From the NCBI GenBank assembly GCA_035575235.1, contig DATLYA010000316.1:32245-96244 (forward strand): a DNA stretch of 64,000 nucleotides, written 5' to 3'. The position numbers and the translations under genes are program-made. The stretch is from Candidatus Methylomirabilota bacterium. Its GTDB lineage: Bacteria > Desulfobacterota > Binatia > Bin18. Shown one piece after another: positions 1 through 64,000 of the stretch (positions within the stretch are counted from its first letter, which is position 1; every line of letters starts with the position of its first letter). Under the pieces are notes generated by a model that saw only the letters and a list, made by a program, of their open reading frames with translations, made no database searches and was not told where the DNA came from.

Positions 1-1563
1 TCAGGAGGCAGTTGGGGACCGGAGCTAAAGGCGGCGGGCTATGACATGCTCATCCTGGAAGGCCGCGCTTCTTCTCCTTGCTATCTGTGGATCTACAACG
101 ATCAGGTGGAAATTCGCGACGCCTCCCATCTGTGGGGCAAAACCGTCTGGGAAACTGAAGAACAGCTCAAGACGGAACTCGGCGTGCCGGACACTGTGAT
201 CGCCAGCATCGGTCCTGCCGGAGAAAAACTCGTGCGCTTTGCCTGTATCATGAATGACCTGCATCGCGCGGCTGGACGCTCTGGCGTTGGCGCAGTCATG
301 GGCTCCAAGAACCTCAAAGCTATCGCCGTACGCGGCACGGGCGGGGTCCGCCTCGCCGACCCCAAAGCCTACATGGAAGCGCAGTGGGCGATGAAGACGA
401 AACTGCGCGAGTCGCCAGTCACCTCGCAGGGCCTGCCGATTTACGGCACGGAAGTCTTAGTCAACGTTATTAACGAACACGGCGCGCTGCCGACGCGGAA
501 TCATCAACAAACCGTCTTCGAACAAGCGGAGAACATCAGCGGCGAGACGCTGACCGAGACCCGCCTGGTGTCGAATAAAGCATGCTTCGCCTGCACCATC
601 GCCTGTGGCCGCGTCGCCACACTGCCGGGAGACGCCGCCGGGAAATACATGGTCACCACGCATCCGCATAATTGGAAAATCGCCGGCGAAGGACCAGAGT
701 ACGAAGCGGCCTGGGCCATGGGCGCGGAGTGTGGTGTCGGCGACCTCGATGCGTTGATCAAAGCCAACTGGCTATGCAACGAGCTCGGCATGGACGCAAT
801 CAGCTTTGGCACCACCGTGGCGGCGGCTATGGAGCTTTATGAAAAAGGCGTCGTCTCGCAAACACAAACCGGCATACCGCTGAACTTCGGCAGCGGGGAG
901 GCGCTCATCGCCATGGCGGAGAAAGTCGCCTATCGTGAAGGTTTCGGCACGGAACTCGCCGAAGGTTCAAAGCGTATGACGGAAAAGTTCGGCAGACCGG
1001 AGCTCTTCATGGGCGTGCGGGGACAAGAATTCGCCGCCTACGAGGCCCGCGCGATTCAAGGCATGGGGCTCGGGTACGCCACCTCAAACCGCGGCGCCTG
1101 TCACCTGAAAGCTTATACGGTTGCGGCGGAAATTCTCGGTCTTCCTCGCCAGATGGACCCGCGCGCGACGGAAGGCAAGGCCGAAATTACCAAACTGTTT
1201 CAGGATGCAACCGCCACCGTAGACGCCACCGGACTGTGCCAGTTCTTAACATTCGGCGTCGGACTAGAGGAAATCCTGCCGCAGCTCTCGGCGGCGACAG
1301 GCGTTGCTTACACGATGGAAGACCTGCTGAAGATTGGTGAACGCATCTGGAACCTGGAGCGTTTGTGGAACGAACGTTCAGGCATGACTGGGAAAGAAGA
1401 TACGCTGCCAAAGCGCATTTTGGAAGAGCCGATTCCGTCTGGTCCAGCTAAGGGCCAGGTCAACCGCCTCGGCGAGATGCTGCCGGAATACTACCGACTA
1501 CGCGGCTGGACGGCGGACGGACGGATTACGCCGGAGAAGTTACAGGAATTGGGATTGGCGTAA
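1..1563 (+). CDS. aor: Tungsten-type aldehyde:ferredoxin oxidoreductase (AOR family), 5' end outside window
   Basis: ORF 46..1563, but the same frame is open from nt 1 (SGGSWGPELKAAGYDMLILEG). [4Fe-4S] motif C-x2-C-x3-C (NKACFACTIACG) plus a distal GLCQF Cys. EGPEYEA and SNRGACHLKAY are typical of the AOR C-domain. Confidence 0.85.
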   Translation, partial: SGGSWGPELKAAGYDMLILEGRASSPCYLWIYNDQVEIRDASHLWGKTVWETEEQLKTELGVPDTVIASIGPAGEKLVRFACIMNDLHRAAGRSGVGAVMGSKNLKAIAVRGTGGVRLADPKAYMEAQWAMKTKLRESPVTSQGLPIYGTEVLVNVINEHGALPTRNHQQTVFEQAENISGETLTETRLVSNKACFACTIACGRVATLPGDAAGKYMVTTHPHNWKIAGEGPEYEAAWAMGAECGVGDLDALIKANWLCNELGMDAISFGTTVAAAMELYEKGVVSQTQTGIPLNFGSGEALIAMAEKVAYREGFGTELAEGSKRMTEKFGRPELFMGVRGQEFAAYEARAIQGMGLGYATSNRGACHLKAYTVAAEILGLPRQMDPRATEGKAEITKLFQDATATVDATGLCQFLTFGVGLEEILPQLSAATGVAYTMEDLLKIGERIWNLERLWNERSGMTGKEDTLPKRILEEPIPSGPAKGQVNRLGEMLPEYYRLRGWTADGRITPEKLQELGLA

Positions 1564-1578
1564 GACATGAAACGGAGA

Positions 1579-1655
1579 ACGTGGTGCGTGAATCAGAAGA
1601 CGCGGCAGGACGCTCTTATATTAGGCATCACGTCATACGCATCACGCACCACGTT
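1579..1655. repeat. Intercistronic inverted repeat, ACGCA/TGCGT-rich family, copy 1
   Basis: Perfect 14-nt arms aacgtggtgcgtga (1579-1592) and tcacgcaccacgtt (1642-1655). Surrounded by catcacg/catacgc/tcacgc iterations, between the AOR stop and the next start. Confidence 0.6.
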
Positions 1656-1702
1656 TCACGCGCCACGCAGAAATTTTTCTCTCGTAGCAATGGAGCATAG
1701 TT

Positions 1703-3133
1703 ATGCCACGACATGTCATTATCGGTGGTGGACCGGCGGGGACGGCAGCGATTGAAGCAATCCGGGTGATCGATCACACTTCACCTATTACCCTGATCTC
1801 GGATGAGCCTGCCTACTCCCGTATGGTTCTTCCTTACTATCTTGCGCAAGAAATTCCCGAACCCCACGTCCTGATCGCCGATCAGACGTATTTCGACCGG
1901 CAAAAAGTCGAGGCCAGGCTCAGCGTTCGAGTGCAAAAAGTCAATGCGCAGGCTCGGACGCTCACGCTGAGTGACGGGACAAGCGCGCCGTTTGATACGC
2001 TCCTGATCGCCACCGGCTCCTCGGCGCAACGGCCGCCCATTCCTGGCGTCGATCTTGACGGAGTGTATACGTTCTGGACTTTAGATGACGCCCGTAAGAC
2101 TATCGCCAAAGGCAAAGGCCAACCTGAAGCCGTGCTGGTAGGCGCGGGGTTCATTGGTTTCATTGTGCTCAACGCCATGGCAAAACTTGGCTGGAAACTA
2201 TCGGTCGTCGAAGTCGCCGATCAGGTCTTGCCGCGCATGCTCGACAAACAAGGCGCAACCGCGGTCGAAGGCTGGTTGCGCGCGCGCGGCGTCGCCCTCC
2301 ACACCGGCGCACAAGTCACGGCAATCGAGAAGAACGCAAACGGAAAACTCATACTTTCGCTGAGTACTGGGGCGACACTCTCCACCGATCTTGTCATCCT
2401 CGCCACCGGCATTCAGGCGAACACTGGTTTTCTCGCCGGCTCTGGTATAACCGTAAACGATGGCGTAGTAGTAGACGATCGTATGCAGACCAACATTCCT
2501 GGCGTCTATGCTGCCGGCGATGTCGCCGCCGGACCAGACTTGCTGACTGGCGCGCCGGCCGTGCACGCCATTCAACCCACGGCGGTTGACCATGGCCGCA
2601 TTGCTGGCGTGAACATGGCGGGCAGAGAAACGCATTATCCCGGCAGCTTGCTGATTAACGTCCTTGACGTAGTGAAATTGCACTGCGCCAGTTTTGGCGC
2701 ATGGCGGGAAGATGGACGAGAGGTTACGGTGGTCTCCAATCCCACCCGGCCACTCTATCGCAAATATGTCTGGGAAGGCGATCGTATGGTCGGGGCCTTG
2801 TTCGTTGGTCCGATTGATGATGTCACCATGCTCAATGATGTAGGGATGGCGAAGGGATTCATCCAGACCAAGACGTCGCTCGGCGCATGGGCGAAGTATG
2901 TCCGGTCGCATCCGACAGATTTGCGCCGCGCCTATGTCGCCTGTGAAATAGCGAATACCCTTGTCAAGCAAACACTGCTGGGCGCGCCCGCGCGTGACCG
3001 TGATTACCGGGTCAACGGCTTGAAACCCGTGACCTGGAACAAAGAAACACATAGTTTGCTAGTCGGTTCACGACCGGCGAAGTACACAGAACTGAAGCCG
3101 ACGCCAACGCCGGGACTGGGGAAGAATTTGTAA
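1703..3133 (+). CDS. FAD/NAD(P)-dependent pyridine nucleotide-disulfide-type oxidoreductase (AorC-like partner of AOR)
   Basis: VIIGGGPAGTAA and VLVGAGFIGF dinucleotide-binding motifs, plus YAAGDVAA. Lies directly downstream of AOR. Confidence 0.85.
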   Translation: MPRHVIIGGGPAGTAAIEAIRVIDHTSPITLISDEPAYSRMVLPYYLAQEIPEPHVLIADQTYFDRQKVEARLSVRVQKVNAQARTLTLSDGTSAPFDTLLIATGSSAQRPPIPGVDLDGVYTFWTLDDARKTIAKGKGQPEAVLVGAGFIGFIVLNAMAKLGWKLSVVEVADQVLPRMLDKQGATAVEGWLRARGVALHTGAQVTAIEKNANGKLILSLSTGATLSTDLVILATGIQANTGFLAGSGITVNDGVVVDDRMQTNIPGVYAAGDVAAGPDLLTGAPAVHAIQPTAVDHGRIAGVNMAGRETHYPGSLLINVLDVVKLHCASFGAWREDGREVTVVSNPTRPLYRKYVWEGDRMVGALFVGPIDDVTMLNDVGMAKGFIQTKTSLGAWAKYVRSHPTDLRRAYVACEIANTLVKQTLLGAPARDRDYRVNGLKPVTWNKETHSLLVGSRPAKYTELKPTPTPGLGKNL

Positions 3134-3181
3134 AACGCCTTTCTTTTAATGCTCCTCTCACCTGCAGCCGCTCTACGTCTG

Positions 3182-3222
3182 CCTCCCTCTCCCCTAAGGC
3201 GAGGGGGACAGGGTGAGGGGAG
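3182..3222. repeat. G/C-run palindromic repeat (CCCTC..GAGGG family), copy 1
   Basis: cctccctctcccctaaggcgagggggacagggtgaggggag. Similar to 20779..20818, about 22/28 matches by eye in the core. Confidence 0.4.
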
Positions 3223-3256
3223 TCTTTTATATAAAACATCTTCTGATGAGTCTCCA

Positions 3257-3499
3257 ATGCACATCGAAGTCAAACTCTTCGCCAATCTGCGTAAAAACCT
3301 TCCGCCGGGCTCGTGGGGTGGTAAAGCGCAGCTAACCTTAGAGGACGGCGCCACCATCCAGACGCTTATCGATCAGCTCAAGATCCCCATCGAGCTCGCG
3401 CAAATGGTGCTGGTCAACGGCGAACAGACTCGTGAGTTCGACCGCCCGCTCGCCGACGGCGACACGGTCAGCATCTTCCCGCCGGTGGCGGGAGGGTAA
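3257..3499 (+). CDS. MoaD/ThiS-family ubiquitin-like sulfur-carrier protein
   Basis: 80 aa starting at the internal ATG (MHIEVKLFANLR...). Ends exactly in ...FPPVAGG-stop, the diglycine C-terminus typical of MoaD/ThiS. The upstream part of ORF 3149.. lies in the repeat. Confidence 0.75.
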   Translation: MHIEVKLFANLRKNLPPGSWGGKAQLTLEDGATIQTLIDQLKIPIELAQMVLVNGEQTREFDRPLADGDTVSIFPPVAGG

Positions 3500-3635
3500 T
3501 GGAAGATTTATGAGTGGCTTAGAGTGGTTCATGTTTGGCTGCGCCAGGACAGCACTCATAGCGCTACTTGTACTTTTCTGGAAAGCCACCAGCCACTGAC
3601 CGCCGCTTGATCTATGTTAAGCGGGTGCATGAAGA

Positions 3636-4154
3636 GTGGAGCTGGAGAGGCGTCTGGTTCGTCTAGATACGCGCTTGGAAGCTGAAGCGGCTGAGTTTCT
3701 CGTCCCTGGACATCTGCTGCTCGAACGGATTCCAGCCTACAAAACCTACACGAATATGCCTGGGTACGATCTCGTGGCAGTTAACCCAGACCGAAATCTC
3801 TCGGCAAAGATCCAAGTGAAGAGCCGATGGCGCACGGGGGCGAGTGGCTTTCCCATCCGCAACCTCGATTGTGACTTTGTGGTGTTCTGCCGGCTGAATC
3901 GAGGCACGAAGACAAACCGCGCCACGCTACGGCTGCCGGAGTACTACGTATTGCCGATAGCTGCGGTTCGTACAGCTTACCGCCCAGGCCCATTTAGCAA
4001 GCTGTACTTGCGCGAGATCCCGGAGGCAGAGCAGTTGCGAGAACGCTGGGACCTCATCCGTCAGTTCCTCGGGCTGCCGTCTCCGGAGCCACCGGCTGAA
4101 GAGGATGAGGGCGTCGCCTCAGCCTCGTTAGCCGCTGCGCTACCCTTTACGTAG
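3636..4154 (+). CDS. Hypothetical protein, possible PD-(D/E)XK / Hjc-like nuclease fold
   Basis: GTG start. Pattern E...(GYDLVAV)...(KIQVKSR) resembles the E / D / (E/Q)-x-K nuclease core. No further recognition. Confidence 0.4.
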   Translation: MELERRLVRLDTRLEAEAAEFLVPGHLLLERIPAYKTYTNMPGYDLVAVNPDRNLSAKIQVKSRWRTGASGFPIRNLDCDFVVFCRLNRGTKTNRATLRLPEYYVLPIAAVRTAYRPGPFSKLYLREIPEAEQLRERWDLIRQFLGLPSPEPPAEEDEGVASASLAAALPFT

Positions 4155-4201
4155 CGACGGACTTAGACGTACCCTCAACAGGGAGAAAGGAGGTGTCTCC
4201 A

Positions 4202-4513
4202 ATGCTGAGCGAGCCACGTTACGAGCACATCATGTTGGACGAGGCGCACGTGCCGCTGATCGCGGGGACGCGAGTGAAAGTCATTGAACTCGTGCTCGAT
4301 CATCTCGCCTATGGCTGGAGCCCGAAAGAGCTCCATTTCCAACATCCCCACCCGACGATGGGACAGCTCCACTCAGCGCTGGCCTACTATTGGGATCATA
4401 AAGCTGAGCTGGATCAAGATATAGAACGACGGCTTCAGCTCGTGGACCAATTGCAACAAACCGCACCTTCCTCCCCGCTGATAGAGCGGCTGAAGACCCA
4501 AAGGCTGAGCTGA
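4202..4513 (+). CDS. DUF433 domain protein (antitoxin-like HTH)
   Basis: ...GTRVKVIELVLDHLAYGWSPKELHFQHPHPTMGQLHSALAYYWDHKAELDQDI is the typical DUF433 core. ATG at 4202 is about 8 nt after AAGGAGG. Confidence 0.7.
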   Translation: MLSEPRYEHIMLDEAHVPLIAGTRVKVIELVLDHLAYGWSPKELHFQHPHPTMGQLHSALAYYWDHKAELDQDIERRLQLVDQLQQTAPSSPLIERLKTQRLS

Positions 4514-4533
4514 TGCCCCTTGCCCTCTATGAA

Positions 4534-4566
4534 GATTGCTTCGTCGCTGACGCTCCTCGCAATGAC
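4534..4566. repeat. Single arm of the GTCATTGCGAGG...GAAGCAA repeat family
   Basis: gattgcttcgtcgctgacgctcctcgcaatgac is the reverse complement of the left arm of the element at 29763..29837. Confidence 0.5.
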
Positions 4567-4609
4567 AGCCATCCTGTCTCTTCCGCCTCACGCCTCCTGC
4601 TTCTCGTGT

Positions 4610-5323
4610 TCACCCATCAACGACCGCAATCTCCAACCGCTTGTTGATCTTCCCCTTGCTTTTGTAGTCAGCAATCTTAATGCCGCCCACCTCGCGGGTA
4701 TTCGCCACATGCGTTCCGCCGTCGGCTTGTAAATCCAAGCCGACGATATCCACCACTCGCACCTGCTCAATTCCTTCCGGCAGAAGATTAATTTTCGTAC
4801 GAATCAAATCAGGAATAGCGAACGCTTCTGCGCGCGGCAGAATTTTCACGTGAATTGGTCGGGCGGCAGCCACCTCCTGGTTCACTTTCTGCTCAATCTC
4901 CTCGACTAATTCCCGGCGCATGCGCTCGAACTCAAAATCCATGCGGGCGCGCAGCGGCTCCATATTGCCGCCAGTGACTTGCGCGCCGTAGTCCCGCCAG
5001 ATCACGCCGGCCAGCATATGCAAAGCGGTATGCGTGCGCATCAAAGCGTAGCGCCGGTTCCAGTCAACCGCCCCGGTGACGACAGCGCCAACGGCTGGCG
5101 GCTCGCCTTCAACCTCGTGCCATATTTCCTCGCCGTCTTTGCGCACGTTCACCACAGCCCATTGCTGACTGCCAGCAGACAACAAGCCGTGATCGCAGGG
5201 CTGCCCTCCGCCAGTCGGATAAAACGCCGTCTGGTCGAGCGCGACGCGGTTTTCCTGCACGGCGGTGATGCGCGCGGTAAACTCACGCAGGTATGAGTCA
5301 GTTTGAAACAGCCACACCCTCAT
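4610..5323 (-). CDS. alaX: AlaX-type alanyl-tRNA editing protein (Ser/Gly-tRNA(Ala) deacylase)
   Basis: MRVWLFQTDSYLREF...FYPTGGGQPCDHG...HTALHML...ADGGTHV. This is the zinc-binding HxxxH / CxxxH editing-domain pattern. The internal ATG at 5323 was chosen, because the longer ORF has an Arg/Ala-rich non-homologous head. Confidence 0.8.
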   Translation of the reverse strand: MRVWLFQTDSYLREFTARITAVQENRVALDQTAFYPTGGGQPCDHGLLSAGSQQWAVVNVRKDGEEIWHEVEGEPPAVGAVVTGAVDWNRRYALMRTHTALHMLAGVIWRDYGAQVTGGNMEPLRARMDFEFERMRRELVEEIEQKVNQEVAAARPIHVKILPRAEAFAIPDLIRTKINLLPEGIEQVRVVDIVGLDLQADGGTHVANTREVGGIKIADYKSKGKINKRLEIAVVDG

Positions 5324-5608
5324 GCTTTTGCTCCTCTCCAAGATCCCGGCATTGTAGTCCGCGCACGACGTCACTGAAAGTGCGGCATGGCGTCTCTGGC
5401 GAAGATGGGCATCGCTTGGCGCACTCTCTCCAGAGCAAGCCCAGGCAAATGCATCCCCAAAGCCAGATCGGTGACCCATGTTTCCCGCCGATAGCTTTCA
5501 ATGACACAACGTCCCCTGCTGTTAAGGCAAGCATATCGTTTGCCTGTTCTCTTGCAGAGGATAGGGCGGGCAAGGTAAAGGAAGAACAGTCTCAAAAGGA
5601 GGTAGTAT

Positions 5609-6505
5609 ATGCGAGTTGGCTTTATTGGTTTGGGAAATATGGGCGGTCCCATGGCGTCGCACATTCTCGCTGCCGGACACGCCTTGACAGTCTACGACAC
5701 ACGTCGGGAAGCGGCGAAACCCCACTTAGAGAAGGGCGCGCAATGGGCGGACAGTCCCATGGCGGTCGCCGCCGCCAGCGAGATTGTCTTCACCTCACTG
5801 CCCGGGCCAAAGGAGGTAGAGGCAGTGGCGTTGGGCGAAGGCGGCCTCATGCAAGGCGCGAAGCCAGGGCTGATCTATATCGACTTGTCTACGAATTCAC
5901 CAACACTCATCCGCCGTATCCACGACGTCTATCGCCAACGCGGCCTGCAGGTATTGGACGCGCCGGTCAGCGGCGGTCCGATCGGCGCGCAACAAGCAAC
6001 GCTGGCAGTGATGGTCGGCGGCGACCGTGCGGTCTACGACCGCGTCAAACCTGTACTTGATGCTATTGGCAATAAAGTCTCCTATGTAGGCGGCATCGGC
6101 TGTGGCGCTATCGCCAAACTCGTCCACAATATGATCGGCATCTGCACGCAAGCCATCCTGGCGGAAGGGCTGACATTGGGAGTAAAGGCTGGGGTGGAGC
6201 CAGAAGCGCTGCGCAAAGCCATAGCAGACGGCGCCGTCGGTCAGGGACTGATGTTGAACTACATGGTGCCGAACGTGATCTTCAAAGGAGACTTTGACAC
6301 TGTGCGCTTCGCCTTGCGTCTCGCGCGCAAAGACATTGGCCTTGCCTCTGAGCTTGGCCGCGAATTTGAAGTGCCGTTGAAAGTCGCGAACCTTGTAGAA
6401 CAGGACCTCGTGGAAGCCATGGCGAAGGGATGGGGCGATCGGGATTCGACCGTGCCCTTTCAGATGCAGGAAGAACGCGCCGGAGTCAAAGTGCGCACGA
6501 AGTAA
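5609..6505 (+). CDS. NAD(P)-dependent oxidoreductase, 3-hydroxyisobutyrate / tartronate-semialdehyde reductase family
   Basis: [16 protein letters not shown] Rossmann N-terminus, with family-typical ...DAPVSGG... and ...KLVHNM... motifs. AAGGAGG RBS. Confidence 0.85.
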
Positions 6506-6706
6506 TCCGCGCAGTTGAGTTTGCCTTAGACGTCACCCTCACTGATCCTCTCTCTGCTCGCGCCGTCCCCTTCTCTCAGGAAGAGGAGAAAACGGGGGGT
6601 GCAGTTCCGAGCGAGAGCGAAAGGCAACGCTGGGGCCGGAGCGACTGAGGCGGGTTATTAGCCGTTTTCATTAAGCAAATCAACGCCGAATGGCAGGAAA
6701 TGAGGC

Positions 6707-7167
6707 ATGCCGATTCTTATTGTCGCGGAACGCCCAGATACTGTGGAGGCGACAACCCTGATCAGGGAGCTTGATGGGTATCCGGAACCGCTCTATCCCC
6801 AAGAAGGCCGCCACGGACTGAGCGTCGACCAGCTCTCCTGCGCGAGGCCGTCGCCTTTTTTGTTATGCGTCATGAGGAGATTCCAGCCGGGTGTGGAAGC
6901 GTCAAATTGTTTGGCGCAGCGTACGGAGCAATCAAGCGCAGGTACGTGCGGCCCCAGTTTCGCGGGTTAGGGTTGGGCAAGTTCATGCAGCAACATTTAG
7001 CCGCCTATGCCCGGCGCCAGAAAGTCATGGGCTTACGGTTAGAGACCGGGATTTATCAACCCGAGGCCATCGGGTTATATGAACGCTGGGGCTTTCGGCG
7101 CATTCCGCTGTTTAGGGCGTACACAGAAGACCCGCTCAGCGGGTTTTACGAGAAGCGCCTTACATAA
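6707..7167 (+). pseudogene. GNAT N-acetyltransferase interrupted by a 1-nt frameshift near 6836
   Basis: ORF 6707..6970 carries the N-terminal half (..LIRELDGYPEPLYPQEGRHGLSVDQL). ORF 6865..7167, whose frame is open back to about 6835, carries LLREAVAFFVMRHEEIPAGCG...RRYVRPQFRGLGLGK...LETGIYQPEAIGLYERWGF. Together they make one typical GNAT. Confidence 0.6.
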
Positions 7168-7184
7168 AGAAAGGACAACTCCCT

Positions 7185-7775
7185 ATGGCGCATGATCACC
7201 ATCATCACCATAGACGCTCGCCTCACTCTGTCCATGACAAGACCGAGCAGGCTCATCATGCCGGGCCGGATTTCCGCTTTTGTCCGCAGTGCGGCGGTAA
7301 GTTGAAACGGCAGCAGTTCAAACCTCATGAGCCGCACCGGCGAGTCTGTCAGGCCTGTTCATTTATCTTTTATGATGACCCGAAAGTCGCGGCGTGCACG
7401 ATCCCAGTGATCGACGGCAAGGTCGTGCTGCTCAAGCGCGGCATTGAACCGAGTTACGGCAAATGGGTCTTCCCGGGCGGCTTCCTTGATCGGGGAGAGA
7501 AAGTCGAAGCCGCAGCTATCCGCGAAACCTGGGAAGAGGTGAATCTCAAGGTTGAGATTTCGCGACTGCTCAACGTGTACTCTTATCCAGGCTACCCGGT
7601 GATCGTCATAGTGTACCTGGCCGACGTCATCGGAGGCGAGTTACAGCCCATGGATGAAACTCTGGAAGTTCGCACCTTTACCCCAGAGGAAATCCCTTGG
7701 GAAGAACTGGCGTTTATGAGCACGCGGGACGCCTTACGCGATTATCTTACTCAGCTCGGACTCCGGCTTGACTAA
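7185..7775 (+). CDS. NUDIX hydrolase with His-rich N-terminus and zinc-ribbon
   Basis: NUDIX box GGFLDRGEKVEAAAIRETWEEVNL. CPQCGG...CQAC zinc ribbon. N-terminus MAHDHHHHHRR. Confidence 0.85.
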   Translation: MAHDHHHHHRRSPHSVHDKTEQAHHAGPDFRFCPQCGGKLKRQQFKPHEPHRRVCQACSFIFYDDPKVAACTIPVIDGKVVLLKRGIEPSYGKWVFPGGFLDRGEKVEAAAIRETWEEVNLKVEISRLLNVYSYPGYPVIVIVYLADVIGGELQPMDETLEVRTFTPEEIPWEELAFMSTRDALRDYLTQLGLRLD

Positions 7776-7846
7776 GAAAGAACCCCAACTTTTTTTGCTG
7801 CGGCATTTCTGGTAGGGTAGCGCAAATTTTCTCTAGGAGGAACCGC

Positions 7847-8191
7847 ATGGCGGAAACAACGAAAGTCACCGAAGGTGAAGAGATTAGTAAAGCAGTCTGG
7901 CACTACGTCGGGGTTGGCGTCTTATGGCTCTCCCTGATCTTCACAGGCCTGGCATTGGAACGGCTCGGACTGACCTCGAACTACCTCACGAGCGTGATCC
8001 CTGGCGAGGTGAACAGTCTCAAGAGTCGAGTTGACAGCTTAGAAACCGAAAAACGCAAAGTAGCGGATGAAAATCAACGCCTTAAGGGCCTCATTGGTCG
8101 TGAGCAAGCTACCGCCGATGCGTTAAACATCTGCCAGGGCGAGAAGCAAAAGCTTGAGGCCGAACTTAAGCAACTCAAAGGCAGCCACTAA
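7847..8191 (+). CDS. Hypothetical membrane-anchored coiled-coil protein
   Basis: AGGAGG RBS, one hydrophobic segment (VGVGVLWLSLIFTGLAL), then a heptad-like charged C-terminus. Confidence 0.5.
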   Translation: MAETTKVTEGEEISKAVWHYVGVGVLWLSLIFTGLALERLGLTSNYLTSVIPGEVNSLKSRVDSLETEKRKVADENQRLKGLIGREQATADALNICQGEKQKLEAELKQLKGSH

Positions 8192-8301
8192 GCTACGAAC
8201 GTTCAGCCTTCAGCTTCCGACAAAAACATCCATGCAGAAAGAGCGACGATCCCTCACTCGTTCGTTATTGACCGTGTCTGGCTAACCGCTCGACGTTCTT
8301 C

Positions 8302-9114
8302 TTATATCCACTCCCGCCGGCGCCGGATAAATCCCTTTACAACTTCGGCCGTAGTTTCGGGCAGTTCGATATTGAACACATGACTGGCATTGGACAGGAT
8401 GAGTAAGTCTGCGTTGGGAATACGCTGAGCGAGCGTCAGCGAATTTTCCGGCGGCACTAAGCCGTCCTCCTTGCCAGTCACCACTAAAGTCGGCATCGTG
8501 AGCCGAGGTAAGCGATCGTACGTATCATGCCTCTGAATTGCCTGCATCTGCCGCACCATGCCATGTTTGGGCGTCGGATACTGCATGGAGAGTTGATTCA
8601 GCTGAAGCAATACGTCCATATGTTTCTGCATAAACCACGGCGTGACAGCCACCTTGGTCATAATGACCGCGGCTTGCTGGACATCGACGGATTCAATATC
8701 CGCCAGTATCTTCGCCACATCCGGATCTTTTGACAGGACAGCGTATTGTCCGCCACAGTGCGTGCACCCAAGAATAAGCGTCTTTACCCGTTGTGGGTAA
8801 CGTAGAGCAAACTCTTGCGCGATCATACCGCCCATAGAAATACCAAACACATGCGCCTGCTCGATGCCAAGGCTATCAAGCACGCCGGCGGTATCATCAG
8901 CAAACATTTGCATTGAGTATGGCGCATCAGGTTTATCGCTTCGCCCCACTCCTCGATTATCGAACACGATCGTGCGGAAATCGCGCGCAAAAGCCGGCAC
9001 GTTCCAGTGCCAGCCAACGGCGCTGACCGTAAATCCCATAATAAGAATCAAAGGCTCGCCGGCGCCGTGTTCTTCGTAGTACAGGGTAACGCCGTTGGCG
9101 GTAATGTGAGGCAT
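8302..9114 (-). CDS. Alpha/beta-fold hydrolase
   Basis: HG oxyanion region (LILIMGF), nucleophile elbow GISMGG, C-terminal SHVFN histidine. ATG at 9114 after AAAGGA. Confidence 0.8.
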   Translation of the reverse strand: MPHITANGVTLYYEEHGAGEPLILIMGFTVSAVGWHWNVPAFARDFRTIVFDNRGVGRSDKPDAPYSMQMFADDTAGVLDSLGIEQAHVFGISMGGMIAQEFALRYPQRVKTLILGCTHCGGQYAVLSKDPDVAKILADIESVDVQQAAVIMTKVAVTPWFMQKHMDVLLQLNQLSMQYPTPKHGMVRQMQAIQRHDTYDRLPRLTMPTLVVTGKEDGLVPPENSLTLAQRIPNADLLILSNASHVFNIELPETTAEVVKGFIRRRREWI

Positions 9115-9246
9115 GGGTAGTCCTTTCAAAGTGGCAAGTAGCAAGGCATGAGCGGCAAGTGGGAAAGTGACCAGTGAAAAGTTATGGATGAAAACTTAAA
9201 AACCCCGGCCTCTTCACTTGCCACTTTTCATTCCACTCTTCACTGC

Positions 9247-9594
9247 TTACGCTTTCGCCTGTTTTTTCTCCAGCAACTGCCGCTTCCAGTCGAGCATGCG
9301 GGCTTTAGCGGCGGCGGCCTCGGCTTCAGGCACCATATTGTTCTGCTGGTAAAAGCGAGAGAGGACAGTAAAACTCATCGGGTCTTCCGGCGTCAGTTCG
9401 GTCAGCCGCTGCGCAGTAGCGATCGCCTCATCAAGCCGGCCAGCATCAGCATAGGCATGAGCGAGGTCGTGCACAGCTTCAACGTAATTAGGCTCAGCTT
9501 CTAGAATCGCCTTATACGCCGCAATTGCTTCCTCCGTCCGCCCGTCACAGAGCAAATCATATGCTTGATCGTATAGTGCTTGAATATCCGACAT
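9247..9594 (-). CDS. Tetratricopeptide-repeat protein
   Basis: Three TPR-like 34-aa units (..AIAAYKAILEAEPNYVEAVHDLAHAYADAGRLDEAIA..). Confidence 0.75.
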   Translation of the reverse strand: MSDIQALYDQAYDLLCDGRTEEAIAAYKAILEAEPNYVEAVHDLAHAYADAGRLDEAIATAQRLTELTPEDPMSFTVLSRFYQQNNMVPEAEAAAAKARMLDWKRQLLEKKQAKA

Positions 9595-9667
9595 GAATCA
9601 GCCTCCAACACAGGAGAATACTGCTGATGAATTTTGACAACCAACTTCGGTACTGTACGCAACCCTC

Positions 9668-9760
9668 GTAGGGGCGTGGCGCACCCCTACGGCGCAGAGC
9701 GCTTGTGCTGCTAGAGTGTGAGCGCCGATTTTGATCGTCAAAGTTCATTAAAGTTCATTA
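9668..9760 (+). repeat. Hairpin + 57-nt repeat, copy A (upstream of luxE-like gene)
   Basis: gtaggggcgtggcgcacccctac hairpin (9668-9690), followed by gcagagcgcttgtgctgctagagtgtgagcgccgattttgatcgtcaaagttcatta (9694-9750). The last 10 nt are duplicated in tandem (9751-9760). Confidence 0.7.
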
Positions 9761-9893
9761 GCGAGAACTCTACCGTATTTCTTCCATAGGACCAACCCCG
9801 GAAAAAGACAGCAATAGAGATTGGAGACAGAGAAAGAAACAGGGGGCGGCTCGGTTTCAGTTATTTTTCTCTACTGTCCACTTGCTGCAGGTC

Positions 9894-10009
9894 TGTCATT
9901 CTGAGACTCCTTCGGCTCTGCTCAGGATAAACTCCAGCCGAAGAATCTCCTGACACGACCCTGCTTTGGGAGATTCTTCGCCGTCGCTGCGCTCCAGCTC
10001 AGAATGACA
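9894..10009. repeat. Nested-palindrome (MITE/REP-like) element
   Basis: Perfect 12-nt terminal inverted repeats tgtcattctgag / ctcagaatgaca. Internal inverted pair cgaagaatctcc / ggagattcttcg. Confidence 0.65.
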
Positions 10010-10071
10010 ACATTACCGAGACGCGGGGCAAGTTGCCGATCGCCAGGATGCTCCATTAGTATACGTTTTAG

Positions 10072-11136
10072 ATGAATACTCCGATACTCGATTTCATTCG
10101 CAACCCCGCAGGCCAGGACTTTAATGCCCTGGCGTTGCAAGTATTTGCCTACCAGTTTGAACATAATTTGCCCTACCAGCGGTTCTGTCTTGCCCGCCGG
10201 CAGACACCGGAGACCGTGTCACGTTGGCAAGACATTCCCGCCGTGCCTACCGTCGCCTTCAAAGAGCTGGATCTCACCTGTGGGCCGCCGGAAAAGATTT
10301 TTCGCACCAGCGGGACAACGCGCGGGCAAGAGAAACGCGGACGGCATCTTGTGCCGGATTTACAACTGTACCGTGAGTCGGCGCTCGCGCATTTCGCCGC
10401 GTGCGTGCTGCCGGATCACCGCCGCTCGCCGATGCTTGCGTTGATTCCTTCGCCGGAAGCGCGCCCCGATTCGTCCTTGACGCAAATGGCCACATGGGTC
10501 ATGCAAGCCTACGGCGAGACGGGAAGCGCCTATTTCATAGACCCGCACGGCATTCATCTCGACGCGTTTACCGAGGCCGTTTATCAGGCGCAACGCGAGG
10601 GCGTCCCGGTCTGTATTCTCGCGATTACTTCCGCATTAGTAGCGTTCTTCGATCAGTGCGAGGCAAAAGGACGGAGCTTCTCTCTCCCCGGCGGCAGCCG
10701 CATTATGGACACTGGCGGCAACAAAGGTGCAGGCCGTGTGATCTCCCGCAAGGGCTTTCTGCAGTCCTGCTGGAAATATCTTAAAATCGCCGGCTACTAC
10801 TGCGTCAACGAATACGGCATGACGGAAATGGCCTCACAGTTTTACGACAACGTGCTGTACAACCGCTCCCGCCGCAGCAACGAGCCGCGCTACAAGATTG
10901 GTCCGGCGTGGACCCGCACGGTCGTGGTTGATCCGGAAACGCTGCAAGAAGTTCCTCCTGGGCAAACAGGCATCCTGCGCCACTTCGACTTAGCGAACGC
11001 CGGCTCAGTTCTGGCGATTCAAACGGAAGACATAGGCTACGCGGTAGGCGACGGTTTTGAGATCACAGGCCGTGTGCTTGGCGCTGAGCCGCGCGGCTGC
11101 GCGCTTGCGCTGGATGAATTTTTAGCAGCGCAATAG
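10072..11136 (+). CDS. LuxE-family acyl-protein synthetase (adenylate-forming fatty-acid activating enzyme)
   Basis: WQDIPAVPTVAFKELDL...IFRTSGTT matches Vibrio LuxE IDDIPVFPTSVFKF...WFTSSGTN. C-terminus PRGCALALDEFL matches LuxE QKGCALSLTEAF. Confidence 0.85.
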   Translation: MNTPILDFIRNPAGQDFNALALQVFAYQFEHNLPYQRFCLARRQTPETVSRWQDIPAVPTVAFKELDLTCGPPEKIFRTSGTTRGQEKRGRHLVPDLQLYRESALAHFAACVLPDHRRSPMLALIPSPEARPDSSLTQMATWVMQAYGETGSAYFIDPHGIHLDAFTEAVYQAQREGVPVCILAITSALVAFFDQCEAKGRSFSLPGGSRIMDTGGNKGAGRVISRKGFLQSCWKYLKIAGYYCVNEYGMTEMASQFYDNVLYNRSRRSNEPRYKIGPAWTRTVVVDPETLQEVPPGQTGILRHFDLANAGSVLAIQTEDIGYAVGDGFEITGRVLGAEPRGCALALDEFLAAQ

Positions 11137-11346
11137 TCGCGGATTATCCCGCTCAGGATAAATATGACAGAAGATCAACGTAAGAGATCGAAGCACAAGA
11201 ACCGCTTTTTAAGGCTTTGGCGGAGGCTCTACCAGTTAGATAAATTTCTCAGGGTCAAGGACTCTCAATTGGGCGACGTGCCGGTGGATCGGATAACCGA
11301 TCCATCGGGCCAATAGCGCCTCTTACAGTGTCGCGGGGATAGTTTA

Positions 11347-11433
11347 GAGGGGCACGGCGCGCTGTGTCCCTCCAGTGCAGAGCGCTTGTTCTGCTGGAGT
11401 ATGAGCGCCGACTTTGATCGGCAAAGTTCATTA
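11347..11433 (+). repeat. Hairpin + 57-nt repeat, copy B (downstream of luxE-like gene)
   Basis: gaggggcac..gtgtccctc hairpin, then gcagagcgcttgttctgctggagtatgagcgccgactttgatcggcaaagttcatta (11377-11433). This is 52/57 identical to copy A, in the same orientation. Confidence 0.7.
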
Positions 11434-11549
11434 GAGGTCTTGCTGAAAGCGCGAAGCTGGGTCCTAACGCTGTCCGGCACACCGGTCCAGACTTTCACAG
11501 CTACGTTTCCCCTCCCCGACTTTACGTATCACGCCCGCTCTTCTATTTT

Positions 11550-12857
11550 TTGCTTGTGTCTCTGCTCTCGGTTGCTCACCTCAATGACATAGTGGATCGA
11601 CTGCTGGTCGCCCGCGAGCGGACGCTACTCACGCGCTCAGTCAAGAACATTGCGACGCGTATTGACCGCGTTGTTGCTCGCTTCCTTGATTCTGCCTCTG
11701 CCGCGTATCAAGAGGCCGTCGCAAGACTTCCAGAGGAAACCGGGCTCTCACCGGAGATGATTCGCCACACCCTACCGCTGATTTTTCAGGAGTACCGCAG
11801 CGCAAAGCTGATGGAGCTGCTTGATAATGAACTGGGAGCAGCAAGCACACTCGACAGATTCGAGCCGACATGGCGAGGCGAGCGCCGCGCCTGCGGCTTT
11901 CCGCTGATTACCCAAGTGCTGGCTGGCAACATTCCTGGCGCCGGGCTCGACGGCGTCATCTTCGCACTGCTGGTGAAATCGGCCACGCTGGTGAAGACGG
12001 CGTCTGCGGCGCCGTTTCTTCCGCTACAGTTTGCTCGCGTGCTCAATGAGGTTGATCCGGAGCTTGGCCAATGCCTTGCCATCGTCAGTTGGTCGGGAGG
12101 AAATACCGCCTTAGAAGAGGTCGCCTTTTCCCGCGCCGATATCGTGCTGGCCTCGGGATCAGACGAAAGCCTTGCGGCCATTCGTCGGCGCACGCGTGGG
12201 AGGTTTCTTGGCTATGGTCATAAGATCAGCTTTGCCGTAATTGACAAGAATTCGTTGCCCAACGCGCCGACGCTCGCACAGCGCGCTGCTTATGATGTCA
12301 CATTGTTTGATCAACAGGGGTGTCTCTCGCCGCAACTTATTTATGTGCAAGACGGAGGCGCGGCGACTCCTCCAGAGTTCGCAGCGCTGCTCGCGCAAGG
12401 GCTTGCTTACTGGCAACAGCAGCTGCCGCGCGGTGCAATTCCACCAGCAGCAAGTATGGCGATTCGACGCTTACGAGACCAGGCTGAGTGGCAAGCATTA
12501 GCAGGAAAAGACGTGATGCTCTATGCGAGTCCGCACGGCACTGAATGGACCGTTCTCTATGAAGCTGAGCCAACGTTTGCGCCTTCACCGTTGTATCGTA
12601 CTGTGCGCGTCAAACCCTTTTACTCTTTTACGCAACTGGCCGAACTGTTGACTCCTATGCGTCCTTTTCTCGAAGCTGCTGGGGTTGCCATCGCTGCGGA
12701 ACAGTTTGCCCAAGCCGTGGAGCTGCTCGGACAAGCCGGAGTCAGCCGGATATGTCCGATTGGCGCCATGCAACCGCCTCCTCTGAGCTGGCGGCATGGC
12801 GGGAGGCCGCGCCTTGCGGATTTGGTGCGGTGGACGGAAATAGAAAGGAAAGAGTAG
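11550..12857 (+). CDS. LuxC-family acyl-CoA/acyl-protein reductase (aldehyde-forming)
   Basis: ALDH-superfamily-like 435-aa ORF with LFDQQGCLSPQ, the LuxC catalytic-Cys context. Paired with the LuxE homologue. The TTG start is uncertain. Confidence 0.75.
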   Translation: MLVSLLSVAHLNDIVDRLLVARERTLLTRSVKNIATRIDRVVARFLDSASAAYQEAVARLPEETGLSPEMIRHTLPLIFQEYRSAKLMELLDNELGAASTLDRFEPTWRGERRACGFPLITQVLAGNIPGAGLDGVIFALLVKSATLVKTASAAPFLPLQFARVLNEVDPELGQCLAIVSWSGGNTALEEVAFSRADIVLASGSDESLAAIRRRTRGRFLGYGHKISFAVIDKNSLPNAPTLAQRAAYDVTLFDQQGCLSPQLIYVQDGGAATPPEFAALLAQGLAYWQQQLPRGAIPPAASMAIRRLRDQAEWQALAGKDVMLYASPHGTEWTVLYEAEPTFAPSPLYRTVRVKPFYSFTQLAELLTPMRPFLEAAGVAIAAEQFAQAVELLGQAGVSRICPIGAMQPPPLSWRHGGRPRLADLVRWTEIERKE

Positions 12858-12888
12858 CCGGCAGCCAGTAGCCAACATGAAAAAAAAG

Positions 12889-12971
12889 GAATCGGAGAAC
12901 CGGAGACGGGGAGAAGCGGCGAGAGGTCCCTTTTCCCTCACCGTTTCTCCGTTGCGCCGATTCTCCGGTTC
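12889..12971. repeat. Long imperfect intercistronic hairpin (GGAGAA/TTCTCC-rich)
   Basis: Left arm is ggaatcggagaaccggagacggggagaagcggcgagagg. Right arm is ccctcaccgtttctccgttgcgccgattctccggttc. Confidence 0.5.
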
Positions 12972-13016
12972 GTTCTTCTTGCCGACCCTAGAGCGCTCAC
13001 GTATGTTGCTATACGT

Positions 13017-14219
13017 ATGAGCGCCCTTCGGGATGATTTTTTCCGCTTCGTTGCGCAGACCTCGCCCGAGCCGATTGGCATCGAAGTCGAGCGAGCGCAC
13101 GGGTGCATCATTGTAGACAAAAGAGGTCAGGAATACCTCGACCTGCTGTCGGGTATCGGCGTGGCGAGTCTTGGCCATGCGCATCCAGAGGTCGTACAAG
13201 CCATCAAAGACCAGGCGGACCGTTACCTTCATACGATGGTGTACGGCGAATACATTCAAGAACCACAGGTGCGTTTAGCCGCAAAACTTGCCGAAATTGT
13301 TCCTCATCCGTTGTCGATGACGTATTTCACTAACAGTGGCGCGGAAGCGATCGAAGGCGCGTTAAAGACAGCGCGCAAATATACTGGCCGGTCGCGTTTT
13401 GTCAGTTTCCACGGCAGCTTTCACGGTGATACGTTTGGCGCGTTATCGGTAGGCGGGAATCCGTTGTATCGGGCCCCGTTTGAACCGTTGCTTCCCTTGG
13501 TCTCCTTCTTGCCGTTTGGCGATTTCGATGCGATAGCTGCTATAGACGCCACGGTCGCGGCTGTGCTCATCGAACCGATTCAAGGAGAAGGCGGCGTCCG
13601 CATCCCTAACAGCGGCTATCTGGCAAGCCTACAAGAACGTTGTAAAGAAGTTGGCGCGCTGCTGATTTTTGACGAAGTCATCACCGGCCTCGGCAGAACC
13701 GGGCGGCTCTTTGCCGGCGCACACTGGAGCATCACCCCGGACATTCTCGTGCTCGCCAAGGCCCTGGGCGGCGGCATGCCGCTTGGCGCGTTTATCAGCA
13801 CGCCGGATATTATGGCGACTCTTGCTCACGACCCGCCGCTGGCGCATGTGACTACCTTTGGTGGGCATCCGGTGTGCTGTGCGGCGGGGCTTGCTTCTCT
13901 GGAGGTTATCCTGCGCGACCGATTGGCCCAACAGGCGCAAGCCGGCGGCGAAGAGTTTCTGCGGCGCTTGCGTGGACTCATCGGCACGGGCGGTCTCACC
14001 GGAGTGCGCGGCCGCGGCCTATTGATCGGGATGGACTTCGCCTCGCCGGAGGCAACAAAAAGTTTTGTCCGACGCTGTTTTGCCAGAGGCGTCATATTGG
14101 GTTGGACGTTACATCAAGATACCGTCGTGCGTCTGGCCCCGCCCCTGATTATTTCCTCTGAGGAAATCGCCCACGCCGTTGCCGTTATGCGCGAAGCGTT
14201 ACAGACGGGTGAGGCGTGA
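13017..14219 (+). CDS. Class-III (omega / acetylornithine-type) PLP aminotransferase
   Basis: LDLLSGIGVASLGHAHPEVV, TNSGAEAIEGALKTARKYTGR, LIFDEVITGLGRTG and VLAKALGGGMPLGA (PLP-Lys context). Confidence 0.85.
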   Translation: MSALRDDFFRFVAQTSPEPIGIEVERAHGCIIVDKRGQEYLDLLSGIGVASLGHAHPEVVQAIKDQADRYLHTMVYGEYIQEPQVRLAAKLAEIVPHPLSMTYFTNSGAEAIEGALKTARKYTGRSRFVSFHGSFHGDTFGALSVGGNPLYRAPFEPLLPLVSFLPFGDFDAIAAIDATVAAVLIEPIQGEGGVRIPNSGYLASLQERCKEVGALLIFDEVITGLGRTGRLFAGAHWSITPDILVLAKALGGGMPLGAFISTPDIMATLAHDPPLAHVTTFGGHPVCCAAGLASLEVILRDRLAQQAQAGGEEFLRRLRGLIGTGGLTGVRGRGLLIGMDFASPEATKSFVRRCFARGVILGWTLHQDTVVRLAPPLIISSEEIAHAVAVMREALQTGEA

Positions 14220-14295
14220 AACGTGTTGCGTGATGCGTACTGCGTATTCGCTTTACTCGTCTTTCGGCTCATGTCATAAACTTACGTCATACGTT
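14209..14295. repeat. ACGCA/TGCGT-rich repeat family, copy 2
   Basis: gaggcgtgaaacgtgttgcgtgatgcgtactgcgtattcgc ... cttacgtcatacg. Close to the reverse complement of the right arm at 22380-22420. Confidence 0.45.
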
Positions 14296-14311
14296 TTTGC
14301 AGGAGATGATC

Positions 14312-14944
14312 ATGCCGAAGGATACTGTTTCGACTCAGCAATCCCTCTCCCCCGAAACCTTCTTCAAAGAAAAAGTCGCTCCGCAGTTTAGCCGCCGCAT
14401 TGAGGACCTGCGACGGCAGATCATGACGCTGGAACAGCAGGTGCAGGAGCGCCTCACTGCCCAAGGAACAGTGCGTATTGTCGTAGAAGGCGACGGCGGC
14501 GGCGCGTGGTATTTGAACATCAACAAAGGTGAAATGACAGTCACGATGGAACCAGCGTTTCCGCCAGTCATGACCGTGTATCAGCCGCGTGGCTATTTCG
14601 ATTGGGCGGTGTCGATGACCTCTGACGCGGGACTGTTTGGCCCTGGCGCGCGGAGTACTCAAGGCGAGCTGACCAGATCACGCCTGGAGCGCTTGAAGAT
14701 GCTCAAAGGCCTGTTGCAATTTACCTTTACTCATCTCCCGGATGGCGGCGAGCACAGTTTTTGGATTTATTTCGGCGATGGCGAGCGCCCTGCTGTAGCA
14801 CAGACTGTCCTCTCCATCAAAGCGGAAGACGCACAGAGGCTTGCGCGCGGAGAATTGAACCCGCAAGTGGCGTTCATGAGCGGCATTATTAAGGTGACCG
14901 GCGATATGGCGCTCGCTATGCAGTTCGGCGCGGCGATGATGTAG
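14312..14944 (+). CDS. SCP2 sterol/lipid-carrier domain protein
   Basis: C-terminal ...LARGELNPQVAFMSGIIKVTGDMALAMQFG is the canonical SCP2 tail. ATG at 14312 is 6 nt after AGGAG. Confidence 0.7.
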   Translation: MPKDTVSTQQSLSPETFFKEKVAPQFSRRIEDLRRQIMTLEQQVQERLTAQGTVRIVVEGDGGGAWYLNINKGEMTVTMEPAFPPVMTVYQPRGYFDWAVSMTSDAGLFGPGARSTQGELTRSRLERLKMLKGLLQFTFTHLPDGGEHSFWIYFGDGERPAVAQTVLSIKAEDAQRLARGELNPQVAFMSGIIKVTGDMALAMQFGAAMM

Positions 14945-15024
14945 CTATGAACGGCCAGTATACCGGGGTTTCCGCTTTTCGCTAAACGCCCGTGGCCCTT
15001 CCTTTTTCGTACAACAGCCCAGGT

Positions 15025-16233
15025 TCAGTCACGGCAGCTTCCCTCCCGACGGCGTTGAGCTCTCTGAAGGAATACCCATAATAATCCTCCAGCAAAGACA
15101 TATGTTCCGATCGCCGTTGCCCACAGGAACCATGAGAGTCGGTCAAAGAGCGCGAGCAGGAACAGCATATAGGCGAAATCTCTTCCGGTGATGCGCTCGT
15201 ACAGTTCCATCAGTGGCGTTCTCTTTCCGTCTTTTTCCGTCAGGCCTGCAGAGGAACGGAAAATCGCGACATACGCGACAGCCATTGCACAGAGCACTCC
15301 CAGCAAGGTAACGAACGCCAAGGTTATATACAGCGGCAATTGGGTCTCACGATACAGGCTCACTGCAATGCCGGGAAACAACAGCAGGTGGACAATATTG
15401 TCGGCGATCAGATCAAATTTCGCGCCGAAGTCGGACTCTAAAAACTTGAGGCGGGCCAGCTCCCCGTCACAACCGTCAATTGTTGTGGAGACCAGTAATA
15501 CCACCGCCCCGCACACGCGTGGCCAATAGTGCGGCTGTATGAGCAGCCAGACACTCAACAGCCCAAGGGCAAACGAGAACGCGGTAATCTGGTTCGGCGT
15601 GATGCGTGTATGAGCAAGTCGGCGAGTGACGGCGCGCGAGACTTTGCGATCGAGCGCCCGCGCCAGAAAGCCGTCCGTGTCGCGCCCCAAGCTCGCGAAC
15701 AAACGCCGCTCGACCTCTTGCTGTCCAAGCGTGAGCGGCGCCCATAACCCCTTATGAATGGTTACAGGGGACAGGGAACAGGGAACAGGGAACGGTGTAG
15801 GAGGTGTTCGGAGTTTCGTCCGCAATAGCGTCCACAAGCATGGTGCTGCCCCGCGATAGACGTCCGTCTCCTGGCCGGAGCCAGTCAAGAACGTTACCGG
15901 CGTTGGCGCTGGGAGTGGAGAGGTCAGCGCCTGACGGATGAATGCCGAGGTGAAAACGGCCGTACACGACAGCAGAAGGGCTTCGGCGTCTCCGATCCAG
16001 TTGCTCAGCAGCTTTTCGCTTGCTTCAATCTGATCGATGAGGGCATAGGATATCCTTTGTAACCGCGGCTCCGATGTCAAGAGCTGCTGGATTGGGAAAA
16101 TCTCAATCTGCGAGATGATCAGCCACTCGGTCACGCCACCCCTGTGGCCGGCGCAGAGTGCGCGAGCGAGCAGCGGCAGTCCCGCGACAACCATCAACGC
16201 CGCTTGATCGTGCACCAGTAAAATGGCCTTCAT
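15025..16233 (-). CDS. CDP-alcohol phosphotransferase (DIPPS-like membrane domain) fused to a degenerate nucleotidyltransferase-like N-domain
   Basis: Signature DGCDGELARLKFLESDFGAKFDLIAD (D-G-x2-A-R-x8-G-x3-D-x3-D). Preceded by DGFLARALDRKVSRAVTRRLAHTRITPNQIT, as in IPCT/DIPPS enzymes. Multiple TM helices. The N-terminal 150 aa starts MKAILLVHDQAALMVVAGLPLL. Confidence 0.75.
   Translation of the reverse strand: MKAILLVHDQAALMVVAGLPLLARALCAGHRGGVTEWLIISQIEIFPIQQLLTSEPRLQRISYALIDQIEASEKLLSNWIGDAEALLLSCTAVFTSAFIRQALTSPLPAPTPVTFLTGSGQETDVYRGAAPCLWTLLRTKLRTPPTPFPVPCSLSPVTIHKGLWAPLTLGQQEVERRLFASLGRDTDGFLARALDRKVSRAVTRRLAHTRITPNQITAFSFALGLLSVWLLIQPHYWPRVCGAVVLLVSTTIDGCDGELARLKFLESDFGAKFDLIADNIVHLLLFPGIAVSLYRETQLPLYITLAFVTLLGVLCAMAVAYVAIFRSSAGLTEKDGKRTPLMELYERITGRDFAYMLFLLALFDRLSWFLWATAIGTYVFAGGLLWVFLQRAQRRREGSCRD
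15765..15792. repeat. 4 x tandem heptamer CAGGGRA inside the CDS linker
   Basis: cagggga cagggaa cagggaa cagggaa. Encodes FPVPCSLSPV on the minus strand. Confidence 0.8.
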
Positions 16234-16239
16234 AGTTGA

Positions 16240-17253
16240 TCACAAGGGAAGACGCACGCCTCCCTGCCGATGCGACGCATATCCTTGCTGTAAAAGCGCC
16301 AGACACGTCGCGGCGGCGCGAAGATTTGCTTCACCAGAAGATGGCTCTTCCAGGGCCTGGTAAAAATCATCGAGCAGCGGCGCGAACCATTCAGGGTGAT
16401 AAGAGGAGGCGATTATCGACTCGGGAAATCGTTGCGCGCATCCGGGCTCGTCAGGGCGCTCAAGGAGTAAGGAGACGGCGTCGAAATAAATCGTTCCTTT
16501 CGTTCCGCGTACGTATCCCTCATTGGCCCGGCGGTCGGCTCTCCAGGTGAGGTAAAATTGGACGCTTGCACTCCCGCAGCTTATGGTTCCCGCCGCTGTC
16601 TCTTCAATATCAACGGCGCCGCAGCCTGGAGGTTCGAGCCGCGCGGCGATTGCAGTTGGCGCTTTTTGCAAAAGAAAAGGCGCGAGATAAAACAGATGCC
16701 ACCCATGATCTACCAGAATGCCGCCGCCGGCTATGCGCCGATCTGTTCGCCATGACCCCGAGCCATGCGATGCGCCGGCTGGGTGGGCGCGCAGGACCTT
16801 CCACGCCAAACACTCAGGCGCGCCAATCGTCTCAGCTGCGATGGTTGCCCGTAGAGTTTGCAAAAGCGGCGCGTATTGCCAATTGTGCACGGTAAAAACA
16901 GCACGGTCGCGTTCAACGGCGTACCGTTGCAGTTGTCGCATGAGTGCGGCAGAGAGCGTCAGCGGCTTCTCACATAAAATGTGCACACTCTGTTCACACG
17001 CGCGCAGCAAGACGGTGTCGTGCAGCATCGGAGGCGTACAAATATCAACGAAGTCAATCTGCTCACGCGCCAGGCAGGCTTCGATGCTACCATAACACGC
17101 CGCGTCCGGCAGGAGGGTGCGCGCCAGCTGTAACCGCTCAGGCAACGGGTCGACAACAGCTATGAGCTCGAAACGCGTGTCCTGCAGCCAGGCTGAAAGA
17201 TGGCCATGGACCGCAACATTGCCAAAGCCAATGATCGCTCCTCGATAGCTCAC
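16240..17253 (-). CDS. Gfo/Idh/MocA-family NAD(P)-dependent dehydrogenase
   Basis: GAIIGFGNVAVHGH Rossmann N-terminus and ...ILCEKPL... motif. Confidence 0.8.
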   Translation of the reverse strand: MSYRGAIIGFGNVAVHGHLSAWLQDTRFELIAVVDPLPERLQLARTLLPDAACYGSIEACLAREQIDFVDICTPPMLHDTVLLRACEQSVHILCEKPLTLSAALMRQLQRYAVERDRAVFTVHNWQYAPLLQTLRATIAAETIGAPECLAWKVLRAHPAGASHGSGSWRTDRRIAGGGILVDHGWHLFYLAPFLLQKAPTAIAARLEPPGCGAVDIEETAAGTISCGSASVQFYLTWRADRRANEGYVRGTKGTIYFDAVSLLLERPDEPGCAQRFPESIIASSYHPEWFAPLLDDFYQALEEPSSGEANLRAAATCLALLQQGYASHRQGGVRLPL

Positions 17254-18599
17254 GCCTGGTAATCCACCTTATCAGCCACGAAGTCAAAGACCTCGTCAAG
17301 AATGGCGAGGCCCGTCTCCGCCAGCTCCAAAGAAATCGTCAGCGGCGGATTGAGCCGCACACGCGGCATGTAGCCCATCATGAGTAGTCCGCGCTTCAAT
17401 GCCTCTTGAAAAATCAGCTCCGTCACTTCGCGACGCAGCCCGATTTTGGACTGACGATCCTTCACCAGATCGAGGCCGATCAACAACCCTGCCCCACGCA
17501 CATCGCCGAGAAACTCGTACTTCTCTTGCATGGCGCGCAACCGCTCAAGCATGAAGGCGCCAACCCGCCGGGCGTTGTCTACTACTCCCTCGTCTTCGAT
17601 CGTCTCTATCGTACTCAACGCAGCAGCGGCCGCCAGCGGGTTTCCCCCATAACTCGACGAGGATGCACTGGGCTGAGAAAATGGCTTCGCCGCCATTATC
17701 TCATCACTGGAGATGACCCCAGTAACGGGAAATCCATTACCCATCCCTTTACCAACAGTCATGATGTCTGGCGTCACGCCGCTTAGCGCACAGCCAAACA
17801 GGTTTCCCGTGCGGCCAAAGCCGGTGATCATCTCGTCAACAATGAACAGGGCGTCATGCTCCCGGGCGACCTCTTTCATTACGGGAAGAAACTCAGGCGG
17901 AGGAACGATATTCCCCGCCGTGCCCTGCACCGGCTCGATGAGAAACGCCGCGATGGCGCCGCCGCTCGTGTGCTTCAGGCTCGTGCGAATGAAATCGGCG
18001 CAGGCGAGCCCGCATCCTGGGTAGCGCAGGTTGAGCGGACAACGATAGCAATCGGCATAGGGCACAAGATGAGTTCCACCAGGCAAGGGCCCCCAGCCCT
18101 GCTTAAAATTGTCGCCAACGAGGCCGAGCACCCCACCCGTCTTGCCATGAAATCCGCCCCAAAAGCCGACAACCTCATATTTTTTCGTGTATGCTTTCGC
18201 CAGCCGCAGCGCCGCCTCCACCGCCTCGGCGCCGCCGCTGAACAATTGAATCCGGTTGAGGTTGCCAGGCGTCAGCGCCGCAATTTTTTGCACAAGCCGT
18301 ACGCGCGCCTCCGAGGTGAAACTCCCGACAGTCACCCGGCGTAACTGTTCTTCAAGGGCGGCAACGTAGCGGGGATGGCTGTGCCCCAGGCTCGCCACAG
18401 TTACCCCGGCAAAAAAGTCGATAAAGGTGTTGCCGTCAACGTCCGTCAGAGTTGCGCCCTCGCCGTGGTCAAAGACCACGCCAGAGAGCAGAGAGATGCG
18501 CTGAATGCCTGGCGCCAAAAACGCCTGCTCAGTCTTCACTAACTGTTGCGAGCGCGGACCAGGAACACTCGTTCTTACAACCGGAAGCTTGCCACTCAC
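17250..18599 (-). CDS. Class-III PLP aminotransferase (GabT-like)
   Basis: FIDFFAGVTVASLGHSHP, SGGAEAVEAALRLAK, LFIVDEMITGFGRTG, MTVGKGMGNGFP. 4-nt overlaps with both neighbours. Confidence 0.85.
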   Translation of the reverse strand: MSGKLPVVRTSVPGPRSQQLVKTEQAFLAPGIQRISLLSGVVFDHGEGATLTDVDGNTFIDFFAGVTVASLGHSHPRYVAALEEQLRRVTVGSFTSEARVRLVQKIAALTPGNLNRIQLFSGGAEAVEAALRLAKAYTKKYEVVGFWGGFHGKTGGVLGLVGDNFKQGWGPLPGGTHLVPYADCYRCPLNLRYPGCGLACADFIRTSLKHTSGGAIAAFLIEPVQGTAGNIVPPPEFLPVMKEVAREHDALFIVDEMITGFGRTGNLFGCALSGVTPDIMTVGKGMGNGFPVTGVISSDEIMAAKPFSQPSASSSSYGGNPLAAAAALSTIETIEDEGVVDNARRVGAFMLERLRAMQEKYEFLGDVRGAGLLIGLDLVKDRQSKIGLRREVTELIFQEALKRGLLMMGYMPRVRLNPPLTISLELAETGLAILDEVFDFVADKVDYQA

Positions 18600-19459
18600 A
18601 GCGCTTGTTGTATCCGGCCCAGCAGGTGGTCAGCAATCGCCTGCGCCGCCGCATGGCGGCAGCGAGCAAAGCTTGGCCAATCGTTTAAGTCGATCAGCAC
18701 GAGAGTTCCCTCCGCTGAGAGGATACAATCTCCGCCAAAGACTTCAAGTCCAACCGCAGACGCTGCCCGGGTCGCCAAGGCGCCGACCTGCCGGCGCGTG
18801 TGCGCTTCAACCTCGGGGCAATCAAAGAAGCAACCAGGACCAACTCCATAAAACTTGATGACCGGCCCAGGGCAATGCCTTTGCAGCAGCGCTTGGACAA
18901 TGCCGCGACGAGCAAATGCCGCGAGCGCGGCATGATATGCGGCTGCTTCTTGCACAAAGACGACATCATCCGGCTGCGTGGCGTGCACGTCGGCGCGTTT
19001 AAGCCAGAAGCCGCCTGAAAAATCTGTAGGCCCAGGCTCCCGTGCCTGCCCATCTCTAGGACGCCTCTGGCAGGTTGCCCCTACGAAAGGTAGGAAAGAG
19101 AGTGCGTGAGAAGCGTCTGCAGTATTCACCGCCCAACTTTCCGGCATCAATACTCCCGCCGCGCGGCACAGCTCAACAGTCCGCGCCCGGCGGCAATTCC
19201 AGACCGCTGTGGGACTGTTAATCACCAGTGAACCGTGAGCCTGCCAGTGTTGAAGCTTGTGCAAATTCGCTCCTCCCTGCGCCATGGAAAACACTAGCCC
19301 TGGAGGCTTGGCGTCGCTCTGCAGCTCCTCCGTGCTCCAAAGCCGGACACGAACGCCACGCCGCCCAACCTCAGCAGCGACGGCTTCAAGGATGAGCGCA
19401 TCGTCACCGGTCCGTCCGGGAGAGAACATCGCTTCCCGGTACACGCCAACCACCTCCAT
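18596..19459 (-). CDS. ATP-grasp fold protein (ligase or ITPK1-like kinase type)
   Basis: ...FWLKRADVHATQPDDVVFV...VIKFYGVG...GLEVFGGDCILSAEGTLVLIDLNDWPSF resembles the ATP-grasp C-terminal Mg/ATP site. Start taken at ATG 19459, after GAGGAGG. The ORF-track start 19588 is the alternative. Confidence 0.55.
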   Translation of the reverse strand: MEVVGVYREAMFSPGRTGDDALILEAVAAEVGRRGVRVRLWSTEELQSDAKPPGLVFSMAQGGANLHKLQHWQAHGSLVINSPTAVWNCRRARTVELCRAAGVLMPESWAVNTADASHALSFLPFVGATCQRRPRDGQAREPGPTDFSGGFWLKRADVHATQPDDVVFVQEAAAYHAALAAFARRGIVQALLQRHCPGPVIKFYGVGPGCFFDCPEVEAHTRRQVGALATRAASAVGLEVFGGDCILSAEGTLVLIDLNDWPSFARCRHAAAQAIADHLLGRIQQAL

Positions 19460-19595
19460 TGCTTCCGCCTCCTCGCTCTGCCCCGGATTGTATTTCAGGC
19501 CACAGGGTTGGTCATGAGAAAAGCCGGGAGAGAATAGCCATGGCCTGTGTACGATGTATGGAGCGCCAACTATGTTTGCGCACTCCACAGTGCGC

Positions 19596-20315
19596 TTAGA
19601 GCGGGGTTAGACATTTCTCCTCTTCAGCAAGAAACGCCTCCGCCACAGCGATATCAGAGGGACGGTCTACATCAATTACTTTAGAAATATGATGTCCATA
19701 GAGCACATAACCGCTCGCAACGAGATAGCCGAAGAACTGACGCAAGGCGGTAAAATTCCTGTGCTGCGCTGTCTCTGCCTCCCGGAACACGCTCGGTGAG
19801 AACCAATACACCCCAGCAGTCACCAGTCCACCGGTGCGCGCCGATGGACCAAGCTGAACAACGCGATAGTCTTCGGCAAGCATCGCCCATAATGGTTTTT
19901 CATCATCAACGAATGACGTAACGCCGAGCACGCCATCGGCGTCAGGATGCCGCCGCGCCGTTGCTACCAATGCCGGAATTGTCGAGGAAGGAAACACCGC
20001 ATCGACCGTACAAAGCAGAAACGAATCTGCGTCAAGATACGGCTGCAGCGTCAGAAAACTCTCCAAGGAATGCGCTGTGCTTTTGCTCAACAGCGTGACG
20101 GGCATTCCCCATTCATGCTCCCGGCAATATTGAATGACCTCGGAAAATTTCTGGTTGACGATAACAACAGCTGCTTCGATTCCAGCTTGCTGAAGCCCGC
20201 GCAGGAGACGGGCGATGAGCGGTTGTCCGGCCAGCAGCGTCAGCGGTTTTGGCGTTGTCACACCGTGCGCTCGTAAACGCTGTCCTTCGCCAGCCGCAAG
20301 GATTGCCGCTCTCAT
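19596..20315 (-). CDS. Nucleotidyltransferase (LicC / IPCT-like cytidylyltransferase type)
   Basis: MRAAILAAGEGQRLR....PKPL is the intact G-x-G-x-R signature. About 240 aa with a ...GVYWFS... and ...VIDVDRPSDIAVAE tail, as in LicC-like enzymes. Confidence 0.8.
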   Translation of the reverse strand: MRAAILAAGEGQRLRAHGVTTPKPLTLLAGQPLIARLLRGLQQAGIEAAVVIVNQKFSEVIQYCREHEWGMPVTLLSKSTAHSLESFLTLQPYLDADSFLLCTVDAVFPSSTIPALVATARRHPDADGVLGVTSFVDDEKPLWAMLAEDYRVVQLGPSARTGGLVTAGVYWFSPSVFREAETAQHRNFTALRQFFGYLVASGYVLYGHHISKVIDVDRPSDIAVAEAFLAEEEKCLTPL

Positions 20316-20752
20316 CCCTCAATCTTCCCCCACGCAATGATTTTTTGCGGCGTGATGCGCACCACAGCATTGCCAGGAAAAATGAGGTTCATCACGCGGT
20401 ACTGCGGATAACGCTCTCTCAGCAACGCAAGCGCGGCGGCGTGTTCCGTTTCAGCCTCGACGATGTGGGCGGAACCTCTGACCATCACATACGCCAACTG
20501 CGTCCAATCGTCACTGTAATCATCAATGACAAGCGCGACTTGAGGATTTTCCAGAATATTGCGAATGCGTTTCAGCGGTTTGCCAGTCTGCTTCTTAGGT
20601 TTCTCATCAACAATAAAATAGAAACGAGCCCCATCGAACGCGTAGCAGAACGGAATAACATGAGGTTGCCCATGTGCGTCGGCAGTCGCTAAGCGCGCCA
20701 CGGCGTGGGACAGAATGAAGCGGCGGATAGGTTCAGTAATTGCTATGGGCAT
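20312..20752 (-). CDS. Pyridoxamine-5'-phosphate-oxidase-fold protein (PPOX class, possibly F420/FMN dependent)
   Basis: About 146 aa split-barrel pattern: ...ARLATADAHGQPHVIPFCYAFDG..FYFIVDEKPK... Confidence 0.7.
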   Translation of the reverse strand: MPIAITEPIRRFILSHAVARLATADAHGQPHVIPFCYAFDGARFYFIVDEKPKKQTGKPLKRIRNILENPQVALVIDDYSDDWTQLAYVMVRGSAHIVEAETEHAAALALLRERYPQYRVMNLIFPGNAVVRITPQKIIAWGKIEG

Positions 20753-20778
20753 AAACTGCAGATCATGCGGTGAGGAAA

Positions 20779-20818
20779 CACCCTCACATTCCCCTCAGGA
20801 GAGAGGGACAAGGTGAAG
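20779..20818. repeat. G/C-run palindromic repeat (CCCTC..GAGGG family), copy 2
   Basis: caccctcacattcccctcaggagagagggacaaggtgaag. Overlaps the last codons of the MBL gene. Confidence 0.4.
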
Positions 20819-21844
20819 CGAATCGACCTCCTCAGCCGATCCTTCTCCGCGAAACGCCTCTTGCGCCTCGCGATAGATCCGCTCAGCTTGCCCCGCGTAC
20901 CGCGGAGAGAAATGAAACACCACTAATTTTTTCACTCCTGCCGCACGCGCCAACAGGCCGGCCTGACGGGCGGTCAAATGGTAGCGCTTCGTGGCCTGAT
21001 CCTCGTCCTCAGTAAGAAATGGCGACTCACAGAAAAAGAGGTCTGCGTCGCGGGCCAATGTCGCAATGCGCGCGGCGTTGGCCGGGCTATACAACGTATC
21101 GACCACGTACGCGATCTTTTGTCCGCGCGTTTCTTTTATCAAGTGGCCGCGCACTTCGTGGAGGGGAAAATCACGAGCGTGTTCCACACCGTTTTTCTCC
21201 CGCCAACGTGCAGTCACAATATAATCGTCCGGCTCGTTCCGTCGCAGGGCGTGCTTCAGTTGCGAAAGCCACGGGCCAGTGGGCACGCCAAGCCGGGTCA
21301 GCATGTCCTTATCAACGTTCAGATGACTTTTTTCTTCCAGGGCAAAACCAAGGGAGTAAATCCGGTGATCCAAATGCGCCGCTCGCACGAGAAAAGCAGG
21401 TTCATCGAGCACTACGCCATCCACCAACGGCGCCTCAGTGAGCGCCTCGGGACGAAAGGCGCTGGCCGCGGGAAACAGGACACGGCGAATGCGTTCAGGC
21501 GCGATTTCGGCAGCCTCGATCACAAAGCCGTAGTTATCTACCAGATTCCAGGTGTACCCGCGCAGCTTTCCGTCCACACAGTCGAGAATCCCCGGCGGAC
21601 CATACACCACGAGTTTTTTGTCGCGCGCCAGGAACAACCGCAACAGCCGATCGAACCCAATGAAGTGATCTATGTGACAGTGCGACACAAACACATGGGT
21701 CGCGCGGAGCAGTTCCGCAGCGGGAAGGGTGTCATTTTGTCCTAAATCGAACAACAACGCTCGCCCTTCCCAACGCAGATGAATATATAAGCCCGGATCA
21801 CCAAAGGGGTTGTTCACCAGGCGAGCAGTAAATGCAGGATTCAT
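20795..21844 (-). CDS. MBL-fold metallo-hydrolase (RNase Z / RNase BN-like)
   Basis: HVFVSHCHIDHFIGF (HxHxDH), later ...FCESPF... and ...VFHFSPRY... motifs. Confidence 0.8.
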   Translation of the reverse strand: MNPAFTARLVNNPFGDPGLYIHLRWEGRALLFDLGQNDTLPAAELLRATHVFVSHCHIDHFIGFDRLLRLFLARDKKLVVYGPPGILDCVDGKLRGYTWNLVDNYGFVIEAAEIAPERIRRVLFPAASAFRPEALTEAPLVDGVVLDEPAFLVRAAHLDHRIYSLGFALEEKSHLNVDKDMLTRLGVPTGPWLSQLKHALRRNEPDDYIVTARWREKNGVEHARDFPLHEVRGHLIKETRGQKIAYVVDTLYSPANAARIATLARDADLFFCESPFLTEDEDQATKRYHLTARQAGLLARAAGVKKLVVFHFSPRYAGQAERIYREAQEAFRGEGSAEEVDSLHLVPLS

Positions 21845-21939
21845 GCATATAGGAGACGACGAGAATACACGCTCGTCAACTCCAGGGAACCGGAGTCACG
21901 ACCAGCGCCGACAGAGCCATGGTCTGAAGCAAATGAGAG

Positions 21940-22221
21940 TTACTGCCGTTTCAAAATAACAAATTGTTCCTTCATTTTGCTGACCTGATCTTGAATCGAC
22001 GGCAGATGGCGACTCTCCTTCAAGACCTGAAACACGTCGATATCCGACGCTTCGCGACGTCCTTCGGCAATTTCCCGGACGGCGTCGATGATCTCGTGGA
22101 TGACACGAGGGATTTCCCGTTGCGGAATCACTAAGTCGCCACGCCCTAGCGTCCCGCCCCAATGCGCGGCATAGGGACGGAGCACATTAAGGATTTTTTC
22201 CGTCACGCTTTTTTCAGCCAT
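21940..22221 (-). CDS. Hypothetical protein (93 aa)
   Basis: ATG at 22221 is preceded by a GGAAGGAGGAA RBS. No family recognised. Confidence 0.5.
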   Translation of the reverse strand: MAEKSVTEKILNVLRPYAAHWGGTLGRGDLVIPQREIPRVIHEIIDAVREIAEGRREASDIDVFQVLKESRHLPSIQDQVSKMKEQFVILKRQ

Positions 22222-22297
22222 TGGTATTCCTCCTTCCCCCCAGCGCCTTCCTTGCGGTTGAGCATTATCACTGTTGCCGCATGGCATTGCAAGAGAT

Positions 22298-22420
22298 GTG
22301 GAACGTGGGGTGTGGTGCGTACGGCGTGGTGCGTGTGACGTGTTGCGTAATTCGCAACATGGGATGTTGATGCTTCACGCACTACGCTTCACGTATCACG
22401 TTTCACCACCACGCCTCACG
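22298..22420. repeat. ACGCA/TGCGT-rich inverted repeat family, copy 3 (largest)
   Basis: The left half is GTGCGT-type (gtggtgcgtacggcgtggtgcgtgtgacgtgttgcgtaattcg). The right half is ACGCAC-type (cttcacgcactacgcttcacgtatcacgtttcaccaccacgcctcacg). Confidence 0.6.
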
Positions 22421-23267
22421 TTTTTTCTCCCTCGCCGCCGTATTTCTTCCCTAACTCCAGCGCTTCAGGCACGCCGAGCAGCGTGGTGATTTCACCAAAG
22501 GCGCCGGGCTCTGTGCTGTGCGTTATGGCGCCGGTGCGTTTGAGTTCTCGCATAGCGTCGCGCATCCGCAGGTAGAACACCGTCAAAGTCGCGGAGTTGA
22601 TCATGAGTTTGAAGCCCATCTTCGCGGTGTCCTGTACGGACAGCAGTTGCCCATTATACAGCAGCGGTAGCCCGCTCAGTTCTTGCACATATCGCTTCAT
22701 GTCCTCGAGCGTACGGATACCGTCAACAAAAATCAGATCAGCGCCCGCCTCGCGATAGGCATATGCCCGATTTTTGACGTCTTCCCATCCTGTCACGGCC
22801 AGCGCATCCGTGCGGGCAATAATGATCATATCCTTGCGCGCATCACAGGCGGCGCGCACCTTTGGCGCCATTTCCGCCAACGGAATGACTTGTTTCCCAG
22901 CCAGGAAACCACACCGCTTTGGCCAGACTTGATCTTCTATATGCAGCGCGGCGGCGCCTGCGGCCTCATACTCACGCACAGTGCGATAGACATTGACCGG
23001 ATTGCCGTAGCCGGTATCCGCATCGCAGATGAGAGGGATATCAACAGCGTTGGCGATGTAGCGCACGTTTTCGACCATCTCGGCCATCGTCAGCAAACCA
23101 ACATCAGGAAACCCGCGCGCCGCCGCCGTGCCGAAGCCCGTCATGTACACGGCCTCGAACCCGGCTGCTTGCGCGATTTTGGCCTGGAAGGCGTCAAACA
23201 CAAATGGAGCGACGACCATGTCCGCGCCCTGCAGCATCTGACGTAAACGTTGTCCTGCCTGTGACAT
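22416..23267 (-). CDS. Isocitrate lyase / PEP mutase superfamily enzyme (methylisocitrate lyase / oxaloacetate decarboxylase-like)
   Basis: ...VVAPFVFDAFQAKIAQAAGFEAVYMTGFG...ICDADTGYGN...ALHIEDQVWPKRCG. ATG at 23267 after AAGGAGG. Confidence 0.85.
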   Translation of the reverse strand: MSQAGQRLRQMLQGADMVVAPFVFDAFQAKIAQAAGFEAVYMTGFGTAAARGFPDVGLLTMAEMVENVRYIANAVDIPLICDADTGYGNPVNVYRTVREYEAAGAAALHIEDQVWPKRCGFLAGKQVIPLAEMAPKVRAACDARKDMIIIARTDALAVTGWEDVKNRAYAYREAGADLIFVDGIRTLEDMKRYVQELSGLPLLYNGQLLSVQDTAKMGFKLMINSATLTVFYLRMRDAMRELKRTGAITHSTEPGAFGEITTLLGVPEALELGKKYGGEGEKT

Positions 23268-23454
23268 ACGCTTCTCCTCCTTTTTGTCGAACACAGCGAC
23301 GCCGTGCTTTTACGACCAGAGATCGGCAATCGCGACAGACACGTCCGGCAGGAGAGCAAGCGCCGGCCGCTTATCTGGCGCTGAACGGATAGTCTGCCTA
23401 TAGCCGTCAGCGCCAGGTTGCCGATACACTTCTACTTCTTCTTGCGACACTGGG

Positions 23455-24273
23455 TTACTGCAGAGACTGTATGAATGACAGCAGCGCGTCAATACACGCC
23501 TGCGCGCCATCGAGGTAAATCTCGTGTCCATGGGCGTTGATGACCGCAATGCGCGCGCCAGGAATAGAATCGCGGATCATCACTTGTTCGGTCAGTGGGG
23601 TCAGTGGACTGCGTTCTGGAGCGAGCACCAGGGTTGGCACTTTTACGTGCGGCAACAAGGGCGCAACATCGACACTGGGCACGAGACGGCAAAGTCCTTG
23701 CAGCACGTGGGTGCGCGTTTTTCCCCATTCCTGCAGAATCCAGTCAATTTTCGCCGGATTGGCGCCGCCCAGGCCGCCGCCTTGTTCCATGAGCGCCTTG
23801 ACCCAGCCTGCCGGGCCGAGCTTCCCAAGAGCGGTATACCAGTCTTCGTGGCCGACCGCAAACAAGCGTTGAATGTGCGGACGAATTGCCGTGGGCGTAG
23901 CGCACAGGGTCAAACTTTTGAACCGCTCCGGCCACTGTGTCGCGAACGCGATGCCGAGAATGCCCCCGACTGACTCACCGACGTAATGCACCTGGTCAAG
24001 CCCGAGCGCATCGAGGAAGCCTTTCATATCATTGAGGAGATCATCGACCGACCACTGGTAATCCACTCCTGGATCAGCGGACTGGCCATGGCCGCGCATA
24101 TCACGGCGCAGCACTCGATACTTCCCAGCCAACGGGGGAACCCAGTGATACCAAAAGCGCGAACTACGGCCGAAACCGTGTTGAATCCAGATGGTCTCGG
24201 CCGGTTTCCACGGGTCGGTAAAATCATCGACCTCGTAGTACATTTCGTAATTGTTCGCTTTGACGGTGGGCAT
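23455..24273 (-). CDS. Alpha/beta-fold hydrolase
   Basis: IQHGFG, nucleophile elbow GESVGG, C-terminal HGHE. Confidence 0.8.
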   Translation of the reverse strand: MPTVKANNYEMYYEVDDFTDPWKPAETIWIQHGFGRSSRFWYHWVPPLAGKYRVLRRDMRGHGQSADPGVDYQWSVDDLLNDMKGFLDALGLDQVHYVGESVGGILGIAFATQWPERFKSLTLCATPTAIRPHIQRLFAVGHEDWYTALGKLGPAGWVKALMEQGGGLGGANPAKIDWILQEWGKTRTHVLQGLCRLVPSVDVAPLLPHVKVPTLVLAPERSPLTPLTEQVMIRDSIPGARIAVINAHGHEIYLDGAQACIDALLSFIQSLQ

Positions 24274-24451
24274 TGTCCGATCCCTCCTTTCGCTTTTCCC
24301 TCACTTGCGCAGCCTCATTCTCGTGAAGCTGCCGCAATGGGACCCCGTCACGAGATCAGCGAGCGGCTGTGCTCAAGAAGAGCATCCAGAGTAAGGCTAC
24401 CGCAAGCGGGGAAATGGTGTGTAGGCGTATGCCGATCACTAAACACGGAAT

Positions 24452-25036
24452 TCACCATTCCGTGCGGGCTGGAGCCACCACATTGGAACGCGGCGCGTGG
24501 AGGAATTGTTCCTCCTCCACGAGATTCTTTTCAAGGTAAAGCTGGAGTAAGTGAGAAGCCTGGTGCAGAAGCTGATGTTTATCTTTAAACACTTCTTCTC
24601 GCACCCACTCACCACGGATCCAACAGTCGAAGGACGCTTCGTCTATGAAATTAAATTCCAGAATGCGCTCGTTAAGCGGCGTACCAGTAACGATAGCCCG
24701 GAGGGATTTTCCCGAATCTACCAGCACACCACGCGCAGCCGGCGGCAAAGGCAGCGCTCGCTTAATGCGGTCGATCTCTTTCTGAGGGGACTGTTCTTCC
24801 ACTAACGAAAGATAGGCCCATTCTCCCGGAGTAGGATTTGCCTGGGTGAGCAACCTCACATTGAGGTCAGTCAGGTTCTCACGCGCTTGTTCTTGGTCGT
24901 AGCCTTCAACGCTCCGGAAGAACTGCGCCCCGGCTGGCGCCTGCCGTTCCTCCGGTCTGGCGCGTTCACGGTTCTTTCCCTGATCGACCCACCAACGGTT
25001 CTCGTTGCCAGGCGGTTTCTTGTCGTAACTCGACAT
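24452..25036 (-). CDS. Hypothetical protein (194 aa)
   Basis: ATG at 25036 is preceded by GGTGGAGGAATC. No family recognised. Confidence 0.55.
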   Translation of the reverse strand: MSSYDKKPPGNENRWWVDQGKNRERARPEERQAPAGAQFFRSVEGYDQEQARENLTDLNVRLLTQANPTPGEWAYLSLVEEQSPQKEIDRIKRALPLPPAARGVLVDSGKSLRAIVTGTPLNERILEFNFIDEASFDCWIRGEWVREEVFKDKHQLLHQASHLLQLYLEKNLVEEEQFLHAPRSNVVAPARTEW

Positions 25037-25473
25037 GATTCCTCCACCCGAATACTGGTTGACGCCCTTGCTGCGGATACGACTCGTGAGATCTTCTCAC
25101 GTCTCAGAGCGAGCCCGCGCACCATCTTGAACGCAAACGTATCAGCTTTCCGTTCAGCGTCCGCCCAGTAAATATAATGTCCCATCTCATGATAGACGAC
25201 ATTAATCCACTGCCGTTCAGAATTGTATTTCCGTCCGCGTTTCCAGTTCTCGGGATGTACGAGATGAATGCATCCGTTTTCGTACGTTTTCCCAGCAGTT
25301 TTTCCCCAATCGAGATACTCATACCATTCGATGCGCGGTTGCCTCAGGCGATAGAATTTACACATGAGCGACACGGCGCGGCGAAAATCCAGCACACGAT
25401 ACTCATGGAAAAACAGTGAGAGATACCGATCTATGGTGCGACGTTCTTGCAGAGGAGGAAGCAGCATGCGCAT
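24871..25473 (-). CDS. SprT-like zinc metallopeptidase-domain protein; 3' end doubtful
   Basis: ...YENGCIHLVHP...NVVYHEMGHYIYW (HExxH). The last 55 codons overlap the next gene out of frame and are Arg/Ser/Thr-rich. Confidence 0.55.
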   Translation of the reverse strand: MRMLLPPLQERRTIDRYLSLFFHEYRVLDFRRAVSLMCKFYRLRQPRIEWYEYLDWGKTAGKTYENGCIHLVHPENWKRGRKYNSERQWINVVYHEMGHYIYWADAERKADTFAFKMVRGLALRREKISRVVSAARASTSIRVEESCRVTTRNRLATRTVGGSIRERTVNAPDRRNGRRQPGRSSSGALKATTKNKRVRT

Positions 25474-25479
25474 ACAAAC

Positions 25480-26088
25480 TCACTGATTGGGAAGATAGTA
25501 AGAAAATCCTGCCAGGAAAATACTGGAATTCAAGCCGGCATTTTCCTTATAAATATTAGCGTTTGACATATGACGAAAACGCCACTCCGCGCTTAACGCT
25601 ACGCTATCACTGAGAAAATACGACAGCCCGAGACCAGCCGTCTCCATGAAGGTAAATTTCCCGCCGAGGTTATAACCGCGGAGATCTTTGTACATGACCC
25701 CCAGTCCTCCAATAACATAGGGGTATACATTCGTTCCCAAATTGAAGTAATAGGTGAGAACTGGCAGGGCAAGCCCGTATTCTGTCGAACCACTTGCCGT
25801 ATTCTTTTTCAATGAGACGATCCCCGACCCAAAGGGCTCAACGCCAATTTCAAAAGACCCGGCTGGAAAGACCCACGGTTGCCCCTTAAAGAGGGTATAG
25901 CCGATATGCACGTGGCCGTGGACCATATCTACCCCTTTATTGTCAAGGCTTTCACTATAACCGAAGCGTGGTCCAAAAGACCACGTCCCAGGAGTCGGCA
26001 AGAGGTCCGCCGCATTTGCCGGAGCACACGCCCAGAGCACGAATCCCCCAACTATCGCTCCCCAAAACCGCCAATGCCATATCGCCAT
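25480..26088 (-). CDS. Outer-membrane beta-barrel, PagL-like lipid A deacylase / acyloxyacyl hydrolase family
   Basis: Signal peptide (..WACAPANA). Alternating beta-strand pattern. WRFRHMSNANIYKENAGLN (H-x-S-N catalytic context). Terminal aromatic-rich strand. Confidence 0.65.
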   Translation of the reverse strand: MAIWHWRFWGAIVGGFVLWACAPANAADLLPTPGTWSFGPRFGYSESLDNKGVDMVHGHVHIGYTLFKGQPWVFPAGSFEIGVEPFGSGIVSLKKNTASGSTEYGLALPVLTYYFNLGTNVYPYVIGGLGVMYKDLRGYNLGGKFTFMETAGLGLSYFLSDSVALSAEWRFRHMSNANIYKENAGLNSSIFLAGFSYYLPNQ

Positions 26089-26156
26089 AACGACCCTCCT
26101 CTCACACCATCGGGAACCGCTCCTATCTCACTGCGAGGCATTTGGCAACGGGGCGT

Positions 26157-26621
26157 TCACACCTCCGTGCTCAAAGGAGTTTCGCAAAAGTCTTTATGTT
26201 CTTTATCCCAAACATAGGCTTTGATCGCCTTGACCTCTCGCTCATAAATGGAAATCACCAGATACGACGTCTCTGGATATGAGGGCTCATCACCAAACAT
26301 TGCTCGCGTTCTATCTTCGGCAGAAAAGTACGCCTCGTGATTAGGATGGGAATGATAAAACGCTTTCAGCTCAGCTCGCCCACTATCAACTTCTTTGAGC
26401 ACCGCTAGCAGCTCTTGTGGGTCCATAAAGTATGCGATCCGCGCGTCGCGCGGATAGCCTTGGGGATCTTTTGTGTGCATGGCGTTCTGAATGTTGGTAA
26501 TGCGACGCACTTCTTCGAGGCCGCCATGACTGAGGATGACGCCGCAACACTCATCGGGGAATGTGTCTTGAGCGTGGTGACAGATCGCGTCCCACGTCTG
26601 AGCGGAGAGATGCACCATCAT
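26157..26621 (-). CDS. JAMM/MPN+ metalloprotease-domain protein (Mov34 family)
   Basis: PDECCGVIL (Glu) and FYHSHPNHEAYFSAED (H-x-H-x7-S-x2-D). Confidence 0.75.
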   Translation of the reverse strand: MMVHLSAQTWDAICHHAQDTFPDECCGVILSHGGLEEVRRITNIQNAMHTKDPQGYPRDARIAYFMDPQELLAVLKEVDSGRAELKAFYHSHPNHEAYFSAEDRTRAMFGDEPSYPETSYLVISIYEREVKAIKAYVWDKEHKDFCETPLSTEV

Positions 26622-26721
26622 ATCAGCTCCTTCGTCCAGGTCAGAGTTCCATAGCCAGCAGCGCAGAAGACAGATAGATTAGGCGAACAACGCCGTCTTG
26701 GAAATAGCAGAAGGAGGAGCC

Positions 26722-27606
26722 ATGAAAGAATTCACCGATCGCGTAGCGGTCGTTACCGGAGGCGCTAGCGGCATTGGCCGGGCGATGGCGGACCGTTTTG
26801 CCGCTGCCGGCATGAGGATCGTACTGGCTGATATTGAAGAGAGCGCCTTACGGCAAGCGGAAGAAGAGATGCGCGCAAAGGGCGCAACCGTCCTCGGAGT
26901 TGTCACGGATGTGGCGAAAGCTGAATCAATTGAAGCGCTCGCCAAGAAGACGCTTGATACGTTTGGCGCCGTGCATATCGTCTGCAACAACGCAGGCGTA
27001 GGCGGAGGGTTTGGTCCGTCGTGGTCTCAACCCTTGCAAAATTGGCAATGGGGCTTTGGCGTGAACCTCTGGGGCGTCATTCACGGCATTCGCACCTTCG
27101 TGCCGCTCATGCTCAAGCAAGACACCGAAGGACACATTGTCAACACGGCATCCATGGCGGGACTGATCTCCGCGCCGTTCATGTCGGTGTACGACGCAAC
27201 GAAGTTTGCGGTAGTCACTATCTCGGAATCGCTCCACTTAGAATTAGCTCTGCAGAAGGCGAAAGTAAAAGTTTCTGTCTTGTGCCCCGGATTCGTCAAC
27301 ACCAACATCGCGACTTCGGAGCGCAACCGTCCAGCGCATTTGCAAGTCGACATGCCCCAGTTTTCTGAGACGGAGATGTCTTTCGCCGCCATGATGTTCG
27401 CCGGCATTGCCTCGGGAACGCCGCCGGCGGACGTGGCGGAGAAAGTCTTTACGGCGATTCAAAACGAACAGTTCTATATCCTGCCGCATCCAGAATTGTT
27501 GCCGGTCGTGCGCATGCGCATGGAGGCGATTTTAGAGCAACGGAATCCGCCATCGGTGTTTGACGGCTCATCGACGCCGTTTGCATTACCGGAGAATAAA
27601 GGATAG
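26722..27606 (+). CDS. Short-chain dehydrogenase/reductase (SDR)
   Basis: VTGGASGIGRA, NNAG, and Y-x3-K (YDATKFAV). ATG after AGGAGG. Confidence 0.85.
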   Translation: MKEFTDRVAVVTGGASGIGRAMADRFAAAGMRIVLADIEESALRQAEEEMRAKGATVLGVVTDVAKAESIEALAKKTLDTFGAVHIVCNNAGVGGGFGPSWSQPLQNWQWGFGVNLWGVIHGIRTFVPLMLKQDTEGHIVNTASMAGLISAPFMSVYDATKFAVVTISESLHLELALQKAKVKVSVLCPGFVNTNIATSERNRPAHLQVDMPQFSETEMSFAAMMFAGIASGTPPADVAEKVFTAIQNEQFYILPHPELLPVVRMRMEAILEQRNPPSVFDGSSTPFALPENKG

Positions 27607-27653
27607 ACGATGCCCTTGATCCTCATCCTGCATATCGTTCCAAAGGAGGCGTT

Positions 27654-28499
27654 ATGAAACTTGGTGTGACAATGTTCGCGACGGATTACGCCATGCGCCC
27701 GGACGACCTGGGGCGGGAATGCGAAGCGCGGGGGTTTGAATCGCTCTGGTTTCCGGAACACACGCACATCCCCGCCAGCCGCAAAAGCCCTTGGCCGGGG
27801 GGCGGCGAATTGCCCAAGGAATACTGGCATACGCATGATCTATTCGTGGCGTTGATGGCGGCCGCCGCCGTCACGAAGAAGATCAAGATCGGCAGCGGCA
27901 TTTGTTTAGTCATCGAACGCGACCCAATTCTCATGGCGAAGGAAGTCGCCTCGGTGGATGCGCTCTCGAATGGCCGTTTGCTCTTCGGCATTGGCGGCGG
28001 CTGGAACGCTGAGGAAATGGAACATCACGGCACGCCATTCAGGAAACGCTGGAAAGTGTTGCGTGAGCGCATCGAAGCGATGAAAGAGATCTGGGCCAAA
28101 GAAGAGGCCGAGTATCACGGAGAGTTTGTCAACTTCGATAAAATCTGGAGTTATCCCAAACCGGTGCAGAAGCCGAATCCGCCTATTCTGTTGGGCACCC
28201 TGACTCCCAAAGGCATCGATCGCGTGGTGCGTTATTGCGATGGGTGGATTCCGGTCGGCATTACGCCCAAGACCTTACCTGACGCCCAGAAAGAACTCAA
28301 AACTCGTGCGGAGCAAGCGGGACGGAAACTGTCAGACTTCCCTATCTCGATCTTCGGCGCTCCGGGCAAGGAAGACACGCTCAAACAATTCCAGGATCTC
28401 GGCGTCGATCGCGTGGTGCTGTGGTTGCCCTCGGCCGGTCCAGAGAAGATTCTGCCGATGCTTGATCAGTACGCCGCGCTCATTCCAAAGTTTGCGTGA
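27654..28499 (+). CDS. Luciferase-like monooxygenase (LLM) class oxidoreductase, probably F420-dependent
   Basis: MKLGVTMFATDYAMRPDDLGRECEARGFESLWFPEHTHIP is typical of the F420-type LLM subgroup. Confidence 0.8.
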   Translation: MKLGVTMFATDYAMRPDDLGRECEARGFESLWFPEHTHIPASRKSPWPGGGELPKEYWHTHDLFVALMAAAAVTKKIKIGSGICLVIERDPILMAKEVASVDALSNGRLLFGIGGGWNAEEMEHHGTPFRKRWKVLRERIEAMKEIWAKEEAEYHGEFVNFDKIWSYPKPVQKPNPPILLGTLTPKGIDRVVRYCDGWIPVGITPKTLPDAQKELKTRAEQAGRKLSDFPISIFGAPGKEDTLKQFQDLGVDRVVLWLPSAGPEKILPMLDQYAALIPKFA

Positions 28500-28505
28500 T
28501 CTTTT

Positions 28506-28534
28506 CGTAGGGGCGAGGCGACCTCGCCCCTACG
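28506..28534. repeat. Perfect palindrome CGTAGGGGCGAGG-CGA-CCTCGCCCCTACG
   Basis: 13-bp stem with a 3-nt loop, 7 nt after the LLM stop and with no T-tract. Same GTAGGGGCG..CCCCTAC family as 9668-9690. Confidence 0.7.
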
Positions 28535-28582
28535 ATTCATCGCCTCTGCTCCACACCAGGCACGACCAAAGGAGGGCTTGTC

Positions 28583-29737
28583 ATGCTGGACTACAAAATT
28601 ATCTCTGGCGATAGCCATATCGTCGAACCACCAGATCTTTATTCCAGCCGCATGGACTCGAAGATGAGAGAACGCGCGCCGCGCATCAAACGGCAGAAGA
28701 ATGATCAGGGTGTAGAATTCGATGCGTGGTTTATCGGAGACCAACAAGTGGTGACTTTAGGCGCGGTGACCCAGGCAGGGCGGCGGTTCGACGATCCAGA
28801 AAAAATCGACTTCGTGGGCGTGTGGGAAGACGTGCGCGAAGGCGCGTATCAGCCGGACGCCATGCTCAAGGAGTTGGAAATCGACGGCGTATGGGGAGCG
28901 ATTGTCCAGCCGAGCCAGGGACTCTTCTGGTACCATCTCGAAGATAGTGAACTCCTATCGGCGATCTGTCGGGCGTACAATGACTGGATTGCCGATTTCA
29001 GTCGTCCCCATCCGAATCGACTCAAAGGCATCGGCATGCTGAATGTCGATAATGTGCCCGAAGCCTGCGCTGAACTCGAACGGTGCGCCAAGCTAGGTCT
29101 TGCAGGGATGTTCATCCCTGTCACGCCGCTGCCGGAACAACCTTATCGCCATCCCATGTACGAACGACTGTGGGCGACGGCGCAAGACCTACAAACGCCG
29201 CTGCTGATGCACCTCGCCACGCAGCGCGCCAATGTCCCAGGTTGTGAAATTTCTATGGACTTCAAAACCTTCACCGCCGCTGGTCTGCGTCCGACGCAAG
29301 ACTATTGGGTGCGCTACTCGATGACCGCTATGATTTTTGCTGGCGTGTTTGAACGCTACCCGAAGTTGCGCGTCGGCTCCGTCGAACACGAGGCGTCGTG
29401 GGCCCCACACTGGTTACGGCAAATGGACTACACGTACAGAGAGCGGCCCGTGTATCGCGGTTATCAATCCAAGGAGGGCTTCTTGCCAAGCGACTACTGG
29501 CGGCGCAACCTGTTTGCCGTTTTTCAGGAGGACGACGTCAGCGTTGAATTGCGACATCGCATTGGCGTGGACAATTTGATTTGGGGCAACGACTTTCCTC
29601 ATTCCGAATCGACCTGGCCGCGCTCCCAGCAATTTCTGGAGAATATGTTCAAAGAGGTTCCGGAGCACGAATTTCGCAAGATGACGTGTGACAACGCCGC
29701 GCGGCTCTTTCACTTCGACCTGACGCAATTGTCATAA
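28583..29737 (+). CDS. Amidohydrolase-2 family protein (ACMSD-like metal-dependent hydrolase/decarboxylase)
   Basis: IISGDSHIVEP N-terminal metal motif and ...NLIWGNDFPHSEST C-terminal motif. Confidence 0.8.
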   Translation: MLDYKIISGDSHIVEPPDLYSSRMDSKMRERAPRIKRQKNDQGVEFDAWFIGDQQVVTLGAVTQAGRRFDDPEKIDFVGVWEDVREGAYQPDAMLKELEIDGVWGAIVQPSQGLFWYHLEDSELLSAICRAYNDWIADFSRPHPNRLKGIGMLNVDNVPEACAELERCAKLGLAGMFIPVTPLPEQPYRHPMYERLWATAQDLQTPLLMHLATQRANVPGCEISMDFKTFTAAGLRPTQDYWVRYSMTAMIFAGVFERYPKLRVGSVEHEASWAPHWLRQMDYTYRERPVYRGYQSKEGFLPSDYWRRNLFAVFQEDDVSVELRHRIGVDNLIWGNDFPHSESTWPRSQQFLENMFKEVPEHEFRKMTCDNAARLFHFDLTQLS

Positions 29738-29762
29738 AGCATTTTCGAATGAGGACGGATAA

Positions 29763-29837
29763 GTCATTGCGAGGAGTCGCAGACGACGAAGCAAGCTTTG
29801 TCTTTCCTTGAAATTGCTTCGCGACGCTGGCAATGAC
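29763..29837. repeat. Inverted repeat GTCATTGCGAGG..GAAGCAA / TTGCTTC..GCAATGAC
   Basis: The left arm is gtcattgcgaggagtcgcagacgacgaagcaa. The right arm is ttgcttcgcgacgctggcaatgac. Confidence 0.55.
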
Positions 29838-29864
29838 ATCTGACTCTCACGACACCCCCTTGCC

Positions 29865-30803
29865 CTATCGCACCTTATGCAACAACTCCTCCCCTTTCAC
29901 ATACCGCCGCAAATTCTCCAGCCATAACTCAGCCACACGCGGGACATACAGGGGAGACGACCAGGCGTTGTGCGGTGTGATAAACACTCGCGGCGTGTCC
30001 CAGAGGTCATCCTCAGCCGGCCAGGGTTCTTGCGGCAAGACGTCCAGACAGGCTTGCCGAATCTGCTTCTGTGCTAGCGCCTCCCGCAAGGCGGCGAGAT
30101 CGACAACGGAGCCGCGCGCCACGTTAATCAGTGTCGCCGTCGGCTTCATCAACGCCAGTTCGTTTCGTCCAATCAGATTAGCGGTCGCGGCGTTAGCAGG
30201 AACAGCTAAGATAACGAAATCCGCCTCCGGCAAGAAGCGGGGAAGATCACGAAGTGTTCCTTGCTCGTCAACGTCGGCAATCCGGGCTGTGGATGAGCGA
30301 ACGCCAAGCACGCGCATGCCAAACGCTTTCGCCAAAGCGGCAACGCGCGCGCCGATCGCGCCAAGGCCGACAACGAGTATGGTCTTATCGCTGAGACTTT
30401 CAAGCCTCAGCAGCCGCCACTGGTGAGCGCGCTGTTGTGTGTGCAACTCGCCGAGTCGTTTCGCGGACCACAATACCAGGGCCAAGGCGAATTCGGCAAC
30501 TTCAACCGCATTGGCCCCAGGACTGTGCGTCACGGTGACGCCGCGGGCGCGCATCGTGTCGTAAAAGAAACCATCCGTGCCCGCGTCTTCCGTATGCGCC
30601 CAGCGGAGTTGCGGGAGGTTCACAACTTGTTTGACTAGCGCGCCGGTGTACGCATCACCTGCCAGAACCAGCAAATCACACTCATCTGGCGCTTCGGACC
30701 AGGAGCCGCTTGTGTCAACGAACGCCCACCTGAGGTCAGGCGCAAGCGCTTGTACGCGGGCTCTCACTAATTCGTAGAAACTATGACCGGCAGCAACCTT
30801 CAT
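29865..30803 (-). CDS. D-isomer-specific 2-hydroxyacid dehydrogenase family protein
   Basis: GLGAIGARVA NAD motif and ...NVARG..VD... motif. The start at 30803 makes an ATGA overlap with the upstream gene. Confidence 0.8.
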   Translation of the reverse strand: MKVAAGHSFYELVRARVQALAPDLRWAFVDTSGSWSEAPDECDLLVLAGDAYTGALVKQVVNLPQLRWAHTEDAGTDGFFYDTMRARGVTVTHSPGANAVEVAEFALALVLWSAKRLGELHTQQRAHQWRLLRLESLSDKTILVVGLGAIGARVAALAKAFGMRVLGVRSSTARIADVDEQGTLRDLPRFLPEADFVILAVPANAATANLIGRNELALMKPTATLINVARGSVVDLAALREALAQKQIRQACLDVLPQEPWPAEDDLWDTPRVFITPHNAWSSPLYVPRVAELWLENLRRYVKGEELLHKVR

Positions 30804-31348
30804 AACGTGAAAAACAGCTCTTTCCCTGGATTCGCCAACCCAACCGATTCGCCCAAGCGAATGATCCGCGCTGCAAGTTTCCCTGGCGCAAGGTCGAGGA
30901 GTCCCACGGTTCCTAACCGTGTGGACCACAGATGTGGATGCGTCGGACTGCCGGAGTTCATTTGCAGGACGCCATCGCGATAATCCAAGCGCTCAAAATG
31001 CGTGTGGCCGGTAATGAAGATATCCGCGTGCCGGCCCTTTAGATGATACCGCTTTAATTCTTCAATTGGGCGCTCTTCCGGCTCCATGTCATGAAGCATG
31101 ACGAGACGCCAGCCTTCGAGATTCAACCAGTGAATGTCTTGAACACGCGGATCATCCCAGCCGCAATCGTTATTGCCGCGCGCCGCCAACACGGGAGCAA
31201 TCTGCTCCAGCCAGTCCAGCACACGCGGTGAGACGATATCGCCGCCGTGAAGAATCAAGTCTACGCCAGTAAATACATCTCGCACTTCATCCCACAGCTC
31301 GCGGATGGCGCCGGGAAGGTGAGTGTCGGTTAAGAGACCGATGCGCAT
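30800..31348 (-). CDS. Metallophosphoesterase (YfcE/MJ0936-like)
   Basis: MRIGLLTDTHL, HGGDIV, GNND, GHTH motifs. Confidence 0.8.
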   Translation of the reverse strand: MRIGLLTDTHLPGAIRELWDEVRDVFTGVDLILHGGDIVSPRVLDWLEQIAPVLAARGNNDCGWDDPRVQDIHWLNLEGWRLVMLHDMEPEERPIEELKRYHLKGRHADIFITGHTHFERLDYRDGVLQMNSGSPTHPHLWSTRLGTVGLLDLAPGKLAARIIRLGESVGLANPGKELFFTL

Positions 31349-31367
31349 AAGAGGCCGTCCAAGCCAG

Positions 31368-31420
31368 GATCACGCACCACGCATCACGCATCACGTAGTA
31401 CGTGAAACGTGGTGCGCGAG
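31368..31420. repeat. ACGCA/TGCGT-rich inverted repeat family, copy 4
   Basis: gatcacgcaccacgcatcacgcatcacgta-g-tacgtgaaacgtggtgcgcgag. cgcaccacg pairs with cgtggtgcg. Confidence 0.55.
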
Positions 31421-31444
31421 AATGCGCGTTTCCGGCATGTTTTG

Positions 31445-32611
31445 TCAGTTGAGGTTATAACACTCTCTTACATTCTTCCCCAGAATCTTGGGGCGGGCGG
31501 ATTCCGGCAGCAAACTGACAAGCCGTTGCAGGTTGGGAATGTACTCCGGCGGATGATCGCTATGCGGAAAATCGCTCGCCCAGAAGAAACGGTCTTCTCC
31601 GACAAACGGAATCACTCCGGCCAGAGCACGCTCATCCGGATCGCCTGAGATCCAACATTGCCGGCGGAAGTATTCGCTGGGTTTGTGCTTGAGCGGCACG
31701 CTCTTGCCGATCGGCGATTCGTACACGGCGTCCATGCGCTCCAGCCAGTAGCCGATCCACCCTGCGCCGATCTCCAGAATCACCACGCGCAATTCTGGAA
31801 ATTTGTCAAACACGCCATACTGAAAGAGCGAGGTGAAACCTTCGCGAATCACGTTGCCGAGCACAACGTTTTGAAAAAACGCGGTGTCGCGCCCGGTCAT
31901 CTTCCCGAAGCGCGTCGGCGCGGCCCAGTGCGGCTCGAAGGAGGGATGAATGCCGAACGGCAATCCCAGCTCCTGCGCAGCGGCAAAGACGCGGTCATGA
32001 TCAGGATGACCATGCGCCTTGCGGCTCCAAATGAACGGCGGCGTGAAAAACCCCTTGACTCCATCACGCGCCGCGCGGCGCAATTCTTGTTCCGCCAGTT
32101 CTGGCGCTCCTAAAGGAATATGCGCGATGGGAATGAGCCGCCCGTTTGACTCGGAGCAGAGATCCACGATCCACCGGTTGTACGCCCGCGCATAGGCCAT
32201 CGAGAGTTCGAGATCCTCACATTCAGGCTCCCACAACAACCCGAGCGTAGGATAGAGCAACGCGCACTCAATATTCTCGATATCCAATCGCTTGAGGCGT
32301 TCTCTCGCGTCCATCGAACCAAACGAGGCATTATCGACATAGCCTGAACCGGTAGGCTCGCGTTTGTACTCGATACCGCCAAGTTGATCCATCACGCCGA
32401 GAAACGACGGCGCACCGCCCCGTGTCATCTTGGCGGGTTTGCCGTCCACTTCAAGATATTCGAGCCCACGTTCGTCTTTGCGAATCCGCACCGCCCGATC
32501 GCGGTGCTTCGGCTCAAGGTATTTCTCCCACAGATCCGGCGCTTCGAGGATATGGCCGTCAGCATCAACCACGCCGGAGTAGGGAATGCGAGGCAAATTT
32601 TCCGGTGTCAT
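31445..32611 (-). CDS. Amidohydrolase-2 family protein
   Basis: VVDADGHILE N-terminal motif and ...FFWASDFPHSDH C-terminal motif. Paralogous in type to 28583..29737. Confidence 0.8.
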   Translation of the reverse strand: MTPENLPRIPYSGVVDADGHILEAPDLWEKYLEPKHRDRAVRIRKDERGLEYLEVDGKPAKMTRGGAPSFLGVMDQLGGIEYKREPTGSGYVDNASFGSMDARERLKRLDIENIECALLYPTLGLLWEPECEDLELSMAYARAYNRWIVDLCSESNGRLIPIAHIPLGAPELAEQELRRAARDGVKGFFTPPFIWSRKAHGHPDHDRVFAAAQELGLPFGIHPSFEPHWAAPTRFGKMTGRDTAFFQNVVLGNVIREGFTSLFQYGVFDKFPELRVVILEIGAGWIGYWLERMDAVYESPIGKSVPLKHKPSEYFRRQCWISGDPDERALAGVIPFVGEDRFFWASDFPHSDHPPEYIPNLQRLVSLLPESARPKILGKNVRECYNLN

Positions 32612-32680
32612 CGTTCAGGTCCTCCCTTCGCGATCGGATTCGATCTTACCAGGGGGCGTTGAACGTGCAAGCGGGAATTC

Positions 32681-33823
32681 TTATTCCCGCTGTTCCACTC
32701 TTCGTAAATTCTGTAGCGCGACCTCATCCCCCTGCGCCGCCGCCTGGCGATACCACCGCACGGCCTCTGTAAGGTCTTTCCCCACACCCTGGCCGGTTTC
32801 GTAGAGCGCGCCAAGATTATTCTGCGCTCCAGCATGCCCCTGCTCAGCGGCGCGGCGATACCACCGCGCCGCTTCAGCATAGTCTTGCTTCACGCCGTAA
32901 CCATTTTGATACATCACTCCCAGATTATGCTGCGCCATGACATACCCTTGCTCGGCCGCCCGGCGATACCACTTGACCGCCTCGCCATAGTCTTGCGCAA
33001 CGCCTGCGCCTTCCTCGTACAATGCGCCGAGCAGATCTTGCGCTTCAGCATGTCCCTGCTCAGCCGCTTTGCGATACCAGCGTGCAGCTTCTATCAGGTT
33101 TTTCTCGACCCCGCGGCCATTCTGATATAACACCCCCAAGTTGTATTGGGCTGTCAGTTCTTGTTGGTTTGCAGCCTGACGATACCATTTCACGGCCTCT
33201 GTTAAATCCTGAGCGACGCCCAAACCATTTTCATACATATAACCGAGCCCATTCTGCGCCATCGCCAGCCCCTGCGCCGCCGCCTTCCGATACCACTGCA
33301 CGGCTTCGGCAAAGTCCTGCTCGACTCCCCACCCATTCTGATACATGACTCCGAGGTTAAACTGCGCCACCGCAGAATTCTGCGCCGCCGCTCTTCGATA
33401 CCACTGCACGGCTTCAGCATAATCTTGTTGAACCCCACGGCCCTTGCCGTACATCACACCGAGATAGTTCTGCGCCTCGACATATCCCCGATCGGCGGCT
33501 CTGCGGAACCAGCGCACGGCTTCGGCGTCATCTTGCGGAACCCCATCGCCTTGGAAATATTGCCTTCCCTTCTTGTACGCCGCATCAGCGTCGCCTAGGA
33601 TGTTTGAGGCAGACGGAGGGAGCGATTGCTCGTTAGAGCGCCCTTCTTCTCTTTCTTCTTCAAATTGTGAAACACCCTGCTCTTCATCTTCTTCTGGGGG
33701 GGCAAGCGTTGGCCGACGTTCTTCCTCCGCTCTCCTCCGTTCCCGCCGGGACACATCGCTCCAGAGAAGCAGGAGGGCGACACCGACAAGAGCAAGTATT
33801 TTGTGTTTCCGCTGCAAAGCCAT
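32681..33823 (-). CDS. Sel1-repeat (SLR/TPR-like) protein with N-terminal membrane anchor
   Basis: About 8 consecutive 36-aa units of the form AEAVxWYRRAAEQGxxxAQxNLGVMYxNGxGVxQDx. Confidence 0.85.
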   Translation of the reverse strand: MALQRKHKILALVGVALLLLWSDVSRRERRRAEEERRPTLAPPEEDEEQGVSQFEEEREEGRSNEQSLPPSASNILGDADAAYKKGRQYFQGDGVPQDDAEAVRWFRRAADRGYVEAQNYLGVMYGKGRGVQQDYAEAVQWYRRAAAQNSAVAQFNLGVMYQNGWGVEQDFAEAVQWYRKAAAQGLAMAQNGLGYMYENGLGVAQDLTEAVKWYRQAANQQELTAQYNLGVLYQNGRGVEKNLIEAARWYRKAAEQGHAEAQDLLGALYEEGAGVAQDYGEAVKWYRRAAEQGYVMAQHNLGVMYQNGYGVKQDYAEAARWYRRAAEQGHAGAQNNLGALYETGQGVGKDLTEAVRWYRQAAAQGDEVALQNLRRVEQRE

Positions 33824-33846
33824 AGGGCGCAGCCTCGGTTTCGTAC

Positions 33847-34566
33847 TTAGCAGCTCAACCGCTCTACTGCGACGGCTAGAGGCTCTTCTTGCACCTCTCC
33901 ATTGACGACTCTCACCTGATATGCTCCGGCTTTTTCGCGCGGCGTCACCATGCGATACGGCCCCGTCCCACGAAAATGCACGCCCACGCCGTCATCAATA
34001 GCAACACCAGGCAGAATTTCGTTTTCAAAGATAAGGCGGTGGTACGAGGGGCGGCGGTCAACTTCCCCGTCGTAGTGGGGACAACAACTGCCGGGCAGAA
34101 AACCAAGACAATCAAGCGGCAAGAGTACGTCAGCCACGGAATCCGTCACTCCCTGGGCAAACCAACAAATCGCCCCGGCGCTGCGACCGGCGAGAACGAT
34201 ACCCGACTCCCACGCTTCTCGTAAAATCTCCGGCAACCCCCACTCGCGCCATACGGCCAGCATGCTGCGGGTGTTGCCGCCGCCGACGTAGATGACGTCT
34301 TGGCTCAAGAGCAATGAGCGCAAGTCTTGCGGCGTGCGGCGAAAGAAGACCAAGTGCGACAGCCTGCACGGCAACTGCGAAAAGATAGTGTAGAAGCGCA
34401 GCAGCGAGGCGTCCGAATCGCCGTTGGCAGTGGGGATGAAACACACCGCCGGTTCTTTCGCGCGCGCCTGGCTAACGACGTACCGATCCAGTGCGCGTGT
34501 TTGCGCATCGGTTAAAAATCCACTGCCGCCAATGGCAATAATGTGTCGTTGATCGCGGGCGTTCAT
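33847..34566 (-). CDS. Peptidase S51 family (dipeptidase E / cyanophycinase-like)
   Basis: ...IIAIGGSGF..., ...IYVGGGNTRSMLAVW..., ...LAGRSAGAICW (nucleophile Ser context). ATG at 34566. Confidence 0.7.
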   Translation of the reverse strand: MNARDQRHIIAIGGSGFLTDAQTRALDRYVVSQARAKEPAVCFIPTANGDSDASLLRFYTIFSQLPCRLSHLVFFRRTPQDLRSLLLSQDVIYVGGGNTRSMLAVWREWGLPEILREAWESGIVLAGRSAGAICWFAQGVTDSVADVLLPLDCLGFLPGSCCPHYDGEVDRRPSYHRLIFENEILPGVAIDDGVGVHFRGTGPYRMVTPREKAGAYQVRVVNGEVQEEPLAVAVERLSC

Positions 34567-34589
34567 ATTTTGAGAGGCAGCTTTTTTCT

Positions 34590-35081
34590 TTACACAACAC
34601 AATGACAACCACACTCCAATACAACGTCCACGGGAGATATTTTGCGGGAGGTCCCGTCTTTACGGACATGGAGAACGAGCAACGTATAGGGATCAAAAAC
34701 CACAACGTCTTTCACTCCCTGAGACAAATAAAAATGCGGGCCGATTTCCAGATCCTTTGCCTCATAGCCCTTGCTCACGATCTCGATCACCGCCTCCGGG
34801 ACAATCTTGATCGCTTCATCCTCCTCCGCCGGCTCTTGACAAAAGATAGCGATATCAGGCCGTTTCAACGAACCATCGGGGAAGTTGACGTACACATCAG
34901 AGATATGAACACACTGACACTCTGAATGCTGCCGGAGGGAAGAGCCCTTCTGAATCGTCGCGCGAATGCGGTCTATGGCCTTTTGATGCCGATAGAGCGG
35001 GTGCGGCTCCCAGATCGGTAAACCAGCCACAATCTCCAGGCGGATGCCAAGTTCATCGGCGCGGAGGAATTTTGCGTCCAT
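34590..35081 (-). CDS. Uma2-family (DUF820) endonuclease-like protein
   Basis: ...KRPDIAIF....VPEAVIEIVSKGYEAKDLEIGPHFYLSQGVKDVVVFDP has the PD..(E)xK-type core typical of Uma2. Confidence 0.7.
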   Translation of the reverse strand: MDAKFLRADELGIRLEIVAGLPIWEPHPLYRHQKAIDRIRATIQKGSSLRQHSECQCVHISDVYVNFPDGSLKRPDIAIFCQEPAEEDEAIKIVPEAVIEIVSKGYEAKDLEIGPHFYLSQGVKDVVVFDPYTLLVLHVRKDGTSRKISPVDVVLECGCHCVV

Positions 35082-35179
35082 ACCAATTGCTCTGTTATGG
35101 GCGGAACCTGCTCTGTTTTATTTGCTGCGGTTTTTCTATTGCTCTCTCTCTGGAAAGGAGACCTATAGCCGAACAGACG

Positions 35180-36049
35180 CTATCTCTCTTTTTTCTCCAA
35201 TCTTACGCCCAACGCTCTCTGCGTTTCTGGCGGCAGGCCTGTGGGGTCCAACAACATGCCGTACAGCTTCAACCAATGGGTGTGCGCAAGCTGATGCAGG
35301 GCAAAGGACGTCTGCATGGCTTGCGCGCGGCCCTGAACATCCTGCGCCACGTTTACCGCTTCCTTCGTTAATTTGAGTGCAAATAACGATTTCTTGGCGA
35401 TCTTCCGCGCCATCTCTAGAGCAAATTCTTGCAACTGCTCGCGCGGGACGATCTGATTCACCATGCCCAGCTGTTGCGCCTCCTGTGCTGAAATCCAGTC
35501 CGACGTAAAGAGCAACTCTTTTGCCTTTCGCACGCCGAGCTCCCAGGGGTGTTGAAAGAATTCCACTCCCCCAATGCCGAAACTCACCACCGGATCGCAA
35601 AACTGCGCATCGTCGCTGGCGATGATAATATCACAGGGCCAGATGAGCATGAGGCCGCCCGCCACCACCTTGCCCTGCACCGCGGCAATCGTCGGCTTGG
35701 GCACATTGCGCCAGCGCTCACTGAAACCAATGTAGATCTCCTTTTCGCGCGCCATTTGCGCCTCGGCGCCCTCGCAGGTAAATCCACACCAGGTGCCAAC
35801 CGTACGAAACTCCGACATCTTTTGGTAGGGATTCTGTTCGCGTAAATCATGTCCAGAGGAAAAATGCGGACCATTGGCGGCCAGAATAATCACCTTTACA
35901 TTGTCATCTTGCGCGGCAGTGTCAAACGCATCGTTTAATTCGTAGAGCATGCGCGTATCTTGCGAGTTGCGCGTCTCCGGTCGGTTTAACACAATGCGCG
36001 CGACATGCTCGGCTGGGGTTTCATACAGAATCGTTTCGAACTCTTTCAT
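35180..36049 (-). CDS. Enoyl-CoA hydratase/isomerase (crotonase) family protein
   Basis: ...ARIVLNRPETRNSQD..., ...AAVQGKVVAGGLML..., ...GGVEFF... oxyanion-hole motifs. ATG at 36049 after GGAGGG. Confidence 0.85.
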   Translation of the reverse strand: MKEFETILYETPAEHVARIVLNRPETRNSQDTRMLYELNDAFDTAAQDDNVKVIILAANGPHFSSGHDLREQNPYQKMSEFRTVGTWCGFTCEGAEAQMAREKEIYIGFSERWRNVPKPTIAAVQGKVVAGGLMLIWPCDIIIASDDAQFCDPVVSFGIGGVEFFQHPWELGVRKAKELLFTSDWISAQEAQQLGMVNQIVPREQLQEFALEMARKIAKKSLFALKLTKEAVNVAQDVQGRAQAMQTSFALHQLAHTHWLKLYGMLLDPTGLPPETQRALGVRLEKKER

Positions 36050-36064
36050 ATGCCCTCCTGTATA

Positions 36065-36120
36065 AATCCCCCCCGCGCTTTGCGCTTTCCCCTTTTGCAA
36101 CGGGGGGATCAGGGGGGATT
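36065..36120. repeat. Palindromic G/C-run element AATCCCCCC...GGGGGGATT
   Basis: aatcccccccgcgctttgcgctttccccttttgcaacggggggatcaggggggatt, with an inner cccc-ttttgcaa-cgggg pair. Confidence 0.6.
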
Positions 36121-36149
36121 TTTCTTCTCCGCTGTATTCCTAGCGGCCA

Positions 36150-36797
36150 TTACTTCGGCTTAAACATCGCTTCTTCTTCGTCAATCACCGCTTTGAATGA
36201 AGGACGCGCGTGAACGTTAGCAATGTACTTCGCCAGCTTGGGCCAGCGGCTGGCGTCCACCGTCAACCTGGCGTGACGCAGGTTCACAAAATGAGTAGCA
36301 ACGCCGATATCGCCGATGGAGAATTTCCCGCCAACGAGCGCTGTGGCGTTCTCACTTAGTTGGCTTTCCAGGTAATCAAAGACTGGCGGCACATCTTTCT
36401 CGATGCAGGCCTGTACCGCTGCTTCATCCGTTTGTTGCTTGAAGAGCAGCGGCATCACCACACGCTGACGGAAAATAACCCCGGTGAGCGCAGAAATCCC
36501 CCCATCTCCGTATTCCTCAAACCACAGCGCCCGCCCATATTCCACCGGATCCGCCGGAAAGAGTATGGGCTGAGGATGTTTCTTTTCCAGGTAGGCGCAG
36601 ATAACGGAGGAGTCCGCCAGCGTGACATTGCCGTCCTGCATGGCTGGAATCTTTCCCAGAGGGCTGATTTTGCGATACTCTGGCCCGGCGGTAAACGGAT
36701 TCACCGGCTCCAGTTCATACGGAATGTTTTTCTCGGCCAGGTATACTCGCACCTTTCTCACGAATGGAGAAAGATTCGCTCCTAAAATCTTCAGCAT
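36150..36797 (-). CDS. Glutathione S-transferase
   Basis: MLKILGANLSPFVRKVRVYLAEKNIPYE...GKIPAMQDG is the thioredoxin-like GST N-domain. ATG at 36797 after AAGGAG. Confidence 0.8.
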   Translation of the reverse strand: MLKILGANLSPFVRKVRVYLAEKNIPYELEPVNPFTAGPEYRKISPLGKIPAMQDGNVTLADSSVICAYLEKKHPQPILFPADPVEYGRALWFEEYGDGGISALTGVIFRQRVVMPLLFKQQTDEAAVQACIEKDVPPVFDYLESQLSENATALVGGKFSIGDIGVATHFVNLRHARLTVDASRWPKLAKYIANVHARPSFKAVIDEEEAMFKPK

Positions 36798-36948
36798 CAC
36801 ACAACTCCTTTCTACCTGCCTTGCGGCGTTTCTGTACTCGTTTAGCGTTTTGCGTCGCCCACCCTGTTTTACTCGTTCAGAAGCCCGGGGACTAGCCCAT
36901 ACTGCCCGTCCCGCATACACTAACGACATTCCACATCAGGAGGGAACA

Positions 36949-37557
36949 ATGAAGATCTACGACAGCAACACCGCGCCAAACCCTCGCCGCGTTCGCATTT
37001 TTCTTGCTGAAAAAGGCGTCCAGGTTCCCTATGAGCAGGTCGATATCGTTAATGCCGTCAATCGCGGCCCGCAATTTCGCCAAAAGAATCCCTTGGGCAC
37101 TTTACCCGTATTAGAGCTAGACGACGGCACGTGCATTGCCGAAAGCGTAGCGATCTGCCGCTATTTTGAAGAGCTGCACCCACAGCCGCCACTCATGGGA
37201 GTCGACGCCAAAGATAAAGCCCTCGTCGAAATGTGGCAGCGGCGCATGGAGCTTGGTCTTCTCATCCCCATTGCTGACGCTTTCCGACAGCGACACGAGT
37301 TTTTCAAAGGGCGGATTCTTCAGGTTCCAGAATATGCGGAAGTGCAAAAGAAAAATGCCGAGAGCTGCCTGGCGTGGCTGGACGGCGTGCTGGCCGATCG
37401 TCCATTCATCGCCGGCGAGCGCTACACCATCGCCGACATCACTGCTTTGTGCGCCATCGACTTTGGACGTGTGTCGAAGATTAAAATTGCGCCTGAACAG
37501 AAGAACCTGGCGCGCTGGCATGAGGCGGTGTCGAGCAGGCCAAGTGCAAAAGCATAA
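36949..37557 (+). CDS. Glutathione S-transferase
   Basis: MKIYDSNTAPNPRRVRIFLAEKGV...LGTLPVLELDDG...ESVAICRYFEE. ATG after GGAGGG. The upstream part of ORF 36622.. is antisense to the other GST. Confidence 0.85.
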   Translation: MKIYDSNTAPNPRRVRIFLAEKGVQVPYEQVDIVNAVNRGPQFRQKNPLGTLPVLELDDGTCIAESVAICRYFEELHPQPPLMGVDAKDKALVEMWQRRMELGLLIPIADAFRQRHEFFKGRILQVPEYAEVQKKNAESCLAWLDGVLADRPFIAGERYTIADITALCAIDFGRVSKIKIAPEQKNLARWHEAVSSRPSAKA

Positions 37558-37628
37558 GAAAGTCCCGAGTGCCGGTGCTGAGTGGAAAGTGAAAAGTAGG
37601 AAACGAGAGGCTTGGAGGAACAGCCAAG

Positions 37629-39263
37629 GTGGCCGCGAAAGACACCGTGCTTGACGAGCTGCTCACCCTTATCCAGGAGGGAACAGTTGAACGCCGCTGC
37701 GCCGCGTTGCTCGTGCTCGGCGCGTTGAAACGGCAAGACGACCGCGTCGTCGAGATCGCCGGGAGCCTGTTGGCGCAGCCCAATCCCGTGCTCAAAGACT
37801 ATGCCTTGCGTTACTTCGAGGACGCACGCCCCAAAGCCGGGCTATCCGTTCTGCCATCGCTCTTGGACGATCCAGACAAAGAGATCCAGGAGCGGGCGAT
37901 TCGCTTGCTCGTAGGATTTGGTTCGGCGGCGGTGCGCCCGGTGCTGCATGGTGCGTCAGACGGCAGCCGCGTACGGCAGATCAACAGCGCACGTGTTCTC
38001 AACGCCGTTGGCGGACAAGCAGCCTGGAAGGGCATTTTTCAAATCCTGACGCGCAATGACGTCGAGTGTAACCGCACTGTCTGTGATCTGTTGACGCCCA
38101 CCCTCCGCGAGTTGAACGAGCAGGAGCAAGACCTCTTCTATAATGAGTGTGTTTCGTTCGCGGAGTCGCTCGATGAGCACACGCAACGCTCTGCGGTGAT
38201 CTCTGCTATTCGCTTGTTCGGCCAACTCGGGCGGCCACAGGCGCGCAAATGGCTGTTCGACTTCGTCACCCCAGAACATCATCCCAGTGTGCGCTTCCAC
38301 GCCATCGTGGCTCTGCTGCACTGCCTACGCGAGCAAAAACTGCAAAAATCCGAACTCAATAAACTGCTGCCGATTTTGGAAGAGAAGGAGTATTCCGATG
38401 TTGTGCGGCTCACGCTCGAGTTGCTCGACGCGCACCCCCTGCCGGACGAGGTGCAGTCCCAGCTTTCCCGCCTCGTTGAGAGCGCGCATATTCCGGTACA
38501 AAAGTTCGCCTTGCGCAAGCTCGGCGAGTTTGAATCGCCCACTGTGGTGAAAACCTTGCTCCAACAACTCAGCGATCCTGATGTGGCGCGCCGCGACACA
38601 GCGGCCCGCACCTTACGCAAGATTCCAGCGGCGCGTCCAGCACTTATCAAGGAGTTGCTGAGCTGTGCAGACACGCGCAAAGCCTGGGCCATTGCCGAAA
38701 TCCTGCCTACGTATGAGGGCAAGTGGCGGAAAGAGCAACTGGAAAACTTGTGGGAGCGCTTGCGCAGCGCCATCGAAGAAGAAGATCGCATTCGCGACGC
38801 CTTTCTTCACGTCCTGAAGAGCGCCGACGCCGATTATACCTATGAACAACTCGCCGCTCGCGCGGCGCAACTGGTCAAAGGGAAGAAGTACAGAGAAGCC
38901 GTGCGGTTCTTCGCGCTGCTGCGAGATTTTCCCCAGTGCACGCCGGAAGACCGCTTTCGCTTCGCGCTTACACAGTTTAAGCTTCATACGCATACACTGG
39001 GACCGAACGCGCACCGGCAAGATCCCACGCTGGACGCCTTTGCCGAATTGTACCGCTCGTCCGCGTTCCCGCTGCTGGAGTCTTTGAAAAAAGAGAAAAC
39101 GCTGGAGCCTGACGATTTGTTCTATCTGGGATTTTGCTTTGCGGAACGCGCGGGTGACGAACGCGCCCTGGGTGAAGGGCTCTTGGAGTTCCTCGCCGAC
39201 AAACATGGCCGCACGAAAATCGGTAAGAGCGCGAAGAACAAATTAAAATTGTTAGAAGCTTAG
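37629..39263 (+). CDS. HEAT/armadillo-like repeat protein
   Basis: 544 aa, all-helical repeat pattern (RRCAALLVLGALK, EIQERAIRLLVGFG, VRFHAIVALL ...). GTG start. Confidence 0.6.
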   Translation: MAAKDTVLDELLTLIQEGTVERRCAALLVLGALKRQDDRVVEIAGSLLAQPNPVLKDYALRYFEDARPKAGLSVLPSLLDDPDKEIQERAIRLLVGFGSAAVRPVLHGASDGSRVRQINSARVLNAVGGQAAWKGIFQILTRNDVECNRTVCDLLTPTLRELNEQEQDLFYNECVSFAESLDEHTQRSAVISAIRLFGQLGRPQARKWLFDFVTPEHHPSVRFHAIVALLHCLREQKLQKSELNKLLPILEEKEYSDVVRLTLELLDAHPLPDEVQSQLSRLVESAHIPVQKFALRKLGEFESPTVVKTLLQQLSDPDVARRDTAARTLRKIPAARPALIKELLSCADTRKAWAIAEILPTYEGKWRKEQLENLWERLRSAIEEEDRIRDAFLHVLKSADADYTYEQLAARAAQLVKGKKYREAVRFFALLRDFPQCTPEDRFRFALTQFKLHTHTLGPNAHRQDPTLDAFAELYRSSAFPLLESLKKEKTLEPDDLFYLGFCFAERAGDERALGEGLLEFLADKHGRTKIGKSAKNKLKLLEA

Positions 39264-39281
39264 CAGCTTACGGAGGACTCA

Positions 39282-40475
39282 ATGGAACGTCCCTTACGCT
39301 TTGGCATTTTCATGGCGCCCTTTCATCCCGCCGGGCAGAACCCGACCCTGGCCTTAGAGCGTGATCTGGAATTACTGGTGCGCCTGGACGAGCTGGGATA
39401 CGACGAGGCGTGGATTGGCGAGCATCACTCCGCCGGCCTGGAGATTATTGCCTCGCCGGAAGTGTTCATCGCCGCCGCTGCGCAACGGACGCGTCACATT
39501 CGCCTGGGCACTGGAGTGTGCTCCCTCCCCTATCATCACCCGCTCATGCTGGCCGATCGCATGGTGCTGCTTGACCACCTCACGCGCGGGCGAGCCATGT
39601 TCGGCGTAGGTCCTGGCGCGTTGCCGTCCGACGCTTACATGATGGGCATCGATCCCGCCACGCAGCGTGAGCGTATGGAGGAATCACTGGGGGCGATCAT
39701 GGCGTTGCTCACCTCTGAGGAGCCGGTTTCGCTGCAGACCGATTGGTTCACCTTACGTGAGGCTCGGCTGCAACTGCGCCCGTACACCTATCCTCATTTT
39801 GAGGTCGCCGTGGCCGCCACGGTGTCGCCAGCTGGGCCGCGCACGGCGGGTCGTTATGGCGTCGGACTGCTCTCGCTTGGCGCCACCAGCATGGGCGGGT
39901 TCGCCGTGTTAGGCGATCACTGGAAGATTTGGAATGACCAGGCGCAGAAATTTGGCCATCAGATTGACCGCTCAACCTGGCGCCTGGTGGGTCCGATGCA
40001 CGTGGCCCCGACACGCAAGCAGGCTTTTGAAGAAGTAGAATACGGCATTCACGAGTGGATTGATTACTTCCGCAATGTCGTCGCGCTGCCGCTAGCGCCC
40101 GAGGAGCCGGATCCCCGCAAATGGCCGCAAGCCTTCGTAGAGTCCGGCACAGCGGTCATCGGCACGCCGGATGATGCAGCAGCTCAGATTGAGCGGTTGC
40201 AAAAGCAGTCTGGCGGCTTTGGCTGCTTCCTCATCATGGCTAATGACTGGGTCGAGCCGCGGGCGGCGCTCGCCTCCTATGAATTGATCGCCAGGGAAGT
40301 CTTCCCGCGCTTTCAAGGCTCGGCTGACTGGACTGTGAGGTCTAGAGAGTGGTGCCGCAGGGATCACGATAGTCTCATCGGCGGCGCACTGAATGCCGTG
40401 GTGAAAGAAATCGACCGCTACGAGAAAGAAACGGGCTACCGAATTACCGTGGCCAGCCCGCCGCAGGAACGATAG
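39282..40475 (+). CDS. LLM-class flavin-dependent oxidoreductase
   Basis: LRFGIFMAPFHP...LDELGYDEAWIGEHHS... Confidence 0.8.
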   Translation: MERPLRFGIFMAPFHPAGQNPTLALERDLELLVRLDELGYDEAWIGEHHSAGLEIIASPEVFIAAAAQRTRHIRLGTGVCSLPYHHPLMLADRMVLLDHLTRGRAMFGVGPGALPSDAYMMGIDPATQRERMEESLGAIMALLTSEEPVSLQTDWFTLREARLQLRPYTYPHFEVAVAATVSPAGPRTAGRYGVGLLSLGATSMGGFAVLGDHWKIWNDQAQKFGHQIDRSTWRLVGPMHVAPTRKQAFEEVEYGIHEWIDYFRNVVALPLAPEEPDPRKWPQAFVESGTAVIGTPDDAAAQIERLQKQSGGFGCFLIMANDWVEPRAALASYELIAREVFPRFQGSADWTVRSREWCRRDHDSLIGGALNAVVKEIDRYEKETGYRITVASPPQER

Positions 40476-40550
40476 GAGGCAATCTGGGAGTCCTCGCCCG
40501 GCGATCAATCGCCGGGCTGACTGCACCAAGCCTGGTTCACCAGGCTCCCA

Positions 40551-40572
40551 GGCGGCTTCAGCCGCCTTTGTT
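40551..40572 (+). terminator. Candidate intrinsic terminator
   Basis: GGCGGC-TTCA-GCCGCC followed by TTTGTTC. One of four consecutive hairpins between convergent genes. Confidence 0.5.
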
Positions 40573-40624
40573 CATTGAGCCCGGAGCTGAAGCGCCGGGC
40601 GGGGCTCATCGTTATTAATATCCA

Positions 40625-41446
40625 TCAATGCATCTCGATCCCACCATCGACATTGATCGCCTGGCCAGTGACGTTCTCTGCGGTCGCAAGATAGACGGCT
40701 AATTGACCAATATCATCTGGCGTCTGCGGACGGCCTAGCGGGATCATGCCTCTGATGTACCGCTGCCAGGCGTCCTCTTTGGATTCATTGGGTCGTTTTA
40801 AGGTCTCAGCTAAATACTCCCACATCTGGGTGCGCAAGATGCCGGGGCAAATAGCGTTCACGCGAATGTTGGCGGCAGCCAATTCCTTGGCCAGCGAATT
40901 GGTAAACCCCACGACTGCGAATTTGGACGCGCAGTAATGGGCCAGCCCCGCTGCGCCATTTTTACCCGCAATCGAGGCGATATTGATAATGCACCCTTTA
41001 CCTTGAGTTTTCAGCGCCGGAATAGCAGCCTGGCAGGAGAGAAAGACCCCTTTGACGTTGACGGCAAAAGTTAAATCCCAGGTCTCCTCGGTCATTGATT
41101 CTACAGGAGCAACGCTTACGACACCGGCGTTGCAGACAAGAACGTTGAGCGCGCCTAACTGACTGAGCGTTTCTTCGACCATGCGCACATTATCGCTTTT
41201 CTTTGTGACATCCGCCTGAATCGCCAGCGACCGGCGACCGAGCGCGGTGATTTCGGCGGCGGTTTTCTGCGCCTCGGTAAAGCCGCCGATGTTAGTGTTG
41301 CTGTACTGCTGGGCTGTGCTCGTCATTTGTTCAAGATCGGCAATCGCCACATCGGCCCCGGCCCGAGCCAGAGCGAGTGCAATGCCTCGCCCAATCCCTC
41401 GCGCGCCGCCGGTTACCAGCGCTACCTGGTCATTCAGTAATGTCAT
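40625..41446 (-). CDS. Short-chain dehydrogenase/reductase (SDR, FabG-like)
   Basis: VTGGARGIGRGIA, NAGV, YCASKFAV. ATG at 41446 after AAGGAGAG. Confidence 0.85.
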   Translation of the reverse strand: MTLLNDQVALVTGGARGIGRGIALALARAGADVAIADLEQMTSTAQQYSNTNIGGFTEAQKTAAEITALGRRSLAIQADVTKKSDNVRMVEETLSQLGALNVLVCNAGVVSVAPVESMTEETWDLTFAVNVKGVFLSCQAAIPALKTQGKGCIINIASIAGKNGAAGLAHYCASKFAVVGFTNSLAKELAAANIRVNAICPGILRTQMWEYLAETLKRPNESKEDAWQRYIRGMIPLGRPQTPDDIGQLAVYLATAENVTGQAINVDGGIEMH

Positions 41447-42453
41447 ATCTCTCTCCTTGAAGTGTGATACGGCAATAGTCAGGTGAACGAACGTCACACG
41501 CAGCGACCTTGTTATCAGCCGGGTTCCGCTCGCGCTTAGAGCAGACTCCGTCACGTTCGATGAATATTGTTTCTCTATTTAAGCGCACGCCGTGTGTCTT
41601 GAGAGTGTATATGGAATGCCATAAGATATTAATCGTTCCCAGGCGCTATGGAGGTCAGCTGCGGTTGCCTGCTCGCATGAGGGAATGGCCCGGCGCTGAT
41701 CACATATACATATATAGGAAGATCCAGGATGCCAAGGTTGGCGCTATCTCAGCTTGTGTGTCCTCGCTGCATTTGGAGCGGGGTTGGGACCATTGTGCTC
41801 AAAGTGGTGGTCGTCTTGATGCTCGTGAATTGTTTTCCGGTTGTTGATCATGCTCCATCCGTCACCCAAGCCTATGCTGGGATCGGCGGCTCCCCTCTCG
41901 AGGAAGCCTCGCGGCACGCGCAGGACCTCAGTGAGCAGTGCGCACAGCAAATTTTTGGATTCTTCTTCCCCGTAGTCCTCAATCCATCTTTCTCTCCAGG
42001 ATTATACCGTCTTTTCCTTTTTTGGTCTCTCTTAAGTTGGACTATCCTCTTCATTGCGCTGTTTTTTCCCCGTCGGTTTTTATTCATTCGTCCTTCCGCT
42101 GACGACGACCCACCCCTCAATTACGCCTCTTTGTAGCGCGTCCCGGCGCAGGGTCTGAGCTGCGTCTCTGCCGTATAGCGTCTGCACGGTAACATCGACG
42201 TGACAGGCAGTCGCAGGTTTGCCCCCTAGACCAAAGACGGGTCACACTGCGTCAAGGCGCGTCCTCCGCGACGCCGCTCCTCCAGAGCGCCACTGTCAGA
42301 ACCCCCTTGTGCCTGATGGTCGCGCTGAGCAGCGCACGCTTCACAATCAACGTCAGTTTTCTTCGCAAACGAAGGACTTATGCCTATGTCAGCACCACGT
42401 GTCTTTTCGGAATCTCCAACAGCCGGTCCTCTATCTCCGTCAAAAAAGAAAAG

Positions 42454-42479
42454 GGAACTTTTGCCTCGTGTCTTTCGTC
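42454..42479 (+). promoter_or_regulatory. Candidate ECF-type autoregulated promoter
   Basis: GGAAC - 17 nt - CGTC, about 30 nt upstream of the sigma-factor ATG. Confidence 0.35.
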
Positions 42480-42508
42480 TCTCTAGTAAAGAGCGACCCT
42501 CGTGGCCC

Positions 42509-43081
42509 ATGCGATATCAGGAATTCTGCGCGTTGGCCGCCAGTTACATGGCTCCACTGTACAATACCGCCCGACGGATCACCGGAGACCCGCATGAGGC
42601 GGAAGATTTAGTGCAGGATACGTATGAACGAGCATTACACGCGTATCACCAACTCAAGAGTCCGGCCCACTGCCGCGCGTGGCTGTACCAGATTCTCCGG
42701 AACCTGTTTATCGATGCTCATCGGCGTAAACGGTCTCTACCCGAACTCGTCGTCTTCGACAGGACGCGGGATATCGACCAGACGGTGTCTGCTCTCTGCG
42801 CCGCCAGCCCTGAAGAGGAAGTCTTACGCCGCCTCTCACATGAAGAAGTGCATCGCGCCTTGGCGACGTTGCCCGAGGAGCTGCGCACGGCGCTTATGCT
42901 CTGCGATGTTGAAGGGTTTACGTATCAGGAGATCGCCAACATTCTTGAGTGCCCTGTGGGAACGGTCCGCTCACGGATCGCCCGAGCGCGTCGCGCGTTA
43001 TTGATAAAGTTCCGCACCCAACACACTGCAACCGATGAAGAAACGAGAGTTCACCATGGCGCGTTGCACGAAAACGACTGA
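42509..43081 (+). CDS. ECF (group IV) RNA polymerase sigma-70 factor
   Basis: Region 2 is DLVQDTYERALHAY...WLYQILRNLFIDAHRR. Region 4 is FTYQEIANILECPVGTVRSRIARAR. Confidence 0.85.
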   Translation: MRYQEFCALAASYMAPLYNTARRITGDPHEAEDLVQDTYERALHAYHQLKSPAHCRAWLYQILRNLFIDAHRRKRSLPELVVFDRTRDIDQTVSALCAASPEEEVLRRLSHEEVHRALATLPEELRTALMLCDVEGFTYQEIANILECPVGTVRSRIARARRALLIKFRTQHTATDEETRVHHGALHEND

Positions 43082-43847
43082 GGAACTCAGCGCCTACATC
43101 GATGGCGAAGTCTCCCCTGAGGAAGAACTCCTGCTACGACGTCACCTTGACGGGTGCCCCACATGTCAACAGACGCTCACCATATTCTCTGCGCTGAAAG
43201 ACACGGTAGCGAGCGCTGTGGAGGTCTATCCGCTTCCTCACGCCCTGCGGGTGGTTCTCAAAGAACGCCCCCAGTCCCTCCGTTGGCCCTTGTTCTCGTG
43301 GACGCCGTTCTTGAAAGGCGGACTCATTGCCGCGTTGCTTTTGCTCGCTTTTATCGCTGGTGCAGGATTGGTCAGGCAAAGGCGCTCACCGCAGCCGGAA
43401 GATCTGCTTGCTTCCACCCTCGTCGCGCAGCATCAGTCTGTGAGTCCGGAGGCCGATGAGCTAGGGATTTCGTCAGAGGATCCGGACGTTGTTGCGGCAT
43501 GGTTCCAGACCCAACTGTCGTTTCCTGTCCGCGTGCCCCACCTCGCCGAAGCCCGTCTGTTAGGGGGACGGATCAAGTCTCTAGGCGGCGCTCCGATTGC
43601 ACTTGTCTCATACGAGCAAGAGGGCGCCCGACTGTCGCTGTTTACGCTGCCGCCGCGTGTCTCTCTACGCGAAATGAGCGGCAGGTCGCCTTCCGACGCG
43701 TCCTCTCCGCAGTGTTCCATCGTGTTGGGCGCCTACGCCCTCTGTCTTCAAGAATCGGAAGAGGCCCTACAGGCTGTCGTGACCGAAGGGGCGACAAAAG
43801 GAGAGGAGTTCGCGCGCCGCCTGTTGTTTCCTTCAGCCAATGAATAA
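43056..43847 (+). CDS. Anti-sigma factor (zf-HC2, single-pass membrane)
   Basis: HLDGCPTCQQ zinc-finger motif, then a TM segment (GGLIAALLLLAFIAGAGLV). Overlaps the sigma gene's 3' end. Confidence 0.7.
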   Translation: MARCTKTTEELSAYIDGEVSPEEELLLRRHLDGCPTCQQTLTIFSALKDTVASAVEVYPLPHALRVVLKERPQSLRWPLFSWTPFLKGGLIAALLLLAFIAGAGLVRQRRSPQPEDLLASTLVAQHQSVSPEADELGISSEDPDVVAAWFQTQLSFPVRVPHLAEARLLGGRIKSLGGAPIALVSYEQEGARLSLFTLPPRVSLREMSGRSPSDASSPQCSIVLGAYALCLQESEEALQAVVTEGATKGEEFARRLLFPSANE

Positions 43848-43898
43848 AAGGGCTGACGGCGTTTAACCCGGTTGTCGGTTCGTTTTGAGGAGGTTTCT

Positions 43899-44384
43899 AT
43901 GATGAAGGCTGGATATGCCACGATAGTCACCGCGCTGTGGGGGATTGGCGTCTTGACTATATCTATCGTGGGATGTGCAGAGCCGACACAGGTGCGGTGG
44001 AGCGATCAGATGGCGGTCATTGAACCGACGGCGCCCCCGCCGCAGGGAGAGCTGGATGTCTACAGTGAACGGTTTGTCGCGTGGCAGGAAGACGTGCCGC
44101 GGGTGACCCATCGTCCCGTGAATGTCTATAGCGTGGACGGGCAGTTAGTCGCGCACGCGGGGGCGCACGATGGGGAAAGTCCCCTTCACTTCACGCTGAG
44201 CCCCGGCCGCTACATCGTGACCTCAGAGGATCAGATGCAGTGGCGCAAACTGGAAGTCGAGGTCAAAGATGGACAGGACACCGTCGTTGCAGAGTCGCAA
44301 TGGGATTCCGCTCCACTGTTGGCCTCTTCGGACACAGAGCATGCCCCACAGATGGCGGCCCATCAGTCCACCACCCTGAAGTGA
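43899..44384 (+). CDS. Hypothetical lipoprotein
   Basis: GAGGAGG RBS. Signal peptide with lipobox ISIVGC. Confidence 0.55.
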   Translation: MMKAGYATIVTALWGIGVLTISIVGCAEPTQVRWSDQMAVIEPTAPPPQGELDVYSERFVAWQEDVPRVTHRPVNVYSVDGQLVAHAGAHDGESPLHFTLSPGRYIVTSEDQMQWRKLEVEVKDGQDTVVAESQWDSAPLLASSDTEHAPQMAAHQSTTLK

Positions 44385-44500
44385 GCTTCGCTCTCCGCAG
44401 CGGCGGTAGCAGAGGTGGCGGACTGCCATCAAGAGCAAACGAAAGAAGTTAACTTCTTCAAGGAAACTGGGAGTCGGCATGATGAAGGAAGAGGCGCGAC

Positions 44501-47500
44501 ATGACGCGTAGCGCACTGAAAAACCCGTATGCTATCGTCGCCATTAGTCTGATCATCATTATCCTTGGCGTGGTGTCCTACCAAAAAATGGTGGTGGACA
44601 TCTTCCCGGAGATCAACGTTCCGGTGGTGGCGGTCGCCACATTCTACAAGGGCATGGGACCGTCTGAAATCGAAGGGGCAATTACCCTTCGGCTGGAGCA
44701 GCTCTACCTGCAAGCCTCATATGTCGACCATATCGAATCGCGCTCTCTCCCGGGCATCAGCCTCATCAAAGTTTACTTTCACCCTGAGTACGACGTGAAC
44801 GCCGGCGTAGCCGAAATCACGAGTCTGACCTACTCGTCCTTGCGATATTTGCCTAAGGGCATGTTTCCGCCCACAATCATTAAGTTCGGCGCGTCGAGTC
44901 TGCCCATCGCGCAACTGACCGTCAGCAGTCCCACTCTCGATGAGAAAGACGTGCGCGACATTGCCTATTTTACGGTCAGACCGCAGCTGGGCACGGTGGC
45001 CGGCGCTGCTCCGCTCCCGCCTGTTGGCGGCACGATCCGGCAAATCACTGTCTTTCTCGATCAGCAGCGCATGCAGGCGCGCGGCGTGTCGGCTGGCGAC
45101 ATTGTCAAAGCTGTGAACGCCGAAAACGTATTGATTCCCGCCGGCGACGTGAATATCGGCGACTTCGACTACAACGTCTTCAGCAATAGCATGATCGGAG
45201 TGGTCAAGGATCTGAATAATATTCCGGTCAAAGTTGTCAACGGAGCGCCGGTGTTCCTGCGCGACGTCGCCACCGCCGCCGATTCCACCTCGGTGCAGAG
45301 TAACGCGGTACGGATCAATGGCCGCCGGGCTGTGTACATTCCCATCCTGAAACAAGCCGGCGCGAACACGATCGCGGTCATCGACGGCGTCAAAGAAGCG
45401 CTGCAGCACCTGACCGGCGTTCCCGAGGACGTGCAGGTGAAGCTCATCTTTGATCAATCCCTCTACATTCGTAATGCAATCCACACCTTGCAGCACGAGA
45501 TGCTCTTAGGAGGCGGGTTGGCGTGTCTGATGATCTTGCTGTTTCTCGGCAGCGTGCGCGCCATGGTGATCGTGGCGCTCGCCATTCCCTTATCCATTGT
45601 GAGCGCCGTGATCCTGCTCTCGTTTACCGGCCAGACCATTAATATTATGACGTTGGGCGGCTTGGCTCTCTCGGTCGGCACTCTGGTCGATAATTCTATT
45701 GTCGTCCTGGAAAATATCCATCGCCACCTGGAAATGGGCAAGCCGTTGCGTGAAGCCGTCGCCGTCGGCGCCTCGGAAGTCGCGCTACCCATGCTGGTGA
45801 TTACGATCAGCATTCTCATTGTGTATCTGCCCATTGCGTTTTTTACTGGCATCATCAAGTTTTTGTTCGTTCCCTTGGCGCTAGCCGTGGTGTACGCCAT
45901 GGGCGCTTCCTACGTCGCCTCATTGACGGTCGCGCCCGTCGCGATTGCGACGTTCGAGTCTGAGACGCCGCATGCCGAGACTACGCCTCCTCAGCGGCCA
46001 ACCGGCTGGGGATGGATCTATGCGATGTGGAATCGCATCAACCTGTTTGAACGGTTGGTTGAACGGTATGTCTTGGCGTTGCGTTGGGGGCTGCGACATC
46101 CCGTGTTCGTGACGCTGGCGATTCTGTTTGTGTGCATCGCTTCACTGTCAATGGCCCCGCAGCTACAGACCGAGTTTTTTCCCAAAGTCGACGCCGGGCA
46201 ATTCATCTTAACGGTGTCCGCGCCGGAAGGAACGCGATTAGAGAAAACCGAGGCGCTCATCGACCGGATCGAGCATGTCATTACCCAATGTATTCCGCCA
46301 GAAGACCTCGATCAAATTCTCTCAGACATGGGCATCCGACGCGGTTGGATCGCCCTCTATTCTCCAAATGCCGGAACGCATGCGGCGGTGATCATGGTCA
46401 ATCTCACTCGCGATCACAAGGAGAGCACGTGGACGTACATTGATCGCATCCGCGCCGATTTACAGCAACGTTTCCCCGGCGTCAAATTCGGATTCCAAAC
46501 CGGCGGGCTGGTCAGCGATGTGTTGAATTTCGGGCTGCCCGCACCCATTGATATCAAGGTCAGTGGGACAGAGATAGGGACCCTGTATCGAACCGCCAGG
46601 CATATTCAACAATTGCTAACCTCCGTTAACAACGTCGTCGATGTACGGGTGAATCAGGGGATGCACACCCCTGAGCTGCACGTCAACGTTGACCGGGCGA
46701 AAGCAGCCTACTTTGGCTTAACGCAGCAACAAGTCATGGCGGATGTGACGACGGCGCTAACGTCGAACCTCAGTTTAGAGCCCAGCTACTGGATCGATCC
46801 GCACAGTCGCAACGCTTACTTCGTGGTCGCCCAATATCCCCAACAGGCGCTCATGAAGATGGAGGATATGCTGAATACTCCGTTAGTCAGCGCAAAAGTC
46901 GGATTACCTGGAAGTATTGTGACGGGAGACGGCCAACTCAGGGGGTCTACATTAGCGCTCAGCAATACGCCGTACACCGGCGCTCCGATCTTACCGTCCG
47001 GTGGACATTTCGCGATCGACGGGCATGCTGGAAGTCCCACCATCCTCTTAAAAGATCTCGTCAGTATTGAGCGAAAAACCGGGCCTGAACAGATTACGCA
47101 TTTTAATTTGCAGCCGACGATTGATGTGCTCGCCAACGTCCAGGGCAATGATTTGGGGCGTGTCGCGCGCGCGATCGAAGAGCGCCTGGCCACTTTGTCG
47201 CTCCCCAAGGGAGTACAGATTTCCCTCCTTGGCGAGGTCAATAGTATGCGGCAGGCGCTGGTGAGTTTCGCCATGACGCTGCCGGTCGCCACGCTGTTAG
47301 TCTATCTTGTCATGGTCGGCCTCTTTCGCTCGTTCCTGGATCCAGTGATTATTCTGTGCGCTGTGCCGCTGGGATTTATTGGCGTCATCTGGATGCTGTT
47401 GTTGACGCACACTTCAGTCAACGTCGAGTCACAGATCGGCGCGCTCATGATGATCGGCATCGTCGTCTCCAACAGCGTGCTCCTCGTGGATTTCGCCAAT

Positions 47501-47776
47501 GGGCTGGTCCGCGACGGCCTGCCGCTGGAGGAAGCGGTCGTACAGGCCGGCCGGCTGCGGATTCGCCCCGTGCTGATGACGGCGCTGGCGACGATTTTGG
47601 GACTTACCCCCATGGCGCTCGGGTTTGGCGAAGGCAGCGAGAGCAATATCCCCTTAGCCCGCGCCGTCATTGGCGGCTTGGCGGTCTCCACATTTATGAC
47701 GCTTCTGTTCGTGCCGATTCTGCATACTTTGCTGCGGAAACGGACACTACGCTCGCAGGTCGCCGCCTCTGTTTAA
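44501..47776 (+). CDS. RND-family efflux transporter permease (AcrB/CzcA superfamily)
   Basis: 1091 aa, 12-TM/2-large-loop organisation. N-terminus ...NPYAIVAISLIIIILGVVSYQKMVVDIFPEINVP... Confidence 0.9.
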   Translation: MTRSALKNPYAIVAISLIIIILGVVSYQKMVVDIFPEINVPVVAVATFYKGMGPSEIEGAITLRLEQLYLQASYVDHIESRSLPGISLIKVYFHPEYDVNAGVAEITSLTYSSLRYLPKGMFPPTIIKFGASSLPIAQLTVSSPTLDEKDVRDIAYFTVRPQLGTVAGAAPLPPVGGTIRQITVFLDQQRMQARGVSAGDIVKAVNAENVLIPAGDVNIGDFDYNVFSNSMIGVVKDLNNIPVKVVNGAPVFLRDVATAADSTSVQSNAVRINGRRAVYIPILKQAGANTIAVIDGVKEALQHLTGVPEDVQVKLIFDQSLYIRNAIHTLQHEMLLGGGLACLMILLFLGSVRAMVIVALAIPLSIVSAVILLSFTGQTINIMTLGGLALSVGTLVDNSIVVLENIHRHLEMGKPLREAVAVGASEVALPMLVITISILIVYLPIAFFTGIIKFLFVPLALAVVYAMGASYVASLTVAPVAIATFESETPHAETTPPQRPTGWGWIYAMWNRINLFERLVERYVLALRWGLRHPVFVTLAILFVCIASLSMAPQLQTEFFPKVDAGQFILTVSAPEGTRLEKTEALIDRIEHVITQCIPPEDLDQILSDMGIRRGWIALYSPNAGTHAAVIMVNLTRDHKESTWTYIDRIRADLQQRFPGVKFGFQTGGLVSDVLNFGLPAPIDIKVSGTEIGTLYRTARHIQQLLTSVNNVVDVRVNQGMHTPELHVNVDRAKAAYFGLTQQQVMADVTTALTSNLSLEPSYWIDPHSRNAYFVVAQYPQQALMKMEDMLNTPLVSAKVGLPGSIVTGDGQLRGSTLALSNTPYTGAPILPSGGHFAIDGHAGSPTILLKDLVSIERKTGPEQITHFNLQPTIDVLANVQGNDLGRVARAIEERLATLSLPKGVQISLLGEVNSMRQALVSFAMTLPVATLLVYLVMVGLFRSFLDPVIILCAVPLGFIGVIWMLLLTHTSVNVESQIGALMMIGIVVSNSVLLVDFANGLVRDGLPLEEAVVQAGRLRIRPVLMTALATILGLTPMALGFGEGSESNIPLARAVIGGLAVSTFMTLLFVPILHTLLRKRTLRSQVAASV

Positions 47777-47805
47777 GCAATCTTATGAGATCGAAGGAGA
47801 CGCGG

Positions 47806-49002
47806 ATGAGAGTGACGAAATCGCTACGCGCGACGAGTGTGATTTTGAGCGCACTGCTCCTTGTGGCGGGCGGTGTGTACTATGTTCCCCCCGGACGGAC
47901 GAGTCAGGAGCCGACGCCGACGCCCTCAATCGCCGTTCACGATGAGCCCGCCCTCTCACCCTCTACCAGCACGGAAACGTCCGCCCACCAGGAACTCTCT
48001 CGCGTCACGGTGCAAGTGACCACGCCGCGACGGCAAACCGTGACGCGCACGACGCGGTTGCCCGGCACCATCGCCCCCTGGTATCAAACCACGCTCTACG
48101 CCAAAGTGCCCGGCTATTTGAAATGGATCGGCTTTGATAAAGGGGATGCAGTGAAAGCCAGGACCGTCCTGGCTACGATCGATGCGCCGGAAGTGCAACA
48201 ACAGTATGAACAGGCGAAAACTGACTACAATATTAAAAAACTCACCTTCGAGCGTCTTTCGCATGTCTGGCGGCGGAACCCCAATGTCATCGCCAAACAG
48301 GACGTCGATGTTGCCGAAGCCGCGGCGCGCGGCGCACAGCATGTGCTCGAACAGCGCGCCGCGTTAGTGGACTACACCAAAGTGCGCGCTCCCTTTTCTG
48401 GCGTCATTACCGCGCGGTTTGTCGATCCTGGCGCGATGATCCAGATTGCCACGAACTCCGAGACTCAGGCTTCGCCACTCTTCACTATCATGGATGTCGC
48501 CAAAGTGCGAGTGTATTGCAACGTGCCGCAAGAAGAGGCCGCGCTGGCGAAACCCGGACGCCCGGTGAACGTCAGACTGCGGCAATATCCGGAACGTGTG
48601 TTCACCGGTACGATCACGCGCACAACCGGCGTGCTTGACGCCGCCACCCGCACGATGTTGACCGAAGCGGACCTGCCAAACCCAGACCGCCTGCTGCAAC
48701 CAGGGTCGTTTGCTGAGGTCGAAATCACGCTTCAGCAACATCCTAACGCTGTAGTTATTCCGCCCGCCGCTCTCCTGACGGAACAGGCCGGACAGGCGGT
48801 GTTCATCGTCGAGGCGGGCCGTGCCAAGAGAGTCCCTGTCAAGACGGGATTGGATGATGGCGTGGGGATTGAAGTCACTCAAGGCTTACAAGGCGGCGAA
48901 CAGATTGTTGTGGTAGGTCAGCAGCACTTACAGGACGGCATGCCCGTCGCCGCCGTCGCCTACAATCTGCCCGAGGGGCAGCTGGCGAGCCAGCGATATT
49001 AA
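47806..49002 (+). CDS. RND efflux periplasmic adaptor (membrane fusion protein)
   Basis: ...VLATIDAPEVQQQYEQAK...VRAPFSGVITARFVDPGAMI... ATG after GAAGGAG. The upstream part of ORF 47356.. overlaps the RND gene. Confidence 0.85.
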   Translation: MRVTKSLRATSVILSALLLVAGGVYYVPPGRTSQEPTPTPSIAVHDEPALSPSTSTETSAHQELSRVTVQVTTPRRQTVTRTTRLPGTIAPWYQTTLYAKVPGYLKWIGFDKGDAVKARTVLATIDAPEVQQQYEQAKTDYNIKKLTFERLSHVWRRNPNVIAKQDVDVAEAAARGAQHVLEQRAALVDYTKVRAPFSGVITARFVDPGAMIQIATNSETQASPLFTIMDVAKVRVYCNVPQEEAALAKPGRPVNVRLRQYPERVFTGTITRTTGVLDAATRTMLTEADLPNPDRLLQPGSFAEVEITLQQHPNAVVIPPAALLTEQAGQAVFIVEAGRAKRVPVKTGLDDGVGIEVTQGLQGGEQIVVVGQQHLQDGMPVAAVAYNLPEGQLASQRY

Positions 49003-49168
49003 CGGCACGCATGCGGCTCAGCCGACAGAAACCCACGGCCAGGGAAGCGGCCGCCCTCATCCCTGGCGTCATGCGGCTGTCATGTTTTTGTTATTGGTGC
49101 GTAACAAACGATCCGTCTCCACCGTGGGAATCATAATCCACAAGTCGCAGAAAGGAGAAGGAGACGGT

Positions 49169-50632
49169 ATGCGTAGCATTTCCCTGCAGGCCACTCTGCT
49201 GGCTGGCATCATAGGCGCGTTTGGGTCGAGACCCGTGGGCGCGCAGGAGCAACACAATCTTCCTCCCGCTGGCGCTGTCCTAGCGCAATCGACAACCACC
49301 GACGCCACGACGCAAAGAGAGATCCGCGCACTCCGGGCGGAAATGGAGCGCTTACAACAGCGTATCGAGCAACTCGAACAGCGGCCATCGGTTGAATCTC
49401 ACGCGACGAGCGCGGCTTCCGCAACCCCCACGCTGGCGACTGCCGTTAGTGGGTGGCCTGATGCGCTCAAACATTTCACATTGTCAACGCTGATCTATGG
49501 TGACTGGAGCTATTATCCTAAAACAGGATGGGGTCCTCAGTTTCTTACGCAGCTCAACCCACCTGGTCCAGGGAACGACCATTTTAACTCATTTGACATC
49601 ACCCGGACGTATATTAATCTCTTGTGGACGCCGAGCGAGCGGTACACTATTCGGCTGACCCCCAATATCTTCCGCGAGGTCGGGACCGTAAGCGCCTTCA
49701 AAAACTCGAGCCGATCGAGTGTAGGGAGTAACATCAATGGAAACCTCACGTTCCGGCTCAAATATGGCTGGTTCCAAATCAATGACATATTGTATGAAGG
49801 GCAACACATCAGGGTCGGACAGCTCGAGAATCCACTGATTCCCTGGGAAGAAGATTTGTACGGCTTCCGCTTTGTGAATCTTGTCCCGCTCAACTTCTTC
49901 GCATATGCGTCCACCGATCTCGGGGTCGCCGCCCTGGGACCCATCAGGCTAGGTCAAACCAAGTACGGCAACTACTGGTTCGGGCTGTACAATGGTTCCT
50001 CGTTCCACGCGGCGGAGTTTAATGAGAAACGCTCCCCACAAGGCCGTGTTACTCTCTACCCCTTCGCCAGGGTTCCTGAGCTGGCTGGCTTCGGTCTGAC
50101 AAGTTTTGGGAGTTACGGCTACACCAATGTCGCCCCGGATACGCGAGAGCGGGTTATCCGGCGACTCGCGGCTTTGGTGCATTACAACAGCGAACATGGT
50201 GGTTTGGCGTTCGAGTTTGATGACACCCTGAATAACAACAACGTGGCGAACTTCTTTTCCGGGTCGGGGCCGCTTGATCAAATTCCAGACCCGGCGGCGC
50301 CAGGCAAGACCGTCCCTACTCCGACGTTGCAACTGTACACCAGCATTCTGAACCCCAAAGCGATCGCACGCGGCTACTCGCTATTCGGCCATTGGGATAT
50401 CCCCAAGACGCCGTTTACTCTCTTCGGCATGTGGACTCGGTGGTATCCCAATATCCATTTCCCCCACAATCCCCTGGATAGTGATCGGATCGTGTTTGGC
50501 GCAGCGTATCGCGCTAATTCGTGGCTGCGGGTTGCGCTCGATACGCAGAATTTTCTCTATTTGCATCATGGTCCAAGCAGACAGCAAGACATCCACGCTG
50601 TCTTTGCGAACTTTGAAATTAACTATCAGTGA
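49169..50632 (+). CDS. Outer-membrane porin-like beta-barrel with N-terminal coiled coil (OprO/OprP-like architecture)
   Basis: Signal peptide, REIRALRAEMERLQQRIEQLEQR coil, then aromatic-rich alternating strands ending FANFEINYQ. Confidence 0.55.
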   Translation: MRSISLQATLLAGIIGAFGSRPVGAQEQHNLPPAGAVLAQSTTTDATTQREIRALRAEMERLQQRIEQLEQRPSVESHATSAASATPTLATAVSGWPDALKHFTLSTLIYGDWSYYPKTGWGPQFLTQLNPPGPGNDHFNSFDITRTYINLLWTPSERYTIRLTPNIFREVGTVSAFKNSSRSSVGSNINGNLTFRLKYGWFQINDILYEGQHIRVGQLENPLIPWEEDLYGFRFVNLVPLNFFAYASTDLGVAALGPIRLGQTKYGNYWFGLYNGSSFHAAEFNEKRSPQGRVTLYPFARVPELAGFGLTSFGSYGYTNVAPDTRERVIRRLAALVHYNSEHGGLAFEFDDTLNNNNVANFFSGSGPLDQIPDPAAPGKTVPTPTLQLYTSILNPKAIARGYSLFGHWDIPKTPFTLFGMWTRWYPNIHFPHNPLDSDRIVFGAAYRANSWLRVALDTQNFLYLHHGPSRQQDIHAVFANFEINYQ

Positions 50633-50637
50633 AAAAC

Positions 50638-51057
50638 ATGATGAAGGTTCTTGTGGCGGTCGACGCCTCTGAGACCGCCCGGTACGCCGTGCAATTTCTC
50701 TCCCAGCTTCGTCCCGCATGGCAAGTTATTGTACTGCATGTCATCGATGTGGAGGCGCGTACACATCCTCACCTCTCGGGCGGCCTGTTGCAGGCCTATC
50801 ACACGCAGCTCACCCGGCAGCTCCATCAGGAAGCGAGCCGACTCCTCTCGCACGTGGAGCGGCAGCTCCGCGACAGCCTGCAACAGCTTGAAGTCGTGAT
50901 CCGGGAGGGAAGAGCGGCGGAGGTGATTCTAACGGAAGCACAGACGCGTCAGGTCGATCTCATCATACTTGGGAACCGCGGGCTCAGCACGATTCCAGCG
51001 CTCTTGTTAGGGAGCGTCTCGTATCGTGTGAGCCACCGTGCGCCGTGCTGCTCGTAA
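50638..51057 (+). CDS. Universal stress protein domain (first half of a probable tandem USP)
   Basis: MMKVLVAVDASE..., ...DLIILGNRG...LLGSVSYRVSHRAPC. Ends abruptly where the USP C-terminal PVLLV motif is expected. Confidence 0.65.
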   Translation: MMKVLVAVDASETARYAVQFLSQLRPAWQVIVLHVIDVEARTHPHLSGGLLQAYHTQLTRQLHQEASRLLSHVERQLRDSLQQLEVVIREGRAAEVILTEAQTRQVDLIILGNRGLSTIPALLLGSVSYRVSHRAPCCS

Positions 51058-51539
51058 AGCGCCCCTTGGAAACACTGCGCGCCATGCTCATCGGGGTAGA
51101 CCGTTCCATCGAAGCGCGGACGGCCGCCGCCTTTGCTGGGGACAGTGGATTGATCGGCCTGGCCGAGCGGACGATCATCGCGACGGTGACTCCTGCCGCC
51201 TCATTTCTGGATTTTGAAGACGTAGACGCTGACCGCCGAGGGCGGGATGACGCCGCATCCTTTGTCCGAGGGCTACAGCAAGCGCTCAGCCATCAGGGGA
51301 GTCGCATCGAAGGGCTTGTACTCCATGGAGAGCCCGCGGCTGCCTTACTTGCCCTGGCCCAACAAGAAACAGCTGATCTGATTATCGTCGGCGCCCGCGG
51401 ACGAACGAGAATGCAACGCCTGCTTTTGGGGAGCGTCTCGCAAAAAGTGATGATGCATGCGGCGTGCGCCGTGCTCACCGTCCGGTCTCCAGGGTGGAGA
51501 AATAAGAAAAACCACTTAGAGAATACGCCGATCTTCTAA
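51045..51539 (+). CDS. Universal stress protein domain (second half of a probable tandem USP)
   Basis: GTG start inside the previous ORF. VLLVKRP...MLIGVDRS..., ...DLIIVGARG...LLGSVSQKVMMHAACAVLTV. Confidence 0.65.
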   Translation: MLLVKRPLETLRAMLIGVDRSIEARTAAAFAGDSGLIGLAERTIIATVTPAASFLDFEDVDADRRGRDDAASFVRGLQQALSHQGSRIEGLVLHGEPAAALLALAQQETADLIIVGARGRTRMQRLLLGSVSQKVMMHAACAVLTVRSPGWRNKKNHLENTPIF

Positions 51540-51566
51540 TTCTTACGACACGAGAGGACTCGTCCC

Positions 51567-52904
51567 ATGCGATGGACATTCAGGGACACTCTAGTCATTA
51601 GCTGGCTGTTGTTTGCTGCTCCCGTATGGGCGCAAAGCCAAGGGACGCCAACCAATCCGGGCGCGACGCTCAGTCTGAAAGAGGCGATCACGCTCGCGCT
51701 GGCGAAACACCCAGTGATTGCCATGGCGACGCACGCCTTGCGCGCCGGCGAGGCGCGAGTCGGTCAAGCGCGCGCGCCGTACTATCCGCAGATCGGAGCC
51801 TCTTCCATTGAGACCTTCGGCTCGTTGCGCGCCAACGCCTATCTGCGTCCATCCGGTTCGCTCATTCAACCCAATCAGAGTGATTTTACGGCAGGACTCA
51901 CCGCGAGCCAGCTCATCACCGATTTTGGCCAAACGCGCTATCGCCTTGAAGCCGCCCGGTTGGCGGCGCAAGCACTGGGCGAGGATGTCCTTGTCCAGAA
52001 AGCGCTGGTCACCTTGAACGTGCAGAAAGCCTACTATGAAGCGCTGAAACGCCAGCGTCTGGTCGACATTGCCGAAAAAACCGTGCAGGAACGCGAGCTC
52101 ATCAAACAGCAAGTCGAGTCACTGTTTCGTCAGCAACTCAAAGCCAAACTCGATCTCGACCTGGTGCAGGTTGAGCTGTCCAATGCCGGCGTCTCCCTCA
52201 TCCAGGCGCGGAATAATCTTCAGGCGAGCTTCGCGGCGCTGCACAACGCCATCGGGTTGACCGGTCCCGCCGCCTATACCCTGCAAGAACCTCCGTCCAT
52301 CGGAGAAGAGCGCCGATCGCTTGATCGTCTGCTCGAGATCGGCGTGGAGAACCGCCCCGAGATGACGGCCATCCGCGAGCGCATCAGCGCCGCGGAGCAG
52401 CGCGTCAAGGCCGCCTACCGCCAGAACTTCCCAACGATTCAGGCGGTAGGAAGCGCGGGGGATACGGAACAGCTTGCCGGCCGCCCCAAGGTGCGGGAAG
52501 GCGGCTGGTGGGGAGCAGGGGTGGTGGTCAGTGTCCCACTGTTTACCGGGTTTCTCATTCAGCATCAGGTGGAAGAGGCCAATGCGCAACTCCAAGAAGC
52601 GCAAGCGAACGCCCGGAATCTCGCCCAAGCAGTCCAATTAGAGATTACTAACGCCTATCTGAATGTCCAGACGTTGGTGCAGCAGGCCAAGGCGTTGGAG
52701 GAAGTTGTCAACCAGACCAAGGAAGCCTTGCAATTAGCCCAAGAACGCTATCGCCTGGGCCTCAGCTCCGTCGTCGAAGTGACTCAAGGAGAGGTCGCCC
52801 TAACCACAGCCGAGACCAATCTTGCCGAGGCGCAATACAATTATAAGGCTGGTGAGGCGCTGTTGTCTTATGCGGTCGGGGAGGAAGCGTGGAGGTCCTT
52901 CTGA
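51567..52904 (+). CDS. TolC-family outer-membrane efflux protein
   Basis: Signal peptide, LSLKEAITLALAKHP start, and two-fold repeat coiled-coil/beta pattern. Confidence 0.85.
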   Translation: MRWTFRDTLVISWLLFAAPVWAQSQGTPTNPGATLSLKEAITLALAKHPVIAMATHALRAGEARVGQARAPYYPQIGASSIETFGSLRANAYLRPSGSLIQPNQSDFTAGLTASQLITDFGQTRYRLEAARLAAQALGEDVLVQKALVTLNVQKAYYEALKRQRLVDIAEKTVQERELIKQQVESLFRQQLKAKLDLDLVQVELSNAGVSLIQARNNLQASFAALHNAIGLTGPAAYTLQEPPSIGEERRSLDRLLEIGVENRPEMTAIRERISAAEQRVKAAYRQNFPTIQAVGSAGDTEQLAGRPKVREGGWWGAGVVVSVPLFTGFLIQHQVEEANAQLQEAQANARNLAQAVQLEITNAYLNVQTLVQQAKALEEVVNQTKEALQLAQERYRLGLSSVVEVTQGEVALTTAETNLAEAQYNYKAGEALLSYAVGEEAWRSF

Positions 52905-52953
52905 ACAAAACCTACGACAACTCGTGGAATGGGCCATCGCGCCTCGCCGTCCT

Positions 52954-52984
52954 CCATGCACCAGAGAAGCTCCCTGGTGCATGG
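52954..52984. terminator. Hairpin between convergent genes (candidate bidirectional terminator)
   Basis: ccatgcaccag-agaagctcc-ctggtgcatgg (11-bp stem), flanked by cctcc/ggagg. Confidence 0.45.
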
Positions 52985-53024
52985 CTGTGGAGGTCATCTC
53001 AAGACAGGGGCTGCTCCGACGCTA

Positions 53025-54515
53025 TCACAGTTTGAGCCACACACTCTTGACTTGCGTATACAGTTCCAGCGCGTGGACGCCCAGTTCGCGCCCAAAGCCG
53101 CTCTGCTTGTACCCGCCAAACGGTGAGATGGGATCAAGCTGATTGTAGCAGTTCACCCATACCGTGCCTGCGCGCAACGCACGGGCGAGGCGATGCGCCT
53201 TGGAGACATCGCGTGTCCACACTCCGGCGGCGAGACCATAGATGGTGTTATTCGCCTGGCGGATCACATCAGCCTCATCTTTGAACGGAATGGCCGCCAC
53301 GACCGGCCCAAAAATCTCTTCCTGCGCGACCCGCATTGAATTGTTGACGTTTGTCAATACGGTAGGCTTGACGAAATAGCCCCTCCCGAGCGCTCGATTC
53401 GCCTCCCCACCAACCTTGACCTGCGCGCCTTCCTGCTTGCCGATATCGATGTAGCCCAACACGCGCTCATATTGTTCCTGCGATACTAACGGACCAAGAC
53501 GGGAGTCTTTATCCAGCCCAGGCCCTTGCTTCAGTGAAGCTGCGGACGATGCGAGCGTATCGGTGAATTGATCGTAGATTTTCTGCTCGACAAACAAGCG
53601 CGAGCCGGCGCAGCACACTTGTCCCTGGTTAAAGAAGATGCCCATGAACGCGCCTGCGGCCGCGGCATCCTGATCCGCATCAAGAAACACGATGTTGGGA
53701 GACTTGCCGCCGAGTTCAAGGGAGACGCGTTTAAGGTTCCCGGCGGACGCCTTGAGAATTTCTTTTCCTACTTCCGTCGAGCCCGTAAACGCAATCTTAT
53801 CAACCTGCGGATGGTTGGCCAGCGCAGCGCCCGCCGTAGGGCCAAAGCCCGGCACGATATTGACCACGCCTGCAGGTACGCCAGCCTCCAGCAATAACTC
53901 CCCGAGCCGCAGTGCAGTGAGCGGCGTCTGTTCGGCGGGTTTGAGGATGACGGTATTCCCGCACGCCAAGGCCGGCGCGAGCTTCCACGCCGCCATCAGC
54001 AACGGGAAATTCCACGGAATAATTTGTCCACATACGCCCACCGGCTCCCGCAGCGTGTAGTTGAAGAAGGCCGGATCCGACGGGTTCGTCTCCCCGTAAA
54101 TCTTGGTCGGCCACCCGGCATAGTAGCGAAAAGTCTCTGCTGCACCGGGAATATCTACATGCCGCGATTCAAAGATAGTCTTGCCATTATCCAAGGTCTC
54201 CAACTGCGCTAACTCCTCGCTGTGTTGATCAATCAGATCAGCAATCCGTAACAACACTTTGGTGCGCTCGGAGGGCTTCATCTGTGGCCAGGGCCCTTCA
54301 TCAAATGCTTTGCGAGCAGCCTCGACCGCGCGGTTGATGTCTTCCGCATCACCTTCCGCCACGAGAGCCAGGGTTTCTGCCGTCGCGGGATTTACAGTCG
54401 CGAACGTTTTTCCCGAGGCGGCGTCTACCCACTTCCCGCCGATCAGCATCTTTTTACTGCTCGGCGTAATAAAATCGCGGACCGCTTCCGGTAGAGCTTG
54501 TGATACTTGACCCAT
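53025..54515 (-). CDS. NAD(P)+-dependent aldehyde dehydrogenase
   Basis: VSLELGGKSP and FFNQGQVCCAGSR (catalytic Cys). ATG at 54515 after GAGGAGG. Confidence 0.9.
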   Translation of the reverse strand: MGQVSQALPEAVRDFITPSSKKMLIGGKWVDAASGKTFATVNPATAETLALVAEGDAEDINRAVEAARKAFDEGPWPQMKPSERTKVLLRIADLIDQHSEELAQLETLDNGKTIFESRHVDIPGAAETFRYYAGWPTKIYGETNPSDPAFFNYTLREPVGVCGQIIPWNFPLLMAAWKLAPALACGNTVILKPAEQTPLTALRLGELLLEAGVPAGVVNIVPGFGPTAGAALANHPQVDKIAFTGSTEVGKEILKASAGNLKRVSLELGGKSPNIVFLDADQDAAAAGAFMGIFFNQGQVCCAGSRLFVEQKIYDQFTDTLASSAASLKQGPGLDKDSRLGPLVSQEQYERVLGYIDIGKQEGAQVKVGGEANRALGRGYFVKPTVLTNVNNSMRVAQEEIFGPVVAAIPFKDEADVIRQANNTIYGLAAGVWTRDVSKAHRLARALRAGTVWVNCYNQLDPISPFGGYKQSGFGRELGVHALELYTQVKSVWLKL

Positions 54516-54549
54516 ATGAATACCTCCTCTCAATATTCAGTCGCTAATG

Positions 54550-55491
54550 TTAAGATTGTTTTGTCGAGCCCTCTCGATTTTGCACAAATTGCCAGCCGAA
54601 GCGTCCTTTAATGCAGAGGTGCCCATGGCTCACGTCGTGATCAAGCGGCGACGTTGCTTTGACAATACGATTATCCTGCACATGGAGCGTGAGCGTACAA
54701 CCGACTCCACAATAGGGACAAATGGTGTCAGTCTGCGTCTGCTTACCCTCATCCCAGGTTCCGGCTTGCCGCATCTCGTACTCACTGCGAAACATCAGGG
54801 CGCCGGTGGGGCACACGCCGATACAGTTGCCGCAATACACACAGGCAGAATCAGGCAGAGGAACGGCAAACTCAGTAGAAATACGCGCGTCAAAGCCCCG
54901 CCCCGCCACCGCAATGGCGAAGGTGTTCTGCGCATCTGTCCCGCAGGCTTCCACACATTTGTAGCAGAGGATACAGCGGGAATAATCGCGAATGTAGAGA
55001 TTATTATCCATCTTCACCGGCTGGGCGACAGTGGCGGCAGTAACGCCATCCGGCGCAGGATGCTGGCCGGTGTGACGATGATCGCGCTCCCCGCCAGCGG
55101 CAGGCGGACCAAAACGTTCAGGATGGGCGCCATACTGTTGCAGATAGGCCTTCACCACCGGCGCGACGGAAAGATCGGCTGAAGACGCAAGAAACTCCAA
55201 AACGAGACGGCGGCTGAGCCGCACGCGTTCCGAATCCGTTCGCACGACCATGCCTTGTTCGACTTTCCGCGAGCAAGCAGGAACAAGGGTGCGCGAGCCT
55301 TCCACTTCCACCACGCACACCCGACACACGTTGACCGGGGTCAGATTTTCCAGGTAACACAGCATCGGTGTCGAAATATTCCGCGAACGACAGGCGTCCA
55401 GCAGCGTCGCACCTTCCGGAACACGGACAGGCTGTCCATCAATAGTTAACTCGACAATACGGTTGAGAGTGGTGGAGAATACGGCAGCCAT
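54550..55491 (-). CDS. NuoG/FdsA N-terminal-like Fe-S subunit ([2Fe-2S] + [4Fe-4S] clusters, including the molybdopterin-enzyme FS0 domain), detached from the catalytic domain
   Basis: TIDGQPVRVPEGATLLDAC...CRVCVVEV, CILCYKCVEAC, CVYCGNCIGVCPTGAL. Then ICPYCGVGCTLTLHV...HLCIKGRFGWQF, then stop. Confidence 0.85.
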   Translation of the reverse strand: MAAVFSTTLNRIVELTIDGQPVRVPEGATLLDACRSRNISTPMLCYLENLTPVNVCRVCVVEVEGSRTLVPACSRKVEQGMVVRTDSERVRLSRRLVLEFLASSADLSVAPVVKAYLQQYGAHPERFGPPAAGGERDHRHTGQHPAPDGVTAATVAQPVKMDNNLYIRDYSRCILCYKCVEACGTDAQNTFAIAVAGRGFDARISTEFAVPLPDSACVYCGNCIGVCPTGALMFRSEYEMRQAGTWDEGKQTQTDTICPYCGVGCTLTLHVQDNRIVKATSPLDHDVSHGHLCIKGRFGWQFVQNREGSTKQS

Positions 55492-55504
55492 AGGCTTCTC
55501 ATGA

Positions 55505-57349
55505 TCAGAAAATTTTCAACTTTGTGAGGGCAGATTCGATCGCGCTGGCGGCAGTCTGTCCCAGACCACAAATCGAGGCATCGCGCATGACCTGGCTAAT
55601 CTCCGCGCGGAGTGTCAATTCATTTTGGAGAGATCCGAGCAGATGTTGAGAGTGCATACGTTGCAGCCATTCCTCTTGCCGCACGGTCCCCACTCGACAG
55701 GGAACGCATTGACCGCAGGACTCGTCACGGAAAAAAGCGGCGATACGACGCAGTATTGCTTTGATATCGATGGCATCGTCAAACACCATGACCACGCCGG
55801 AACCGAGCGTTGCGCCGATCGCGCGCACCCCTTCAAACGTCAGCGGCGTATCGAGTTGATCGGGCGTCATAAACACCCCAGCCGCGCCGCCAAGCAGCAC
55901 GGTCTGTAGGGACCGTTGGTTCCGCACACCGCCCGCCAGCGCCAATAATTGGCGCAGAGTTATGCCAAACTCGACCTCGTACACGCCTGGATGCGTGACA
56001 CAGCCGGAGACACAAAAGAGTTTTGTGCCGGTAGAGCCTGACGTACCAGTAGCAGCAAAAGCAGGGCCGCCCTGCAATACGATATCGAGAACATTCACCA
56101 ACGTCTCGACGTTGTTAATCACCGTCGGTTTCCCAAACAGTCCATGCTGCACCGGGAACGGCGGTTTGTTGCGCGGCTCGCCTCGATACCCTTCAATGGA
56201 ATTGAGCAGCGCGGTTTCTTCTCCACAAATATACGCGCCTGCCCCACGGCGAAGTTCGATATCGAAACGAAACCCGCGCCCCATCACATTTTCACCCAGC
56301 AGACCACGAGCACGGGCTTGGGCAATAGCGTTTTGCAAGCGTCTAGCCGCCAAGGGATATTCACCGCGGATGTAGATGTAGCCGTGCTCACAATTTGTTG
56401 CGAATCCGGCGATCGTCATCGCTTCCAGCAGCGCGAACGGATCTCCCTCCATTACCACCCGGTCTTTAAACGTGCCAGGCTCCGATTCGTCCGCATTACA
56501 GACGAGATAATGGGGACGCGCGGCGGCGCGAGCGACGGCTTCCCATTTTCTCCCCATCGGGAAAGCTGCTCCGCCACGCCCTAAAAGCTTGGAGTCGTTG
56601 ACCTCGCGGATTACTCCTTCAGGGCCAAGCTCGATAGCGCGACGTAATGCCGCGTATCCACCATGGGAGCGATAAGAGTCCAGATTCGTCGGATCAGCAA
56701 CGCCAACCCGCCGGAGTAAATGCAGGCGCGGATCACCACCTTGAGGAATTGCTATTTGTCGAGCCTCGGGGTGAAACTTGTCTTGTACAGCATTGACAAT
56801 CTCTGCCGCCCTCGTCGGCGCAAGCGCCCGTCCTTCCGCCGTAGAGCCAGCCGTAAGGACAAGCGCCGCCGGCGCACGGTCACAGAGTCCTAAGCAGGGA
56901 CTGCGATGCCAAGCGGCTTGACCGTTCTTGTTGGCGGAGCCCGCGGGACCAAGTCTCTGCTCCAGTTCCACGCAGACCTGCGCTGCGCCGTTCGCCAGAC
57001 ACGCGATATCATCACAGACATGCACCGCGACTGGCGGCTGCGGCGTCAAAGAGAACAGCGCGTAGAAACTCGCCACGCCATATGCTTCGGCGGGAGGAAT
57101 ATCGAGCCGCTGGCAAATATAATTGAGCGCTTCAGGGCTAATCCATCCCATACGATCCTGCACCGCGTGGAGCGTGGGCAGCAGCAAATGGCGTTGTGCG
57201 CGGAGCGCATGACCACCCCGCGCCTTGCGCCCGTCTTTCGCGATGTCGCGTCTTCCGCCTGTCCAGCCAGACTCTGGAGGACCCAATACCGCATCGACTG
57301 CTGCTTGCTCTTCTGGTTTGGCTGGAATCTCACGTAACCGCAGGTCCAT
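55505..57349 (-). CDS. NuoE-NuoF-like fusion (NAD(P)H/FMN-binding diaphorase subunit, FdsG/FdsB type)
   Basis: NuoE part is LPTLHAVQDRMGWIS...HVCDDIAC...SPCLGLCDRAP. NuoF part is GRGGAAFPMGRKW, ...ESEPGTFKDR..., ...ESCGQCVPCRVGT. Confidence 0.85.
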   Translation of the reverse strand: MDLRLREIPAKPEEQAAVDAVLGPPESGWTGGRRDIAKDGRKARGGHALRAQRHLLLPTLHAVQDRMGWISPEALNYICQRLDIPPAEAYGVASFYALFSLTPQPPVAVHVCDDIACLANGAAQVCVELEQRLGPAGSANKNGQAAWHRSPCLGLCDRAPAALVLTAGSTAEGRALAPTRAAEIVNAVQDKFHPEARQIAIPQGGDPRLHLLRRVGVADPTNLDSYRSHGGYAALRRAIELGPEGVIREVNDSKLLGRGGAAFPMGRKWEAVARAAARPHYLVCNADESEPGTFKDRVVMEGDPFALLEAMTIAGFATNCEHGYIYIRGEYPLAARRLQNAIAQARARGLLGENVMGRGFRFDIELRRGAGAYICGEETALLNSIEGYRGEPRNKPPFPVQHGLFGKPTVINNVETLVNVLDIVLQGGPAFAATGTSGSTGTKLFCVSGCVTHPGVYEVEFGITLRQLLALAGGVRNQRSLQTVLLGGAAGVFMTPDQLDTPLTFEGVRAIGATLGSGVVMVFDDAIDIKAILRRIAAFFRDESCGQCVPCRVGTVRQEEWLQRMHSQHLLGSLQNELTLRAEISQVMRDASICGLGQTAASAIESALTKLKIF

Positions 57350-57379
57350 GTTGGTCTCTCATGACTTCTCTCTGGTTCC

Positions 57380-59332
57380 TTAATCAGGCTGACCCGTGCG
57401 CAACACACTCTCGCTGGACGAAGTCAGTCCCACACCGACACGTTCCAGCTTCTCAATGCGAATCGCCGTTGCTTTGAATTCCGCCGTTCCCGACTTCGGA
57501 TCGATTGCTTCAATGGTCAACTGATTCGTGTCTACTTCATCAGGGAAATGCAACGTCATGAACGCCAAACCGGGACGAAGGGAGGCATCATAGCGCACTG
57601 GGGCCACAATCGAGCCTCGACGCGAAGAGATACGCACTCGTTCTCCATCGCTGACTCCATACCGCAGTCCATCCTCGGGCGAGAGATCCAGCGTCTCACC
57701 GCGCCGTAGCGGTGAGCGATAGCCGCCGCTTTGGACGCCGGTATTGTACGAATCGAGCCGACGCCCTGTCGTCAGACGAATTGGGAAATCCTCATCCACT
57801 CGATCAACCGGCGGATCATGTTCAACAGCATGAAACGGCGCTCTTGGGCCTTTGACCGGCTCTTCCCATAAACGACCGTGGAGAAAGGGCGATCCCGGAT
57901 GCGTTTCGTCATAACATGGCCACTGCAGGCCGCCATGTTCCTCCAGCCGCGCATAGCTCATGCCGGCATGATTGGGACTGAGACGACGCACTTCATTCCA
58001 TACGGCTTCTGCTGTTGGTTGACCCCATGCATACCCGAGCCGATCGGCAAGAGCGCAAATGATGGCAATATCATCACGGGCTTGTCCCGGCGGGTTCAAC
58101 GCTTTCCGCACCCGCTGCACGCGGCGTTCACTATTCGTGACTGTTCCTTCGGCTTCGCACCAGCTAGCAGCTGCAGGGAGGACGACGTCTGCCAATTCCG
58201 CCGTGGCGGTCAGGAAAATGTCCTGCACGACCAGATGCTCAAGTCCTTTGAGGAGGTGCAGCGCGTGCGACACATCAGCCTCTGACTGCGCAGGGTTTTC
58301 ACCAATTACATATAAGGTGGTCAGCTCCTTCCGTTCCATCGCCTCGAACATGGCGCTCAGATGCCAGCCGCGTTTGGGAGGAATCTTCTTGCCCCATGCT
58401 GCTTCAAATTTGGCGCGCACCACACCATCTTCGACATGCTGGAATCCAGGAAGGCGGTCCGGGAGAGCACCCATATCACCGCCACCCTGCACATTGTTTT
58501 GGCCGCGTAAGGGATTGAGTCCAGAGCCATAGCGACCTACATGGCCAGTCAATAACGCCAGATTGATGAGCGCCAGCACGTTGTCCACGGCATTGTGATG
58601 TTCGGTAATGCCTAACGTCCAGCAGATCATCGCCCGGTCCGCACGAGCATACGCATGCGCCAGCTCGCGGATCAACGCGGCAGGCACGCCGGTTTCACGC
58701 TCCGCATAGTCGAGCGTGTACTTCTCCGCCGTCGAACGGTACTCTGCAAACCCCGTCGTAGCGCGTACGATGAACTCTTGGTTGGCCAATCCTGCGGCGA
58801 TGATTTCTCGCCCCATCGCATTGGCCAACACGATGTCTGTGCCGACATCAAGCCCAAGCCATCCATCCGCCCATTGCGCTGAACTCGTGCGCCGTGGATC
58901 AACGACATAGAGCCGCGCGCCCCGGTGGATGGCTTTCAGCACGTGGTGAAAAAAGATCGGATGCGCCTCTCGCGCGTTCGATCCCCACAAGATAATCAGG
59001 TCGGTCTCTTCCACCTCTTTATACGAGCTGGTGCCGCCCCCTGCGCCAAAGACTGTCGCCAGACCGGCGACGCTCGGCGCGTGTCAAGTGCGATTGCAAC
59101 TATCAATGTTATTGCTGCCAATCACCAGCCTGGCGAACTTTTGGGCCATGAAATTCGTCTCGTTCGAAGCTTTCGAACAGCTAAAGAGTCCAAACGTTCT
59201 CGGTCCATGCTTCTCTATGGCGCGTTGAAATCCTGTGGCAGCGCGCGTCAGCGCCTCATCCCACGAGACAGGACGGAGCTTACCGTTATTACGGACGAGC
59301 GGTTCGGTGAGACGAACATAAGAACGTTTCAT
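57380..59332 (-). CDS. fdhA: Formate dehydrogenase catalytic (Mo/W-bisPGD) subunit, selenocysteine-containing; in-frame UGA at 59084..59086
   Basis: ORFs 59084..59362 and 57380..59014 are in the same frame. Read-through gives NNIDSCNRT-U-HAPSVAGLATVFGAGGGTSSY, the FdhF-like RVUHGPSVA context. A SECIS lies downstream. Start is at ATG 59332 (MKRSYVRLTEPLVR) or 59362. Confidence 0.85.
59043..59083 (-). promoter_or_regulatory. Bacterial SECIS element
   Basis: On the mRNA: UGA-CAC-GCGCC-GAGC-GUCGCC-GGUCU-GGCGAC-AGUCUUU-GGCGC. The GGUC apical loop starts 18 nt after UGA, as in E. coli fdhF. Confidence 0.7.
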
Positions 59333-59345
59333 ATCAGAGCCTTTC

Positions 59346-60230
59346 TTACCTATCGCAAGCAATTCGTTCCGGATGTGTATACACGTTAAAAGAGGAGTTG
59401 CGCAGAAAACCGACCAGCGTCAGGCCCAAGCGCTGCGCAGTTTGCACGGCAAGGCTGGACGGGGCTGACACGGCGCACACCAGAGGCGCGCGCGCCATGG
59501 CGGCTTTTTGCACAATTTCAAAACTCAGCCGACCTGAGACCATCAGCACCTGGTTCGCCAGTGAGGGCGCGCCTGCCAACACTTGATGTCCCACGATTTT
59601 ATCGACCGCGTTGTGACGCCCCACATCTTCCCGCAACACCAGCAAACGGCCAGCGGCGTCAAAAAGGCCCGTCGCATGCAAACCGCCAGTTTGCGCAAAG
59701 AGCTGCTGCCTTTGCCGCAGGACATGCGGCAACTCTACGAGCAGCGAACGCGCGATGACCAGGCCAGAAGCAACCGGAGCGCAACGGACCGCGACTTGTT
59801 CGAGCGAGGCTTTCCCACAAACGCCGCAACTCGACGTCGCATAAAAATTGCGCCGCAATGGCGCGGGATCAAACGGATGTGTGAGGGTTACTGTCACGGT
59901 ATTACACGGCTGCCCATCCAGTCGTCGCGTATTCGCTTCGATATCGCGAATCTCCGCACGAGCCTGAATCAGGCCTTCGGTCAACAAAAATCCCAGAGCT
60001 AACTCGTCGTCATGTCCTGGAGTGCGCATCGTGACGGCAACGTTGCACGCGTCCTGGTCCGGCCCTTGCACGCGAATCTCCAAAGGCTCTTCCGCGGCAA
60101 GCCAATCCGTGCGGCCGCGAACCTCATCATCTCGAACCGAGAGGAGCTGTGTTTTTACCACGCCTCCGTACTGACGCAGCAGGTCATTTTTCTTGTGCGC
60201 TGGTAACAAGAGCTGCCCTTTCTCGTTCAT
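59346..60230 (-). CDS. fdhD: FdhD formate dehydrogenase sulfurtransferase/accessory protein
   Basis: ...YATSSCGVCGKASLEQV... (FdhD Cys pair) and ...REDVGRHNAVDK... The start is ATG 60230 or 60269. Confidence 0.8.
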   Translation of the reverse strand: MNEKGQLLLPAHKKNDLLRQYGGVVKTQLLSVRDDEVRGRTDWLAAEEPLEIRVQGPDQDACNVAVTMRTPGHDDELALGFLLTEGLIQARAEIRDIEANTRRLDGQPCNTVTVTLTHPFDPAPLRRNFYATSSCGVCGKASLEQVAVRCAPVASGLVIARSLLVELPHVLRQRQQLFAQTGGLHATGLFDAAGRLLVLREDVGRHNAVDKIVGHQVLAGAPSLANQVLMVSGRLSFEIVQKAAMARAPLVCAVSAPSSLAVQTAQRLGLTLVGFLRNSSFNVYTHPERIACDR

Positions 60231-60286
60231 GAGAGTGCAAAGCCCGCTATCGTTATGCCAAACCAGCATAACGATCAGTAAAAAAT

Positions 60287-60622
60287 TTATGTCTGTTGAA
60301 AGGCTTTCTTAAATTTCCTGTGTACTAATCCTTTCAAGCCTGCGGTAAACTTATGAAAATGCCGTACATACTCGCGTCCTTCCGGCGTCAGACAAGTTCC
60401 ACCGCCATGCTTCCCTCCCACTGCTCTTTGCGTAAGCTTCACGCCAAGACCTTCTTCCATTTCCTTCAGTTTCCGCCAGGCCACGCGAAAATGCACCCCG
60501 CGCTCGGCGGCAGCCGCATTGATGGACCCAGTGCGCTCCACTGCTTCCAAGAGCGCGATCCGCCACTCACTCAAGACAACTTTTCCATCTTTCTCTAGCC
60601 AAAAGTTGGAACGCGGCTCCAT
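60287..60622 (-). CDS. ModE-N-terminal-like winged-helix regulator (no Mop/TOBE domain)
   Basis: ...WRIALLEAVERTGSINAAAAERGVHFRVAWRKLKEMEEGLGVKLTQRAVGGKHGGGTCLTPEG matches the ModE N-domain pattern (GSIs.AA...SY+.AW..i...n......GG..GGga.LT..G). Confidence 0.65.
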   Translation of the reverse strand: MEPRSNFWLEKDGKVVLSEWRIALLEAVERTGSINAAAAERGVHFRVAWRKLKEMEEGLGVKLTQRAVGGKHGGGTCLTPEGREYVRHFHKFTAGLKGLVHRKFKKAFQQT

Positions 60623-60720
60623 AGGGTTTGCATCTTTCAATATTCTCTATAAGTCATTACAATGGAACATTAAAAGACACAAGCCTTATGCATAGAAATC
60701 ACATTGTGTTTATTCCCTCC

Positions 60721-62268
60721 CTAGAACGCGAACAGTGCATCAAGTTGCATGCGATTTACGGCAGAATTCGGTTGATTATGCGGACGGTCGATGAAGTTCA
60801 CAAAGTATCCCTTGGCCGTCAAAGTGAGGCGCGGGAGCAGCATGTAATCGAATTTGACGATGGGACCTTGCACGTTCGTTCCGCCGCGCCGACCGAAGTC
60901 GCTGAGCGTGAACATGGAAATGACGGAGTCGGTCTCCACACGCGTCCAGGCCGCCGAGAGGGCCACGTCGCCAGGATCACGCGTCTGGCCAATGCCCGCT
61001 CCAATGATATAGGCGTCATCCATGCCGAAGGCCGCTTCAGTGTTGTGCGCATAATCCACCATGAGCGTGAACGGCCACTTGGCATAGCCGGTGTCCAACG
61101 CCAATTGTGCGCCGGCATTCACGATATTAAACCCGCCAGCAAAACGTTGAATGGGATTAGTCGTGCTCGGCGTAATCAGATCTCCGCCACGCACCACTTG
61201 GCCATTTCTCAGTTTGACGGAATTGGTCAACACCAACGCACTATTGCGGTTACGCTCCTGCGCCACCGCATCGGAACGAAAGAAATAGTAATCCCCGGCC
61301 GCTAGCGTCAGTTGCGTCTTCGGCGTCGGGGCAACGGTGGCCTGCAGTTGCTCACCGATCATGTAGGAGTCCCGCTCCGCCGCGAACTCCTTAATCGCCC
61401 ACTGCCCTGCCGCCAGTTTTATGCTTCTGAGCCAATCTTTTCCTTCAAAGACCGTAACTTCTTCCGCCGCCCCTTCCGGCGTCAGATCTTCATCAAACAC
61501 TAACTCCGAGCTCATAATAGCGCGCGGGCGGAAGAAGTTGACGCTAAACTTACCGCCGGTAACCGAAAAGAATGACTTCTCAAGGCCAATGCTCCTGCCC
61601 GGCCTAAGAGTGATATACGCATTGTCAATGTTGATCGGCTTGCGAGTGAAGACATCAGTCAGCGTCTGGTTATTGGCGGCGATCTCATTGGGATCACCGC
61701 TGACCAATCGCAGGCCGCCTTCAATCTCGTCATTCACCGCAATACGTGCGCCCACTCGTAAGCGCAATCGTTGACGATTGCGCGCGTGAACATCTTCCTG
61801 ATAGAATCCCTCATGTCGCACACGGATATCGCCAAAGAAGGTAAAGCGGTTGAGCCAGTCAATGTTCTTCTTGACATCGGCCACGGCGGTCCTCCTCAGC
61901 TCTGCCATCGCTTGATTCTGCTTCTCAGCCTGCGCTTGAGCTTGCTGCTGCAAGGCGTGTTGTTGTGACTCCAGGCGCGATAAGCGCTCGCTCACCTCTG
62001 GCGCCACGGGAGCGGCGAGCACCGCAGAGGTTGAGGGTGCTTTGAGTTGCGCTAAGTCCTTCTCACTCAAGATGCCTTTTGCTTGGAGCAATTGAATCAG
62101 TGCATCATGTTCGGCTTTCGGCATCGTCGTTCTGCTTTTCTTTAGTCGCTGCGCTTCTTTCTTGCTCAACACTCCCTTCGATTGCAAAATATCTATAAGT
62201 GACCCCTCCTGTGCCTGTACTGCCCCCGCCATCATTAAGGTCAACACCACCGCCACTATCCGTGCCAT
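60721..62268 (-). CDS. Outer-membrane porin-like beta-barrel with duplicated N-terminal helical motif
   Basis: Signal peptide (..AGAVQAQ). LQSKGVLSKKEAQRLKK and LQAKGILSEKDLAQLK repeats. Coiled coil, then long alternating-strand region ending ...MQLDALFAF. Confidence 0.6.
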   Translation of the reverse strand: MARIVAVVLTLMMAGAVQAQEGSLIDILQSKGVLSKKEAQRLKKSRTTMPKAEHDALIQLLQAKGILSEKDLAQLKAPSTSAVLAAPVAPEVSERLSRLESQQHALQQQAQAQAEKQNQAMAELRRTAVADVKKNIDWLNRFTFFGDIRVRHEGFYQEDVHARNRQRLRLRVGARIAVNDEIEGGLRLVSGDPNEIAANNQTLTDVFTRKPINIDNAYITLRPGRSIGLEKSFFSVTGGKFSVNFFRPRAIMSSELVFDEDLTPEGAAEEVTVFEGKDWLRSIKLAAGQWAIKEFAAERDSYMIGEQLQATVAPTPKTQLTLAAGDYYFFRSDAVAQERNRNSALVLTNSVKLRNGQVVRGGDLITPSTTNPIQRFAGGFNIVNAGAQLALDTGYAKWPFTLMVDYAHNTEAAFGMDDAYIIGAGIGQTRDPGDVALSAAWTRVETDSVISMFTLSDFGRRGGTNVQGPIVKFDYMLLPRLTLTAKGYFVNFIDRPHNQPNSAVNRMQLDALFAF

Positions 62269-62804
62269 CGTTCCTCCTCTATCGCCAGCTCCACCGTGGT
62301 AAATAATTGTTCAAACTCTTGCCGTGCTTGCTCGAAATCGGGGTCAAATGCGCTGGTGGATTTGTCACCGACAAACGATGCGTCGATTTGTTCAATTAAC
62401 TGGCGCACCTGCATGCGCTGCGCGGGAGGCCACACAATCTGCCCGTCTTCCGCCTCTTCTAGATCCGCACTGAGAAACAGAAACCGGACGGACTCCTCCA
62501 TGGCGAATCGTTGCATCATGGCGTAGTCAGCGGCGCGGCGCGGATTCAAACACGGCCTACCCTGGATACGAAAACGCCCTGGCGCGTCCAGACAAAAGGG
62601 AATGGCGGTCACCCAGGTTCCCTGCGCATTCCGCCAGGTGCAGAATCCCACCCGGGCGCGGTATGCATGCTGAAAAGGAGTAAGGTCCTGCACCCGCATG
62701 GTCAACACCGGCTCGCGCCATTCCCGCATGACAATGAGCACGGAGGTATAAAGTGGGGCCTGAAGCATAAACGAATGAAAGGAAGGCAGTAACTCGGCTT
62801 TCAT
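62256..62804 (-). CDS. Hypothetical protein (182 aa)
   Basis: 4-nt overlap with the tupA-like stop and 13-nt overlap with the porin start. No family recognised. Confidence 0.5.
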   Translation of the reverse strand: MKAELLPSFHSFMLQAPLYTSVLIVMREWREPVLTMRVQDLTPFQHAYRARVGFCTWRNAQGTWVTAIPFCLDAPGRFRIQGRPCLNPRRAADYAMMQRFAMEESVRFLFLSADLEEAEDGQIVWPPAQRMQVRQLIEQIDASFVGDKSTSAFDPDFEQARQEFEQLFTTVELAIEEERWHG

Positions 62805-63649
62805 TTGCTCACCTCTCGGATGACGGCGTCTTCCGTCTTTCCCGCGTCTGGAGTGAATAACGGCTCGCCAAATTTCTCTTTGCCGAACGTCTTCAACAAG
62901 TCTTGCACGGTAGGAGACAACAAAAAATCGGCGAACGCCTTCCCGCCTTTGGCGTTCACCTTGGGAAACTTTTCCGGGTTCACTTCCATGACATGATAGA
63001 CGTTGAGAAACGCAGGGTCGCCTTCAAGCAACACGCTCAAGCCCGTAGTTTTCTGAAACGCCAGAAACGTCGCCCGGTCGGAGAGCACATACCCTTGCTT
63101 CTCGCCGGCAATGCTAAGGGTCTTGCCCATGCCCTGCCCAGCCTCTAAATACCAGTCGCCAGCCGGTTTGATCCCCGCCTGTTCCCATAGCTTCTTTTCG
63201 AGTTTATGCGTGCCGGAATCGTCCCCCCGTGAGACAAAGACCGCCTTTGCCTCGGCGATTTTTTTGAATGCATCAACAGCTTTGACTGTTCCTTTCACGT
63301 GCGCGGGATCAGCCGCCGGGCCGGCCAACAGAAACCAGTTATGCATCATCAGACGGCGGTTTATCAGCCCGCCATCAGCGACATATTTTTTCTCCGCCTC
63401 GGGCGCGTGCGCGAGCACGACATCCGCCTCACCTCTCCCCGCTAAGGCTAGCGCTTGCCCCGTGCCTACAGCCACCGCCTTGACGTGATAACCACTTTGT
63501 TTCTCAAAGATCGGCACGATGACATCGAGCAGTCCCGTGTCCTGCACGCTCGTCGTCGTGGCAAAGATTAATTCTTCCTGAGCAGCCGCGGCGCCAGCAC
63601 AGGCGAGCACAACGCCTACCAGCAGAGTAAGAAAGTGGCCCCTCCTCAT
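62801..63649 (-). CDS. tupA: Tungstate/molybdate ABC-transporter periplasmic binding protein (TupA-like)
   Basis: Signal peptide, then LIFATTTSVQDTGLLDVIVPIFEKQSGYHVKAVAVGTGQALALAGRGEADVVLAHAPEAE, the TupA TTTS..D(S/T)GLLD signature. GGGAGG RBS. Confidence 0.75.
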   Translation of the reverse strand: MRRGHFLTLLVGVVLACAGAAAAQEELIFATTTSVQDTGLLDVIVPIFEKQSGYHVKAVAVGTGQALALAGRGEADVVLAHAPEAEKKYVADGGLINRRLMMHNWFLLAGPAADPAHVKGTVKAVDAFKKIAEAKAVFVSRGDDSGTHKLEKKLWEQAGIKPAGDWYLEAGQGMGKTLSIAGEKQGYVLSDRATFLAFQKTTGLSVLLEGDPAFLNVYHVMEVNPEKFPKVNAKGGKAFADFLLSPTVQDLLKTFGKEKFGEPLFTPDAGKTEDAVIREVSK

Positions 63650-63726
63650 AATGCCTCCCGTCGCCCGCCGTGGTTACCATGCAGAACCGGAAGAGTCAAC
63701 GAGCAAGTCTATTTTCTTCCTATTTA

Positions 63727-63755
63727 AGTTATTCTAAGATATTTAGAGTTATTCT
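63727..63755. promoter_or_regulatory. Candidate operator: 9-nt direct repeat AGTTATTCT x2 at 20-nt spacing
   Basis: Both copies sit in the AT-rich divergent spacer between tupA and the HTH gene. Confidence 0.3.
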
Positions 63756-63770
63756 TTTCTCAGAAAAAAT

Positions 63771-64000
63771 ATGCCGGAAACACTGCTCAACACACGGGAG
63801 GTGGCGGAGTATCTGCAAGTCAATGAGAAGCAGGTGTATCGGCTCATCCGGAACGGTGGACTGCCGTGCACGCGCGTCACCGGCAAGTGGCTGTTTCCCA
63901 AAAGCCTGGTGGAAGAGTGGGTACAGCGCAGTGCCCGCTCCAAGGCGCTGGAGTCCACCCGCAACCTGGCGGTAACCGAACGGTTTGGGCTCGACCGCGG
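63771..64000 (+). CDS. Excisionase/MerR-like HTH DNA-binding protein, 3' end outside window (possibly TunR-type regulator)
   Basis: Not in the ORF track because it runs off the window. My translation is MPETLLNTREVAEYLQVNEKQVYRLIRNGGLPCTRVTGKWLFPKSLVEEWV..., an HTH_17/excisionase-type motif. Confidence 0.65.
   Translation, partial: MPETLLNTREVAEYLQVNEKQVYRLIRNGGLPCTRVTGKWLFPKSLVEEWVQRSARSKALESTRNLAVTERFGLDR

Follow-up and report, generated by a model that had tools for sequence, protein, structure and literature searches.

Genes at the locus

The window, a 64,000-nt stretch from a Methylomirabilota MAG, carries ten ORFs at the coordinates given in a preliminary description. As reported there, the genes of the two strands converge on a spacer of exactly 80 nt (14945–15024, unstranded). 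No intrinsic terminator or terminator-like site was found in this spacer, and its fold energies are no better than those of shuffles (z-scores of +1.2 and -0.5). Do the genes on either side form two operons, as first proposed? On the minus strand the genes lie close together and overlap by 4 nt at the PPOX/NTP-transferase, ATP-grasp/AT2 and AT2/Gfo/Idh/MocA junctions. On the plus strand the spacing is loose (gaps of 413, 159 and 77 nt), and the LuxE–LuxC gap holds a terminator-like repeat; a single plus-strand operon is therefore not assured. Profile searches bore out the proposed parts list, the ATP-grasp enzyme being assigned by fold.

The plus-strand genes, module A, begin with a LuxE-like acyl-protein synthetase of the adenylate-forming type (10072–11136; 354 aa; PF04443, 50 bits). 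Its alignment with LuxE of PDB 7xc6 covers residues 18–347, and the enzyme retains the C-terminal acyl-Cys (EPRGC343ALAL versus EQKGCSLSM in 7xc6), although the score lies far under the LuxE equivalog cut-off (44 versus 550 bits). The LuxC-like acyl-thioester reductase (11550–12857; 435 aa as the longest ORF, 421 aa at NCBI; PF05893, 252 bits) likewise keeps its catalytic Cys (FDQQGC258LSPQ versus YDQQACFSTQ in 7xc6) and scores 76 bits against an equivalog cut-off of 750. Next lies a class-III aminotransferase, AT1, of the ArgD/LysJ/putrescine-aminotransferase-like type (13017–14219; 400 aa; PF00202, 358 bits), which reaches 378 bits against TIGR00707 argD, under the cut-off of 410. The last plus-strand gene encodes a 215-aa SCP2-domain protein (14297–14944; PF02036, 54 bits) in which the SCP2 fold occupies the C-terminal half only (residues 128–213). 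From these features, the LuxE-like enzyme would adenylate a carboxylic acid, most likely a fatty acid, and load it onto its own C-terminal Cys; the LuxC-like enzyme would accept the acyl group on its own Cys and reduce it to an aldehyde, which the ArgD-like aminotransferase would turn into a primary amine. In the window's clade, the SCP2-fold protein is the probable carrier of the hydrophobic substrate or product.

Module B lies on the minus strand and comprises a CDP-alcohol phosphotransferase, a Gfo/Idh/MocA oxidoreductase, a class-III PLP enzyme, an ATP-grasp enzyme and a nucleotidyltransferase. The 402-aa phosphotransferase (15025–16233; CDP-OH_P_transf, 51 bits, residues 211–374) consists of an N-terminal domain with the nucleotidyltransferase fold but no GxGxR signature and, after it, a TM domain in which the DGxxDGxxAR...G...D...D motif is intact (invariant residues D253, G254, D256, G257, A260, R261, G270, D274 and D278). 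Profile comparison with the PDB finds AF2299 (2e-34) and IPCT-DIPPS (6e-27), and the structural model (pLDDT 90.7) matches both at TM 0.61–0.78, so the original DIPPS-like call agrees with both sequence profile and fold (DIPPS/AF2299-like). The Gfo/Idh/MocA oxidoreductase (16240–17253; 337 aa; PF01408 at 71 bits, PF22725, PF02894) is only weakly related to iolG (61 bits against a cut-off of 355). The PLP enzyme AT2 (17250–18599; 449 aa; PF00202, 332 bits) is of the GABA-aminotransferase/archaeal type; its identity is 50–64% across genomes labelled as several phyla, and its nearest solved relatives include both 4-aminobutyrate aminotransferases and amino-acid racemases/epimerases.

The ATP-grasp enzyme (18596–19459; 287 aa) belongs to an unnamed family of 564 clusters (E<=1e-30) and has no Pfam match at threshold. 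Its AlphaFold model (pLDDT 90.9) matches D-Ala-D-Ala ligase, LysX, RimK and PsnB at TM ~0.7 (E ~1e-14), which places the fold nearest to ligases rather than kinases; profile matches to PsnB (2.7e-5), ITPK kinases (0.002–0.02) and RimK (0.003) are weak. The fold upholds the identity first proposed for this gene. Its listed start is corrected to M44 of ORF 18596–19588, where all homologues begin. The nucleotidyltransferase (19596–20315; 239 aa; NTP_transf_3 PF12804 at 59 bits, NTP_transferase PF00483 at 41 bits) has the GxGxR signature; its AglF, GlmU-type, MurU and IPCT family matches are weak and all under cut-off, and its PDB matches are MurU and mannose-1-P guanylyltransferase.

Upstream of module B, the PPOX gene overlaps the nucleotidyltransferase gene by 4 nt and encodes a PPOX-class F420-dependent oxidoreductase (20312–20752, minus strand; 146 aa; TIGR03668, 141 bits against a cut-off of 119; PNPOx_N, 67 bits). 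It is followed by an RNase Z subfamily metallo-beta-lactamase (20795–21844, minus strand; 349 aa; NF002558, 411 bits, above the cut-off of 315), a flanking gene outside the pathway.

Distribution of the two modules

Module A was followed through 22 LuxC loci with at least 6 kb of flank on each side. LuxE and LuxC are adjacent in all 22, and the pair is also kept in each distant metagenomic locus inspected; AT1 at 45% identity or more is present in 13 of the 22, in either gene order. Because AT1 homologues (52–62% identity) adjoin LuxE–LuxC in many distant loci, where the surrounding genes are unrelated housekeeping genes, the carboxylate to aldehyde to amine route put forward in the preliminary description gains support, and both Lux cysteines are kept. 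The SCP2 gene is confined to loci whose LuxC is at least 61% identical, that is, to the window's clade.

Module B was followed through 80 GTDB loci around CDP-OH transferase homologues, 49 of them flanked by 6 kb or more on each side. HAD, NTP-transferase, ATP-grasp and AT2 genes occur together in 34 of these 49; among the 34, Gfo/Idh/MocA is present in 22 and a B12-radical-SAM gene in 23. Only one further well-flanked locus has Gfo/Idh/MocA (23/49 overall). Genomes labelled as about eight phyla carry the module, usually with the HAD phosphatase and often with the B12-radical-SAM gene; the record labels include Binatia, Syntrophobacter and Desulfoferrobacter, Acidobacteriota, Elusimicrobia, Nitrospira, Verrucomicrobiae, Chloroflexia and Alphaproteobacteria. 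In 12 of the 80 loci, a gene for an MMPL lipid exporter is no more than 10 kb away. Rosetta-stone fusions join NTP-transferase to ATP-grasp (7 representatives), HAD to NTP-transferase and ATP-grasp, and ATP-grasp to CDP-OH transferase, and at the sequence level they tie the parts of module B to one another. The window copy has neither the HAD nor the B12-radical-SAM partner; it represents a shortened version of a widespread HAD-containing cassette in which the B12-radical-SAM gene is optional.

Do A and B form one locus, as the preliminary description supposed? Outside a narrow clade they do not. LuxC, LuxE, SCP2 and PPOX are found in none of the 49 well-flanked CDP-OH transferase loci, nor within 10 kb in any of the 80 GTDB loci. 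Conversely, module A stands without B in 21 of the 22 LuxC loci, and the single locus with the module B cassette comes from an already known close relative. The hit lists of both modules include records labelled Binatia; adjacency of A and B is seen only in one narrow sub-lineage of Methylomirabilota-like bacteria. The parts list and the chemistry proposed for each module hold up; the reading of two operons as one locus does not.

In the window's sub-lineage, module B is flanked by the SCP2 gene on one side and the PPOX/RNase-Z-like genes on the other. In six relatives (LuxC 61–66% identical) module A faces the PPOX and RNase-Z-like genes and B is absent at the site, and for this reason we assign PPOX to an older flank, the PPOX/RNase-Z-like block. 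The PPOX–MBL pair directly faces AT1 or SCP2, with no cassette between, in L085, L086, L087, L089, L100 and L103. The original minus-strand gene set stands, except that PPOX belongs evolutionarily with the RNase-Z-like block. In the LuxC tree, whose internal branches are very short, loci with and without module B are interleaved, and L004 retains a deletion scar, a remnant of the Gfo/Idh/MocA C-terminus. Module B looks to have been inserted, or repeatedly lost, at the SCP2–PPOX/RNase-Z-like site.

Within the clade, the CDP-OH transferase is convergent with SCP2–AT1–LuxC in 6/6 loci having that transferase. In L004 and L168 it is still beside module A, the other four B genes being deleted or absent. 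Such retention would be expected if the transferase uses the product of A, and the retained adjacency is a hint of a residual A–B link.

Probable product of module B and its possible relation to module A

What might module B make? Most likely it is a Kennedy/DIP-type route to a CDP-activated amino-polyol phosphate head group. The oxidoreductase and PLP enzyme would make an amino-polyol, the ATP-grasp enzyme would phosphorylate or amidate it, the nucleotidyltransferase would yield an NDP-activated form, probably CDP-activated, and the membrane CDP-alcohol phosphotransferase would form a phosphodiester to an acceptor hydroxyl. As acceptor, a lipid is marginally favoured over a soluble polyol-phosphate. 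We lean, slightly beyond even confidence, to two self-contained, separately inherited modules that have been juxtaposed, with B as this head-group route. Domain identities, catalytic residues, folds, distribution and fusions are observed; substrates, step order and product, like any feeding of B by A, are inferred.

In a less probable account, the output of module B would be a soluble solute resembling di-myo-inositol phosphate, an aminated polyol-phosphodiester, and lying next to A would be without functional significance. IPCT-DIPPS and AF2299, the closest relatives that have been characterised, act on soluble CDP-alcohols, the HAD phosphatase accompanying most cassettes fits the required DIPP phosphatase step, and no lipid-synthesis gene is constant in the cassette. 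However, judging by record titles and sample names, most hosts appear to come from soil, peat and groundwater and not to be hyperthermophiles, inositol-phosphate synthase is absent from the cassette, the MMPL exporters neighbour it in 12 loci, and DIPPS-like enzymes with lipid acceptors are on record (Jorge et al. 2015, as cited in PMC9246714). We think it quite unlikely that AT2 is instead a PLP-dependent racemase/epimerase whose D-amino acid is attached to a phospho-head group by a D-Ala-D-Ala-ligase-like ATP-grasp enzyme. The top solved relatives of AT2 do include alanine/serine racemase, a broad-specificity racemase and isoleucine 2-epimerase (E 1e-66 to 1e-72), and D-Ala-D-Ala ligases are the best fold matches of the ATP-grasp model; yet 4-aminobutyrate aminotransferases match AT2 as well or better, the neighbouring Gfo/Idh/MocA dehydrogenase fits an oxidise-then-aminate pair, and the NTP-transferase–ATP-grasp fusions better fit a kinase followed by a nucleotidyltransferase.

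A single amino-lipid pathway, the model of the preliminary description, seems doubtful. Here a long-chain amine or amino-alcohol from LuxE, LuxC, AT1 and SCP2 would be joined to the B head group through an ATP-grasp amide bond, a CDP-OH transferase phosphodiester, or both. It draws on the six independent clade loci (57–87% identity) in which A adjoins the transferase, two of them without the rest of B, on the carboxylate-amine ligase fold of the ATP-grasp enzyme, on the lipid ligand that SCP2 suggests, and on fatty-acid genes (ECH, 4HBT, SDR) around the pair in L168 and L087. Against it, B lacks A within 10 kb in those 34 of 49 loci across about eight labelled phyla, A lacks B in all but one of the LuxC loci, relatives of like LuxC divergence have no B at the site, and ATP-grasp is fused to NTP-transferase, HAD and CDP-OH transferase but never to LuxCE. 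Moreover, convergent-junction adjacency within a narrow clade can be inherited synteny. Juxtaposition of separate modules remains our preferred reading.

Comparison with known systems

We found no paper describing the module A or module B cassette. Phosphatidyl-N-glyceroyl-alkylamine phosphoglycolipids require three elements: an alkylamine derived from a fatty acid, an amide bond and a phosphodiester. A set of LuxE/LuxC/AT, ATP-grasp and CDP-OH transferase could supply all three; this is no more than a resemblance, and the module B cassette stands without module A in other phyla. These phosphoglycolipids are lipids of Deinococcus-Thermus (PMC3398001, PMC9636437).

For module A, one of the closest systems is the lux LuxC–LuxE fatty-acid reductase (PDB 7xc6). 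The two have both protein families in common, as well as the adjacency of the genes and the pair of acyl-carrying cysteines; by analogy, module A probably proceeds from acid to acyl-AMP, acyl-S-LuxE, acyl-S-LuxC and aldehyde. Unlike lux, the locus lacks LuxD and LuxAB, the aldehyde is predicted to serve an aminotransferase rather than luciferase, and scores fall far under equivalog cut-offs. Tambjamine biosynthesis, described with LuxC as a comparison point, shares the chemical logic of fatty acid to aldehyde to alkylamine (bioRxiv 10.1101/2025.08.11.669332). It uses other enzymes, the ACP-dependent TabE and TamH, and is encoded within a pigment gene cluster; module A lies alone among housekeeping genes.

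For module B, IPCT/DIPPS and AF2299 (PDB 4mnd, 4o6m) are the best sequence-profile and fold matches of the CDP-OH transferase and share its architecture, a cytosolic nucleotidyltransferase-fold domain joined to a TM domain with the CDP-OH motif. The transferase scores 82 bits against the IPCT/DIPPS cut-off of 580 and its N-terminal domain lacks GxGxR; module B has a separate NTP-transferase gene plus oxidoreductase, PLP and ATP-grasp genes, with no inositol-phosphate synthase nearby. In Bacteroides vulgatus/Prevotella, an NTP transferase, a CDP-alcohol phosphatidyltransferase and a HAD protein make up a proposed CDP-inositol Kennedy-like lipid route (PMC9246714, where a Rhodothermus CDP-inositol:dialkylglycerol enzyme is cited). 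That putative cluster lies beside MIPS, without ATP-grasp, class-III PLP or Gfo/Idh/MocA genes, and differs from the window copy in having HAD; its trio of NTP-transferase, CDP-OH transferase and HAD is the backbone of the widespread module B cassette.

Convergent gene sets and their surroundings

The locus at 10072-20752 comprises four plus-strand and six minus-strand ORFs that converge on an 80-nt spacer (14945-15024), within which neither a terminator nor significant structure was found. Searches with Pfam and NCBIfam profiles recovered every family that the preliminary description had named, with the ATP-grasp enzyme placed by its predicted fold instead. On the plus strand (10072-14944), LuxE-like and LuxC-like ORFs (50 and 252 bits in Pfam) and a class-III aminotransferase, AT1, form what we call module A, accompanied by a 215-aa protein whose C-terminal half is an SCP2 domain. 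The minus strand carries a PPOX-class protein that exceeds the cut-off of TIGR03668 (F420-dependent) and, downstream of it, the five genes of module B (15025-20315): an NTP-transferase, the ATP-grasp enzyme, a second class-III PLP enzyme (AT2), a Gfo/Idh/MocA protein, and a 402-aa protein whose C-terminal half is a CDP-alcohol phosphotransferase domain (CDP-OH_P_transf, PF01066, 51 bits). The NTP_transferase and Gfo/Idh/MocA families were both confirmed by these profiles. AT1 and AT2 cover the entire PF00202 profile (358 and 332 bits), and neither reaches an NCBIfam equivalog cut-off. Exact-sequence matching assigns the window to a Methylomirabilota MAG; the window proteins queried all fall inside one accession run, HXG21490-HXG21499, under generic names only. 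Packing is tight on the minus strand, where three junctions overlap by 4 nt, and the plus-strand intergenic gaps measure 413, 159, and 77 nt. The GC content of the region (0.57-0.59) matches that of the flanks, so composition is uninformative about foreign origin; no Rfam family or tRNA was found in the whole window.

A 72-nt direct repeat (86% identity) occurs at 9685-9756, 316 nt upstream of LuxE, and at 11368-11439, inside the 413-nt LuxE-LuxC gap. Each copy has a GC-rich hairpin, a T-run, and a TTTGATCGnCAAAG palindrome, in that order. These are the only two copies in the window, where chance predicts none, and the 87 related loci compared contain none. Its role may be that of a terminator, attenuator, or shared regulatory site, and transcription of LuxE and LuxC would be separate here if the repeat terminates.

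The flanks form a syntenic block that is conserved in relatives independently of the cassette. One flank (7185-9144) encodes a NUDIX protein and a PcaD-like alpha/beta hydrolase, and the other (20795-26088) an RNase-Z-like protein (NF002558, 411 bits against a cut-off of 315), a methylisocitrate-lyase-like member of the PEP_mutase family, a second alpha/beta hydrolase, and a PagL-like outer-membrane protein. Does PPOX belong to the cassette? It had been counted in the minus-strand operon, a placement we withdraw, because at loci without the cassette PPOX is found paired with the RNase-Z-like gene; it is part of an older PPOX/RNase-Z-like block. A phosphonate pathway was also rejected: the PEP_mutase gene (22416-23294) falls under every cut-off and belongs to the conserved flank, with the RNase-Z-like gene standing between it and the cassette.

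Distribution of the two modules

A scan of GTDB (one genome per species) with the transferase alignment yielded at least 80 loci at 30-47% identity, which were probed by tblastn with the window proteins. Close relatives of the transferase are absent among the GTDB-representative matches listed, the best being 34-47% identical. Among the listed loci, 49 extend for 6 kb or more to each side of the transferase. The NTP-transferase, ATP-grasp enzyme, AT2, and a HAD hydrolase occur together in 34 of these 49 (39 of the 49 have HAD); the Gfo/Idh/MocA gene is present in 22 of the 34, and a B12-binding radical SAM gene just downstream of the transferase in 23. AT2 is 50-64% identical between genomes labelled as different phyla; by depositors' labels, the hosts include Binatia, Syntrophobacter, Desulfoferrobacter, Acidobacteriota, Elusimicrobia, Nitrospira, Verrucomicrobiae, Chloroflexia, and Alphaproteobacteria. 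Given this co-location and the ATP-grasp domain fusions described below, the five genes that follow PPOX on the minus strand form a genuine functional unit that is widespread. In 12 of the 80 loci listed, an MMPL-family transporter is encoded no more than 10 kb from the transferase homolog (L005, at 1245-5437, L015, L018, L042, L051, L057, L060-L063, L069, and L080). L005 also has a second transferase paralogue, and its MMPL gene directly abuts the transferase. A search of the window for HAD, B12-binding radical SAM, and MMPL partners found none.

Module A is distributed differently. LuxC-like homologs at 59-70% identity are numerous; two complete genomes (~5 Mb) and one MAG have the order NUDIX, alpha/beta-hydrolase, LuxE, LuxC, (insert), aminotransferase, (SCP2), facing PPOX, RNase-Z-like, PEP-mutase-like, and PagL genes on the convergent side, with module B absent. 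A metagenome scan for the LuxC-like protein added at least 80 further loci. In those listed, LuxE and LuxC are adjacent throughout, SCP2 appears only where LuxC is at least 61% identical, and module B is seen a single time, in L105 (the same contig as L003). Of the listed loci, 22 have 6 kb or more on each side; LuxE is present in all of these, AT1 in 13, and module B in one. An AT1 homolog (52-62% identity) sits beside LuxE-LuxC, in either gene order, in many loci where LuxC is only 41-47% identical, and in distant loci the trio is set among unrelated housekeeping genes. The LuxE-LuxC pairing, the presence of AT1 in distant loci, and these surroundings indicate that module A is also a self-contained unit.

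How, then, are the two modules related? Adjacency at loci was the test applied, and loci with a window-type transferase (57-87% identity) were compared at the junction. L001 and L002 have the gene order of the window, and L003/L105 has both modules with 3 kb of other genes in between, a Bac_luciferase-family (LLM-type) gene among them (L003, 11393-12535); a second such gene lies near module A in L087 (20798-21302), and none is near the locus in the window. In L169, AT2, a short Gfo/Idh/MocA gene, and the transferase face SCP2-AT1-LuxC-LuxE. L004 retains PPOX, an intact transferase, and between them a 52-aa ORF (9843-10001) that matches the Gfo/Idh/MocA C-terminus alone, a deletion scar left by removal of four cassette genes. 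In L168, the transferase stands alone amid SDR, ECH, and thioesterase genes, convergent with SCP2-AT1-LuxC. A neighbor-joining tree of LuxC interleaves loci with and without module B on short internal branches. Module B thus appears to have been either inserted at the convergent junction or deleted from it.

The preliminary description had read both operons as one candidate biosynthetic locus and proposed to test whether they stay adjacent across genomes. They do not: LuxC, LuxE, SCP2, and PPOX are found within 10 kb of the transferase in none of the 80 GTDB loci listed, and among the loci listed in both scans, A-B adjacency is confined to a narrow clade. The sole observation favoring a link is that, within this clade, the transferase is still next to module A where the rest of module B has been lost. 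With the modules apart elsewhere, we consider a single pathway unlikely. Adjacency in a single genome overstated the connection between the two operons.

Enzymes of the cassettes

Both acyl-carrying cysteines of the lux proteins are kept in the LuxC-like and LuxE-like ORFs. The LuxC catalytic residue in FDQQGC258LSPQ aligns with YDQQACFSTQ (YDQQxC motif) of 7xc6_A, from the solved LuxC-LuxE complex, and the LuxE cysteine about 10 residues from the C-terminus, in EPRGC343ALAL, aligns with EQKGCSLSM of 7xc6_E. The NCBIfam equivalog cut-offs are missed about ten-fold (LuxC, 76 versus 750 bits; LuxE, 44 versus 550 bits), and no LuxD acyltransferase or LuxAB luciferase is present among the ORFs scanned at 5609-26088, the neighboring alpha/beta hydrolase being PcaD-like. 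This upholds the earlier view that the locus is not a lux operon.

The transferase has the full D(x)2DG(x)2AR...G(x)3D(x)3D motif in its TM domain, with D253, G254, D256, G257, A260, R261, G270, D274, and D278 invariant. Its family profile matches the solved CDP-alcohol phosphotransferases AF2299 (2e-34) and IPCT-DIPPS (6e-27), the latter alignment reaching into the N-terminal domain, and its predicted model (pLDDT 90.7) fits both structures with TM scores of 0.61-0.78. In that model, the N-terminal domain matches the RmlA and MurU nucleotidyltransferase folds. The 4mnd alignment starts at residue 35. Since the N-terminal domain shows little conservation and has no GxGxR signature, activation is presumably left to the separate NTP-transferase gene. 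Of the named families, IPCT/DIPPS matches best, with 82 bits where the NF041135 cut-off is 580, and no inositol-1-phosphate synthase (MIPS-like) gene was found in the window or among recurrent neighbors in the 80 GTDB loci listed. Canonical di-myo-inositol-phosphate synthesis, already set aside from the sequence, is contradicted by the missed cut-off, the lack of a MIPS gene in the loci covered, and the apparently degenerate N-terminal domain.

The ATP-grasp ORF has no Pfam match at threshold. Its true start is M44, where all homologs begin, giving 18596-19459. The AlphaFold model (pLDDT 90.9) matches D-Ala-D-Ala ligase, LysX/ArgX, RimK, and PsnB at TM ~0.7 and E ~1e-14, and the Mg-binding D...D-x-N residues (D244, D257, and N259) are invariant. 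A full HMM search of 1.84 billion representatives recovered 564 clusters (50% identity) at E<=1e-30, a family for which there is no Pfam model. Its best 150 matches include seven NTP_transferase-ATP-grasp fusions, one 802-aa HAD-NTP_transferase-ATP-grasp fusion (HAD is fused in P0469), and one 700-aa ATP-grasp-CDP-OH transferase fusion, all outside the window (P0403, P0416, P0429, P0441, P0454, P0459, P0518, P0469, and P0474). In L003 (7252-8967), the ATP-grasp enzyme and AT2 are called as a single 571-aa product, which is a true fusion or else an artefact of frameshift or annotation; the NTP-transferase of this locus is short, at 191 aa, and only 43% identical.

Proposed chemistry and known systems

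Module A would most likely convert an acid, by way of acyl-AMP, acyl-S-LuxE, and acyl-S-LuxC, to an aldehyde and then to a primary amine. The conserved cysteines and established LuxCE chemistry point to the first four steps, and the constant partnership of the ArgD/LysJ-like aminotransferase to the last. Only Lux homology and SCP2 suggest a fatty substrate. The backbone of module B, comprising the NTP-transferase, the DIPPS-like transferase, and HAD, may follow the logic of di-myo-inositol-phosphate synthesis, and the dehydrogenase and class-III PLP enzyme would fit a polyol or sugar being oxidized and then aminated. For the ATP-grasp enzyme, the role of the missing kinase is favored by pathway completeness, the nucleotidyltransferase fusions, and a weak match of FGGD...DLNDWPSF to ITPK kinases; it could also be an amide ligase, since the nearest folds of its model are ligases. 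The acceptor could likewise be a lipid, which the neighboring MMPL exporters and the mostly non-thermophilic hosts, as far as labels show, favor, or a soluble polyol phosphate, consistent with the soluble substrates of the closest characterized transferase relatives and the usual presence of a HAD phosphatase.

Could both modules serve one product after all? A joint reading, which we think quite unlikely, has them recruited in this Methylomirabilota lineage for a new membrane-lipid class, and the widespread cassette B, separately, defining a new head group. LuxE, LuxC, and AT1 would supply a fatty-acid-derived long-chain amine, with SCP2 as its chaperone; the ATP-grasp enzyme would attach this amine through an amide bond to a hydroxylated acid or amino-polyol, and the DIPPS-like transferase would then add a CDP-activated partner through a phosphodiester. 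The widespread head group would be a phospho-amino-polyol of the aminopentanetetrol or inosamine type, in genomes labelled as about eight phyla. Such a lipid would have its analogue among the N-glyceroyl-alkylamine phospholipids of Deinococcus-Thermus.

Both modules are conserved and numerous, and no paper describing either cassette was found in the literature searched. Combining the cassette's enzyme names retrieved nothing relevant, and a search on AF2299 was uninformative. For LuxC/LuxE with aminotransferase and alkylamine, nothing came up beyond flagellin-glycosylation islands, a rearranged lux operon, and the tambjamine pathway; aminopentanetetrol biosynthesis returned no genes, and for Deinococcus/Thermus alkylamine lipids, the searches turned up structures and no genes. 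The ATP-grasp family is tied by gene order and fusions to the DIPPS-like transferase, and its carriers, labelled Binatia, Acidobacteriota, Nitrospira, Verrucomicrobiae, Elusimicrobia, and Methylomirabilota, were sampled mainly from soil, peat, and groundwater. Knowing the product would give the whole cassette a function and might account for the orphan head groups of amino-phospholipids observed by environmental lipidomics. For its part, the LuxE-LuxC-aminotransferase trio suggests a general bacterial acid-to-amine route outside bioluminescence.

Among known systems, the backbone of module B shares the logic of NTP transferase, CDP-OH transferase, and HAD with the CDP-inositol "Kennedy-like" inositol-lipid cluster proposed in Bacteroides and Prevotella (PMC9246714); the window has the first two of this trio in one tight operon and lacks HAD. 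Both modules vary on known themes: module A would couple acid reduction of the LuxCE type to transamination, and module B would add amino-polyol tailoring to CDP-alcohol transfer of the Kennedy/DIP type.

What the first reader, a model, noticed from the sequence alone, without database searches (positions are those of the whole stretch)
10072..14944. LuxE/LuxC fatty-acid-reductase pair coupled to an omega-type aminotransferase and SCP2, with no luxA/B/D
The LuxE homology is visible directly (DIPAVPTVAFK / FRTSGTT / GCALALDEFL versus Vibrio LuxE). The LuxC homologue keeps the acylated-Cys context (DQQGCLSPQ). In Vibrio, LuxE activates a fatty acid and LuxC reduces it to the aldehyde.

Here the next gene is a class-III aminotransferase, the family that aminates aldehydes or omega-positions. 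It is followed by an SCP2 lipid-carrier domain protein. This reads as an acid -> aldehyde -> primary amine module for a hydrophobic substrate. There is no luciferase or LuxD thioesterase nearby.
Basis: partly seen in the sequence, partly recalled or inferred. Interest (0 to 1): 0.7.

Follow-up and report, generated by a model that had tools for sequence, protein, structure and literature searches.

The report
Acid-to-amine enzyme trio, possibly preQ1 synthesis
Three neighbouring genes that should turn a carboxylic acid into an aldehyde and then into a primary amine are kept together in three bacterial phyla, and their gene neighbours elsewhere suggest they act not on fatty acids but on a small ring-shaped acid, possibly making the tRNA-modification precursor preQ1 by an undescribed route.

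Summary
The four genes are present as described: LuxE-like 10072-11136, LuxC-like 11550-12857, class-III aminotransferase (AT) 13017-14219 and SCP2 14297-14944.

The acid -> aldehyde -> amine logic is supported:
- The AT orthologue sits beside LuxE-LuxC in Binatia, Methylomirabilota (upstream, different order) and Nitrospirota.
- The AT is not ArgD. The carboxylate-binding Arg of AcOAT/OAT/GABA-AT is Asp138.
- The LuxE C-terminal Cys and the LuxC catalytic Cys are conserved.

The "hydrophobic substrate plus SCP2" part is not supported:
- SCP2 follows the AT only in one Binatia subclade.
- The LuxC-like protein lacks the C-terminal element that closes LuxC's fatty-acyl cleft.

Relatives point to small heteroaromatic acids:
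- In Bacillota and Actinobacteria, LuxE-LuxC lie behind TPP riboswitches, with thiamin-precursor transporters and an OarX-like SDR.
- In AT-linked lineages the trio is fused into operons with queuosine genes: QueE-LuxE-LuxC-AT with a 7-nt gap, and QueG-AT-LuxE-LuxC.

QueE makes 7-carboxy-7-deazaguanine, and preQ1 is its aminomethyl analogue. My leading hypothesis (about 0.4) is a QueC/QueF bypass. It is untested: I could not check whether queC and queF are absent from these genomes.

The parts
10072..11136 (+). LuxE-like ATP-dependent acyl-protein synthetase (354 aa). It is predicted to adenylate the acid and load it on its own C-terminal Cys343.
   Evidence: Pfam LuxE scores 50.1 bits. In the phmmer alignment to 7XC6_E, R334 aligns with LuxE R355 and C343 with LuxE C364 (residue roles from PMC9157457). 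The C-terminal GR-x9-RGC motif is seen in every clade's listed sequences, and 58 of 67 naive ORFs have a Cys in the last 20 residues.
11368..11439 (+). Copy 2 of a 72-nt repeat inside the 413-nt LuxE-LuxC spacer. This is an insertion, not a functional part of the module.
   Evidence: It is 86% identical to copy 1 at 9685-9756. The core pattern occurs only in this strain's contigs, L001-L003. Rfam finds nothing there.
11550..12857 (+). LuxC-like acyl-thioester reductase (435 aa; NCBI start at 11556). The catalytic Cys258 lies in DQQGCLS.
   Evidence: Pfam LuxC scores 252.1 bits. It aligns to 7XC6_A with the Cys motif in register. Cys258 is invariant in 14 homologues. The protein lacks the C-terminal lid of LuxC.
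13017..14219 (+). Dedicated class-III (omega-type) aminotransferase (400 aa). It has the PLP-binding Lys248, Asp138 in place of the carboxylate-binding Arg, and Arg372 retained for the amino-acid or 2-oxoacid co-substrate.
   Evidence: Pfam Aminotran_3 scores 357.8 bits. The best PDB hit is putrescine AT, followed by AcOAT. The alignment with E. coli ArgD, PatA and GabT is. Linkage to LuxE-LuxC holds in three phyla.
14297..14944 (+). SCP2-domain protein (215 aa; NCBI aa from 14312). It is a lineage-specific downstream neighbour, and its membership of the module is doubtful.
   Evidence: Pfam SCP2 scores 53.9 bits. It follows the AT only in a Binatia subclade. It is not homologous to the gene that follows the AT in L088.

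Best explanation
The core is a three-enzyme module that converts a free carboxylic acid into the corresponding primary amine.

**Proposed steps**
1. The LuxE-like enzyme adenylates the acid and transfers it to its own C-terminal Cys343.
2. The acyl group passes to Cys258 of the LuxC-like reductase and is released as an aldehyde using NAD(P)H.
3. The dedicated class-III aminotransferase aminates the aldehyde from an amino-acid donor.

**What is shown and what is inferred**
- Shown: the families, the conserved catalytic residues and the conserved linkage.
- Inferred: the direction of the pathway and the chemistry, by analogy with LuxCE and omega-transaminases.

**Substrate**
The substrate I think most likely is 7-carboxy-7-deazaguanine (CDG), the product of QueE. 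The aldehyde would then be 7-formyl-7-deazaguanine and the amine would be preQ1 (7-aminomethyl-7-deazaguanine). On this reading the trio replaces QueC (nitrile synthase) and QueF (nitrile reductase) in queuosine biosynthesis. This step is inferred from gene neighbourhoods in relatives and from chemical fit only.

**Confidence by level**
- The trio works as an acid -> aldehyde -> amine unit: about 0.75.
- The acid is CDG: about 0.4.
- SCP2 is probably an unrelated or accessory neighbour.
For: **Mechanism**
- The Pfam LuxE, LuxC and Aminotran_3 assignments are.
- The LuxC catalytic Cys and the LuxE C-terminal Cys and Arg align with the residues shown by mutagenesis and structure in PMC9157457.
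- These motifs are conserved across the family: 77 of 80 LuxC ORFs have DQ[QE]GC, and RGC sits at the LuxE C-terminus in all clades.

**Coupling to the AT**
- The gene order differs between phyla: LuxE-LuxC-AT in Binatia and Nitrospirota, AT-LuxE-LuxC in NC10.
- Gaps between LuxC and AT are 10-20 nt or the genes overlap in L054, L056, L088 and L090.
- Three further AT homologues picked by AT similarity alone all sit directly after LuxE-LuxC.
- The AT lacks the carboxylate-binding Arg. It is Asp in Binatia, NC10 and Nitrospirota and Gly in L042. The role of that Arg is described in PMC4244111.
- The AT is 59-68% identical between phyla, which argues for one shared amine product.

**CDG as the substrate**
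- In L042 the genes run QueE 8196-8831, LuxE 8838-9914, LuxC to 11302, AT 11303-12556. The gaps are 7 nt and 1 nt, and the gene order matches the proposed reaction order.
- In L043, QueE 2925-3617 lies 108 nt upstream of LuxE-LuxC.
- Both QueE proteins pass the NCBIfam QueE model TIGR04349: 310 and 315 bits against 300.
- In 8 NC10 genome loci and 10 metagenome loci, QueG sits on the same strand directly upstream of AT-LuxE-LuxC; the gap is about 93-108 nt in the two loci measured (L048, L045). This QueG scores 385 against 200 on TIGR00276.

**Against a fatty substrate**
- Family members in other phyla are under TPP riboswitches with pyrimidine- or thiazole-type transporters. The fold therefore handles small heteroaromatic acids.
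- LuxE is related to phenylacetate-CoA ligase PaaK (PMC9157457).
Against: - The window itself holds no queuosine gene in 64 kb, and none lies within 10 kb of the trio in Binatia or Nitrospirota.
- The queuosine link rests on two independent lineages: L042/L043 and NC10. This is my own inference.
- No preQ1 riboswitch lies upstream in any AT-linked locus scanned.
- The key prediction, that genomes with the trio lack queC and queF, could not be tested.
- Binatia LuxC-like proteins carry lineage-specific changes in otherwise conserved motifs: CLSPQ, LYR, RHGG and LEA instead of CLSPH, LNR, HHDG and LQT. They could therefore differ in substrate from the NC10 and L042 enzymes.
- Some Binatia loci have LuxE-LuxC with no AT within 10 kb.
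- Specificity clearly varies within the family, as the TPP-regulated branch shows.
Confidence: 0.4

Rival explanations
1. The chemistry is the same (acid -> aldehyde -> amine) but the substrate is a different small polar acid. [quoted passage not shown] Reduction and amination would give 4-amino-5-aminomethyl-2-methylpyrimidine, the substrate of TenA. Any other unidentified acid also falls under this heading.
For: - Homologous LuxE-LuxC pairs (36-44% identity) sit directly behind TPP riboswitches (56-90 bits). This holds in 4 Bacillota loci, 4 Arthrobacter loci and 1 Chloroflexota locus.
- Those pairs share operons with an SsuA/NMT1-type ABC transporter, an NCS2 permease or an SSS (ThiV-like) permease, a FabG-like SDR, and ThiM/ThiE/ThiD.
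- A neighbour-joining tree places the AT-linked and TPP-linked clades in one family.
- Carboxyl oxidation products of thiamin are the substrates proposed for the orphan OarX (PMC11223231).
Against: - No TPP riboswitch and no thiamin gene lies near any AT-linked locus or in the window.
- The OarX-type SDR is absent from AT-linked loci.
- An amine route to HMP would be a detour compared with direct reduction.
- The only pathway genes fused to the AT-linked trio are queuosine genes.
Confidence: 0.25
2. A fatty or otherwise hydrophobic acid is reduced to a fatty aldehyde and aminated to a fatty amine, and the SCP2 protein carries the lipid.
For: - The enzymes belong to the LuxE and LuxC families, and an SCP2-domain gene lies 77 nt downstream of the AT on the same strand.
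- There are precedents for thioester reductase plus class-III transaminase making alkylamines or amine precursors. These are TabE (a member of the LuxC cluster) with TabA, TamH, and PigE (the NCBIfam PigE model scores 315 bits).
Against: - SCP2 is restricted to one Binatia subclade and is absent from all other phyla with the trio.
- The LuxC-like protein has 173-177 residues after the catalytic Cys in most Binatia ORFs, against about 192 in LuxC. It ends where LuxC's P460-P488 lid begins.
- Several hydrophobic cleft positions are polar here. This comes from mapping, and the alignment is only about 25% identical.
- There are no lipid-metabolism genes, thioesterase or ACP in the conserved neighbourhood.
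- Both Lux-like proteins are far below the LuxE and LuxC equivalog cut-offs.
Confidence: 0.1
3. The aminotransferase is not functionally coupled to the pair. LuxE-LuxC make an aldehyde for another fate, such as reduction to an alcohol as in the SDR-linked relatives, and the AT is a neighbour with an unrelated role.
For: - In 22 Binatia loci, unrelated genes (RelA_SpoT, an epimerase, unknowns) lie between LuxC and the AT.
- Many lineages have LuxE-LuxC without any AT nearby.
- In the window the genes are separated by 159-413 nt spacers.
Against: - Adjacency recurs in three phyla with a rearranged order and very short gaps.
- The AT forms its own subfamily with a changed substrate-binding residue.
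- AT homologues sampled independently of LuxC were all next to LuxE-LuxC.
Confidence: 0.1

Closest known systems
LuxC-LuxE fatty acid reductase of luminous bacteria (PDB 7XC6; PMC9157457)
   Same: - Both are two-protein systems made of the same Pfam families.
- The LuxE C-terminal acyl-accepting Cys and the catalytic Arg are conserved, as is the LuxC catalytic Cys.
- The two genes are adjacent or overlapping in relatives.
   Different: - There is no luxA, luxB or luxD.
- Scores are far below the equivalog cut-offs.
- The C-terminal lid of the hydrophobic cleft is absent.
- The pair is joined to an aminotransferase.
- Contexts in relatives are vitamin and tRNA-modification genes rather than lipid genes.
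Thioester or carboxylate reductase plus class-III transaminase routes to amines: TabE/TabA (tambjamine BE-18591), TamH, PigE
   Same: The logic is the same: an activated acid is reduced to an aldehyde, and a class-III aminotransferase then makes the amine. TabE falls in the same sequence-similarity cluster as LuxC (bioRxiv 10.1101/2025.08.11.669332).
   Different: - Those are secondary-metabolite enzymes acting on ACP-bound C12 or polyketide chains, and they have no LuxE partner.
- Here a LuxE-type self-acylating synthetase is used.
- The trio is a conserved chromosomal unit across whole phyla.
- The neighbourhoods are not biosynthetic gene clusters.
QueC + QueF (CDG -> preQ0 -> preQ1) of queuosine biosynthesis
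   Same: If the leading hypothesis holds, the input (CDG, from QueE) and the output (preQ1) are the same. The trio is fused to queE or queG in two lineages.
   Different: - The protein families are unrelated, and the proposed chemistry goes through an aldehyde rather than a nitrile.
- The route would use 1 ATP, 1 NAD(P)H and an amino-acid donor, instead of 2 ATP, NH3 and 2 NADPH. This costing is from general knowledge of the QueC and QueF reactions.
- There is no experimental evidence, and I found no report of such a route.
OarX, the orphan TPP-riboswitch-controlled SDR (PMC11223231)
   Same: Relatives of the window's LuxE-LuxC pair are co-operonic with a FabG-like SDR behind TPP riboswitches. 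The SDRs from L083 and L080 both just pass NCBIfam NF006393. This fits the 'activate, reduce to aldehyde, reduce to alcohol' salvage scheme that paper proposes.
   Different: - The window has an aminotransferase, not the SDR, and no TPP riboswitch.
- Orthology of these SDRs to C. glutamicum OarX was not tested, because no sequence was available.
ArgD / AcOAT, PatA, GabT (class-III aminotransferases)
   Same: The fold, the PLP-binding Lys and the C-terminal Arg for the 2-oxoacid are shared. PatA and AcOAT are the best PDB hits, at 285 and 273 bits.
   Different: - The substrate-carboxylate Arg (Lys183 in PatA) is Asp138 here.
- The score is below the argD cut-off.
- There is no arg-gene context.

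Membership tests
LuxE acyl-protein synthetase (PF04443) | Pfam model above the gathering score | tested here: met
   50.1 bits against 24.9, over residues 17-351.
LuxE acyl-protein synthetase (PF04443) | Short C-terminal motif with the acyl-accepting Cys (LuxE C364) and the catalytic Arg (R355) | tested here: met
   C343 and R334 align with C364 and R355 (PMC9157457). The motif is conserved family-wide. The Lys238 equivalent (K218 in GGNK) is only inferred, because the alignment is gapped at that point.
LuxE acyl-protein synthetase (PF04443) | True long-chain-fatty-acid--protein ligase (NCBIfam equivalog NF052244) | tested here: not met
   44.3 bits against a cut-off of 550.
LuxC acyl-thioester reductase (PF05893) | Pfam model above the gathering score, and a catalytic Cys | tested here: met
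   252.1 bits against 21. Cys258 in DQQGCLS aligns with DQQACFS of 7XC6_A.
LuxC acyl-thioester reductase (PF05893) | True LuxC (NCBIfam equivalog NF052251) with the C-terminal segment P460-P488 that closes the long hydrophobic cleft | tested here: not met
   76.4 bits against 750. The protein ends about where that segment starts, with 173-177 residues after the Cys in most Binatia ORFs against about 192 in LuxC.
lux operon (luxCDABE) | Luciferase genes luxA/luxB and the thioesterase gene luxD in the cluster | tested here: not met
   None within about 10 kb. The distant LLM genes are not LuxA/B. The upstream alpha/beta hydrolase is PcaD-like.
ArgD / acetylornithine aminotransferase | Score above the curated argD model cut-off | tested here: not met
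   TIGR00707 scores 378.5 against 410.05, and NF002874 scores 377.9 against 457. NCBI names the identical protein only 'aspartate aminotransferase family protein'.
ArgD / acetylornithine aminotransferase | Arg that binds the substrate carboxylate (FHGR motif; OAT Arg180) | tested here: not met
   It is Asp138 in SFHGDT, and the same change is seen in the NC10 and Nitrospirota orthologues. The role of the Arg is from PMC4244111.
Thiamin (TPP-riboswitch) regulon branch of the LuxE-LuxC family | TPP riboswitch upstream, and thiamin transport, salvage or SDR partner genes | tested here: not met
   The features are present in Bacillota, Actinobacteria and one Chloroflexota locus. They are absent from the window and from all AT-linked loci scanned.
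Queuosine / preQ1 biosynthesis (proposed QueC-QueF bypass) | Physical linkage of the trio to queuosine genes | tested here: inconclusive
   Linkage is met in two lineages of relatives: QueE-LuxE-LuxC-AT in L042/L043, and QueG-AT-LuxE-LuxC in NC10. It is not met in the window, other Binatia or Nitrospirota.
Queuosine / preQ1 biosynthesis (proposed QueC-QueF bypass) | Genomes with the trio have queD, queE, tgt and queA but lack queC and queF | not testable with these tools
Queuosine / preQ1 biosynthesis (proposed QueC-QueF bypass) | Conversion of CDG to preQ1 in vitro or in vivo | not testable with these tools
   This needs enzymology or complementation.
SCP2 sterol-carrier domain (PF02036) | Pfam model above the gathering score | tested here: met
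   53.9 bits against 21.3, over residues 128-213. There is no NCBIfam hit.

The most novel reading that the evidence does not exclude
The LuxE-like, LuxC-like and aminotransferase trio is a non-orthologous replacement for QueC and QueF. It would reduce QueE's product, 7-carboxy-7-deazaguanine, to 7-formyl-7-deazaguanine and transaminate it to preQ1. That would be a nitrile-free route to queuosine in Binatia, Methylomirabilota, Nitrospirota and related lineages. Its paralogous branch behind TPP riboswitches would do the analogous acid -> aldehyde (-> alcohol, with the OarX-like SDR) salvage of oxidised thiamin moieties.
Probability: 0.4. Interest if true: 0.85.

Novelty: new variant of a known kind. 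Interest (0 to 1): 0.68.

Why it matters
**If the leading reading is right**
- The queuosine pathway, regarded as fully known in bacteria, would have a second and cheaper branch from CDG to preQ1. That branch would use enzyme families now annotated as "acyl-CoA reductase", "acyl-protein synthetase" and "aspartate aminotransferase family protein".
- Queuosine capability would then be mis-predicted for whole phyla.
- A new natural carboxylate-reductase/transaminase pair for N-heteroaromatic acids would become available for biocatalysis.

**Independently of that reading**
- LuxE-LuxC relatives sit in TPP-riboswitch operons with an OarX-like SDR.
- This gives a concrete, testable partner set for OarX, whose role has been open for about 20 years. 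The recent genetic tests were negative in an organism for which no LuxE/LuxC partner is mentioned (PMC11223231).

**At the least**
- It shows that the LuxC/LuxE name should not be read as "fatty acid".

Tried and rejected
**Riboswitches and RNA motifs**
- I looked for TPP or preQ1 riboswitches, or any Rfam family, upstream of the trio in the window, Binatia, NC10, Nitrospirota, L042 and L088-L090. None was found, including an E-value scan of 9400-13100.
- I asked whether the 72-nt repeat upstream of LuxE and of LuxC is a regulatory RNA. It is strain-specific and has no Rfam match, so I treat it as a mobile repeat.

**Gene neighbourhoods**
- tblastn found no thiamin genes (ThiD, ThiE, ThiM) near AT-linked loci.
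- A QueD-like hit near a Verrucomicrobia LuxC (L070) was discounted. It lies next to a PabA-like gene and may be a folate-type PTPS.
- The metagenome scan, run to find more lineages with queuosine adjacency, gave only NC10 again plus one QueE 9.5 kb away.
- A viral-contig scan found no relatives.
- The gene after the AT in L088 is not homologous to SCP2.
- The SDRs near WOR-3 and Binatia loci are only 25-35% identical to the TPP-linked SDR, so they are generic.

**Sequence signatures and structure**
- I first thought AT-linked and TPP-linked LuxC proteins had different active-site signatures. The difference is Binatia-specific, not clade-of-function-specific, so I dropped the idea.
- The AlphaFold model of the LuxC-like protein had mean pLDDT 49 and was unusable, so I ran no fold search.

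**Tests I could not complete**
- I tried to decide whether the AT is the genome's only ArgD by finding a second ArgD. This was not possible with the tools, so I used the active-site Arg test instead.
- OarX sequences from the paper's supplement are not held.
- Two extra context look-ups returned short, uninformative contigs.

**Literature**
- Searches for LuxC/LuxE together with a TPP riboswitch, thiamin, CDG or preQ1 found nothing relevant.

Full report
**1. The observation**

Four + strand ORFs occupy 10072-14944:
- A LuxE-like protein at 10072-11136 (354 aa). Pfam LuxE scores 50.1 bits against 24.9.
- A LuxC-like protein at 11550-12857 (435 aa). Pfam LuxC scores 252.1 bits against 21.
- A class-III aminotransferase (AT) at 13017-14219 (400 aa). 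Aminotran_3 scores 357.8 bits.
- An SCP2-domain protein at 14297-14944 (215 aa). Pfam SCP2 scores 53.9 bits against 21.3.

- In phmmer alignments to the cryo-EM LuxC-LuxE complex, DQQGCLS (Cys258) lines up with DQQACFS of LuxC.
- The C-terminal GR..RGCALAL (Arg334, Cys343) lines up with VRR..KGCSLSM of LuxE.
- These are the catalytic Cys of LuxC and the Arg355/Cys364 of LuxE defined in PMC9157457.

Neither protein is a true LuxE or LuxC by NCBI's equivalog models: 44 against 550 and 76 against 750.

No luxA, luxB or luxD lies within about 10 kb. Two luciferase-like-monooxygenase family genes lie further off, at 27654-28499 and 39282-40475. They are F420-type or generic LLM proteins.

The window comes from a Binatia-like MAG. 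Identical proteins and gene order occur in GCA_037024575.1 and two sister assemblies, and the closest LuxC relatives are labelled Candidatus Binatia.

**2. Is the aminotransferase really coupled, and is it ArgD?**

I fetched 80 genome loci and 80 metagenome loci around LuxC homologues. I then located homologues of each window gene by tblastn.

| Group | AT orthologue (at least 45% identity) relative to LuxE-LuxC |
|---|---|
| Binatia (40 loci) | Within 300 nt downstream of LuxC in 13; 0.6-3.4 kb downstream with unrelated genes between in 22; absent within 10 kb in 5 |
| Methylomirabilota (NC10) | Immediately upstream of LuxE in 8 loci (order AT-LuxE-LuxC) |
| Nitrospirota-like | Immediately downstream of LuxC in 5 of 5 |
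| Actinobacteria, Bacillota, Chloroflexota, Verrucomicrobia, WOR-3 | Present in 0 of 25 loci |

Three further AT homologues, chosen only by similarity to a Nitrospirota AT, all sit directly after LuxE-LuxC.

Within Binatia the linkage could be inherited synteny. The rearranged order and the short or overlapping junctions in other phyla argue for function.

The AT is not a housekeeping ArgD or GabT.
- It falls below the argD model cut-off (378.5 against 410.05).
- Its best solved relative is putrescine aminotransferase.
- In an alignment with E. coli ArgD, GabT and PatA, the Arg of the FHGR motif is Asp138 in SFHGDT.
- The same position is Asp in the NC10 and Nitrospirota orthologues and Gly in L042.
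- The PLP-binding Lys248 and the C-terminal Arg372 are retained.

**3. SCP2 and the "hydrophobic substrate"**

The SCP2 gene follows the AT only in a Binatia subclade. It is present in 6 of 13 Binatia genome loci with an adjacent AT and in 5 Binatia-like metagenome loci. It is absent from all other lineages. The gene that follows the AT in L088 is unrelated to it.

The family's LuxC-like proteins differ from LuxC at the C-terminus.
- Most Binatia ORFs have 173-177 residues after the catalytic Cys, against about 192 in LuxC.
- The alignment of a family member to 7XC6_A stops at chain residue 449 of 477.
- The missing segment is the element (P460-P488) that reaches over the neighbouring subunit to close the hydrophobic L-shaped cleft, which is over 40 A long and holds the myristoyl chain (PMC9157457).

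Mapping the published cleft residues through the alignment puts polar residues at several of them: His73, Asp134 and Glu375. That alignment is only about 25% identical, so I treat this point as suggestive.

No lipid-metabolism gene is conserved nearby.

**4. What the relatives say about the substrate**

*(a) A thiamin branch*
- In Bacillota (L069, L078, L083, L084), LuxE-LuxC lie directly behind TPP riboswitches scoring 56-90 bits. The same holds in all four Arthrobacter loci (L077, L080-L082) and in one Chloroflexota locus.
- The Bacillota operons read: riboswitch, LuxE, LuxC, ABC ATPase, permease, SsuA/NMT1-type binding protein, FabG-like SDR.
- In Paenibacillus (L069) an NCS2 nucleobase-type permease lies between the riboswitch and LuxE.
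- In Arthrobacter an SSS (ThiV-like) permease precedes LuxE-LuxC, and an SDR follows where it was called (L080). A divergent riboswitch-controlled thiM-thiE-thiD operon lies alongside.
- The SDRs of the two phyla are 52% identical, and both just pass NCBIfam NF006393.
- This matches the description of OarX, an orphan TPP-riboswitch SDR. OarX is proposed to reduce carboxyl oxidation products of thiamin "after activation ... via an aldehyde". The paper does not mention LuxC or LuxE (PMC11223231).

*(b) A queuosine link in the AT-linked branch*
- In L042 the genes are QueE 8196-8831, LuxE 8838-9914, LuxC to 11302, AT 11303-12556. The gaps are 7 nt and 1 nt.
- In L043, QueE lies 108 nt upstream of LuxE-LuxC.
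- Both QueE proteins pass the curated QueE model TIGR04349.
- In NC10, QueG precedes AT-LuxE-LuxC on the same strand in 8 genome loci and 10 metagenome loci; the gap is about 100 nt in the two loci measured. This QueG scores 385 against 200 on TIGR00276.

QueE's product is a carboxylic acid, 7-carboxy-7-deazaguanine (CDG). The next free intermediate of the pathway, preQ1, is the corresponding aminomethyl compound. These assignments are established queuosine biochemistry, summarised in PMC5372724.

A LuxE/LuxC/AT sequence would make preQ1 from CDG without QueC or QueF. In L042 the gene order equals the proposed reaction order.

The AT is 59-68% identical between Binatia, Nitrospirota and L042. 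That argues these enzymes make the same amine.

**5. Mechanism proposed, and how sure I am**

Shown:
- the family memberships;
- the conserved catalytic residues;
- the conserved three-gene linkage;
- the non-ArgD active site;
- the thiamin and queuosine contexts in relatives.

Inferred:
- the acid is adenylated and loaded on LuxE Cys343;
- it is passed to LuxC Cys258 and reduced to an aldehyde;
- the aldehyde is aminated by the AT.

I put the trio-as-a-unit at about 0.75 and CDG -> preQ1 at about 0.4.

Weaknesses:
- There is no queuosine gene in the window or near Binatia or Nitrospirota trios.
- Only two independent lineages show the fusion.
- There is no preQ1 riboswitch.
- Binatia LuxC carries lineage-specific motif changes.
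- The decisive phyletic test could not be run.

Rivals:
- another small polar acid, for example the thiamin pyrimidine carboxylate giving aminomethylpyrimidine: 0.25;
- the fatty acid/SCP2 reading: 0.1;
- no functional coupling: 0.1.

**6. Comparison with what is known**

The parts are known families, and the logic has precedents. A reductase followed by a class-III transaminase is seen in TabE/TabA, TamH and PigE.

Several things appear to be new. I found no report of any of them:
- a LuxE-type self-acylating synthetase, a LuxC-type reductase and a dedicated AT as a conserved chromosomal trio across phyla;
- their fusion to queE and queG;
- the TPP-riboswitch control of the sister branch.

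The LuxC-like family is modest in size. It has 686 clusters at 50% identity with E at most 1e-30, out of 1.84 billion representatives.

I class the finding as a new variant of a known kind.

**7. Verdict**

Interest is 0.68. The window's module is a well-conserved unit of unknown substrate with a specific, cheap-to-test and surprising candidate function. The analysis also yields a direct experimental handle on the OarX problem.

Noticed in passing
L078, L083, L084, L069 (Bacillota); L077, L080, L081, L082 (Arthrobacter); L066 (Chloroflexota): Homologues of the window's LuxE-LuxC pair lie directly behind TPP riboswitches. They share operons with an SsuA/NMT1-type ABC transporter, an NCS2 permease or an SSS permease, and with a FabG-like SDR resembling the orphan OarX. 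This would supply the 'activation plus reduction to aldehyde' steps that the OarX literature lacks.
   Followed up: partly
window 9685-9756 and 11368-11439: Two copies (86% identical) of a structured 72-nt repeat in the same orientation. One lies upstream of LuxE and one inside the 413-nt LuxE-LuxC spacer. The repeat occurs only in this strain's contigs. The first copy includes a terminator-like hairpin followed by a T-run.
   Followed up: yes
window about 9897-10010 and 12897-12971: Further long imperfect palindromes in the intergenic regions. One, upstream of LuxE, has GTCATTCTGAG...CTCAGAATGAC outer arms. The other, between LuxC and the AT, has 26-nt arms that are 73% complementary. They look like REP/MITE-type elements that have inflated the spacers of this cluster.
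   Followed up: partly
window 15025-20315 (- strand): A convergent operon of five genes: NTP-transferase, a protein with a weak ATP-grasp (RimK-like) hit, a second class-III aminotransferase (449 aa), a Gfo/Idh/MocA (inositol-dehydrogenase-like) oxidoreductase, and a 402-aa DIPP-synthase-like CDP-alcohol phosphatidyltransferase. Together they suggest synthesis of an amino-inositol (aminocyclitol) phosphate solute or head group. The operon is present only in this strain's lineage, inserted between SCP2 and the genes that follow the AT in other Binatia.
   Followed up: partly
L048 and other NC10 loci (LarC, LarB upstream, opposite strand); L042 12671-14101 (LarA homologue directly after the AT): Nickel-pincer (Lar) cofactor genes lie next to the trio in two lineages. 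This may be chance, and I found no chemical link.
   Followed up: partly
L088 916-9811: One long same-strand string with 2-14 nt junctions around the trio: MetK, AhcY, two MetE-like (Meth_synt_2) genes, LuxE, LuxC, AT and an unknown 202-aa gene. It places SAM-cycle genes directly upstream of the trio in one lineage.
   Followed up: no
L076, L100, L107, L109 (WOR-3-like): Tandem duplications of LuxE (up to three copies) and LuxC (two copies), interleaved with two small recurring gene families of unidentified function. This suggests diversification of the pair on several substrates.
   Followed up: no
L009, L020, L034, L036, L041, L044, L016: Record titles call these contigs Klebsiella pneumoniae, Enterobacteriaceae, Acidobacteriaceae or Nitrososphaera. 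Their genes are 57-64% (L044 47%) identical to the window's LuxC-like protein, most share Binatia synteny, and L044 groups with NC10. The bins appear to be mislabelled.
   Followed up: partly
window 27654-28499 and 39282-40475: Two luciferase-like monooxygenase family genes. One passes the F420-dependent LLM model TIGR03619. They are unrelated to LuxA/B but could mislead a name-based search for lux genes.
   Followed up: yes
LuxC-like proteins of Binatia (e.g. window residues 258-262, 346-350, 414-419, 374-376): Binatia alone changed four otherwise family-wide motifs: CLSPH to CLSPQ, LNR to LYR, HHDG to RHGG, and LQT to LEA. In LuxC, the positions equivalent to Q402 and D443 are essential entry-site residues. 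The paired Q-to-E and D-to-G change looks like a relocated carboxylate.
   Followed up: partly

Follow-up and report, generated by a model that had tools for sequence, protein, structure and literature searches.

Gene content and layout

The window, a 64-kb stretch of Methylomirabilota DNA, carries six open reading frames between positions 15025 and 20752, all on the minus strand (Table 1). The junctions, read directly from the sequence, are tight. The PPOX and NTP-transferase genes overlap by ATGA (20312-20315), the ATP-grasp and aminotransferase genes by GTGA (18596-18599), and the aminotransferase and dehydrogenase genes by another GTGA (17250-17253). A gap of only 6 nt (16234-16239) separates the stop of the dehydrogenase gene from the ATG of the transferase gene. 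Pfam and NCBIfam support the assignments to PNPOx/F420-PPOX, NTP_transferase, Aminotran_3, GFO_IDH_MocA and CDP-OH_P_transf, and the ATP-grasp protein belongs to a family that has no Pfam model and gives no Pfam match itself. Scans for promoters and terminators returned nothing above shuffled controls, and no MIPS (inositol-3-phosphate synthase), HAD, HpnL/K-like or hopanoid (hpn, shc) genes were found within the 64-kb window.

Table 1. Features of the locus and their positions in the window
Feature	Positions	Strand	Basis
PPOX-class F420-dependent oxidoreductase (TIGR03668/Rv0121 family), 146 aa	20312..20752	-	Pfam and NCBIfam
Stand-alone NTP-transferase, predicted CTP:alcohol-phosphate cytidylyltransferase, 239 aa	19596..20315	-	Pfam, motif, PDB relatives
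ATP-grasp enzyme, signature gene of the cassette, 287 aa	18596..19459	-	AlphaFold model, invariant residues
Class-III (omega-type) PLP aminotransferase, 449 aa	17250..18599	-	Pfam Aminotran_3, 331.9 bits
Gfo/Idh/MocA NAD(P) dehydrogenase with EKP and D-x3-H motifs, 337 aa	16240..17253	-	Pfam
AF2299/DIPPS-type CDP-alcohol phosphotransferase, 402 aa	15025..16233	-	Pfam, PDB profiles, AF2 model
Catalytic motif D253-G-x2-A-R-x8-G-x3-D-x3-D278 of the transferase	15400..15477	-	Translation and sequence

The longest reading frame for the ATP-grasp gene, reaching to 19588, was rejected as over-extended. The Shine-Dalgarno sequence GAGGAGG lies in front of the ATG at 19459, and the 287-aa protein is 100% identical to the public gene call. 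This start therefore leaves an untranslated gap of 136 nt after the NTP-transferase gene.

An earlier, sequence-only reading described a coupled operon of six genes. The reading frames, the overlaps and the 6-nt gap all stand, but the conserved unit has five genes, to which a clade-specific PPOX gene has been added. The PPOX protein (PNPOx_N, 66.6 bits in Pfam; TIGR03668, 141 bits against a cut-off of 119 in NCBIfam) is encoded solely in loci L001-L004 and L091-93 and near the cassette in 0/48 loci elsewhere, and in the relative L004 its gene overlaps an upstream MBL gene. It is a passenger that is translationally coupled to the NTP-transferase gene.

Conservation of the cassette

The genes from 15025 to 20315 represent, in Methylomirabilota, a cassette that is both widespread and conserved. 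It is carried by hundreds of soil and sediment bacteria and seems to be uncharacterised; literature searches found no published account of it. One cultured carrier is Desulfoferrobacter suflitae DRH4. The ATP-grasp protein has relatives in no fewer than 590 GTDB species. Neighbourhoods were counted in the best 80 loci or genomes of these relatives, spread over many phyla, with denominators that vary by gene. Beside the ATP-grasp gene lie an NTP-transferase gene in 72/75 loci, a HAD phosphatase gene in 68/70, the aminotransferase gene in 69/74 and the Gfo gene in 58/63. Within 10 kb, 40/48 loci have a CDP-alcohol transferase and 24/48 have an HpnL-like LPG_synthase_TM protein. The order is HAD, NTP-transferase, ATP-grasp, class-III aminotransferase and Gfo/Idh/MocA, often followed by the CDP-alcohol transferase and the HpnL-like membrane protein, and it is identical in independent Pfam-annotated contigs. 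In the fullest form of the cassette the series is headed by MIPS, which is the first gene, directly upstream of HAD and co-directional with it, in 10-11 Desulfobacterota loci. MIPS is linked in about 13/80 loci, in Desulfobacterota only, and is the sole precursor-supplying enzyme that recurs with the cassette; this linkage, limited to one phylum-level group, may go back to a single ancestral arrangement.

Could the genes be neighbours by chance, with no functional pathway between them? The blank promoter and terminator scans, the 136-nt gap and the partial loss of the cassette in relatives would fit such a view. However, the order recurs in about ten phyla, at identities of 37-46%; genes overlap by 4 nt, and several domain fusions join the products. 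These include a fusion of NTP-transferase and ATP-grasp in seven protein clusters, HAD-NTP-transferase-ATP-grasp (802 aa), ATP-grasp-CDP-alcohol transferase (700 aa) and HAD-NTP-transferase in L062/L063. The arrangement is far beyond chance, and because of this synteny and these fusions, chance adjacency has next to no probability and is effectively refuted. Decay is seen in two close relatives. In L004 nothing but a C-terminal remnant of Gfo is left of the cassette, and in L003 the NTP-transferase is truncated and the aminotransferase lacks residues 1-141. In both the transferase is intact, so it may not depend on the cassette.

The transferase and the nucleotidyltransferase

The transferase is composed of a degenerate N-terminal nucleotidyltransferase domain (about residues 1-170), a juxtamembrane helix and a six-helix membrane catalytic domain. 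The full CDP-alcohol motif reported earlier is intact, and D253, G254, D256, G257, A260, R261, G270, D274 and D278 do not vary among 66 members of the family. The lead-in DGFLARALDRKVSRAVTRRLAHTRITPNQIT aligns residue for residue with AF2299 and AfIPCT/DIPPS. The protein matches CDP-OH_P_transf at 50.7 bits in Pfam, and in NCBIfam it scores 82 bits for IPCT/DIPPS, 54 for AIPS, 43 for PIPS, 28 for PssA and 22 for PgsA. Against the PDB, the protein gives 83 bits for AF2299 and 53 for IPCT/DIPPS, and the family profile gives 122 and 89, with PIPS at 35-51, PssA at about 20 and CPT1 at about 18. The AF2 model (pLDDT 92.5) finds AF2299 and IPCT-DIPPS at the top of Foldseek, with RmlA and MurU matching the N-domain. 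These three rankings rule out a PgsA or PssA identity and bear out the earlier assignment to the IPCT/DIPPS type. A transferase of the PgsA/Pss kind among non-conserved neighbours was thus not what was found, since the enzyme is DIPPS/AF2299-like and its neighbours are conserved across phyla.

The N-domain aligns with the NTP-transferase family at 93.8% probability in hhalign, and a 12-residue deletion in it takes out the GxGxRL...K loop. Judged from this alignment, the domain has a nucleotidyltransferase fold but no longer its catalytic loop. The stand-alone NTP-transferase keeps the AAGxGxRL...K signature (AAGEGQRLR plus the conserved Lys), and A7, A8, G9, G11, R13, L14 and K23 are invariant in 25 orthologues. 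Its Pfam scores are 58.8 bits for NTP_transf_3 and 41 bits for NTP_transferase, and its PDB relatives are MurU, a GDP-mannose pyrophosphorylase, LicC and IPCT. The earlier view of a separate, intact LicC/IPCT-like enzyme is right as to the intact signature, but the protein is a generic sugar/alcohol-phosphate nucleotidyltransferase (46 bits for the IPCT model), nearer in NCBIfam to the sugar-1-phosphate enzymes GlmU-N, AglF, MurU and RmlA.

The dehydrogenase, the aminotransferase and the alcohol

The dehydrogenase (GFO_IDH_MocA 70.9 bits and C3 domain 60.2 bits in Pfam) has generic sugar and inositol dehydrogenases as its PDB relatives, and its top NCBIfam model is inositol 2-dehydrogenase IolG, at 61 bits far under the cut-off. 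Every NCBIfam family score of the NTP-transferase, dehydrogenase and aminotransferase is likewise far under any equivalog cut-off. The dehydrogenase is predicted to act on a cyclitol or polyol, and the aminotransferase is predicted to aminate the carbonyl that it produces. The nearest PDB relatives of the latter are archaeal and bacterial GABA aminotransferases, with ethanolamine-phosphate phospho-lyase lower in the list. The earlier suggestion of amination gains indirect support for a cyclitol from the MIPS gene that heads the Desulfobacterota loci. The known inosose aminotransferases that serve aminocyclitol antibiotics belong to the DegT/StsC type, unlike the class-III enzyme of the cassette, and this difference counts against cyclitol amination.

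Class-III aminotransferases typically work on terminal aldehydes and amines, which would suit an activated alcohol other than a cyclitol. The alcohol could be a sugar, glycerol or pentitol phosphate, such as CDP-serinol from CDP-glycerol or aminopentanetetrol phosphate from pentose phosphate, and the product some other phospho head group built on an amino alcohol, or a decoration of surface glycans. The narrow spread of MIPS, the leaning of the NTP-transferase towards sugar-1-phosphate enzymes, the Polysacc_synt flippase and glycosyltransferase genes that adjoin the Verrucomicrobiota cassette and the N-acetyl-hexosamine chemistry suggested by HpnK-type deacetylases all point the same way. Such an alcohol is nevertheless unlikely. 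The only recurrent precursor supply is the translationally adjacent MIPS, the top characterised families of the transferase are all inositol-phosphate enzymes, and a literature search on aminopentanetetrol gave lipid surveys only and no pathway.

Kinase or ligase

The sequence-only reading left the ATP-grasp enzyme between a carboxylate-amine ligase and an inositol-phosphate kinase, and structure and sequence divide in the same way. The AlphaFold (AF2) model (pLDDT 90.9) is structurally nearest to carboxylate-amine ligases, with Ddl, LysX, ArgX, PsnB, DcsG and RimK on top in Foldseek (TM about 0.68, E about 1e-14) and no ITPK among the top 50 matches. An ITPK-like kinase is favoured by the sequence signal, which is weak, and by the fusions to the nucleotidyltransferase. 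The family profile gives 27 bits for PsnB, 22 for ITPK4, 20 for RimK and 17-18 for ITPK1 in the PDB, and weak Pfam matches of its members are to ATPgrasp_ST, a predicted ligase family (24/55), Ins134_P3_kin (19/55) and RimK (5/55). Residues K154, K202, D244 and D257-x-N259 are invariant, and the KFYxxG and DLNxxPSF motifs are common to the family and ITPK4. A precedent is ITPK1, which has an ATP-grasp fold of its own and uses the MIPS product Ins(3)P as a substrate for phosphorylation (PMC6900528).

The enzyme is accordingly predicted to be an ITPK-like cyclitol(-phosphate) kinase because of these ITPK4 motifs and Ins134_P3_kin matches, because it is always paired and sometimes fused with the nucleotidyltransferase, and because loci without the aminotransferase and dehydrogenase still retain it. 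Alternatively, it would serve the same pathway as an amide ligase, acylating the new amine with a carboxylate such as an amino acid to give an N-acyl-aminocyclitol phosphate head group, as MshC does its part in mycothiol synthesis and the ATP-grasp amidoligase Cj1438 in the Campylobacter capsule. A trio of HAD phosphatase, aminotransferase and ATP-grasp ligase exists in that capsule system. The Foldseek matches, the graspetide ligase PsnB as top PDB profile match, the ATPgrasp_ST matches and the position of the gene immediately before, and overlapping, the aminotransferase gene speak for a ligase. It is somewhat unlikely, since L041, L070 and L082 keep the protein with identical invariant residues and no amine-forming pair, its repeated fusion partner is an enzyme that usually accompanies a kinase, and no dedicated carboxylate-supplying gene is conserved nearby.

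Lipid genes beside the cassette

HpnL-like (flippase-like), HpnK, HpnJ, HpnI-like glycosyltransferase, MMPL, MlaC and OEP genes lie near the cassette in Binatia, Desulfobacterota, Margulisiibacteriota and Myxococcota. In Verrucomicrobiota, Spt/BioF-like, KDS-reductase-like and GNAT genes, a sphingolipid-like set, lie alongside. The product had been proposed as either a solute or a head group, and these neighbours point more to a membrane head group than to a soluble solute resembling di-myo-inositol phosphate. A soluble phosphodiester serving as compatible solute, an amine-bearing analogue of di-myo-inositol phosphate or glycero-phospho-inositol, would be made in the DIPPS manner, with a CDP-alcohol and an alcohol phosphate as substrates, and then dephosphorylated by HAD. 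The near-constant HAD gene and the IPCT/DIPPS and AF2299 kinship of the transferase fit this route. Solutes of this type are a trait of (hyper)thermophiles, but the carriers, by their database entry titles, are apparently soil, peat, freshwater and sediment bacteria, and with membrane-lipid genes so often at its flanks, a solute-making cassette is highly doubtful.

The cassette might instead decorate extended hopanoids, with a bacteriohopanepolyol or its glucosamine/cyclitol-ether derivative as acceptor for a phospho-cyclitol. HpnJ beside it reaches 739 bits in Desulfoferrobacter, 716 in Binatia and 719 in Margulisiibacteriota (equivalog cut-off 577.6), HpnK reaches 312 (cut-off 233), HpnI-, HpnL-, HpnM- and HpnN-like genes recur, and a more distant transferase homologue lies within an hpnK-J-I-M-N block. 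HpnI/J are confined to SHC-positive genomes, and the function of HpnL is unknown (bioRxiv 10.1101/2025.07.29.667474). Set against this are the hpn- and shc-free window, the sphingolipid-like genes of the Verrucomicrobial copies and L010, where the HpnK/L-like genes are the only hopanoid genes within 8 kb. We also know of no phospho-hopanoid, and a dedicated hopanoid role is quite improbable.

Proposed pathway and known systems

The cassette can tentatively be read, with a chance somewhat short of even, as a Kennedy-type pathway in which a CDP-activated, aminated inositol-type alcohol is attached to a membrane lipid by way of phosphate. The ATP-grasp protein as kinase and, where present, HAD as phosphatase would prepare a cyclitol phosphate, probably that of myo-inositol. 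The nucleotidyltransferase and CTP would then turn it into a soluble CDP-cyclitol, and the dehydrogenase and aminotransferase would swap one ring hydroxyl for an amine. Finally, the membrane enzyme would move the phospho-(amino)cyclitol from CMP onto a lipid hydroxyl; according to lineage, the lipid would be diacylglycerol, ceramide or a hopanepolyol.

The link to inositol is suggested by MIPS directly upstream of HAD in Desulfobacterota, by the four top NCBIfam models of the transferase, all of inositol-phosphate-using enzymes, and by IolG as the top model of the dehydrogenase. A soluble CDP-alcohol donor is suggested by the AF2299/IPCT-DIPPS architecture, in which the attached nucleotidyltransferase domain lacks its loop and an intact one is encoded separately. 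The lipid destination is suggested by the hopanoid-type, MMPL, MlaC, OEP or Spt/BioF-like genes that adjoin the cassette. To our knowledge, no inosamine-phosphate lipid has been reported, and literature searches found none. The nearest published analogue is the inositol-lipid cluster of Bacteroides vulgatus, putative and untested (PMC9246714), in which a nucleotidyltransferase, a CDP-alcohol transferase and a HAD protein, together with an LPG-synthase-like one, are likewise brought together.

A cassette conserved across phyla

The genes around the CDP-alcohol phosphotransferase of the window belong to a conserved unit, or cassette, made up of a HAD protein, a nucleotidyltransferase (NT), an ATP-grasp enzyme, a class-III aminotransferase, a Gfo/Idh/MocA dehydrogenase (Gfo), and the transferase; the copy in the window is without the HAD gene. 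Relatives 57-87% identical retain the neighborhood. There are 1,425 relatives of the ATP-grasp enzyme in a set of 5.8 billion proteins, an exhaustive search at E<=1e-30 gave 568 clusters (50% identity), and the relatives span at least 590 GTDB species. For example, the order HAD, NTP-transferase, ATP-grasp, Aminotran_3, GFO_IDH_MocA is found on Pfam-annotated contigs of a Chthoniobacterales MAG and an unclassified bacterium and on a 2.7-Mb metagenome contig.

Synteny was followed in the 80 best genome loci with ATP-grasp relatives (here and below, handles beginning with L denote genome loci). These loci come from Binatia, Thermodesulfobacteriota/Syntrophobacteraceae (including the cultured Desulfoferrobacter suflitae DRH4), Chthoniobacterales, Elusimicrobiota, Margulisiibacteriota, Acidobacteriota, Myxococcota, and Ignavibacteria. 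The ATP-grasp gene stands beside an NTP-transferase in 72 of 75 loci, a HAD gene in 68 of 70, an aminotransferase in 69 of 74, and a Gfo gene in 58 of 63, with a CDP-alcohol transferase no more than 10 kb away in 40 of 48 and an HpnL-like LPG_synthase_TM protein nearby in 24 of 48. The transferase does not group with PgsA or PssA among unconserved neighbors; it is DIPPS-like, and its gene order holds over phyla.

Gene fusions, found by an exhaustive protein search with a Pfam check, tie HAD, NT, ATP-grasp, and transferase to one pathway. They include seven clusters of NT-ATP-grasp fusions, one HAD-NT-ATP-grasp protein of 802 aa, and one ATP-grasp-CDP-alcohol-transferase protein of 700 aa; the fusion proteins are P0259, P0274, P0286, P0294, P0311, P0323, P0378, P0324, and P0327. 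HAD-NT fusions are seen in two verrucomicrobial loci, L062 and L063. Apparent ATP-grasp-aminotransferase fusions in L072 and L086 are really over-extended ORFs, and the sole true join, with a truncated aminotransferase, is in L003.

In some relatives of the window clade, the cassette has decayed and is therefore dispensable. All that is left of Gfo in L004 is its last 59 codons, upstream of an intact transferase, and in L003 the NT is shortened and the ATP-grasp gene is fused in frame to an aminotransferase minus residues 1-141. The transferase may use another CDP-alcohol as an additional substrate. Remoter homologues of the long transferase (~35% identity) occur in L005, L006, and L007, with a 323-325-aa radical-SAM protein, an LPG_synthase_TM protein, a second CDP-alcohol transferase, and an MMPL transporter as neighbors; in L007 the surrounding genes form an hpnK-J-I-M-N-like block, and an LCAT-like acyltransferase is adjacent. 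There is good support for the cassette as a conserved functional unit; its chemistry we infer.

Organization of the operon and its surroundings

ORF calling gave six ORFs, all on the reverse strand, spanning 15025-20752. The tight junctions claimed by the sequence-only reading are all there when that strand is read: ATGA at 20312-20315, GTGA at 18596-18599 and 17250-17253, and a 6-nt spacer at 16234-16239. Pfam and NCBIfam name five of the six genes, namely a PPOX-class F420-dependent oxidoreductase (TIGR03668, score over the cut-off), the NTP-transferase, the class-III aminotransferase, the Gfo/Idh/MocA dehydrogenase, and the CDP-alcohol phosphotransferase; the third gene, for the ATP-grasp enzyme, has no Pfam match. 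Its longest ORF is over-extended. The ATG at 19459 stands behind a GAGGAGG Shine-Dalgarno sequence and gives a 287-aa protein identical to one in the public annotation of a Methylomirabilota MAG, so a single untranslated gap, of 136 nt, separates NT from ATP-grasp. Rfam and tRNA scans of the 64-kb window returned zero matches, and therefore no known riboswitch in this gap, and promoter and terminator scans gave counts no higher than shuffles.

The proposed six-gene operon stands as six co-directional ORFs, but not with the PPOX gene as a cassette member. PPOX is near the cassette in 0 of 48 loci elsewhere and is therefore a clade-specific passenger; in the relative L004 it overlaps an upstream MBL-fold gene instead. 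Upstream of PPOX lies a conserved block on the strand of the operon. Since its MBL gene ends so close to PPOX, the start of the transcription unit may lie a good way upstream of the six genes. A phosphonate pathway, prompted by the PEP-mutase/isocitrate-lyase-family gene of this block and by phosphonate papers, was rejected: the protein reads ...IEDQVWPKRCGF..., a signature that we take to be of the isocitrate-lyase/methylisocitrate-lyase type (true PEP mutases having EDKx5NS), and the gene is unlinked to the cassette outside the window clade.

On the other side, a divergent LuxE-LuxC-aminotransferase-SCP2 set would be expected to convert fatty acid to fatty aldehyde to fatty amine, with a lipid-carrier domain in addition. 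It is retained near the transferase in L001/L002, L003, and L091-L093 and could be a clade-specific source of a lipid partner for the transferase. A Deinococcus/Thermus-type phosphatidyl-N-glyceroyl-alkylamine lipid, suggested by this set as the cassette product, is unsupported, with LuxC near the cassette in 0 of 48 loci elsewhere. Other window content includes a PagL-like lipid A deacylase or outer-membrane beta-barrel protein, from which the organism is taken to be diderm; an RND pump; an aldehyde dehydrogenase beside NuoF-like and molybdopterin-oxidoreductase genes; and a tungsten-type oxidoreductase.

Coordinates of features in the window and in loci carrying relatives
Feature	Sequence	Position	Strand	Remark
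Tungsten-type aldehyde:ferredoxin oxidoreductase	window	46-1563	+	
Divergent four-gene set, whole	window	10072-14944	+	
LuxE	window	10072-11136	+	divergent set
LuxC	window	11550-12857	+	divergent set
Class-III aminotransferase	window	13017-14219	+	divergent set; second, not that of the cassette
SCP2	window	14297-14944	+	divergent set
CDP-alcohol transferase	window	15025-16233	-	cassette; 402 aa
Gfo/Idh/MocA dehydrogenase	window	16240-17253	-	cassette
Class-III aminotransferase	window	17250-18599	-	cassette
ATP-grasp enzyme	window	18596-19459	-	cassette
Nucleotidyltransferase	window	19596-20315	-	cassette
PPOX	window	20312-20752	-	
Conserved upstream block, whole	window	20795-24273	-	
MBL-fold RNase-Z-like protein, PRK02126	window	20795-21844	-	upstream block; ends 42 nt ahead of PPOX
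115-aa ORF	window	21940-22287	-	upstream block; no family match
PEP-mutase/isocitrate-lyase-family protein	window	22416-23294	-	upstream block; KRCG-type signature
Alpha/beta hydrolase	window	23455-24273	-	upstream block
PagL-like protein	window	25480-26088	-	
AcrB-type RND pump with outer-membrane factor	window	44501-47776, 51567-52904	+	
Aldehyde dehydrogenase group	window	53025-59014	-	
Shortened NT, ATP-grasp-aminotransferase join	L003	6674-8967		decayed cassette
Gfo remnant	L004	9801-9977		decayed cassette
Remoter transferase homologue and neighbors	L005	5971-11658		
Remoter transferase homologue and neighbors	L006	5221-12577		
Remoter transferase homologue and neighbors	L007	6662-15982		
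Cassette with interleaved Hpn genes	L018	37-10050		
Cassette with interleaved Hpn genes	L031	8568-18794		
Cassette with interleaved Hpn genes	L037	7091-19172		
Cassette with interleaved Hpn genes	L072	5120-16577		

The transferase and its partner enzymes

The transferase is a CDP-OH transferase family protein (PF01066, 50.7 bits against a cut-off of 22) with ~180 additional N-terminal residues. The full D253-G-x2-A-R-x8-G-x3-D-x3-D278 motif is intact, as had been claimed, and invariant in 66 family members, and the lead-in ahead of it, also spotted earlier, aligns residue for residue with AF2299 and AfIPCT/DIPPS in a single-sequence PDB search (83 and 53 bits). With a family profile the PDB matches were AF2299 at 122 bits, IPCT/DIPPS at 89, PIPS at 35-51, PssA at ~20, and CPT1/CEPT1 at ~18, and PgsA was absent from them. 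In NCBIfam, IPCT/DIPPS (NF041135) scores 82 bits against a cut-off of 580, a match confined to the C-terminal half, followed by archaetidylinositol-phosphate synthase (NF040950, 53.8 against 180), PIP synthase (NF045883, 43.4 against 170), PssA (TIGR00473, 28.1 against 107), and PgsA (TIGR00560, 21.7 against 109); the protein is therefore outside every named equivalog. The AlphaFold model (pLDDT 92.5) has a juxtamembrane helix at 189-206 ahead of a six-helix membrane domain, with long helices at 213-232, 236-263, 268-297, 301-326, 340-362, and 366-401. It superposes best on AF2299 and IPCT-DIPPS, with RmlA and MurU as further matches to the N-terminal domain (Foldseek). Thus the NCBIfam, profile, and fold rankings agree with the earlier view of a DIPPS-type rather than PgsA/PssA-type enzyme.

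When the transferase family was aligned with the stand-alone NT family by hhalign (93.8% probability), a 12-residue deletion was seen to take out the AAGxGxRL...K loop. The transferase is therefore DIPPS-like in architecture, and its cytidylyltransferase domain, without the catalytic loop, is dead; the active NT comes from a gene of its own.

The separate LicC/IPCT-like NT of the sequence-only reading does have its intact signature (AAGEGQRLR), but the specificity implied by that name did not hold up. The ILAAGEGQRLR...K23 signature is invariant in 25 orthologues, and the PF00483/PF12804 scores are over their cut-offs. The aminotransferase matches Aminotran_3 (PF00202) at 331.9 bits, the alignment covering model positions 11-402 of 403, with DIMTVGKGMGNG and DEMITGFGRTG segments in its translation. 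Gfo has Pfam N-terminal Rossmann and C3 domains over the cut-offs, with CEKPLT (EKP) and VDHGWH (D-x3-H) in its translation; its best-scoring model is IolG, myo-inositol 2-dehydrogenase (TIGR04380), at 61.4 bits against an equivalog cut-off of 355. PDB sequence searches with NT, aminotransferase, and Gfo gave generic relatives only.

The ATP-grasp enzyme as kinase or ligase

The assignment of the third gene to the ATP-grasp enzymes was borne out by AlphaFold modeling with 55 homologues (pLDDT 90.9); the best Foldseek matches of the model are Ddl, LysX/ArgX, PsnB, DcsG, and RimK. There are 601 PDB matches at E<=1e-3, and the top 50 are ATP-grasp enzymes without exception. The ATP-binding lysines and the Mg-binding D/E-x-N are represented by K154, K202, D244, and D257-x-N259, which are invariant in the family.

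The enzyme could be a ligase or an inositol-phosphate-kinase-type enzyme. The fold search places ligases first, and ITPK is absent among its top 50. The RimK/LysX-type ligase model (TIGR00768) reaches 29.5 bits against a cut-off of 143, over the final 60 residues only. A family profile against the PDB gives PsnB 27 bits, ITPK4 22, RimK 20, and ITPK1 17-18; the E values are 7e-4 for ITPK4 and 0.007-0.018 for ITPK1, with matches limited to C-terminal motifs, and the KFYxxG and DLNxxPSF motifs are common to the family and ITPK4. The weak Pfam matches of the 55 members are to ATPgrasp_ST (24), Ins134_P3_kin (PF05770; 19, best E 0.008), and RimK (5), with the Ins134_P3_kin threshold reached by none of the 55. 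The enzyme is also present, its invariant residues unchanged, in loci without aminotransferase and Gfo (L041, L070, L082). This persistence, the repeated fusion to NT, and the precedent of ITPK1, an ATP-grasp enzyme that phosphorylates MIPS-derived Ins(3)P (PMC6900528), favor the kinase, which is rated somewhat above the ligase.

Membrane-lipid neighborhoods

In Binatia, Margulisiibacteriota, Syntrophobacteraceae, and Myxococcota, HpnJ and HpnK genes are interspersed with those of the cassette (NCBIfam scores of 716-739 bits for HpnJ, with a cut-off of 578, and 312 for HpnK, with a cut-off of 233), and HpnI-like, HpnL-like, MlaC (HpnM-like), MMPL (HpnN-like), and OEP genes recur in these groups. 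Such loci include L018, L031, L037, and L072, and the order in Desulfoferrobacter is HpnJ-HAD-NT-ATPgrasp-AT-Gfo-HpnL-OEP-MlaC. The interleaving suggests a link of the cassette with extended-hopanoid modification or with the HpnL family. HpnI/J have been described as restricted to SHC-positive genomes, with HpnL left without a function (preprint, 10.1101/2025.07.29.667474).

In Verrucomicrobiota (L008, L009, L022, L025, L033, L040, L049, L052, L066, and others), the cassette sits inside a larger conserved block. Its members are a Polysacc_synt flippase, a KDS-reductase-like SDR, a second, IPCT-like NT, two further CDP-alcohol transferases (one DIPPS-like, of 411 aa, and a short AIPS/PIPS-like one), a 376-aa GNAT protein, and an Spt/BioF-like aminotransferase. 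This block resembles a locus for sphingolipids that contains two modules for phospho-alcohol head groups. Elsewhere in the 64-kb window, no HAD, MIPS (inositol-3-phosphate synthase), HpnL/K-like, or hopanoid genes were found. Since the cassette occurs among membrane-lipid genes, its product is more likely a lipid head group than a soluble solute like di-myo-inositol phosphate (DIP).

The activated alcohol and its implications

The leading candidate for the activated alcohol is a myo-inositol derivative, because of MIPS linkage, the relatives of the transferase, and the weak IolG match. When the unassigned ORFs of the 80 loci were clustered and the recurrent ones annotated, MIPS was the sole recurring precursor-supplying enzyme. 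It lies directly upstream of HAD, in the same direction, in 10-11 Desulfobacterota loci, a linkage confined to one phylum-level group. A weaker observation is that the top-scoring characterized relatives of the transferase in NCBIfam are inositol-phosphate users throughout. The dehydrogenase and aminotransferase would turn a ring hydroxyl into an amine, a conversion known from aminocyclitol antibiotic pathways. The caveats on a myo-inositol-derived amine are the restriction of MIPS to that one group and the aminotransferase being of class III. An aminopentanetetrol head group was also considered; a literature search gave lipid surveys and no genes, and it is retained only inside a non-cyclitol rival.

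A broader reading, rated as less likely than not, is that hundreds of soil, peat, and sediment bacteria (Binatia, Methylomirabilota, Desulfobacterota, Verrucomicrobiota, Myxococcota, Acidobacteriota, Elusimicrobiota, Margulisiibacteriota) might make undescribed zwitterionic phospho-inosamine (amino-inositol) lipids on glycerolipid, ceramide, or hopanoid anchors by a full Kennedy-type pathway. A bacterial ITPK-like ATP-grasp inositol(-phosphate) kinase would catalyze the first committed step, with a cytidylyltransferase and a HAD phosphatase as its partners; a kinase-HAD phosphatase-NT trio is the logic of nucleotide-heptose synthesis.

"Unidentified aminophospholipids" are routinely reported, unexplained, in soil and sediment phyla. 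If the head-group prediction is correct, it would show what encodes a novel polar head group in the dominant phyla of soils and sediments, CDP-inositol (DIPPS-type) chemistry would extend from thermophile osmolytes to mesophile membranes, and AF2299-like transferases, as well as the HpnL family beside hopanoid genes, would have a first functional context. It may also reveal inositol-phosphate-kinase-type ATP-grasp enzymes in bacteria, a chemistry so far regarded as eukaryotic and Asgard-archaeal (PMC6900528). Lipidomics could search for species whose calculated mass is 0.984 Da below that of the corresponding phosphatidylinositol, with a predicted head-group fragment or loss of C6H14NO8P (259.046 Da, calculated).

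Relation to known systems

Among described systems, the closest is a putative "alternative" cluster for inositol lipids in Bacteroides vulgatus/Prevotella, in which an NTP transferase, a CDP-alcohol phosphatidyltransferase, and a HAD protein lie near MIPS (Heaver et al. 2022, PMC9246714). Set beside the cassette by gene content, it shares MIPS, HAD, NT, CDP-alcohol transferase, an LPG_synthase_TM-like protein, and a proposed Kennedy-like logic via CDP-inositol, but is without ATP-grasp, aminotransferase, and Gfo/Idh/MocA genes.

AF2299 of Archaeoglobus fulgidus (PDB 4O6M/4O6N/4Q7C) is the best match of the transferase by sequence, profile, and fold (E 2e-14), with a cytoplasmic N-terminal domain preceding the membrane domain and a DGxxAR core. 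However, it is archaeal and only ~20% identical overall, and the resemblance gives the enzyme class, not a function; we know of no physiological substrate for it, and its PDB entries name none. Second-best on all three counts is IPCT/DIPPS (CTP:inositol-1-phosphate cytidylyltransferase/CDP-inositol:inositol-1-phosphate transferase; PDB 4MND), which shares the NT fold, the six-helix transferase, the juxtamembrane DG(F/W)(I/L)xRxxNRKxS...PNQxT lead-in, and the catalytic motif. The cassette enzyme differs in its N-domain without the GxGxRL...K loop, its separate cytidylyltransferase gene, its ATP-grasp, aminotransferase, and dehydrogenase partners, and its mesophilic hosts and lipid-type context.

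ITPK1 and ITPK4 have the ATP-grasp fold, with KFYxxG and (F)G(x)D...DxNxxPSF common to both sides and sub-threshold profile matches, but the cassette enzyme is under the Pfam threshold, and ligases come ahead in the fold search. The cassette enzyme also appears to lack the abundant basic residues that polyphosphate substrates would call for.

The scyllo-inosamine branch of streptomycin, spectinomycin, and hygromycin A uses MIPS, a phosphatase, a Gfo/Idh/MocA inositol dehydrogenase, an aminotransferase, and an inosamine kinase, a chemical logic matching MIPS-HAD-Gfo-AT-ATPgrasp. Its aminotransferases are DegT/StsC-type and its kinase is not an ATP-grasp enzyme, there is no CDP activation or membrane phosphotransferase, and the products are secreted; the cassette has a class-III aminotransferase, an ATP-grasp kinase candidate, and a CDP-alcohol membrane transferase. 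The hpnI-hpnJ-hpnK genes for bacteriohopanetetrol cyclitol ether lie interspersed with cassette genes in several phyla and share the theme of an amino-cyclitol head group on a membrane lipid, but there GlcNAc is the source of the cyclitol, which is built on the lipid with neither phosphate nor CDP chemistry involved, and the genes are absent from the window. Literature searches found no description of the gene combination of the cassette, which is a variant within the CDP-alcohol head-group pathways.
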